Source: Verrucomicrobiota bacterium
GTDB taxonomy: Bacteria; Verrucomicrobiota; Verrucomicrobiia; Chthoniobacterales; UBA6821
Assembly (NCBI GenBank): GCA_008932965.1
Contig: WBXG01000009.1
Span: forward strand, 4,145-36,144
Length of the DNA stretch: 32,000 nt
Direction: 5' to 3'
Shown here: positions 1 through 32,000 of the stretch, in pieces
Layout of the letters: each line of letters opens with the position of its first letter
Numbering within the stretch: position 1 is the first letter of the stretch
The notes under the pieces: generated by a model
What the model saw: the letters and a program-made list of their open reading frames with translations, nothing else
Told to the model about the DNA's origin: nothing
Database searches by the model: none
Translations under genes and position numbers: made by a program

Positions 1-1
1 T

Positions 2-199
2 GAAAAAGAAAGCTTGATTTGCTATTCTAATTTTATAGATCCCGGAAGTATTATTGCCACTGTGTTGCGCCGGTATGCAGAGAGACAAGTGCAAGAGGTC
101 GCAGTGGCTATTGCTGATCAAATAGAGCATGAGGCCCAACATGACCCAGAGCTCATGCGCCAACAAGAAGAGGAGTTAAAAAAAGCATTAGAAAACTAA
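2..199 (+). CDS. 3' end of an unidentified protein-coding gene, open to the left window edge
   Basis: The frame is open from base 2 to TAA at 197-199. The C-terminus is charged and helical (QQEEELKKALEN). No family recognised. Confidence 0.3.
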   Translation, partial: EKESLICYSNFIDPGSIIATVLRRYAERQVQEVAVAIADQIEHEAQHDPELMRQQEEELKKALEN

Positions 200-224
200 A
201 ATATGATTTGTATTAAAAATCATC

Positions 225-2294
225 GTGAATTTTTCTAAAAATAGATTGTTGTTCATTTGTTGTTTTTTAGGGTTATCCCGAATATATCATGCTGATTTTG
301 CTGCGGCTTGCGAAAGCTATAGAGATACAGCGTCAGGCTCGACCTGCTCCTCGAGCGGTATAGAACATACGCCTCTTGAAAATCATTGCCTTGATTGCCT
401 AGATCAGCCTTCGTGGCCTCCTCGTCATGATCAGTATGATATATCTGGGCTAGGTATCATTGGTATTGAGAACTATGTCTTTTTTTTAAATTGTACTGCT
501 AAGAGTGATTCCGGTGGTGCCTTTGATTTGCTTATGGAGGAGGGGAAAAATCAAGTTATTATTCGTTATGGAGAGCCAGGAAGTTATTTTTACGAAGTAG
601 TTTTAGAGAAAGAGGAGCCTCTCTATTGGATAAGTGAGCATGATGCTATCGGCTACTGTGACTGGAGGAATGCATTTCTCCATAATAAAGAATATCATTT
701 AGAAATTGGAGTAGCATTCAAAGAGGTTGATCATGAACTCAAATCCAATCTTAAGAATTATCCTTTAATAGAGAATGCCGTTGTTGTTCGGCAAACAGTG
801 TTAGATGCTATGAGTGATTATTCTCTCCTCCTAGAGGATGAGGAACTTTTCATTGGTCTTGCCTGCCTTTTTTTTGGGACCGCAGCAAATCATTCGATTC
901 AAAAGTGCAGGGATAATCATTACGATCACGTTGAGGTAATTCAAGAAGCAGGAAATGCGGTACTAACAACATCTTTGCTTCAGGAAGAAGGCGATAGCCA
1001 TCTCCCTTCTACTCATCAATGGAATAATCAGGAACTTTTCGAGACATCGGATGCAGTTCTCAATCATACTTATCCTGCTCGATTAGCTGCTTCTCCTTTG
1101 TTACCAAACGAGGAGGGTTCTGATGTGGCTATTCCATTGATATCAAGACGACTCTTTCCTAACACCCCAGATCGTGATGTGGAAAATTCTGACTCATCGG
1201 ACAATGCTGTTTCAGGAATGATTTTGGATATGCACAAAATAGATCTCTCGGCGGAAAGCGATAGTAGTCCCGATTCGAGTGATAGTGAATATGGAGCAAA
1301 AACATTAATGCGAAAAGTAGCACACCAGGTGAAGCACATTAAACCAAAGAACTACGCCATTAACCAAGATGGAACCGAGGAAATTACAGAGGAGGAAATG
1401 AAAGCAAATCCTGGGAAATTTTATATAGCAAATTTCCGTGGCGATTATCTCAGTTATTTTAAGACAAATCGTGCTAGAAGAAGTTATGTTAAAAAAGCAG
1501 TTGATAGCGTTGTTTCCAATCATCCCATTCCTTTCCGCTCAATAGCAGTTAAAGAAATAGAAAGAAAATATCCAGGGAAAGAGGAGAGGGCTGAAGCATT
1601 CTCCCAACTCAACACCGCGCACAAGATAAAGGACTCTAGCTATGTGAAAACTTATAAATCACCAACCCATTTTTCCAGGGCAGTTCAGGAGGTCAGTCCT
1701 GAATATGGGAATCCCATCATTTCAACTTCAAAAGATACTAAAGTCAGCCCCGTTTATGCCGATCATCCCAAAGATAAGGCTTTGTTATTACCTCAATATT
1801 CTGAAAACAAAAAACCAAAGCACCGTCTTATTGGTGTGACTACAGTTATTGTGCATGAGGCAAACGAATATGCAGCAAGAACAAAAGCTGATATTGAACA
1901 GCTCAGAACGCATCGAGAAATCGGAAAGATATCGGCTGTTGAAAGAAAAAATGATGAAATTCTCTTTGAGGGTGTTATTGAATCGAAAAACATAGCCGGC
2001 TATGTTCCTCTTGCGTATCCCAATTTATCCAAAAAATATTCTTTTAAAGATAAAGGGTTATTCGGTTTAGATGAGGAAGAGGGATTGGGGCTTACAAGAA
2101 GTTCTCCAAAAACACTAGGAAAGAAGGCCAAGGAGAATACCCTTTTTAAAGCTAATCGGCGCTTTCAATGGAGGTTAGCAGAAAAATATGTTACCGATAA
2201 AAATCCTCGAGGAGAATTAATTTGGGTAGATCGAGAGGGGAATTTCAATCGATTTAGAGCAAATCAAGATTCTAAGCTCTATATTTCAGACTAG
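225..2294 (+). CDS. Orphan 689-aa protein: hydrophobic N-terminus, in-frame palindromic-element insert, acidic Ser/Asp linker, basic C-terminal domain with possible ART-like motifs
   Basis: A long uninterrupted ORF with GTG start at 225 and TAG stop at 2292-2294 inside the terminus of element copy B. Residues ~17-76 are encoded by element copy A. No confident homology by eye. FRG (1434-1442), STS (1722-1730) and DEILF (1953-1967) motifs are noted. The true start is uncertain. Confidence 0.6.
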   Translation: MNFSKNRLLFICCFLGLSRIYHADFAAACESYRDTASGSTCSSSGIEHTPLENHCLDCLDQPSWPPRHDQYDISGLGIIGIENYVFFLNCTAKSDSGGAFDLLMEEGKNQVIIRYGEPGSYFYEVVLEKEEPLYWISEHDAIGYCDWRNAFLHNKEYHLEIGVAFKEVDHELKSNLKNYPLIENAVVVRQTVLDAMSDYSLLLEDEELFIGLACLFFGTAANHSIQKCRDNHYDHVEVIQEAGNAVLTTSLLQEEGDSHLPSTHQWNNQELFETSDAVLNHTYPARLAASPLLPNEEGSDVAIPLISRRLFPNTPDRDVENSDSSDNAVSGMILDMHKIDLSAESDSSPDSSDSEYGAKTLMRKVAHQVKHIKPKNYAINQDGTEEITEEEMKANPGKFYIANFRGDYLSYFKTNRARRSYVKKAVDSVVSNHPIPFRSIAVKEIERKYPGKEERAEAFSQLNTAHKIKDSSYVKTYKSPTHFSRAVQEVSPEYGNPIISTSKDTKVSPVYADHPKDKALLLPQYSENKKPKHRLIGVTTVIVHEANEYAARTKADIEQLRTHREIGKISAVERKNDEILFEGVIESKNIAGYVPLAYPNLSKKYSFKDKGLFGLDEEEGLGLTRSSPKTLGKKAKENTLFKANRRFQWRLAEKYVTDKNPRGELIWVDREGNFNRFRANQDSKLYISD
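273..453 (+). mobile_element. Palindromic MITE-like element, copy A (degenerate TIRs), in frame inside CDS 225..2294
   Basis: Left end TTATCCCGAATATATCATGCTGAT, right end ATCAGTATGATATATCTGGGCTAG. The interior aligns with copies B and C2 (CTGCGGCTTGCGAA ... CAGCCTTCGTGGCCTCCTCGTCA). The TA-to-TA distance is 177 bp, which is 59 codons. Confidence 0.8.
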
Positions 2295-2422
2295 CCCGGA
2301 TATTTCATACCGATTCTGCTGCGGCTTGCGAACACCTGATGGATGCTGCGTTGATCTCGAAGTCTTTCCCTATAAGCTTTCGTGATCTCCTCGTCACGAT
2401 CAGTATGAAATATCCGGGCTAG
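2291..2422 (+). mobile_element. Palindromic MITE-like element, copy B (short 132-bp variant)
   Basis: CTAGCCCGGATATTTCATACCGAT ... ATCAGTATGAAATATCCGGGCTAG. TIRs are near perfect and CTAG is present at both ends. The left CTAG supplies the TAG stop of the upstream CDS. Confidence 0.9.
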
Positions 2423-2496
2423 CAACATTTCTTAAAGAGGGCTGTTGTTGAAACCTGATGAAGTGGATGATAGGATCGTTCATTTTAGATTACTTC

Positions 2497-4275
2497 ATGA
2501 AAATTTCCCAAGAAAGTATTGAGCGAGTGGCTGCTGCAAGCGATATCGTCCATGTGATTGGGTCCTATTTTCCGTTGAAGCGTGCTGGAGTAAACTTTCG
2601 GGCACTATGTCCTTTTCATGATGAAAAAAGTCCTTCGTTTTATGTAAATCCTACGCGCCAAACATTCCATTGCTTTGGCTGTGGTGTTGGTGGTGGAGTG
2701 TTTCGATTTGTCATGGATTATGAGCATGTCGACTTCCCTATGGCAGTAAGGCGTCTAGCAGAGCGTTCAGGAATAGCTTTAGTAGAGGAATCGAGTCCTC
2801 AGGACATCACCCAGCGTAATGAGCGAGGAAGGCTCTTGGATCTCCATCGTCAAGTTGCACTTTGGTATCACCATCAGCTACTGCGTTCTCCTGCTGCTGC
2901 TCCGGCACGTACCTATTTAAAAAGTCGTGGATTCTCTAAAGAGATGGCAGTATCTTGGCAGCTTGGATATGCACCAGCTAGCTGGGATGGGGTGAAAAAA
3001 TGGGGTATAGCAGCCGGATTTCGTAATGCAGAGCTCGTGGCAGCAGGATTGCTTTTAGAACGTAACTCTCAAGAGACGTATGATCGCTTTCGTCATCGCT
3101 TGATGTTTCCTATTCGTAATGATTATGGAGATGTTATTGGTTTTAGCGGTCGTATATTATCGGAGGAATCTCAGGAGGCCAAGTATGTCAATTCACCTGA
3201 AACAACCCTTTTCAGAAAAGGAAAAATTCTCTTTGGAGTTGATAAAAGTAAGAGAGCTCTCATTCAATCCGGAGAAGCGATTGTTATGGAGGGGCAAATA
3301 GATCTTATTTCTGCTTTTGAGCATGGGTGTCACAATGTAGTTGCCCCCCAAGGAACAGCTTTTACAACGGATCAAGCTCGATTGTTGCGACGATTTGTGG
3401 AGAAGGTAATTCTTTGTTTTGATTCAGATACTGCTGGAAGGAATGCAGTGGAGCGTTCTTTGCCAGCTTTATTAGCCAACGGTTTTGAAGTGCGTGTTGC
3501 AGAGTTACCCTCAGGTGAGGATCCAGATTCGATGATCCAAAAAGAGGGAATAGTGACTTTTCAAAAGCTTCTTGCAGGAGCGGAAGACGTTTTTGACTTT
3601 ATGATCCATCGAGTTCAAAGAGAGGCTGGGTTTCCAATAAGTCCTCATCGTAGCGCGGCTTTGGCAAAGCAAATTGCTGGCTACTTAGCCATATTACCCA
3701 GTGCATCTTTAAGAGAGACAACAAGTGCCCATGTAGCCATGAGGCTTGGAATTTCTAGTTCAGCATTACTCGCTGCAGTACCCAGTTCTTTGGTAGCTAC
3801 TGCGGAATCTGTAGAATCAACAGAAAATAGCAGTCATTCCAAAATTTCTGCTGGCACGGAACTTTTATGTCGTCTGGCCCTTGTACATCCAGAAGTACGG
3901 GCATGGTTGTGTGAACAGAAATCACCGATGCCGCACGAGCTTCATGCAGAATTAGAAGTGCTTGAGGAATTGCTTACAGTCGATTTTTCTTCTTCTTCTC
4001 AACCAATGGCAGTCCTACTTCCATCACTTTCTCTTTCTCTACAACACCTTGTCTCCTCATGGGATCTTGAAAAAACAGTTTCTGATCCTTTAAGCACCGC
4101 ACAAGATATTTGGTCTGGATTGCAGATTGCCTATTGGAAGCGTCAACAAACGGAGGCAACTGTTCAATTGAGAAAGCCAGGAATCTCTTCAGAGCAAATC
4201 CTGTTGCTTCAGAAAGAAATCCTTGACCTGCAGTGCTTCATACGCGAGCGTACTGTGCCTCGCAAGCCAATTTAA
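2497..4275 (+). CDS. dnaG: DNA primase
   Basis: CHC2 zinc finger CPFHDEKSPSFYVNPTRQTFHCFGCGVGG. TOPRIM motifs are present (MEGQIDLIS, CFDSDTAG, GEDPDS). The start is placed at ATG 2497 (MKISQESIERV...), which matches the canonical primase N-terminus. The ORF-track start at 2458 is an alternative. The dnaG-rpoD adjacency is the classic arrangement. Confidence 0.93.
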   Translation: MKISQESIERVAAASDIVHVIGSYFPLKRAGVNFRALCPFHDEKSPSFYVNPTRQTFHCFGCGVGGGVFRFVMDYEHVDFPMAVRRLAERSGIALVEESSPQDITQRNERGRLLDLHRQVALWYHHQLLRSPAAAPARTYLKSRGFSKEMAVSWQLGYAPASWDGVKKWGIAAGFRNAELVAAGLLLERNSQETYDRFRHRLMFPIRNDYGDVIGFSGRILSEESQEAKYVNSPETTLFRKGKILFGVDKSKRALIQSGEAIVMEGQIDLISAFEHGCHNVVAPQGTAFTTDQARLLRRFVEKVILCFDSDTAGRNAVERSLPALLANGFEVRVAELPSGEDPDSMIQKEGIVTFQKLLAGAEDVFDFMIHRVQREAGFPISPHRSAALAKQIAGYLAILPSASLRETTSAHVAMRLGISSSALLAAVPSSLVATAESVESTENSSHSKISAGTELLCRLALVHPEVRAWLCEQKSPMPHELHAELEVLEELLTVDFSSSSQPMAVLLPSLSLSLQHLVSSWDLEKTVSDPLSTAQDIWSGLQIAYWKRQQTEATVQLRKPGISSEQILLLQKEILDLQCFIRERTVPRKPI

Positions 4276-4379
4276 TGAAAATGGATATAGGGGCTAGTTT
4301 TTCCAACGAAAGCGAGTATATTAATTGAGAATCATTTTTCGCCCTTTCATTCTTTCCATTTTTTACAGTTTATAAATCA

Positions 4380-6533
4380 GTGACTAAAAAGAAATCTTCC
4401 TCATCGCCTAAGCCACTAGCCTCACTCAAAGGAAAAAGTCCCTCATTAAAAAAGCAAGTGGTGAAAAAAAGTAGTGTTTCAAAAGTTATCACAAAAAAAA
4501 TGATTCCTATAAAGAAGCCTCTATCTAAGAAGCTGCTACCGGCTCTCAAAAAACCAGTGAGCCCTAAAAAAGTCTCTCCAGCTTCTAAAAAGAAGATATC
4601 TCCAAAGAAACCCTTGCCACGATCCACTAAGGTTACAAAGAAACCAACCTTACAAGTGGTCAAAAAAGTTTCCAAAAAAAAATTACCTCCCCTAAAAGTC
4701 TCGTCTAAAAAAAGTGCATTAAAGCCATTCGTGGTACATCAGGAAGAAAAAAAGGGTCATTCTTCAGTCGAAAAAAAGCCCACTGATAAAACAGTTAAAG
4801 AAAAGAAACCGTTAGAAGAGGCTTTTACTCATTCAAACTCTGAAGTAAAAGCTCTTTTTATTAAGAGCGATGCTGCTCCTAAAAACCCTGCAGAAGCTCA
4901 AAAGCTGCTACAAGAAAAAGTCCGTGAGCTCCTGAAATTAGCAAAGGAGCAAGGATATATAACCTTTGAAGATCTCGAGGAACATCTGCCAACGGGAATG
5001 AATAATCCCGAAACAGTTGAATCCATTTTGACCCAACTTCGCATTGTAGAAATAGATATTATTGATTCCTCTGATGTTGATCGTGTCAAAGAGATCAAGA
5101 AATCGGATGATGATGATGACAAGGACGACAAGGATGAAAAATCGGATGGGCGTCTTGATATTTTAGATGATCCTGTACGCATGTATCTAAAACAGATGGG
5201 GCAAGTTCCCCTTCTTACACGTGAGCAAGAAGTAGAAATTTCCAAACGTATTGAACAGGCACAAACAGAAATGCAAAATGTTCTCTACCAATTCGGCTTT
5301 GTGGCCCATGCACATATTGATTTAGCACAACGGCTACTGGATGCTCGAGAGCGCTTTGATCGCGTGATTCTCGATAAAAAAATTGAAAGTCGCGAACGCT
5401 ATTTAAAAACACTACCTCGTTTGTGTCAACAGCTCCAACGCCTTGCTTCTGAGACCTCGCTCATTTACAGCAAAAAAATTAATGCCAAAAAAGATCCACC
5501 TCCTAAAGACATCAAGGAAATGGAAAAACAGATTGAGGAAATTAACAAACTTTACCCTCGGTTTTATTTCAAACAGAAGATCACTGAAGATTTTGTTACC
5601 GTAGCGGACGACCACATTCGTTTGTTGCAGGAATTGCGTCTAGAGCATGAAAACCATATTAAAACACCGAGCCCCACATCGCGTCGTTTGATTCAGGCTA
5701 TTGTTGCTCAACGAGAGGAACATCATCATCGCAACTGGATGTCAACGGAGCACTTTGAACTGCAGCATCGAGATCTTAAGAAACATTTTCGTTCTGCCTT
5801 GCGTGCTAAGACAGAAATGGTCGAAGCAAACCTTCGTCTTGTTATTTCTATTGCAAAAAAATATACAAACAGAGGTCTTTCATTCCTTGATTTGATTCAA
5901 GAAGGAAACATGGGGCTCATGAAGGCTGTAGAAAAATTCGAGTACCGTCGCGGGTATAAATTTTCTACCTATGCAACATGGTGGATTCGTCAAGCGATTA
6001 CTCGTTCTATTGCAGATCAGGCACGTACTATTCGTATTCCTGTGCATATGATTGAAACGATTAATAAATTGATACGAGTGCAAAAGCAGCTTGTTCAAGA
6101 ATATGGTCGTGAGCCAACCCCTGAAGAAATTGCAGATGAAATCCAGCTTCCTGTAGAGCGTGTTCGAGCTGTTCTTAAAATGGCCCAACAGCCTATCTCA
6201 CTGCAGGCACCTGTTGGTGATAGTGATGATACAAGTTTTGGTGATTTCATTGAGGATAAATCAGCAGAGAACCCTGCTGATATGGCAGCAATTGTACTAC
6301 TCAAGGATAAAATTAAAGATGTTCTAGATTCATTAACAGAGCGTGAGCGCCAAGTATTAGAACAGCGTTTTGGTCTCGTTGATGGATACTCACGAACGTT
6401 AGAAGAAGTTGGAAAACAATTTAAGGTGACGCGTGAACGTATTCGACAGATAGAAGCAAAGGCTCTTCGCAAAATGCGCCATCCAACACGCCTTCGCCAA
6501 CTCGAAGGTTTCCTGGAGCCGAAAGACGTTTAA
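4380..6533 (+). CDS. rpoD: Primary RNA polymerase sigma factor (sigma-70 family) with a ~170-aa Lys-rich N-terminal extension
   Basis: Region 1.2 [21 protein letters not shown]. Region 2 [61 protein letters not shown]. Region 4.2 [33 protein letters not shown] start at 4380; downstream in-frame ATGs are possible starts. The TAA stop at 6531-6533 lies in the element terminus. Confidence 0.95.
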
Positions 6534-6668
6534 CTCGGATATTTCATACTGATTGTGATGAGAAGATTGCTAAGGCTGATGGATCATGCTTTAGAATAAC
6601 ATTCTGGCTCGGGATGTATGTAGACTATGACCAGCATCTCAATGCTTGCCTGCGTTGACTCGCTTGCT
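6530..6668. repeat. Palindromic element copy C1 (left end intact, right end missing or interrupted by copy C2)
   Basis: TTAACTCGGATATTTCATACTGATTGTGATGAGAAGATTGCTAAGGCTGATGG, then interior matching GTATGTA...GCGTTGACTCGCT of copy H. No right TIR occurs before copy C2 begins. Confidence 0.75.
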
Positions 6669-6934
6669 CTAACCCGCTTATTTCATACCGATTCTGCTGC
6701 AGCTTGCGAACACCTGATGGATACTGCGTCAGCTTCGAATTGCTCCTCGGGCAGTATGAAACATACAGCCGTCGTCGCAATCCATCTCCTTCGTTGACTC
6801 GCTCGCTCCCGCTCGTCTCGCCCCTTTTAGTGCTGCCTAAAGGCAAGTCTCCACCGCGGTCTCCCGACCGCCGGTGGTGCCCCATCTGCCTTTGTGGCCT
6901 CATTGTTACGATCGGTATGAAATATCCAGACTAA
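6669..6934 (+). mobile_element. Palindromic MITE-like element, copy C2 (long ~266-bp variant with GC-rich internal segment)
   Basis: CTAACCCGCTTATTTCATACCGATTCTGCTGCAGCTTGCGAA ... CGATCGGTATGAAATATCCAGACTAA. CTAA is a direct repeat at both ends. The internal CTCCCGACCGCCGGTGGTGCCCC segment is shared with copy H. Confidence 0.85.
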
Positions 6935-7018
6935 ATTGTTTCACTGAGGTAAGAGCCAAAGCCAGACAATTGCGATTGATAATTGCACTTAATCTTACAA
7001 TGAGGTAATAATGACCAA

Positions 7019-9637
7019 ATGTATTTTTCAACTGAGATTAGAAATTATTTTTTTGGAATCTGTAACAAAAAATGTTTCTTCATTAGGTTTCTAGCGCTTC
7101 TTTTTCTTCCCTTTTGTTTATTAAGTTCTCTTAGGTCAGAAAACTCCGGTGATCCTGCTCAAGAATTTCTTATTGCCTACCAAAACTTTCAGCAGGCAGA
7201 GCGTCTTGAGCGTGCTGGAAAACAGAGTGAAGCCATTACGAAATATCAATATTCAGAAGGTATCCTCAAGGCTCTAAGCACTAATAATCCCGACTGGCAA
7301 CAGCCTGTTGTTGATTATCGGTTGCATAAAGTAAGGGATAGTCTTGCACGTCTCAACGCTACTGTGCACCAAACAACCTCGGACCATGATGAGTCCTTTG
7401 AAAAAACCCCTTTCCAAGAGGGGCCTGCCAATAACTACAAGCCCTCCGGCAAGAGTATTTCTGACACTAAAGAAGAACAGAACTTAAAGGAAGGCCCTAG
7501 TATCTCCATTACCCCTCCTTCAACAAAAAAAAATCTTCCTAATCCTCAAATTGCTCAACTTCAACAACAGCTTCAAAAATCAGAATTAGAGCTCAAAAAA
7601 GTGCTGCAAAATCTCCATGATAAAACCATTGAACTTGATCACTCTAAGGTTGTTATTATCGACATGAAGTCTCAGCTAGAGAAAACAGAACGGCAAGTTT
7701 CCGATTTAAAGACTGATCTTTCAAAAGCAAATCTACGTGGAATGCAGCGCGAAGAGGCACTACAGCAATCTGTAAGAACATTAGAAAGCAAATTAGATGC
7801 TCTTACAGCGGAGCAAGAGATTGTTTTAGAGGAAAACAAACAATTGCAAGATCACTTAAATCAAGCAGAGGCTTCGCTTACTGCAGCAATGGGTGCAAGG
7901 CAACATTTAGAGGATTTGCAATTAGAGGTGAACAAAGAAAAAAATAATGCTGCTTTGCTGCACCAGAAACTTCTTATCTCTCAGAGTGAGTATAAAGCAA
8001 CCAGTGAGCTGAACAGTACGCTTAAAAAACAACTTTTAGAAGCTAATGCATCACTGACTCAATCTGAAAAACAAGCAAAGGAAGCAAGTGCTTTGCGTAT
8101 CCAGCTCGATAACCTTCGTGCTGATGATGCCTCTTTACAAGCACAGATTAGTGCAATGAATAAGGATCAACAGGAAAATTCTAATCACCTGAAGGAGGTT
8201 GCTCAAACAGCACAATGCGAGTACCAGGTGTTAGAAACTAAAAAAATAGAAATTGAAAAAAAACTCTCTGAGGCAAATGAAAAAATAAAAAAACTAGAGA
8301 ATAATTTACTGCATCAAGATGCAATGGAGGAAGAGATCGCTCACTATAAAAAAGAACTCCAGGAGAGTTCCCTGAAATTAATAGATCAAGAAAAGAAAAT
8401 TACTGAATTAGAGAAAGCGAAGCCAGAAAATGATCAAATTTTGAACGCAAAAGAAAAAGAACTGGCCTTTGAGCGTCTTAATTCTGAAAAGCTCCTCAAA
8501 GATCTTGCTACTGCAACTCAGAAAATATCAGTTCTGCAGGAAGAGGTGCACCTCAAGGATGATCATTATAGCGAGCTCAAAAAACAATTGGATAGTAAAA
8601 GTGAAGAGCTCTTAGCGATTCAGAAAAAAGAAGATCCTTATCAGATAGACGAGAATGCTATTGTTGAAAATCAATTACTCAAAGGCATTGTTATTCGTGC
8701 ATTGAAAGCAGAAGCAAAACGACAGCAAATCAAAAAACTTATCACCGATGACCTCCAAAAACTTAAAGTGAATTCTGTGACCCTATCCAATGAGCTAAAA
8801 AGATTAGCAAAACCTATGAAGCTGACTCCCGATGAAAAAGCTCTATTCAAAGATGTTCCTACGCTACCCACTTCTTCGGTAACTGAAGAAGAAGAGAATG
8901 ATGATTTCTTAATGCTCGCAGCAGTTGCTACTAAAAAAGAAGACCATTCGAATTTAAAAGAAGAGTCAGCTCACTCACAGAATTCTCCTTCAGCGACTTC
9001 TAATATCACTCAAGAAGATAAAAGTGCTGATCACAGTTCTAATAATGTTGGTCCTGTAAATGGAAAAAATAATGCTGAAACTTCACAAAAACATCGTGAA
9101 TTAATTGCTGCTGCGAAAGAAGAGTTTGAGCATCACAACTATTTTGAAGCAGAAAAAAAATTCCAGGATGCAATCACAATCTCCCCTGATGACTACTTAA
9201 CACTTTCTAATTTAGGTGTGGTTCAATTTCAACTTGGTAAAATGGCTGAGGCTGAATCTGTACTAAAAAAGGCTGTAGCATTAGATCATAAAAAATCTTT
9301 TGCACTCACGACGCTTGGAATTGTGGAATATCGTCAAGAAAAAATGAGTGAGGCAGAGAAGGATTTAAGGGAAGCTATCGCGATTAATGATCAAGATTTT
9401 ACAGCGCATAATTACTTGGGAATTGTACTCGCAGCATCGGGTAAGGGAAAAGCTGGTGAAAGTGAAATCATGAAGGCTTTGGAGATTAATCCACAATATG
9501 CTGATGCTCATTTTAACTTAGCTGTGATTTATGCAACGAGTATGCCTCCAGCAAAAGAGATAGCAAAATCCCACTATCAAAAAGCGATTGGATTGGGCGC
9601 TCCCACAGATGTATCTCTTGAAAAGATACTAAATTAA
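7019..9637 (+). CDS. Secreted or membrane-anchored coiled-coil protein with C-terminal TPR repeats
   Basis: Hydrophobic N-terminal signal or anchor (FIRFLALLFLPFCLLSS). About 450 aa of heptad-like Q/E/K/L-rich sequence. The C-terminus has TPR-like repeats (LSNLGVVQFQLGKMAEAESVLKKAVALD; AHNYLGIVLAASGKGKAGESEIMKALEINPQYADAHFNLAVIY). The TAA stop at 9635-9637 is in the terminus of element copy D. Confidence 0.8.
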   Translation: MYFSTEIRNYFFGICNKKCFFIRFLALLFLPFCLLSSLRSENSGDPAQEFLIAYQNFQQAERLERAGKQSEAITKYQYSEGILKALSTNNPDWQQPVVDYRLHKVRDSLARLNATVHQTTSDHDESFEKTPFQEGPANNYKPSGKSISDTKEEQNLKEGPSISITPPSTKKNLPNPQIAQLQQQLQKSELELKKVLQNLHDKTIELDHSKVVIIDMKSQLEKTERQVSDLKTDLSKANLRGMQREEALQQSVRTLESKLDALTAEQEIVLEENKQLQDHLNQAEASLTAAMGARQHLEDLQLEVNKEKNNAALLHQKLLISQSEYKATSELNSTLKKQLLEANASLTQSEKQAKEASALRIQLDNLRADDASLQAQISAMNKDQQENSNHLKEVAQTAQCEYQVLETKKIEIEKKLSEANEKIKKLENNLLHQDAMEEEIAHYKKELQESSLKLIDQEKKITELEKAKPENDQILNAKEKELAFERLNSEKLLKDLATATQKISVLQEEVHLKDDHYSELKKQLDSKSEELLAIQKKEDPYQIDENAIVENQLLKGIVIRALKAEAKRQQIKKLITDDLQKLKVNSVTLSNELKRLAKPMKLTPDEKALFKDVPTLPTSSVTEEEENDDFLMLAAVATKKEDHSNLKEESAHSQNSPSATSNITQEDKSADHSSNNVGPVNGKNNAETSQKHRELIAAAKEEFEHHNYFEAEKKFQDAITISPDDYLTLSNLGVVQFQLGKMAEAESVLKKAVALDHKKSFALTTLGIVEYRQEKMSEAEKDLREAIAINDQDFTAHNYLGIVLAASGKGKAGESEIMKALEINPQYADAHFNLAVIYATSMPPAKEIAKSHYQKAIGLGAPTDVSLEKILN

Positions 9638-9822
9638 CCCGAATATTTCATACCGACCTATTGCGAAGATGGGAAAATTAGACGGATACTGCGTTAGAGT
9701 CATATTTTGACTTAGGCGATGGGGACTCATATAGCTCGGCATCACAATACTTCTCCCACCGTATACGAATACGTTTTGAAGCGTTGCCCGATAATACGTC
9801 AATTTAAAATATTCAGGTTTAA
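9634..9822 (+). mobile_element. Palindromic MITE-like element, copy D (right TIR degenerate)
   Basis: Left end TTAACCCGAATATTTCATACCGA. The interior GGATACTGCGTTAGAGTCATATTTTGACTTAGG matches copies L and O. Right end AAAATATTCAGGTTTAA. It occupies the whole gap between two convergent stop codons. Confidence 0.8.
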
Positions 9823-11288
9823 AAAGTCATGCTTGCTCTCATTCCAACCACAAAGGCATTGGGATATGCTTGAGTGACTCCAGGATGAATGACGTATTGT
9901 ATATCAGGTTGAACCGTGAACCATGGAGTGAGTTGAGCCTGATAGGTAAGTTCTATGTCAAAAGCTGTATTTGCAGGAGAGGTTCCTTTGTTTTGTTGTA
10001 TGGTGCTAATCCCTTGATTGCTGAGTAAACCATAAACAAATGCAAGACCAAGGAGATCTTGATTTCTGGTAGGAATAATTCCTTTGTAGTTCAAACCCGA
10101 ATCGCAGTAAAAGTTGAAAATATTGCGATCACCTGGTTCAAAAGCAATACGATGAAAAACTCCAAGACCTTGATCACTCTTGACCTCAGTAATTTTTATA
10201 TCATTAGGTTTTGAATCACTTTGGTGAACGTTTTGATTGGGACAATAAACCTTTTGATCAATGATTCCATAGATACCGTAGTTTCCAGGAAACGAATCAT
10301 TTGGGTTACTAAAATTAGTAAATGTAGAAGAGCTAAACCAAGCACCTGCTTTGATTTTTCCGGGTAAGGTGCAGTGATAACGATAGGCTGCTTCTGTAAG
10401 ATAAAGATATCCTTGGTTTGAATTCAGGTTCCAATCAAAACCGTGGTTATTCACATTTTGTGGGTAGACATTTCCCTGAAAGAGAGCTGCTTTAAAGGAA
10501 AATTGATCATTCGGTTCCAACTTGAGACGTACTCCGGGAGCCCCAACTGGGTAGCCAGGCCCTCCATTTGGAATACTGGTAAAGATGAATGCAGGCCATC
10601 CAAGCGTGTTGTTGAGGAAGAGAGCTGCATAGTCAGAAATGACAAATTCCGAATCAGCATCCATCTGGCCTACACGCAGAGAAATTTTATCATCAAAAAA
10701 TGTTTGCTCGAGCCAGAGCTCAATATTTCTAATGGTGCTATAACCGGTAATACTAGAGACCCCAAATATATCACCTACTAAATTTACTGATGGGTCTTGG
10801 CCATCTAGATAAAGCCAACGTGAGTAAAAGGTGCCACCTTTCCAATGAATGATTTTTTCTAAATTAACCGTTGTTGCCAACTGAAGAACAGAAGCGTAAA
10901 CACTCCCCGTTTTCATTCCTCCTGTTGTGTTTCCCCAAACTTCATTAATGAAGGAAAAACCGAGATCGATTCCTTCTTTTGAAAGGGTATCTCTTACCCC
11001 AAACCAATCTCCTGTAGCATTATTCTTTTCCAACCATGGTTGAAACTTGCGAATAGATTGATTTTGATCAGGCGTTGTTTCTAAACCAGCATCCAGATTG
11101 CTTTCCGGCATCTGAAGCTGATTTATATGAAACAAGGGATTGGGATCATCGTTATTAAGGACTGGGGAGAGGGGCTCTGCTTTGAGTGATTGGCTCACAA
11201 ACAACATCACTAAAAATACAAAGAACAGTACCAATCTTGAAAAAACATCAGAGGTTATAAGTACAAGCTTCATGAAAAAAATGAGCAC
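9819..11288 (-). CDS. Carbohydrate-selective porin, OprB family
   Basis: Signal peptide ending SLKA/EP. The block GDWFGVRDTLSKEGIDLGFSFINEVWGNTTGGMKTGSVYASVLQLATTVNLEKIIHWKGGTFYSRWLY ... LRVGQMDADSEF follows the OprB-family signature as I recall it. It has a C-terminal aromatic residue (F). A later ATG at 11273 is an alternative start. Confidence 0.75.
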   Translation of the reverse strand: MLIFFMKLVLITSDVFSRLVLFFVFLVMLFVSQSLKAEPLSPVLNNDDPNPLFHINQLQMPESNLDAGLETTPDQNQSIRKFQPWLEKNNATGDWFGVRDTLSKEGIDLGFSFINEVWGNTTGGMKTGSVYASVLQLATTVNLEKIIHWKGGTFYSRWLYLDGQDPSVNLVGDIFGVSSITGYSTIRNIELWLEQTFFDDKISLRVGQMDADSEFVISDYAALFLNNTLGWPAFIFTSIPNGGPGYPVGAPGVRLKLEPNDQFSFKAALFQGNVYPQNVNNHGFDWNLNSNQGYLYLTEAAYRYHCTLPGKIKAGAWFSSSTFTNFSNPNDSFPGNYGIYGIIDQKVYCPNQNVHQSDSKPNDIKITEVKSDQGLGVFHRIAFEPGDRNIFNFYCDSGLNYKGIIPTRNQDLLGLAFVYGLLSNQGISTIQQNKGTSPANTAFDIELTYQAQLTPWFTVQPDIQYVIHPGVTQAYPNAFVVGMRASMTF

Positions 11289-11379
11289 TATCTGCTGTTC
11301 ATAAAATTCACTCAGATTTCATCATTCCAAGAAGCTGTACCATTCACATCAATATTCTTGGTCAACATATTTTCTCTAA

Positions 11380-12120
11380 CTAATTTAGGAACTGTGGAAT
11401 TTTTCCTAATCGTTTAGGATGAAGGCCTCTTTTTTTAGAGACGAGCCCGTTTTGAACACAGTACTCAGAGATAGTGGCAACAATTTCACGTGCTGTACGA
11501 CGGCGATCTATAGAAACACCACTACCCATGGCTCCCCCTACAGAACCTCCTGCATTAATAAGAACATTGGAGAGAACAAAGGGACCAATGGGAGTGAATG
11601 CAGCAGCAGCTCCAGGAGCTATTCCCGAACCTCCTGTTGTTTTTATACTTAACAAAATAGGTTGATCTGATTGTTGGGAAAGATCGATAAGTTGAATATT
11701 TGTTTCCATTTTTGTTTTACCTAATCCTAATCCAATTCCTGCTCGTAAGAGTCGGCTCCCTTCCTGGACAGATTCAAAAGAGCCTTTGAGTAACCAGAAA
11801 TTTCCATTAGGTGGTTTTTCTCCAGGTTCCAAAAGAACGGCAGGAGCAATATGTTTATTGAGGCGAAGGATCAAATCATCTGCAAATTGAGTTCGCTCAC
11901 TTTCAATGAGCTTAACAAGCTCTTTTCCTTTTCGATTCACCTGAAAGTGGAGCGTTGGAGCTTCAACTTTTTCAACATAAATCCGTTCAGGGAGTTTTGT
12001 TGGATGCATGCTACTAGGTTGAATATTATTCACGCTTACAGAAGCGCAGCTCATCATTAATAAAGCGATGATGCTGATGATGAAATAACGAAGATAAAAG
12101 AGGAATAGAGAATGCTTCAC
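11380..12120 (-). CDS. Putative lipoprotein (possibly DUF4410-like), likely co-transcribed with the porin
   Basis: Signal peptide with Cys (IIALLMMSCASVS) and a Gly/Ala-rich C-terminal half. The start is moved to in-frame GTG 12120, because the ORF-track N-terminus (12121-12237) is read from element copy E. Confidence 0.6.
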   Translation of the reverse strand: MKHSLFLFYLRYFIISIIALLMMSCASVSVNNIQPSSMHPTKLPERIYVEKVEAPTLHFQVNRKGKELVKLIESERTQFADDLILRLNKHIAPAVLLEPGEKPPNGNFWLLKGSFESVQEGSRLLRAGIGLGLGKTKMETNIQLIDLSQQSDQPILLSIKTTGGSGIAPGAAAAFTPIGPFVLSNVLINAGGSVGGAMGSGVSIDRRRTAREIVATISEYCVQNGLVSKKRGLHPKRLGKIPQFLN

Positions 12121-12140
12121 AATGAGAAAATAAAATCGAA

Positions 12141-12322
12141 TAAATGTGGATATTTCATACCAATCACCTGCGGAGACCGAGAAGCTAGGTGGATAGTACG
12201 TTGATCTCGAAGTCTTCCTCGAGCAGTCTGTACACACAGCAATTATCAGACTTCATCGCTCGCCTGGTCCCATCAGCCTTCGCGACCTCCTCGTCACGAT
12301 CAGTATGAAATATCCGAGTTAA
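12141..12322 (+). mobile_element. Palindromic MITE-like element, copy E
   Basis: Left end TAAATGTGGATATTTCATACCAATC (outermost bases degenerate). Right arm CCATCAGCCTTCGCGACCTCCTCGTCACGATCAGTATGAAATATCCGAGTTAA. Confidence 0.85.
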
Positions 12323-12401
12323 GAGGTTGAGGCTATAAGTTCCATATTTCTTTTAAAACTTTAAACTGTCATATCTCCAAAAATCTTTTCAGTATCAAGG
12401 A

Positions 12402-13664
12402 ATGAATACTGATCTCATCGTTATGATTCCTTTTGTCATTATGCTCCTAGCTGTAGCATTTATGCCCTTTGTACATAGCACTTGGTGGAACTTACATTTT
12501 AAAAAGGTTTCGTTCTTTTTAGCGGGTATCATTATTCTCTATTATCTCCTGGTACGACATGATGTTCCACGGTTGTGTATTCTTTTGAGTGAGTATTTTA
12601 GTTTTATCGTTCTTATTGGATCACTTTTTTTGGTTACTGGGGGAATTTATTTACGTGTTCAGGGTGAAGCAACCCCACTGAGAAACACTATTTTTTTAAT
12701 AGTAGGTTCCATCATGGCAGTTTTCATTGGAACCACAGGAGCCTCCATGCTTCTGATTCGGCCTTGGATTCATAGTAACCGTTATCGCATTACTGCATTT
12801 CATATTATATTTTTCATTTTTATGATTAGCAATATTGGTGGATGTTTGAGTCCTATTGGGGATCCCCCTCTCTTTTTAGGATATCTTCGTGGAGTCCCTT
12901 TTTTTTGGCTTTTTCAACATCTTTGGTTTGCTTGGCTGCTTTCCATGAGTTTACTTGCAGCCATTTTTTATTTTCTAGACAGAAAAAATTTTCTGAAAGC
13001 ACCTCTCTCGGTTCGTACTTTTGAAACATATAACGAGGCTTGGACTTTTAAGGGTCTATTCAATCTTTTCTTTTTAGCAATAATTATTGGAGCGGTTTTT
13101 CTTCCTTCTCCATGGAGAGAAATAATGATGATTCTAGCTGCTTTGAGTTCTTATTTGTTAACTTCAAAAAATATTTTTGTAGCAAATAAATTTACATTTC
13201 ATCCTATAGAAGAGGTTGCATGGCTTTTCTTTGGTATATTTGCCACAATGGTCCCTGTTCTTGATTACCTTGAAGAAAGAGTATCTCTCACTTCTTCTTA
13301 TCCCGCGCTAAAACCCATCCATTTTTATTATTTAACAGGATTTCTTTCCACCTGCCTGGATAATGCACCTACCTACCTGGCATTGCTTCAACTCCATTTA
13401 GGAATGAATGGAATGAGTATAGAGAAAGTCAATGATGTCGCCTATGTTGCCATGAACAATCCACAATTTCTTACTGCGATTGCTCTTGGAGCGGTTTTCT
13501 TTGGAGCAACTACCTACATTGGTAATGGTCCTAACTTTATGGTAAAAAGTATCGCGGAAGATGCAGAGATTCGTATGCCAAATTTTGTGCATTATATCTT
13601 GTGCTATTCGTTACCAATTTTAGCTCCTATCTTGTTTCTCATTGGATGGGTTTTTTTCCACTAA
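12402..13664 (+). CDS. Polytopic ion-transporter-superfamily permease (ArsB/NhaD/CitMHS-like; often annotated sodium:proton antiporter)
   Basis: About 11-12 hydrophobic segments, with motifs DNAPTYLALL and GNGPNFMVKSIAE. The family assignment is from memory only. The TAA stop at 13662-13664 lies in the terminus of element copy F. Confidence 0.6.
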   Translation: MNTDLIVMIPFVIMLLAVAFMPFVHSTWWNLHFKKVSFFLAGIIILYYLLVRHDVPRLCILLSEYFSFIVLIGSLFLVTGGIYLRVQGEATPLRNTIFLIVGSIMAVFIGTTGASMLLIRPWIHSNRYRITAFHIIFFIFMISNIGGCLSPIGDPPLFLGYLRGVPFFWLFQHLWFAWLLSMSLLAAIFYFLDRKNFLKAPLSVRTFETYNEAWTFKGLFNLFFLAIIIGAVFLPSPWREIMMILAALSSYLLTSKNIFVANKFTFHPIEEVAWLFFGIFATMVPVLDYLEERVSLTSSYPALKPIHFYYLTGFLSTCLDNAPTYLALLQLHLGMNGMSIEKVNDVAYVAMNNPQFLTAIALGAVFFGATTYIGNGPNFMVKSIAEDAEIRMPNFVHYILCYSLPILAPILFLIGWVFFH

Positions 13665-13714
13665 CCCGGATATTTCATACTGATCGTGAGGAGGAGGCCG
13701 TGAAGGCTGATGGG
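13661..13714. repeat. Palindromic element copy F (single arm only)
   Basis: CTAACCCGGATATTTCATACTGATCGTGAGGAGGAGGCCGTGAAGGCTGATGG, then unrelated sequence. No partner TIR occurs before the next gene. Confidence 0.8.
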
Positions 13715-13750
13715 CAACCATACCCTGCTATCACTTCTTTTTAAGTTGCT

Positions 13751-15241
13751 CTAATGAATGAACTCCTCTTCAAGAGAAACCTTGTTAGTAGCATTCTCTT
13801 TACAGAAGCGTACATAGCTTGGAGTAGTAATGAAAAAGTAGAATAGAAGAGCAACGGAAGCAACGTAGAGTGGTCTTTGATCAAAATAGATCAACCATAG
13901 ATACATCATGAATGGACCTGTTAAAATTATTAATGTCTTAAGGCTCGTTTTTCTTGTTAACTGAATGGTTCCATAAATACTCATCACGATAACAAGTGAG
14001 AGGTTCATTATTAGGAGATCATGCTTGGGTATAGTCCCTAGAATCATAGAGAGTGGAATAAATACGCAGGCACCGAAATACCGTAGTTTTGGCTTTAACG
14101 CTCCCATGCTTATAGGAGCAGCCATGTAACCGAGAATATAGTATCCAGAAACAATCAGCATGAGCGTTGCCCAACTTTGAGAATTCCATAAAACAATAGC
14201 GACCAAAACCCAGTTAATAAGTAAGGATCGTCTGCAAATATTGTATACAGGATTCAATTTTGAGATAGTCCATTTAGGCATTTGTCCTTCAGCTGCCATG
14301 GCATAGAACATGCGAGATGAGGCTCCCAGATAGGCATAGCCAGTGCCTGTTGGGCTAACAAGACTATCTGCTGTTAGAAGTAGGGCTAAGAAGTTGAGGC
14401 CTAGGATTAGTGCTAAATTCATCAAAGGCGAATGAAAATTAAGTCCAGCCCAACCTTGCGATAGAAACACTTTTGGTACAGCACCCATAAATGAAAATTG
14501 CAGAGCCATATAGACAAACATGATCAACAAAACAGAACAGATCATCGATAAAGGGATGTTTTTTCTTGGATTTTTAACCTCACTAGCAAAAGCAGCTGCC
14601 AGTTGAAATCCATTATACGAGTAAATAAGACCTGCTCCTAAAATGGCATTGATCGCTGAACCAGAGTTGTAGATGGTGTTACTTGCTAGTGAAAAATTGC
14701 TTTTGTCAAAGCGTGTAATTAAAAAAAGAGTGATAGCAAAAAGAGGAGTGAAAATTTTTAGAGCTGTGATTGTATTGTTGACTTTAGAGAGGAGTCGAAC
14801 TCCATAAAAGTTGACCATCAAATAGAAAAGTAAAATCACCATAGCAAATAATTTTCCATTATAGGTCAGACCATTATTATTCATCAGTATCTCATTTTTT
14901 ATATAGGCTGAAAGATACTCGGTGGTTGCCTGTGCTTCAGTTGGTACTGAGATGATTAGGCCAAACCAGTTTGCGAATGCAAAGGGCATTCCAAAAATGG
15001 CATTGTGTGATAATGAGCTAGAGCGTGTGGTGGCTCCTCTTACTGGATAAATAGCAACAACATGAGCTAGGCAGAGTCCTACAGCTAAAACAAGTAAAGC
15101 TGCCAAAAACCATGCTAAAAAAGCATAATTACCTGCAAGTCGTGCATTAAGTTGTGCGCTAAATAGCCATCCAGATCCGATCATGGCAGTAGCACTGATA
15201 GCCGTAGCGCTTAGGAGTGATACTTTTCTGTGTCGTTGCAT
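13751..15241 (-). CDS. Amino acid permease, APC superfamily
   Basis: 496 aa with about 12 TM segments. The N-terminal motif LLSATAISATAMIGSGWLF is typical of APC transporters. Confidence 0.8.
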   Translation of the reverse strand: MQRHRKVSLLSATAISATAMIGSGWLFSAQLNARLAGNYAFLAWFLAALLVLAVGLCLAHVVAIYPVRGATTRSSSLSHNAIFGMPFAFANWFGLIISVPTEAQATTEYLSAYIKNEILMNNNGLTYNGKLFAMVILLFYLMVNFYGVRLLSKVNNTITALKIFTPLFAITLFLITRFDKSNFSLASNTIYNSGSAINAILGAGLIYSYNGFQLAAAFASEVKNPRKNIPLSMICSVLLIMFVYMALQFSFMGAVPKVFLSQGWAGLNFHSPLMNLALILGLNFLALLLTADSLVSPTGTGYAYLGASSRMFYAMAAEGQMPKWTISKLNPVYNICRRSLLINWVLVAIVLWNSQSWATLMLIVSGYYILGYMAAPISMGALKPKLRYFGACVFIPLSMILGTIPKHDLLIMNLSLVIVMSIYGTIQLTRKTSLKTLIILTGPFMMYLWLIYFDQRPLYVASVALLFYFFITTPSYVRFCKENATNKVSLEEEFIH

Positions 15242-15367
15242 ACTTTTTACTAGGTTTGCTAAGACAAGAAATGCTGAACTGTTAGGAAATGAAAAGGAAG
15301 ACTCTTTTAAAAAAATATTGCCTCATGGAGTTTTGATCATTACCCTCAGACTCCTAATTAAAATATG

Positions 15368-15525
15368 CAGTCCTGATATTTTATGCTGATCGTACCATCA
15401 CTAATTAAGAAGCCATCAGGCAGATTGCTTTGGTAGTATTCAATGAGCGAGAAGAATGGAGGCTAGCGAGTCAAACGCGGCATCCATGAAGCTCTCTTTG
15501 TGGATAGAGAGAAACTTCGGGTTAA
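15368..15525 (-). mobile_element. Palindromic MITE-like element, copy G (degenerate, inverted relative to most copies)
   Basis: Left end GTCCTGATATTTTATGCTGATCGTACC, right end GAAACTTCGGGTTAA. The interior reverse complement contains CATGGATGCCGCGTTTGACTCGCT, matching copy H. It ends 8 nt before tRNA-Val. Confidence 0.7.
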
Positions 15526-15533
15526 TTTTATTT

Positions 15534-15608
15534 GCGCGGTTAGCTCAGCGGTAGAGCACTACACTGACACTGTAGGGGTCGGCAGTTCGAACCTGCCATC
15601 GCGCACCA
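15534..15608 (+). tRNA. tRNA-Val (anticodon GAC), CCA encoded
   Basis: Hand-folded cloverleaf. Acceptor GCGCGGT/ATCGCGC, D stem GCTC/GAGC, anticodon stem CTACA/TGTAG with loop CTGACAC, variable GGGTC, T stem GGCAG/CTGCC with loop TTCGAAC, then ACCA. Confidence 0.92.
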
Positions 15609-15613
15609 TGAAG

Positions 15614-15820
15614 TTAGTGTATTTCACACCGATCTACTGCGGAGACCATGAAATCACATGGATGCGGCGTTAGACTCCCATTGTGACTTGGGAAGTATGT
15701 ACTTATACAGCCGTCGTCAAATTACGTGTCTGCGTTGACTCGCTCACTCCCGACCGCCGGCGGTGCCCCGTTAGCCTTCGCAGCTCCCTCCTTACGATCA
15801 GTATGAAATATCCGGGCTAG
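15614..15820 (+). mobile_element. Palindromic MITE-like element, copy H (long variant); its right end overlaps the dnaE 3' end
   Basis: Left end TTAGTGTATTTCACACCGATCTACTGCGGAGACC, with a small deletion in the TIR. Right end CCTCCTTACGATCAGTATGAAATATCCGGGCTAG. It starts 6 nt after the tRNA-Val CCA. Confidence 0.85.
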
Positions 15821-18800
15821 TGTACAAGAATTTTAGAAGTGCTTTTTTAAGAGAGTTTTCGTCATCCACACGAAAATGAGCTCCTGTTTTTAATGGAACA
15901 ATACTTCCGTCAGGATGGACTATTTCTAAAATCAAAGAACGAGTACCATGGTGTTGTTTTAGAATTGTTCTAATACTTGTGAGGTTTTCTAAATTTAATT
16001 TTGTGCGATCGAGTTTGATTTTTAATGGTTTTTTCGAAAGTAGAGGTTGGAGCAGTTTGAAGTCTGAACCGATGGCTCTTACCATGCCCTCCCGTGGAAT
16101 AATTTTTAAGACACACGAGACTACTGTTCCTGGCTTTAGAAGCTTTTCGTGTTCGGTGAAAGCTTCATTCCAGACGGTCATTTCAATGTTGCCGCTATAA
16201 TCCTCTAGGGCAATAATTCCAAATGCTTTCCCTTCCTTCTTTGTGAACTTTTTTTCTACCGTAGAAATGATGCCTGCTACTTTTTCTTTGAGTGGTTCTG
16301 TTGATTCTTGAAGATGAATAAGTGGAGTCAATTTTTCCTTCTCTAATGTCCCTTCATAATCCTCTAGAGGATGACCGGTGACATAGAACCCAAGAAGTTC
16401 TTTTTCGTATGAAAGCTGAATAGCTCTAGGCCAAGGTATGGCTTGGGGTTTGGAATGAGTGGTGTTTTGTGTTTGCGATGGAGCGAAGGATTCTAAGCTG
16501 TCAAAAAGTGAAACCTGTCCCGAGGCTCGATCTCGTTGAATTGAGGCAGCTGAGGCAATAGCAGGTTCAATAGCTTCAAAGAGTTCAGCTCGATGACGTC
16601 CGTCAAAATCAAAAGCACCAGCTTTGACTAAACTCTCAAGGATCTTTTTGTTCACACTGCGTGTATCGAGTCGCGAGCAAAAATCCTCGAGTGATTTAAA
16701 AGGACCATGTGCTTCACGTTCTGCAATAGCTGAGGCCATGGCAGCAGCACCTACATTCTTGACAGCAGCAAGGCCGAATCGAATGCCACGTGCTTTTTTC
16801 TCCTCTTCAGGCAAAAAGGTGAGTCCGCTCTTATTGATGTTCGGTGGAAGAATTGTAATTTCCATGCGAGTGCAGTCGGCCACAAAAGTCGTAATCTTCT
16901 CAGTATTGTTGACAGCATTACTGAGGAGTCCAGCCATGAATTCAATAGTATAATTTGCCTTGAGATAGGCTGTCTGATAGGAAATCAGCGCATAGGCAGC
17001 ACTGTGGCTTTTGTTAAAACCATATTCCGCAAATTTTTCTAAGAAATCAAAAATGGCATTTGCCTGCTTCTCTGGAATGTTATTGAGCCGCTTACATCCC
17101 TCAACAAAAGTGAGGCGTTCTTTGGCCATCTTTTCTTTATCTTTTTTACCCATGGCACGACGTAAGAGGTCTGCCTGGCCAAGGGTGTAACCAGCAAGAA
17201 TATTAGCCGCTTGTTGCACCTGCTCTTGATACACAATGATTCCGTAAGTTTCGGAGCAAATTGTTTCTAGTAGCGGTTGAGCATAGCTCATTTTTTTTGT
17301 CCCTTTTTTTCGTTCAATATACTCATCAATGAACTGCATTGGGCCTGGACGATAGAGTGCAATTAGTGCAATGAGGTCTTCAAAACGATCTATTTGAAGA
17401 CGTTTGGCGACACTCGTCATTCCCCCTGACTCGAGCTGGAAGAGGCCAACGGATTCGCCTCGATTAAGAAGGGCGAAGGTTACTGGATCATCTATGGGAA
17501 TATTTTCTAAAGAAAATGTAGGATTCTTTTGATGAATGAGTTTTACAGCATCACTCATCACAGTAAGTGTCGTAAGTCCCAAAAAATCCATTTTAAGAAG
17601 ACCTAAGTCGGTAAGGGGAGCCATGGAATATTGGCTTACGATTCCACCATCATTACCTCGAGTCAGCGGAATATAGTCAGAAAGATCCCGGTCGGCGATT
17701 ACGATTCCAGCTGCATGAACGCCACTATTGCGCGTGATCCCTTCTAAAATAGTTGCGTAGTTCCAGAGCTGGCTTGTCGATTGTTCTTGTTCTACTGCTA
17801 TTTTTAAATCTGAATTTTTATCTATTGCACCTGGTTCATGTTTCCCTTTTTTATCAACACCATTGAGAGTAATGTTAAGTTCATTAGGGATCATTTTTGC
17901 AATACGATCTGCGTCGCTGTAGCTCCACCCTAAAACACGTCCTACATCACGAACAACGCTCTTAGCACCCATTGTGCCAAAAGTGATGATTTGGGAAACA
18001 GCACGCTCCCCATACTTATTGCGAACATAGTCGATAACTTCACCTCGACGGTTCTGGCAAAAATCAATATCGATATCGGGAGGGCTAATACGATCCGGGT
18101 TGAGGAAACGTTCAAAAATCAATCCATATCGTAGTGGGTCAAGGTCTGTAATCCCAAGAACATAGGCGACTAGGGATCCAGCTGCAGATCCACGTCCAGG
18201 GCCAACAGGAATGCCATGTGTTTTTGCATAATGAATAAAATCCCAAACAATGAGGAAGTAACTCACAAAGCCAGTTTTTTCTAGAATAGAGAGTTCATAG
18301 TCAAGTCGCTGGCGCAGCTCTCCATCCGACTGTATACGATCCCCATAGCGTCGCTGCATCCCCTCTTCAGAAAGCTCACGTAGAAAGCCTTCTCGAGTTT
18401 TTCCTTCAGGTGGTTTGTAATCTGGGTACTTAGAATGTCCAAATTCGATGGTCAGGTTACAACGCTCAGCAATAGTGAGGGTGTTGCTAATTGCATCAGG
18501 ACAATCGGCAAAGAGAGCTGCCATTTCCTCACCTGATTTAAAGTAGAGTTCCGGAACATAGTGCATCCTTTTTTCATCAGCTACCATAGCCCCTGTACCA
18601 ATGCAAATCATGACATCGTGGGCTTCATGATGGGCGCGTTCGAGAAAGTGGACATCATTAGTGGCGACGAGTCCTAATTCAAATTTTTTGGCAAGTTCGA
18701 TTAACAAGGGACGATTGTGACGTTGTGCTTCAATCCCATGATCGCTTAATTCAATAAAGAAATTTTCTTTTCCAAAAATAGTACGATATTCTTGAGTAAG

Positions 18801-19283
18801 GGTTGATGCTTTTTCGAAATCTCCGCTAGTTAAAGCAACATTAATTTCTCCTTTTAAGCATCCACTGAGCGCAATGAGGCCCTCGGCATGCTGGGTAAGG
18901 AGTTTTTTATCAACGCGTGGTTTATAGTAGAAACCTTCTAGGTGTGCCGCTGTGCTCAGCTTAATAAGATTGTGATAGCCTGTATCATTCATGGCTAAGA
19001 GAGTCAAATGATAGGCACTCTCTTTTCCATGATTGCCACCCTTTTTTTCATACATCGATCCTGGAGCTACATAAATTTCGCACCCGATGATTGGCTTGAT
19101 TCCGGCTTCAGTGGCTTTTTGATAAAATTCAATAGCTCCAAAAAGATTTCCGTGATCGGTGAGTGCCACAGCAGGCATATTGCATGCATGAGCCTTAGCA
19201 ATAAGATCATCAATACGAATGGCCCCATCCAGCATGGAATACTCGCTATGAAGATGCAGATGAACAAAGGGAACCGTAGACAT
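15798..19283 (-). CDS. dnaE: DNA polymerase III alpha subunit
   Basis: PHP domain VHLHLHSEYSMLDG, the core motifs GRGSAAGSLVAYVLGITDLDP and FERFLNPDRISPPDIDIDF, and a C-terminal OB-fold region. 1161 aa. The last six codons (SPDISY) plus the stop are read from element copy H. Confidence 0.96.
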   Translation of the reverse strand: MSTVPFVHLHLHSEYSMLDGAIRIDDLIAKAHACNMPAVALTDHGNLFGAIEFYQKATEAGIKPIIGCEIYVAPGSMYEKKGGNHGKESAYHLTLLAMNDTGYHNLIKLSTAAHLEGFYYKPRVDKKLLTQHAEGLIALSGCLKGEINVALTSGDFEKASTLTQEYRTIFGKENFFIELSDHGIEAQRHNRPLLIELAKKFELGLVATNDVHFLERAHHEAHDVMICIGTGAMVADEKRMHYVPELYFKSGEEMAALFADCPDAISNTLTIAERCNLTIEFGHSKYPDYKPPEGKTREGFLRELSEEGMQRRYGDRIQSDGELRQRLDYELSILEKTGFVSYFLIVWDFIHYAKTHGIPVGPGRGSAAGSLVAYVLGITDLDPLRYGLIFERFLNPDRISPPDIDIDFCQNRRGEVIDYVRNKYGERAVSQIITFGTMGAKSVVRDVGRVLGWSYSDADRIAKMIPNELNITLNGVDKKGKHEPGAIDKNSDLKIAVEQEQSTSQLWNYATILEGITRNSGVHAAGIVIADRDLSDYIPLTRGNDGGIVSQYSMAPLTDLGLLKMDFLGLTTLTVMSDAVKLIHQKNPTFSLENIPIDDPVTFALLNRGESVGLFQLESGGMTSVAKRLQIDRFEDLIALIALYRPGPMQFIDEYIERKKGTKKMSYAQPLLETICSETYGIIVYQEQVQQAANILAGYTLGQADLLRRAMGKKDKEKMAKERLTFVEGCKRLNNIPEKQANAIFDFLEKFAEYGFNKSHSAAYALISYQTAYLKANYTIEFMAGLLSNAVNNTEKITTFVADCTRMEITILPPNINKSGLTFLPEEEKKARGIRFGLAAVKNVGAAAMASAIAEREAHGPFKSLEDFCSRLDTRSVNKKILESLVKAGAFDFDGRHRAELFEAIEPAIASAASIQRDRASGQVSLFDSLESFAPSQTQNTTHSKPQAIPWPRAIQLSYEKELLGFYVTGHPLEDYEGTLEKEKLTPLIHLQESTEPLKEKVAGIISTVEKKFTKKEGKAFGIIALEDYSGNIEMTVWNEAFTEHEKLLKPGTVVSCVLKIIPREGMVRAIGSDFKLLQPLLSKKPLKIKLDRTKLNLENLTSIRTILKQHHGTRSLILEIVHPDGSIVPLKTGAHFRVDDENSLKKALLKFLYTSPDISY

Positions 19284-19340
19284 TCATTACAGCCTACATT
19301 CATGGATCAATAGGGTACAGACAGAAGATTTTTTGACTTT

Positions 19341-19355
19341 AAATATCCGGGCTAG
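19341..19355. repeat. Solo terminal remnant of the palindromic element (copy I)
   Basis: AAATATCCGGGCTAG matches the right terminus only. Confidence 0.5.
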
Positions 19356-19377
19356 CTATTTCGTGCTTATCTTAACA

Positions 19378-20226
19378 TCAACTTGTAATACGACATCCTA
19401 CTTCCCGCAAACCCTCTAGAGTAAGGGTAGTATTGATATGGTCAAAAAGTTGAGTTCCTTGCGCAACAAGTTTGGCATCTGTCCCAGTTGCGATCACACA
19501 TGGTCTTTTATTTTTGAAATTTTCTTTTGTTACCCGTGTTACAACCTCTTGAACTAGACCACGAGCTCCTAAGAGTAATCCAGAGTGAATAGCCGTGAGG
19601 GTGCTTTTTCCTACAGCACGACGAATGGGTGAGGGAAGAGATACTGGCAATAGGGCTGTCTTTTCATGCAATGCATCAGCTCCTGTTTTGAGTCCTGGAG
19701 CAATGATTCCACCTAAGTAGGCACCTTGAGCATTAATGATATCAAAAGTAATAGCTGTCCCAAAGTCGACCACGATGGCTGGAGTACCATAGAGAGCTGT
19801 AGTGGCCACCACATTGGCAAGACGGTCTGCCCCAATAGAAGCGGGATCTGGGTAGTTTATAGGAATGCCAAGTTGGCTTGTTGCATCAATAGAGAGAAAC
19901 GGAATACGTTGAGATTTAAAGAACGATGCCAGAAGATGTGTTGCTTTTGGAACAACAGAGGAAGCGATAACACGTTCTACTTTCCAATCTCCTAGAGCCA
20001 AAGCAAGTGTTGTAGGACTTAACAGCGATGTCGCAATTCGGCGAATAGTTATCAAACGCTTTGAAGTTGAGAGAGCCAATTTTGAAGTGGAATTACTAGC
20101 ATCAATCAAAAGCCATTTTCCATGCTGAAGAGGAGAGGGGTTAATCTTTACTGCCTCCCCGTCACAATCAGTATGAAATATCCAGGCTAGCTCCTTTTTT
20201 TTGCTAGCTCTTTTTTTATCATTCAC
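19378..20226 (-). CDS. coaX: Type III pantothenate kinase
   Basis: LLIDASNST (DxGNT-like phosphate-1 motif), VVDFGTAITFD and GGIIAPGL. The ORF-track GTG start at 20226 gives a ~39-aa extension partly read from element copy J. In-frame TTG at 20109 (M-IDASNST) would give the canonical N-terminus. Confidence 0.85.
   Translation of the reverse strand: MNDKKRASKKKELAWIFHTDCDGEAVKINPSPLQHGKWLLIDASNSTSKLALSTSKRLITIRRIATSLLSPTTLALALGDWKVERVIASSVVPKATHLLASFFKSQRIPFLSIDATSQLGIPINYPDPASIGADRLANVVATTALYGTPAIVVDFGTAITFDIINAQGAYLGGIIAPGLKTGADALHEKTALLPVSLPSPIRRAVGKSTLTAIHSGLLLGARGLVQEVVTRVTKENFKNKRPCVIATGTDAKLVAQGTQLFDHINTTLTLEGLREVGCRITS
20151..20190. repeat. Palindromic element copy J (one arm only)
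   Basis: CTGCCTCCCCGTCACAATCAGTATGAAATATCCAGGCTAG is a right-arm sequence without a partner TIR. Confidence 0.75.
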
Positions 20227-20241
20227 AGGCTATTAATAATG

Positions 20242-20661
20242 CTACTTAACTGAGGGATATTCCCTATCGTTTTTTCTACGAGCTCGATATTCTACAATTG
20301 CTTCCTGTGCTATGGGGAGTAAAAGGCGGGCTACTGAAATGAGTCCTAACTGTAAGGTTTTATCTTTAAGTAAAGAGGCGCCAAGCATAGCAGACTGAGA
20401 TAAAAAGGAGGTTTTCTTTTGTTTTTCTAATGAAGGAATAAAACTGCGCTCTTGAGATTTGAAGGGAGTTGACTTGTGAAGCATCCAAGGAAGAGTGATC
20501 CCTGCAAAAAAAAGGGTACTTATCCAAGCCCATGGTTTTTTTTGGATCGAGTGCTCAAGACGTTTAGCTACGTTCAGGGAATCAGTAAAAGAAGCATAGT
20601 CACGAGCAATTTGAACTCTGCTTTGTTGGATCTTGTATTGAAAATTAGAAATTGTTTGCAT
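20242..20661 (-). CDS. Hypothetical membrane protein, possible YqjK-like partner of the upstream gene
   Basis: The start is moved to ATG 20661 (MQTISNFQYKIQQSRVQIA...), which overlaps the upstream stop by 17 nt. It has a helical N-terminus followed by one TM segment (WAWISTLFFAGITLPWML). The upstream 49 codons of the ORF-track call overlap the previous gene out of frame. Confidence 0.5.
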   Translation of the reverse strand: MQTISNFQYKIQQSRVQIARDYASFTDSLNVAKRLEHSIQKKPWAWISTLFFAGITLPWMLHKSTPFKSQERSFIPSLEKQKKTSFLSQSAMLGASLLKDKTLQLGLISVARLLLPIAQEAIVEYRARRKNDREYPSVK

Positions 20662-21076
20662 TGCTGGTAGAGGCAGAGGCAAGAGCCTCCAAGTCGTGTT
20701 GAATTTCAATCGTGGTTTTCTCAAAAGGCAATGAGGAGCTAGAGTGGTAGCGAAGAATAAGTAGAAGAAGCCCAGCGATAACGAGATGGGCAACGGCAAT
20801 AATTCCAAAAACAGTACTCCAGTTGTACTGAAACTGAGTAACCGCGATAATACTTACTGTCGTCAAGAGAGCTAGATAGGCAATCAGAAGAGCTGCTACT
20901 ATTACAATGAGAAGTAAGAGTAAAGTAATGGTTTTTTTAAAAAGCTCTTGTGCCTCAAGGGAAGCTAATGAAAAAAGTGCTAAGAGATGCTCTGCAACAC
21001 CACTGATCAGTCCAAAAAAGCGATCAGGAATACTAGGACTTGAGATTGGTGGTCGAGGAAAAGAAGATGGAATCAT
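20645..21076 (-). CDS. YqjE-like inner-membrane protein (DUF1469, sometimes annotated 'phage holin family')
   Basis: The architecture and sequence pattern resemble E. coli YqjE: an amphipathic helix (LASLEAQELFKK), two TM segments (LLLLIVIVAALLIAYLALL and FGIIAVAHLVIAGLLLLIL) and a polar tail. Confidence 0.6.
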   Translation of the reverse strand: MIPSSFPRPPISSPSIPDRFFGLISGVAEHLLALFSLASLEAQELFKKTITLLLLLIVIVAALLIAYLALLTTVSIIAVTQFQYNWSTVFGIIAVAHLVIAGLLLLILRYHSSSSLPFEKTTIEIQHDLEALASASTSNANNF

Positions 21077-21109
21077 ATGAAATGAATCAACGAGGTTGAA
21101 AAAAAGAAT

Positions 21110-21242
21110 AAGGAGTCGCTATGAAGATGACAATCATTACTGTTTTTATTTCCTGAAAATTTTATTCGTTCTCATTATTTCACGTTATAGTGCAATAGAT
21201 TCAAGTGAGCAGATGATTGGACTCTATTTCCCACTTTTTTTT
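21110..21242 (+). promoter_or_regulatory. Candidate leader region upstream of accD: SD plus an 11-codon mini-ORF followed by a weak hairpin and T8 tract
   Basis: AAGGAG at 21110-21115, 5 nt before ATG 21121. The ORF 21121-21156 encodes MKMTIITVFIS. An imperfect stem GTGcAATAGA / TCTATTtccCAC (21190-21234) is followed by TTTTTTTT at 21235-21242. Confidence 0.2.
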
Positions 21243-21308
21243 CACAGGCTTTCTTGCTGACAGAAAGAAACTCTGTTGATAGTTTTACATTTCGATTATT
21301 TTCTTAGT

Positions 21309-22151
21309 ATGACCATTTTTAGACGACCTTCCTTAAAATTCGGAGCCAAGCGCAAGAGGGAGATACCAGAAGGGCTTTGGAAGAAATGTCCCCAGTGTAG
21401 TGAAATGATTCACCATTTAGCGCTCGAGGAAAATCTCAATGTCTGTCCAAAATGTGAACACCATTTCTCACTTTCAGCCAAAGAGCGTATTTCTACTATT
21501 GTGGATGAGGGATCTTTTATAGAAATGGACTCAGAAATGAGTTCTGTTGATCCTCTGGAATTCCAGGGAGTTGCCGCTTATAAAGAACGTTTAGAAACGT
21601 ATCAAAAAAAAACAGGGCTCATTGAAGCTGTAAGAACAGGAAATGCAATGATAGGAGGATATCCAGTGGGACTTGCAGTGATGGATTTTCAATTTTTAGC
21701 AGCCTCACTGGGTTCTGTTGTAGGAGAAAAGATTACTCGTATTATTGAAGAATCAACAGCAGCTCGGCAACCAATCATTATTATCTCTGCATCAGGAGGA
21801 GCCAGGATGTATGAAGGAGCACTTAGTCTTATGCAGATGGCTAAAACCAGTGGAGCTTTAGCGCGTCATAGTGAAGCACGATTGCCATTTATTTCCATTT
21901 TAACCCATCCCACAATGGGAGGGGTAACAGCTAGTTTTGCGGTTCTTGGAGATGTGATTTTAGCAGAACCTAAAAGTATGATTGGATTTGCTGGTCCTCG
22001 TGTGATTCGTGAAATCGCACATCAAGATTTACCTGAAGGATTTCAAACAGCAGAATTTCTTTTAGAACATGGCCTCATCGATGAAATCGTTCCTCGTGCT
22101 CAGATGAGGAACATCCTGATTACGATTTTAAGTCTTCTTGTAGAAAAATAA
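21309..22151 (+). CDS. accD: Acetyl-CoA carboxylase carboxyltransferase beta subunit
   Basis: N-terminal zinc ribbon CPQCSEMIHHLALEENLNVCPKCEHHF. The carboxyltransferase motif is FLAASLGSVVGEKI...SASGGARMYEG. The start is set at ATG 21309; the TTG at 21276 in the ORF track is less likely. Confidence 0.93.
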   Translation: MTIFRRPSLKFGAKRKREIPEGLWKKCPQCSEMIHHLALEENLNVCPKCEHHFSLSAKERISTIVDEGSFIEMDSEMSSVDPLEFQGVAAYKERLETYQKKTGLIEAVRTGNAMIGGYPVGLAVMDFQFLAASLGSVVGEKITRIIEESTAARQPIIIISASGGARMYEGALSLMQMAKTSGALARHSEARLPFISILTHPTMGGVTASFAVLGDVILAEPKSMIGFAGPRVIREIAHQDLPEGFQTAEFLLEHGLIDEIVPRAQMRNILITILSLLVEK

Positions 22152-22207
22152 TCATAGGTGCATGGTCATGGATCATGAGCTACGAGAGCAGATTCTAAGT
22201 TCCTGTC

Positions 22208-23512
22208 ATGAGTAGCTTTTCTCCTCTCTCTCCACCGCCTTCCTTTTCTGGACTCGACTGGCTCTTCACGCAGCAAAAGAGCGGTATTTCTCGAGACCTC
22301 GATGCTATTACTGCTCTCCTGAAAGTTTTGGGTAATCCCGAAAAAAAATTTCCTGTCTTTCATATTGCTGGGACAAATGGAAAAGGTTCTGTTTCCGCAT
22401 TTGCAGCCTCACTTTTAAAGGCTGCTGGGGTACGTGTTGGTCTTTATACGTCTCCGCATTTAATCGATTTTCGAGAACGTATCCAGCTTGAAGGAAGACT
22501 CATTTCTCCTGAGGATCTCGAAAGTGGGATAAGAAGACTTCAAGCAGCAACACAGACATGGCCTCTGCTACCTACGTTCTTTGAACTGACAACAGCTCTT
22601 GCCTTTGATTATTTTGCACTTCAGGAATGTGATGTTGTTGTTTTAGAGACGGGTCTAGGAGGAAGACTCGATGCAACCAATCTAGCAGAAAAAAAAATAG
22701 CCTGTGCAATGACCCCGATCAGTCTAGACCATCAAGAATGGCTTGGCTCTAAGCTTGTAGATATTGCTCGAGAAAAAGCAGGGATCATGCGTCAGGGAGT
22801 TCCTCTTGTGACTTCCCTGCAGCCAAAAGAAGCCATGACTCTCTTGAATAAGGAAGCGCTTCGGTTGGATGTTCCTATAGTAAGAATTCGTGAGCCACTT
22901 TCTAAGAGTGTCTCATTAGGTCTGATCGGTCCTCATCAACGTTGGAATGCAGCCCTAGCTCTTAGACTTGTAGAACAAGGTCCATGGAAACTTTCTCAAA
23001 GGAGTCAACACGAAGGATTCCAGTCTGTTTTCTGGCCCGGACGATTCCAACGTATTCTAGTAAAAAAAGACCAAGGATTTCTATTATCGAGCTTTATTAA
23101 TGGGGAGCAGCAAGAAATTATTGTGGATGGAGCCCATAATCCTGCAGCAATCAAGCAACTTGTCATAACGTGGAAAGAGCAATTTCCTCATCAACAATGC
23201 ACCCTGATTTTTGGAGCACTCAGTGATAAGGATTGGAAAAGCATGCTTTCCTTATTGGAACCGATTACCTCAGAGATGATTTTGGTTCCTGTCTCTTCTA
23301 CTAGAGCTGTTGCTCCTGATGAAATAAGGAGGTTTTTTCCTAATGCGAGGACTGTTCCATCACTCCAAGAGGCTTTCATAAAAAAAAATGGAAAAGACTT
23401 GCTTCTTAAAAGTGGGTGCCGTGCTCCTATTTTACTTACGGGATCACTCTTTCTCGTTGGTGAGGCACTTTCTCTCTTGCAGGGGAGGGAGTACCATCCT
23501 TCAACTCAGTAG
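22208..23512 (+). CDS. folC: Bifunctional folylpolyglutamate synthase / dihydrofolate synthase
   Basis: P-loop HIAGTNGKGSV, plus TSPHLIDFRERI, VLETGLGGRLDATN and DGAHNPAA. The accD-folC adjacency matches the E. coli arrangement. Confidence 0.92.
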   Translation: MSSFSPLSPPPSFSGLDWLFTQQKSGISRDLDAITALLKVLGNPEKKFPVFHIAGTNGKGSVSAFAASLLKAAGVRVGLYTSPHLIDFRERIQLEGRLISPEDLESGIRRLQAATQTWPLLPTFFELTTALAFDYFALQECDVVVLETGLGGRLDATNLAEKKIACAMTPISLDHQEWLGSKLVDIAREKAGIMRQGVPLVTSLQPKEAMTLLNKEALRLDVPIVRIREPLSKSVSLGLIGPHQRWNAALALRLVEQGPWKLSQRSQHEGFQSVFWPGRFQRILVKKDQGFLLSSFINGEQQEIIVDGAHNPAAIKQLVITWKEQFPHQQCTLIFGALSDKDWKSMLSLLEPITSEMILVPVSSTRAVAPDEIRRFFPNARTVPSLQEAFIKKNGKDLLLKSGCRAPILLTGSLFLVGEALSLLQGREYHPSTQ

Positions 23513-23626
23513 TTATCATTTGCGAAGACCTAGTAGGAGAGAGTCAACTTTTTTAATGACACTTTTCATTCTTCTTCTGCTTGCGCTCAATGCCGAAGGA
23601 TGCAAAATTAATACTTTCTAAAAATT

Positions 23627-23649
23627 CAGGTATGAAATATCCGGGTTAA
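23627..23649. repeat. Solo terminal remnant of the palindromic element (copy K)
   Basis: CAGGTATGAAATATCCGGGTTAA matches the right terminus only. Confidence 0.6.
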
Positions 23650-23811
23650 CCCACTAATAGTGAAAAAAATCTTCATTCATCTATATCTGGTGTTTTTAAA
23701 TTAAAAATTTTAAATATTTTATTTTCTCACATCGCGAAAAATAAAAGCTTTGAAAATGAGTCACCACTCTTGAACCCTTCCTCGTTAACTAACATTACAT
23801 CATTCCTTCCA

Positions 23812-32000: not shown

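Follow-up and report, generated by a model that had tools for sequence, protein, structure and literature searches.

Coding-compatible palindromic repeats have mostly been treated as a peculiarity of Rickettsia. The families RPE-1 to RPE-3 (Ogata et al. 2000) are palindromic repeats of 105-146 bp (reviewed in PMC10969869 and PMC2229807). A Rickettsia Gmk carrying an RPE insert is translated and enzymatically active, and the RPE target duplication is entered as '?' (PMC2229807). Correia/NEMIS elements of Neisseria come as 107-bp and 155-bp species (PMC2229807), and intragenic positions are recorded for the 127-bp ERIC/IRU and other enterobacterial MITEs (Delihas 2007, cited in PMC2229807 and PMC10969869). 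Here we describe a repeat that is very probably a non-autonomous, hairpin-forming and coding-compatible MITE of lake Chthoniobacterales/Verrucomicrobiota, RPE-like in its organisation.

The window, i.e., the whole 32,000-nt stretch of DNA that was analyzed, contained 19 matches to a terminal inverted repeat (TIR), with 0 expected; the copies are listed in Table 1. The element unit is 176 nt long with 25-nt TIRs, starting CCCGGATATTTCATACTGATC, and its target is YTAR (TTAA, CTAG or CTAA), a 4-bp sequence that is duplicated on insertion. The modal insertion therefore adds 180 nt, or 60 codons. For the family census, the window and 93 related loci were sampled; 336 TIR ends were detected, forming 126 pairs, and the commonest length was 184 nt (61 pairs). 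The flanking 4-mers were TTAA (35), CTAG (17) and CTAA/CTAA (10), all of them direct repeats and none inverted. A duplication of 2 bp (TA) was rejected in favor of 4 bp because CTAA...CTAA was found as a direct repeat ten times and CTAA...TTAG never, and with it fell the TA-to-TA delimitation used in the first-pass annotation. Moreover, locus L003 showed a single 4-mer (CTTA) at the empty orthologous site where L015 has CTAA-element-CTAA, and further presence/absence differences were found between L036 and L086, at copy A, missing in L030, and at copy O, missing in L049.

Table 1. Copies of the element and their host genes in the window.
Feature	Position	Strand	Description
Host ORF of copy A	225..2294	+	689 aa, no Pfam family
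Copy A	273..453	+	full-length but decayed; 181 nt, adding 177 nt (59 codons) net
Copy B	2291..2422	+	internally deleted, 132 nt, CTAG...CTAG; model positions 2-78 + 126-183
Copy C1	6530..6668	+	left part of element, right end missing; starts on rpoD stop codon (TAA 6531-6533)
Copy C2	6669..6934	+	long variant, 266 nt, CTAA...CTAA, ~83 nt additional G+C-rich interior
Copy D	9634..9754	+	left two-thirds; starts on stop of TPR protein ORF 7019-9637 (TAA 9635-9637)
Copy E	12141..12322	+	182 nt, not 3n; upstream of lipoprotein ORF
Copy F	13661..13714	-	54-nt end fragment, reversed; on stop of antiporter ORF 12402-13664 (TAA 13662-13664)
Copy G	15614..15820	+	~207-nt variant adjoining tRNA gene
Copy H	20146..20190	+	45-nt end fragment; in 5' extension of coaX ORF, minus strand LAWIFHTDCDGEA
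Copy I	23625..23649		lone 25-nt inverted-repeat end with 5 mismatches
Copy J	26672..26831	+	right inverted repeat missing; between nrdA and aroD; model positions 4-159
aroD	26875..27897	+	type I 3-dehydroquinase, 340 aa; PF01487 at residues 149-332
Copy M, left part	26929..26994	+	outer and older copy, CTAA...CTCA
Copy N	26995..27178	+	canonical, 184 nt, TTAA...TTAA; nested in M, aroD frame 1, both strands stop-free
Copy M, right part	27179..27292	+	model positions 70-182
Copy O	28077..28262	+	186 nt, intergenic, variant subfamily; every frame has stops; L049 site empty
Copy P	31947..32000	-	copy end cut by window edge

The IS5 group uses a YTAR target with a 4-bp duplication. The present element resembles this family in its target and 4-bp duplication, and neither a transposase nor an IS with matching ends was found in ~600 kb of related sequence. 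Inside the 176-nt element the sole 'ORF' is the 60-codon open frame, and a transposase gene is absent. Within the same ~600 kb, from MAGs, which often drop such repeats, no transposase was detected between TIR pairs 0.4-3.5 kb apart and no multi-copy ORF that could be an autonomous partner; the TIR pairs enclosed ordinary genes lying between separate copies. The element is probably mobilized by a transposase acting in trans. The two ends of copy N had no mismatch to the 25-nt TIR, and those of copy O had 0 (left) and 3 (right). Copy N folds as a whole-length hairpin of -85 kcal/mol (z = -8.4), and the hairpin of copy A is weaker (z = -2.6); a structure of -85 kcal/mol within an mRNA might hinder translation or be cleaved. 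Of 67 copies, 49 were oriented towards the G-rich strand, a bias that might reflect a link of insertion or retention with the direction of replication or transcription.

Copy A sits just after the signal-peptide-like N-terminus of its host ORF and is in phase because it starts 48 nt past the GTG; it is read in frame 1 as LSRIYHAD...PPRHDQYDISGL. The orthologue in L030 (4850-6574), which is without copy A, keeps the N-terminus MSFSKYKLFIFFILSG and is still separated by 24-26 nt from the gene before it. Copy B was inserted exactly at the other end of this ORF, whose TAG stop codon (2292-2294) falls within the CTAG duplication.

The aroD gene carries two copies. Copy N, which reads LTRIFHTD...PPRHDQYEISGL, is flanked by TTAA on both sides within copy M and adds a net 180 nt. 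When N is removed, copy M, reading LTHHFHTD...PPRHNQCEIFGL, becomes a unit of 184 nt including one 4-bp duplication (26929-26994 + 27175-27292), again with a net addition of 180 nt. Where the insert sits, uninserted homologues have CLK[RM]-L[AK]K; alignment with them gave a total insert of 120 codons, placed between strand beta1 and the remaining barrel. The N-terminal strand PFIVGTLHS, with the invariant G8, lies upstream of the insert and is conserved across genomes, and in the AlphaFold model beta1 is kept, the barrel has a pLDDT >90 and the insert one of 33-65. Predicted junction and insert peptides of this protein include CLRMLTHHFHTD, EISGLNFSSK and IFGLKKSPR. Judged by the empty orthologous sites, the copy A and aroD inserts are true insertions into coding sequence, and the inserts are probably translated and tolerated as surface loops. 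The first-pass annotation had described A, M and N as three independent copies read through in one frame. All three are indeed read through in one frame, with net additions of 177, 180 and 180 nt, and its lengths for A and N hold; M adds 180 nt, not ~183, and with N nested in M the two occupy a single aroD locus instead of separate sites. The 128 and 182 nt that it had given for the intergenic copies B and O were confirmed.

Some ORFs start in or cross partial copies. The lipoprotein ORF (11380-12237, minus strand) begins inside copy E, in a frame that is closed upstream within the copy by two stops, one at the far end and a second one 23 codons in, and the livM ORF (30868-31977, minus strand) begins within copy P (MTLQYEICGL). 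The coaX ORF belongs to the same group. The minus-strand extensions reported for these three ORFs by the first-pass annotation (coaX ELAWIFHTDCDGEA, lipoprotein GDWYEIS and livM QYEICGLN) do occur as written, but they are not read-through insertions and are no evidence of coding use. The dnaE gene (15798-19283, minus strand) crosses into the inverted repeat of copy G, which it meets in frame 3, and terminates with ...SPDISY* where the repeat has its TGA.

In the census, where genic copies were defined by ORF length and not by annotation, all 20 copies located deep in long ORFs had a length of 3n, as against 28 of 46 non-genic ones (p = 6e-4). The frame that is read was open in 19 of these deep-genic copies, and the unread strand in 13. 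A wider sample of related genomes gave 28 read-through copies, 17 in forward and 11 in reverse orientation, and read-through affects ~30% of the near-canonical copies. The shared orientation of A, M and N, claimed earlier as a rule, is thus a small-sample effect (3/3, not significant). Read-through hosts include Dxr, MurD, PyrF, MalQ and AroD, in which Pfam domains flank or span the insert and are split but intact; many inserts follow only after hundreds of host codons and are flanked by Pfam domains, as in Dxr, MurD and MalQ. Further carriers, named from reading the sequences alone, are GlnD-, LivM-, porin- and permease-like proteins. When element ends met by an ORF with a minimum length of 100 codons were analyzed (n = 76), 42 of the ORFs stopped in the target duplication, 22 entered frame 1 and 12 stopped at the TGA of the TIR. 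The exact position of the stop codon was the most frequent gene-associated site, and there the target duplication restores the stop.

These data bear on the possibility that the genic copies are plain disruptions, in which the upstream pieces are untranslated, the proteins start downstream or are pseudogenes, and the long ORFs are accidental. We consider this improbable. The extensions of coaX, the lipoprotein and livM are artefacts of this kind, the JGI call of aroD begins past the insert (233 aa, as against 340 aa in the NCBI call), and in 74 clusters stand-alone ORFs of the element carry the label hypothetical protein. However, plain disruption is at odds with the preserved frame in 20/20 deep-genic copies and the stop-free read frame in 19/20; a restart past the insert would drop most of Dxr, MurD and MalQ, and both the aroD N-terminal strand and the N-terminus of the orthologue of the ORF at 225 are conserved. 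The proposal that only frame-preserving copies survive in genes was upheld for positions deep inside them.

The 25-nt TIR has stops in the two other frames, as T-TAA/T-TAG and TAC-TGA. Because the stops of the TIR and of the target duplication close these frames, the identical frame of the read-through copies, although correctly seen in A, M and N, holds no extra information. Four of the six frames were closed in essentially all copies (open in no more than 3 of 91), and forward and reverse frame 1 were open in 52 and 47 of the 91, respectively. Among the 184-nt copies, 79% were open in the forward frame, 75% in the reverse frame and 54% in both, while control copies with shuffled interiors gave 25%, 11% and 2.5%; those outside genes equaled the genic ones in openness. 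Moreover, 13 of 20 copies with at least 40 differences from the consensus were open on both strands, as against 0.7 expected under random substitution. The consensus was stop-free on both strands in three of four diverged subfamilies (<70% internal identity), and the remaining one had a forward stop. Closed length variants, of 185 and 186-187 nt, have multiplied too. The forward peptide reads LTRIFHTD...DQYEISGL and the reverse-strand peptide ends ...YEISGL. Palindromy was rejected as the source of the reverse-strand openness: the two peptides diverge as soon as the inverted repeat ends, which means that each arm is read in a phase of its own. The copies are not independent, since they fall into subfamilies and one locus can hold several of them, and evidence of selection for openness thus effectively comes from a few lineages. 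The first-pass annotation had suggested that the element keeps one stop-free frame, in an RPE-like pattern. The stop-free frame is well supported, as is the RPE-like pattern (a stop-free family with frame-preserving copies alone deep in genes), and a rule of one frame and orientation is not supported, since both strands of the element are free of stops and genes carry it in either direction.

The same observations speak to whether the 60 residues are present in the mature proteins. Excision of the element, as RNA through hairpin processing or by protein splicing, would make the open frame irrelevant, and the very stable whole-length RNA hairpin predicted here, together with the predicted lack of structure of the insert, fits it. 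It is nonetheless very unlikely: excision does not explain why genic copies, unlike many intergenic ones, are 3n and stop-free, and the decayed copies A and M, with weak hairpins and mutated ends, remain open and in phase. An Rfam search yielded no family for the element and no intron or ribozyme match, two tRNAs being the sole hits, and the Rickettsia Gmk with its RPE insert is an example of a translated, active protein. Equally improbable is that the 60-residue peptide is a host-selected functional module, such as a linker or interaction motif, with the DNA repeats a by-product. Its end peptides LTRIFHTD and DQYEISGL are conserved and the inserts at the aroD site persist in several species; yet these ends merely translate the inverted repeats, are shared by intergenic copies and read alike from either strand. 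Furthermore, the majority of copies are non-genic, the forward and the reverse strand supply unrelated peptides, each of which is used, the host proteins and insert positions have no mutual relation, and the model confidence for the AroD insert is low.

The outcome of an insertion probably depends on the phase in which YTAR is met in the host gene. With YTA in phase as a Leu codon, reading would pass from the host into the single open frame and come out in phase, leaving a 60-residue insert. Where TAR is the host stop codon, the left duplication would restore the stop, with the protein unaltered and the element in the 3' UTR. In the third phase the gene would end at the inverted-repeat TGA after six codons, an outcome probably kept near C-termini only. 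All other genic insertions would be purged by host selection, and element lineages with 3n length and both strands stop-free would persist in the coding sequence of a gene-dense genome. We tentatively suggest, at somewhat under even chances, that this transposon lineage was shaped by element-level selection for translatability in either orientation, with coding sequence and stop codons as its main habitat. This reading draws on the 3n length and both-strand openness kept across subfamilies with <70% internal identity, on the TIR stops, which end out-of-phase reading after six codons, and on a target that doubles as a stop codon.

Compared with the known systems, the element shares with RPEs a short palindromic hairpin repeat, high copy number and a conserved peptide per copy, as well as positions both between genes and in-frame within conserved genes, among them unrelated housekeeping enzymes, the host not being destroyed. 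It is longer (176+4 nt vs 105-146 bp), its inverted repeats are long (25 nt) and its 4-bp YTAR duplication is clear; moreover, it is open and used on both strands, and is often inserted exactly on stop codons. The likeness drawn here is one of organisation. The element behaves as an RPE does, yet it is not classed among the RPEs, which occur in Rickettsia/Wolbachia, because its hosts are lake MAGs of Chthoniobacterales/Verrucomicrobiota and not Rickettsiales. Correia/NEMIS elements are likewise MITEs; they form a hairpin, have ~24-bp inverted repeats and insert at a target that contains TA. One of their length classes is open and fused in genes, and the other has stops and is nearly all intergenic, which by description parallels the open 184-nt and closed 185- and 186-187-nt copies found here. 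Apart from the other host, the difference is that the open class is here the majority, with its considerable read-through fraction. ERIC are also small mobile repeats with contiguous open frames and occasional in-frame gene fusions; however, intragenic ERIC are exceptional, whereas in-frame genic copies, core enzymes included, make up a large fraction here.

The occurrences came from lake Chthoniobacterales/Verrucomicrobiota MAGs; four other loci (L007, L085, L039 and L040, from Alphaproteobacteria-labelled and other MAGs) were chance 20-mer matches without the element and were dropped from the distribution. A search of the 60-residue forward peptide against a set of 5.8 billion proteins, which informs on distribution and annotation and not on the host census, returned only short stand-alone 'hypothetical proteins' of 40-105 aa and no host proteins. 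In the literature library that was searched, no paper on an element of this kind was found for Verrucomicrobia or Chthoniobacterales.

For annotation, the element means that gene calls in these MAGs are inflated or split, as with the two lengths of aroD, that dozens of its stand-alone ORFs pass as hypothetical proteins, and that several genes bear false N-terminal extensions. A second, independent and cleaner case than that of Rickettsia, from uncultured lake Verrucomicrobiota and with long inverted repeats, an unambiguous 4-bp duplication, both strands open, nesting and empty sites, would establish the strategy as a general one. It would also offer a system for testing whether mobile elements evolve readability and how proteins tolerate insertions of 60 to 120 residues. 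If element-level selection is true, 60-residue loops would be continually added to core enzymes of this clade.

The terminal inverted repeat of the family is 25 nt long (TTAACCCGGATATTTCATACTGATC), and its 20-nt core was matched 19 times in the 32-kb window, with 0 matches expected from shuffles. A profile search found about 15 full or partial copies there. By exact protein matches, the window belongs to a 36-kb contig of a 'Verrucomicrobia bacterium' MAG (proteins KAB26445xx). One genome per species was then scanned with the core, yielding 93 loci (~600 kb in total), the majority contributed by CAIWMF01, JAIPKF01, and JBMOFC01, three lake MAGs of Chthoniobacterales/'Spartobacteria'. JAIPKF01 shares synteny with the window (80-87% nucleotide identity), and the element was present in DATEBV01 and JAPLTJ01 too. 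Four loci from other bins were chance core matches, with the element absent. The window and related loci gave 336 repeat ends and 126 pairs, with a modal length of 184 nt (61 pairs). The outer four bases formed a direct repeat (TTAA in 35, CTAG in 17, and CTAA/CTAA in 10), and the inverted pair CTAA/TTAG was never seen in this tally. An empty orthologous site carried a single 4-mer (GGAA-CTTA-ATTGG in locus L003 vs GAA-CTAA-[element]-CTAA-ATTGG in L015), and these two results indicated an element of 176 nt plus a 4-bp YTAR duplication. The net addition per insertion was 180 nt, i.e., 60 codons. Copy N folded into a single whole-length hairpin (-85 kcal/mol, z = -8.4), and that of the decayed copy A was weak (z = -2.6). 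No family in Rfam matched the element.

Two long variants were observed in the window, C2 (266 nt) and G (~207 nt), within 6530-6934 and 15614-15820, with an added G+C-rich interior (..GTTGACTCGCTC.CTCCCGACCGCCGG.GGTGCCCC..); related genomes repeatedly contain pairs of 265-303 nt, some of them with an open reverse frame. With elements masked, the forward strand of the element was the locally G-rich strand in 49 of 67 copies from the window and the 93 loci (p = 2e-4), and 12 of the 14 orientable copies in the window were forward on the + strand. Insertion linked to replication, a hairpin stability that differs between strands, or a confounding effect of gene direction could account for this link with GC skew.

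For an ORF coming in at either end, frame 2 is blocked by the T-TAA or T-TAG of the duplication and frame 3 by the TAC-TGA of the repeat, leaving only frame 1 open (TTA ACC CGG ATA TTT CAT ACT GAT, LTRIFHTD); outbound, open reading is limited to GAT CAG TAT GAA ATA TCC GGG TTA (DQYEISGL). In a census of 91 copies, four of the six frames were almost always closed (open in at most 3 copies). The first-pass annotation had stressed that copies A, M, and N share one frame. The shared frame was indeed seen, but it is uninformative, because any read-through copy must use frame 1. Owing to the inverted-repeat ends, LxRIFHTD is also what an ORF on the opposite strand reads on entry, and this explains the strings in coaX, the lipoprotein, and livM, cited earlier as picking up the same frame; these ORFs start in or cross partial copies or copies whose net length is not divisible by three, and are not coding-sequence insertions.

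The net length of the modal insertion (180 nt) is divisible by three, and the 184-nt copies were open in 79% of cases forward, 75% in reverse, and 54% in both, vs 25%, 11%, and 2.5% when their interiors were dinucleotide-shuffled. Stops are, thus, missing from both strands of the interior at a rate far above that predicted by composition, and the earlier proposal that the element keeps one stop-free frame held for frame 1, but both strands are open and both orientations are read. Internal pairwise identity was low (median 68%, 5th percentile 42%), and among copies with at least 40 differences from the global consensus, 13 of 20 were open on both strands, vs 0.7 expected under random substitution. 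Clustering gave four subfamilies with <70% internal identity, and three of the four consensus sequences were open on both strands, the fourth having one forward stop; as copies are not independent, the openness evidence amounts to a few lineages and not 61 trials. Non-genic 184-nt copies were open in 20/26 (forward) and 18/26 (reverse), and copies with at least 30 codons of host ORF on both sides (deep-genic) in 16/20 for each strand. Openness is, therefore, a property of the family, not restricted to genic survivors.

When the element and one duplication were deleted and an ORF of at least 150 codons was required across the restored site, 36 of 91 near-canonical copies were genic. Frame 1 was read through in 28 of these, 17 forward and 11 reverse, so the identical orientation of A, M, and N was a small-sample effect. 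All 20 deep-genic copies were 184 nt, vs 28 of 46 non-genic copies with a net length divisible by three (p = 6e-4), in agreement with the suggestion that only frame-preserving copies survive inside genes. In the deep-genic set, the read frame was open in 19/20 and the unread strand in 13/20 (p = 0.04). Closed variants have amplified in two groups, one frameshifted (185 nt) and one of 186-187 nt that includes copy O, and both were absent from deep-genic positions among the near-canonical copies. Besides AroD, hosts with Pfam support were Dxr (N-terminal domain split near profile position 50), MurD, PyrF, and MalQ; GlnD-, LivM-, porin-, and FtsX-like hosts were identified by sequence reading.

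A weak profile match (E = 1.6e-4) was observed ~52-69 residues into a porin-like protein of the window (..PLFHINQLQMPES..), and could be what is left of an old in-frame insertion after decay; in the CAIWMF01 orthologue (L057), a full insert in reverse orientation follows directly on the signal peptide. A second, unrelated in-frame repeat (...NCGVAPVL.SS..YTL..CAPSTP.TSS...) was seen in related-MAG proteins, at L089 2690-2842 (MurD), P0139 (AroD), L070, L092, L032, L009, L073, and L048, and was not found in the window.

Element copies and neighbouring features in the window
Feature	Position	Strand	Description
Copy A	273-453	+	181 nt; starts 48 nt after the GTG of ORF 225-2294
Copy B (start)	2291-2294		starts on stop codon of ORF 225
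rpoD-like ORF	4380-6533		~130-residue lysine/proline/serine-rich N-terminal extension ahead of conserved sigma-70 regions
Copy C1 (start)	6530-6533		starts on stop codon of rpoD
Copy D (start)	9634-9637		starts on stop codon of TPR protein
Porin-like ORF	9819-11288		
Weak profile match	11081-11132	-	in porin-like ORF
Copy F (start)	13661-13664		starts on stop codon of antiporter
tRNA gene	15534-15605	+	stops 8 nt short of copy G
dnaE 3' end	15798-15820	-	six codons into copy G inverted repeat
aroD	26875-27897	+	two copies, M and N, both read in one frame
Copy M	26929-26994 + 27179-27292	+	older, outer copy in aroD
Copy N	26995-27178	+	canonical, 184 nt, nested in M
tRNA gene	27895-27966	-	overlaps final bases of aroD, opposite strand

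The sequences of copies A, M, and N bore out the peptides and lengths reported earlier, except that M, given as ~183 nt, is 184 nt after removal of N and adds 180 nt. The distance of copy A from the GTG places it in phase with its ORF, and it reads LSRIYHAD...PPRHDQYDISGL. The JAIPKF01 orthologue (L030 4850-6574) is without A, reading MSFSKYKLFIFFILSG-LFYLK..NYVLFLNSTAKSD where the window reads MNFSKNRLLFICCFLG-[A]-LGIIGIENYVFFLNCTAKSD, and both GTG starts lie 24-26 nt after the upstream gene. Compared with uninserted AroD homologues, which read PFI[IV]GT[LV]HS..CLK[RM]-L[AK]K..IDLLEARLD across the site, M and N together add exactly 120 codons. The identical point is occupied in the window by the double insert, and in the AroD proteins P0128 (=L049) and P0129 by single inserts whose interiors are differing mosaics. 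Pfam and PDB homologue matches to AroD begin at residue 149. In the AlphaFold model, beta1 (residues 5-10) is preserved and the barrel is confident (pLDDT >90), with the insert at 33-65. Because of the element, gene callers disagree on aroD (340 aa by NCBI vs 233 aa starting past the insert by JGI). In related MAG annotations, 74 clusters of 40-105-aa 'hypothetical proteins' were translated stand-alone copies.

Sample-wide, ORFs of 100 codons or longer extended to 76 element ends. The ORF stopped exactly in the duplication at 42 of them, the commonest gene-associated position, entered frame 1 at 22, and stopped at the TGA of the repeat at 12. For copies B, C1, D, and F, the TAG/TAA of the duplication is the stop of the upstream gene; as the target motif includes TAA or TAG, stop codons are targets in their own right, and an insertion at one does not alter the protein. 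The dnaE ORF ends ...SPDISY* at the TGA of the copy G repeat, and the native DnaE C-terminus is, thus, replaced.

The pattern is best explained by a non-autonomous transposon that would be mobilised in trans, targets YTAR, and duplicates 4 bp, a combination known from IS5-group elements; the transposase was not found in the ~600 kb of related loci. Gene conversion from copy to copy, or repeated use of the same site, is suggested by the mosaic interiors and by the sister genome having another subfamily at its aroD site. The behaviour matches that of Rickettsia palindromic elements (RPE), as the first-pass annotation had proposed, although the different phylum and anatomy set the element apart and it is not a member of that family. 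Its two kinds of length class, open and closed, are reminiscent of the 107-bp and 155-bp Correia elements (PMC2229807). No paper describing the element was found in the literature searched, and its most distinctive details are the openness in both directions and the targeting of stop codons.
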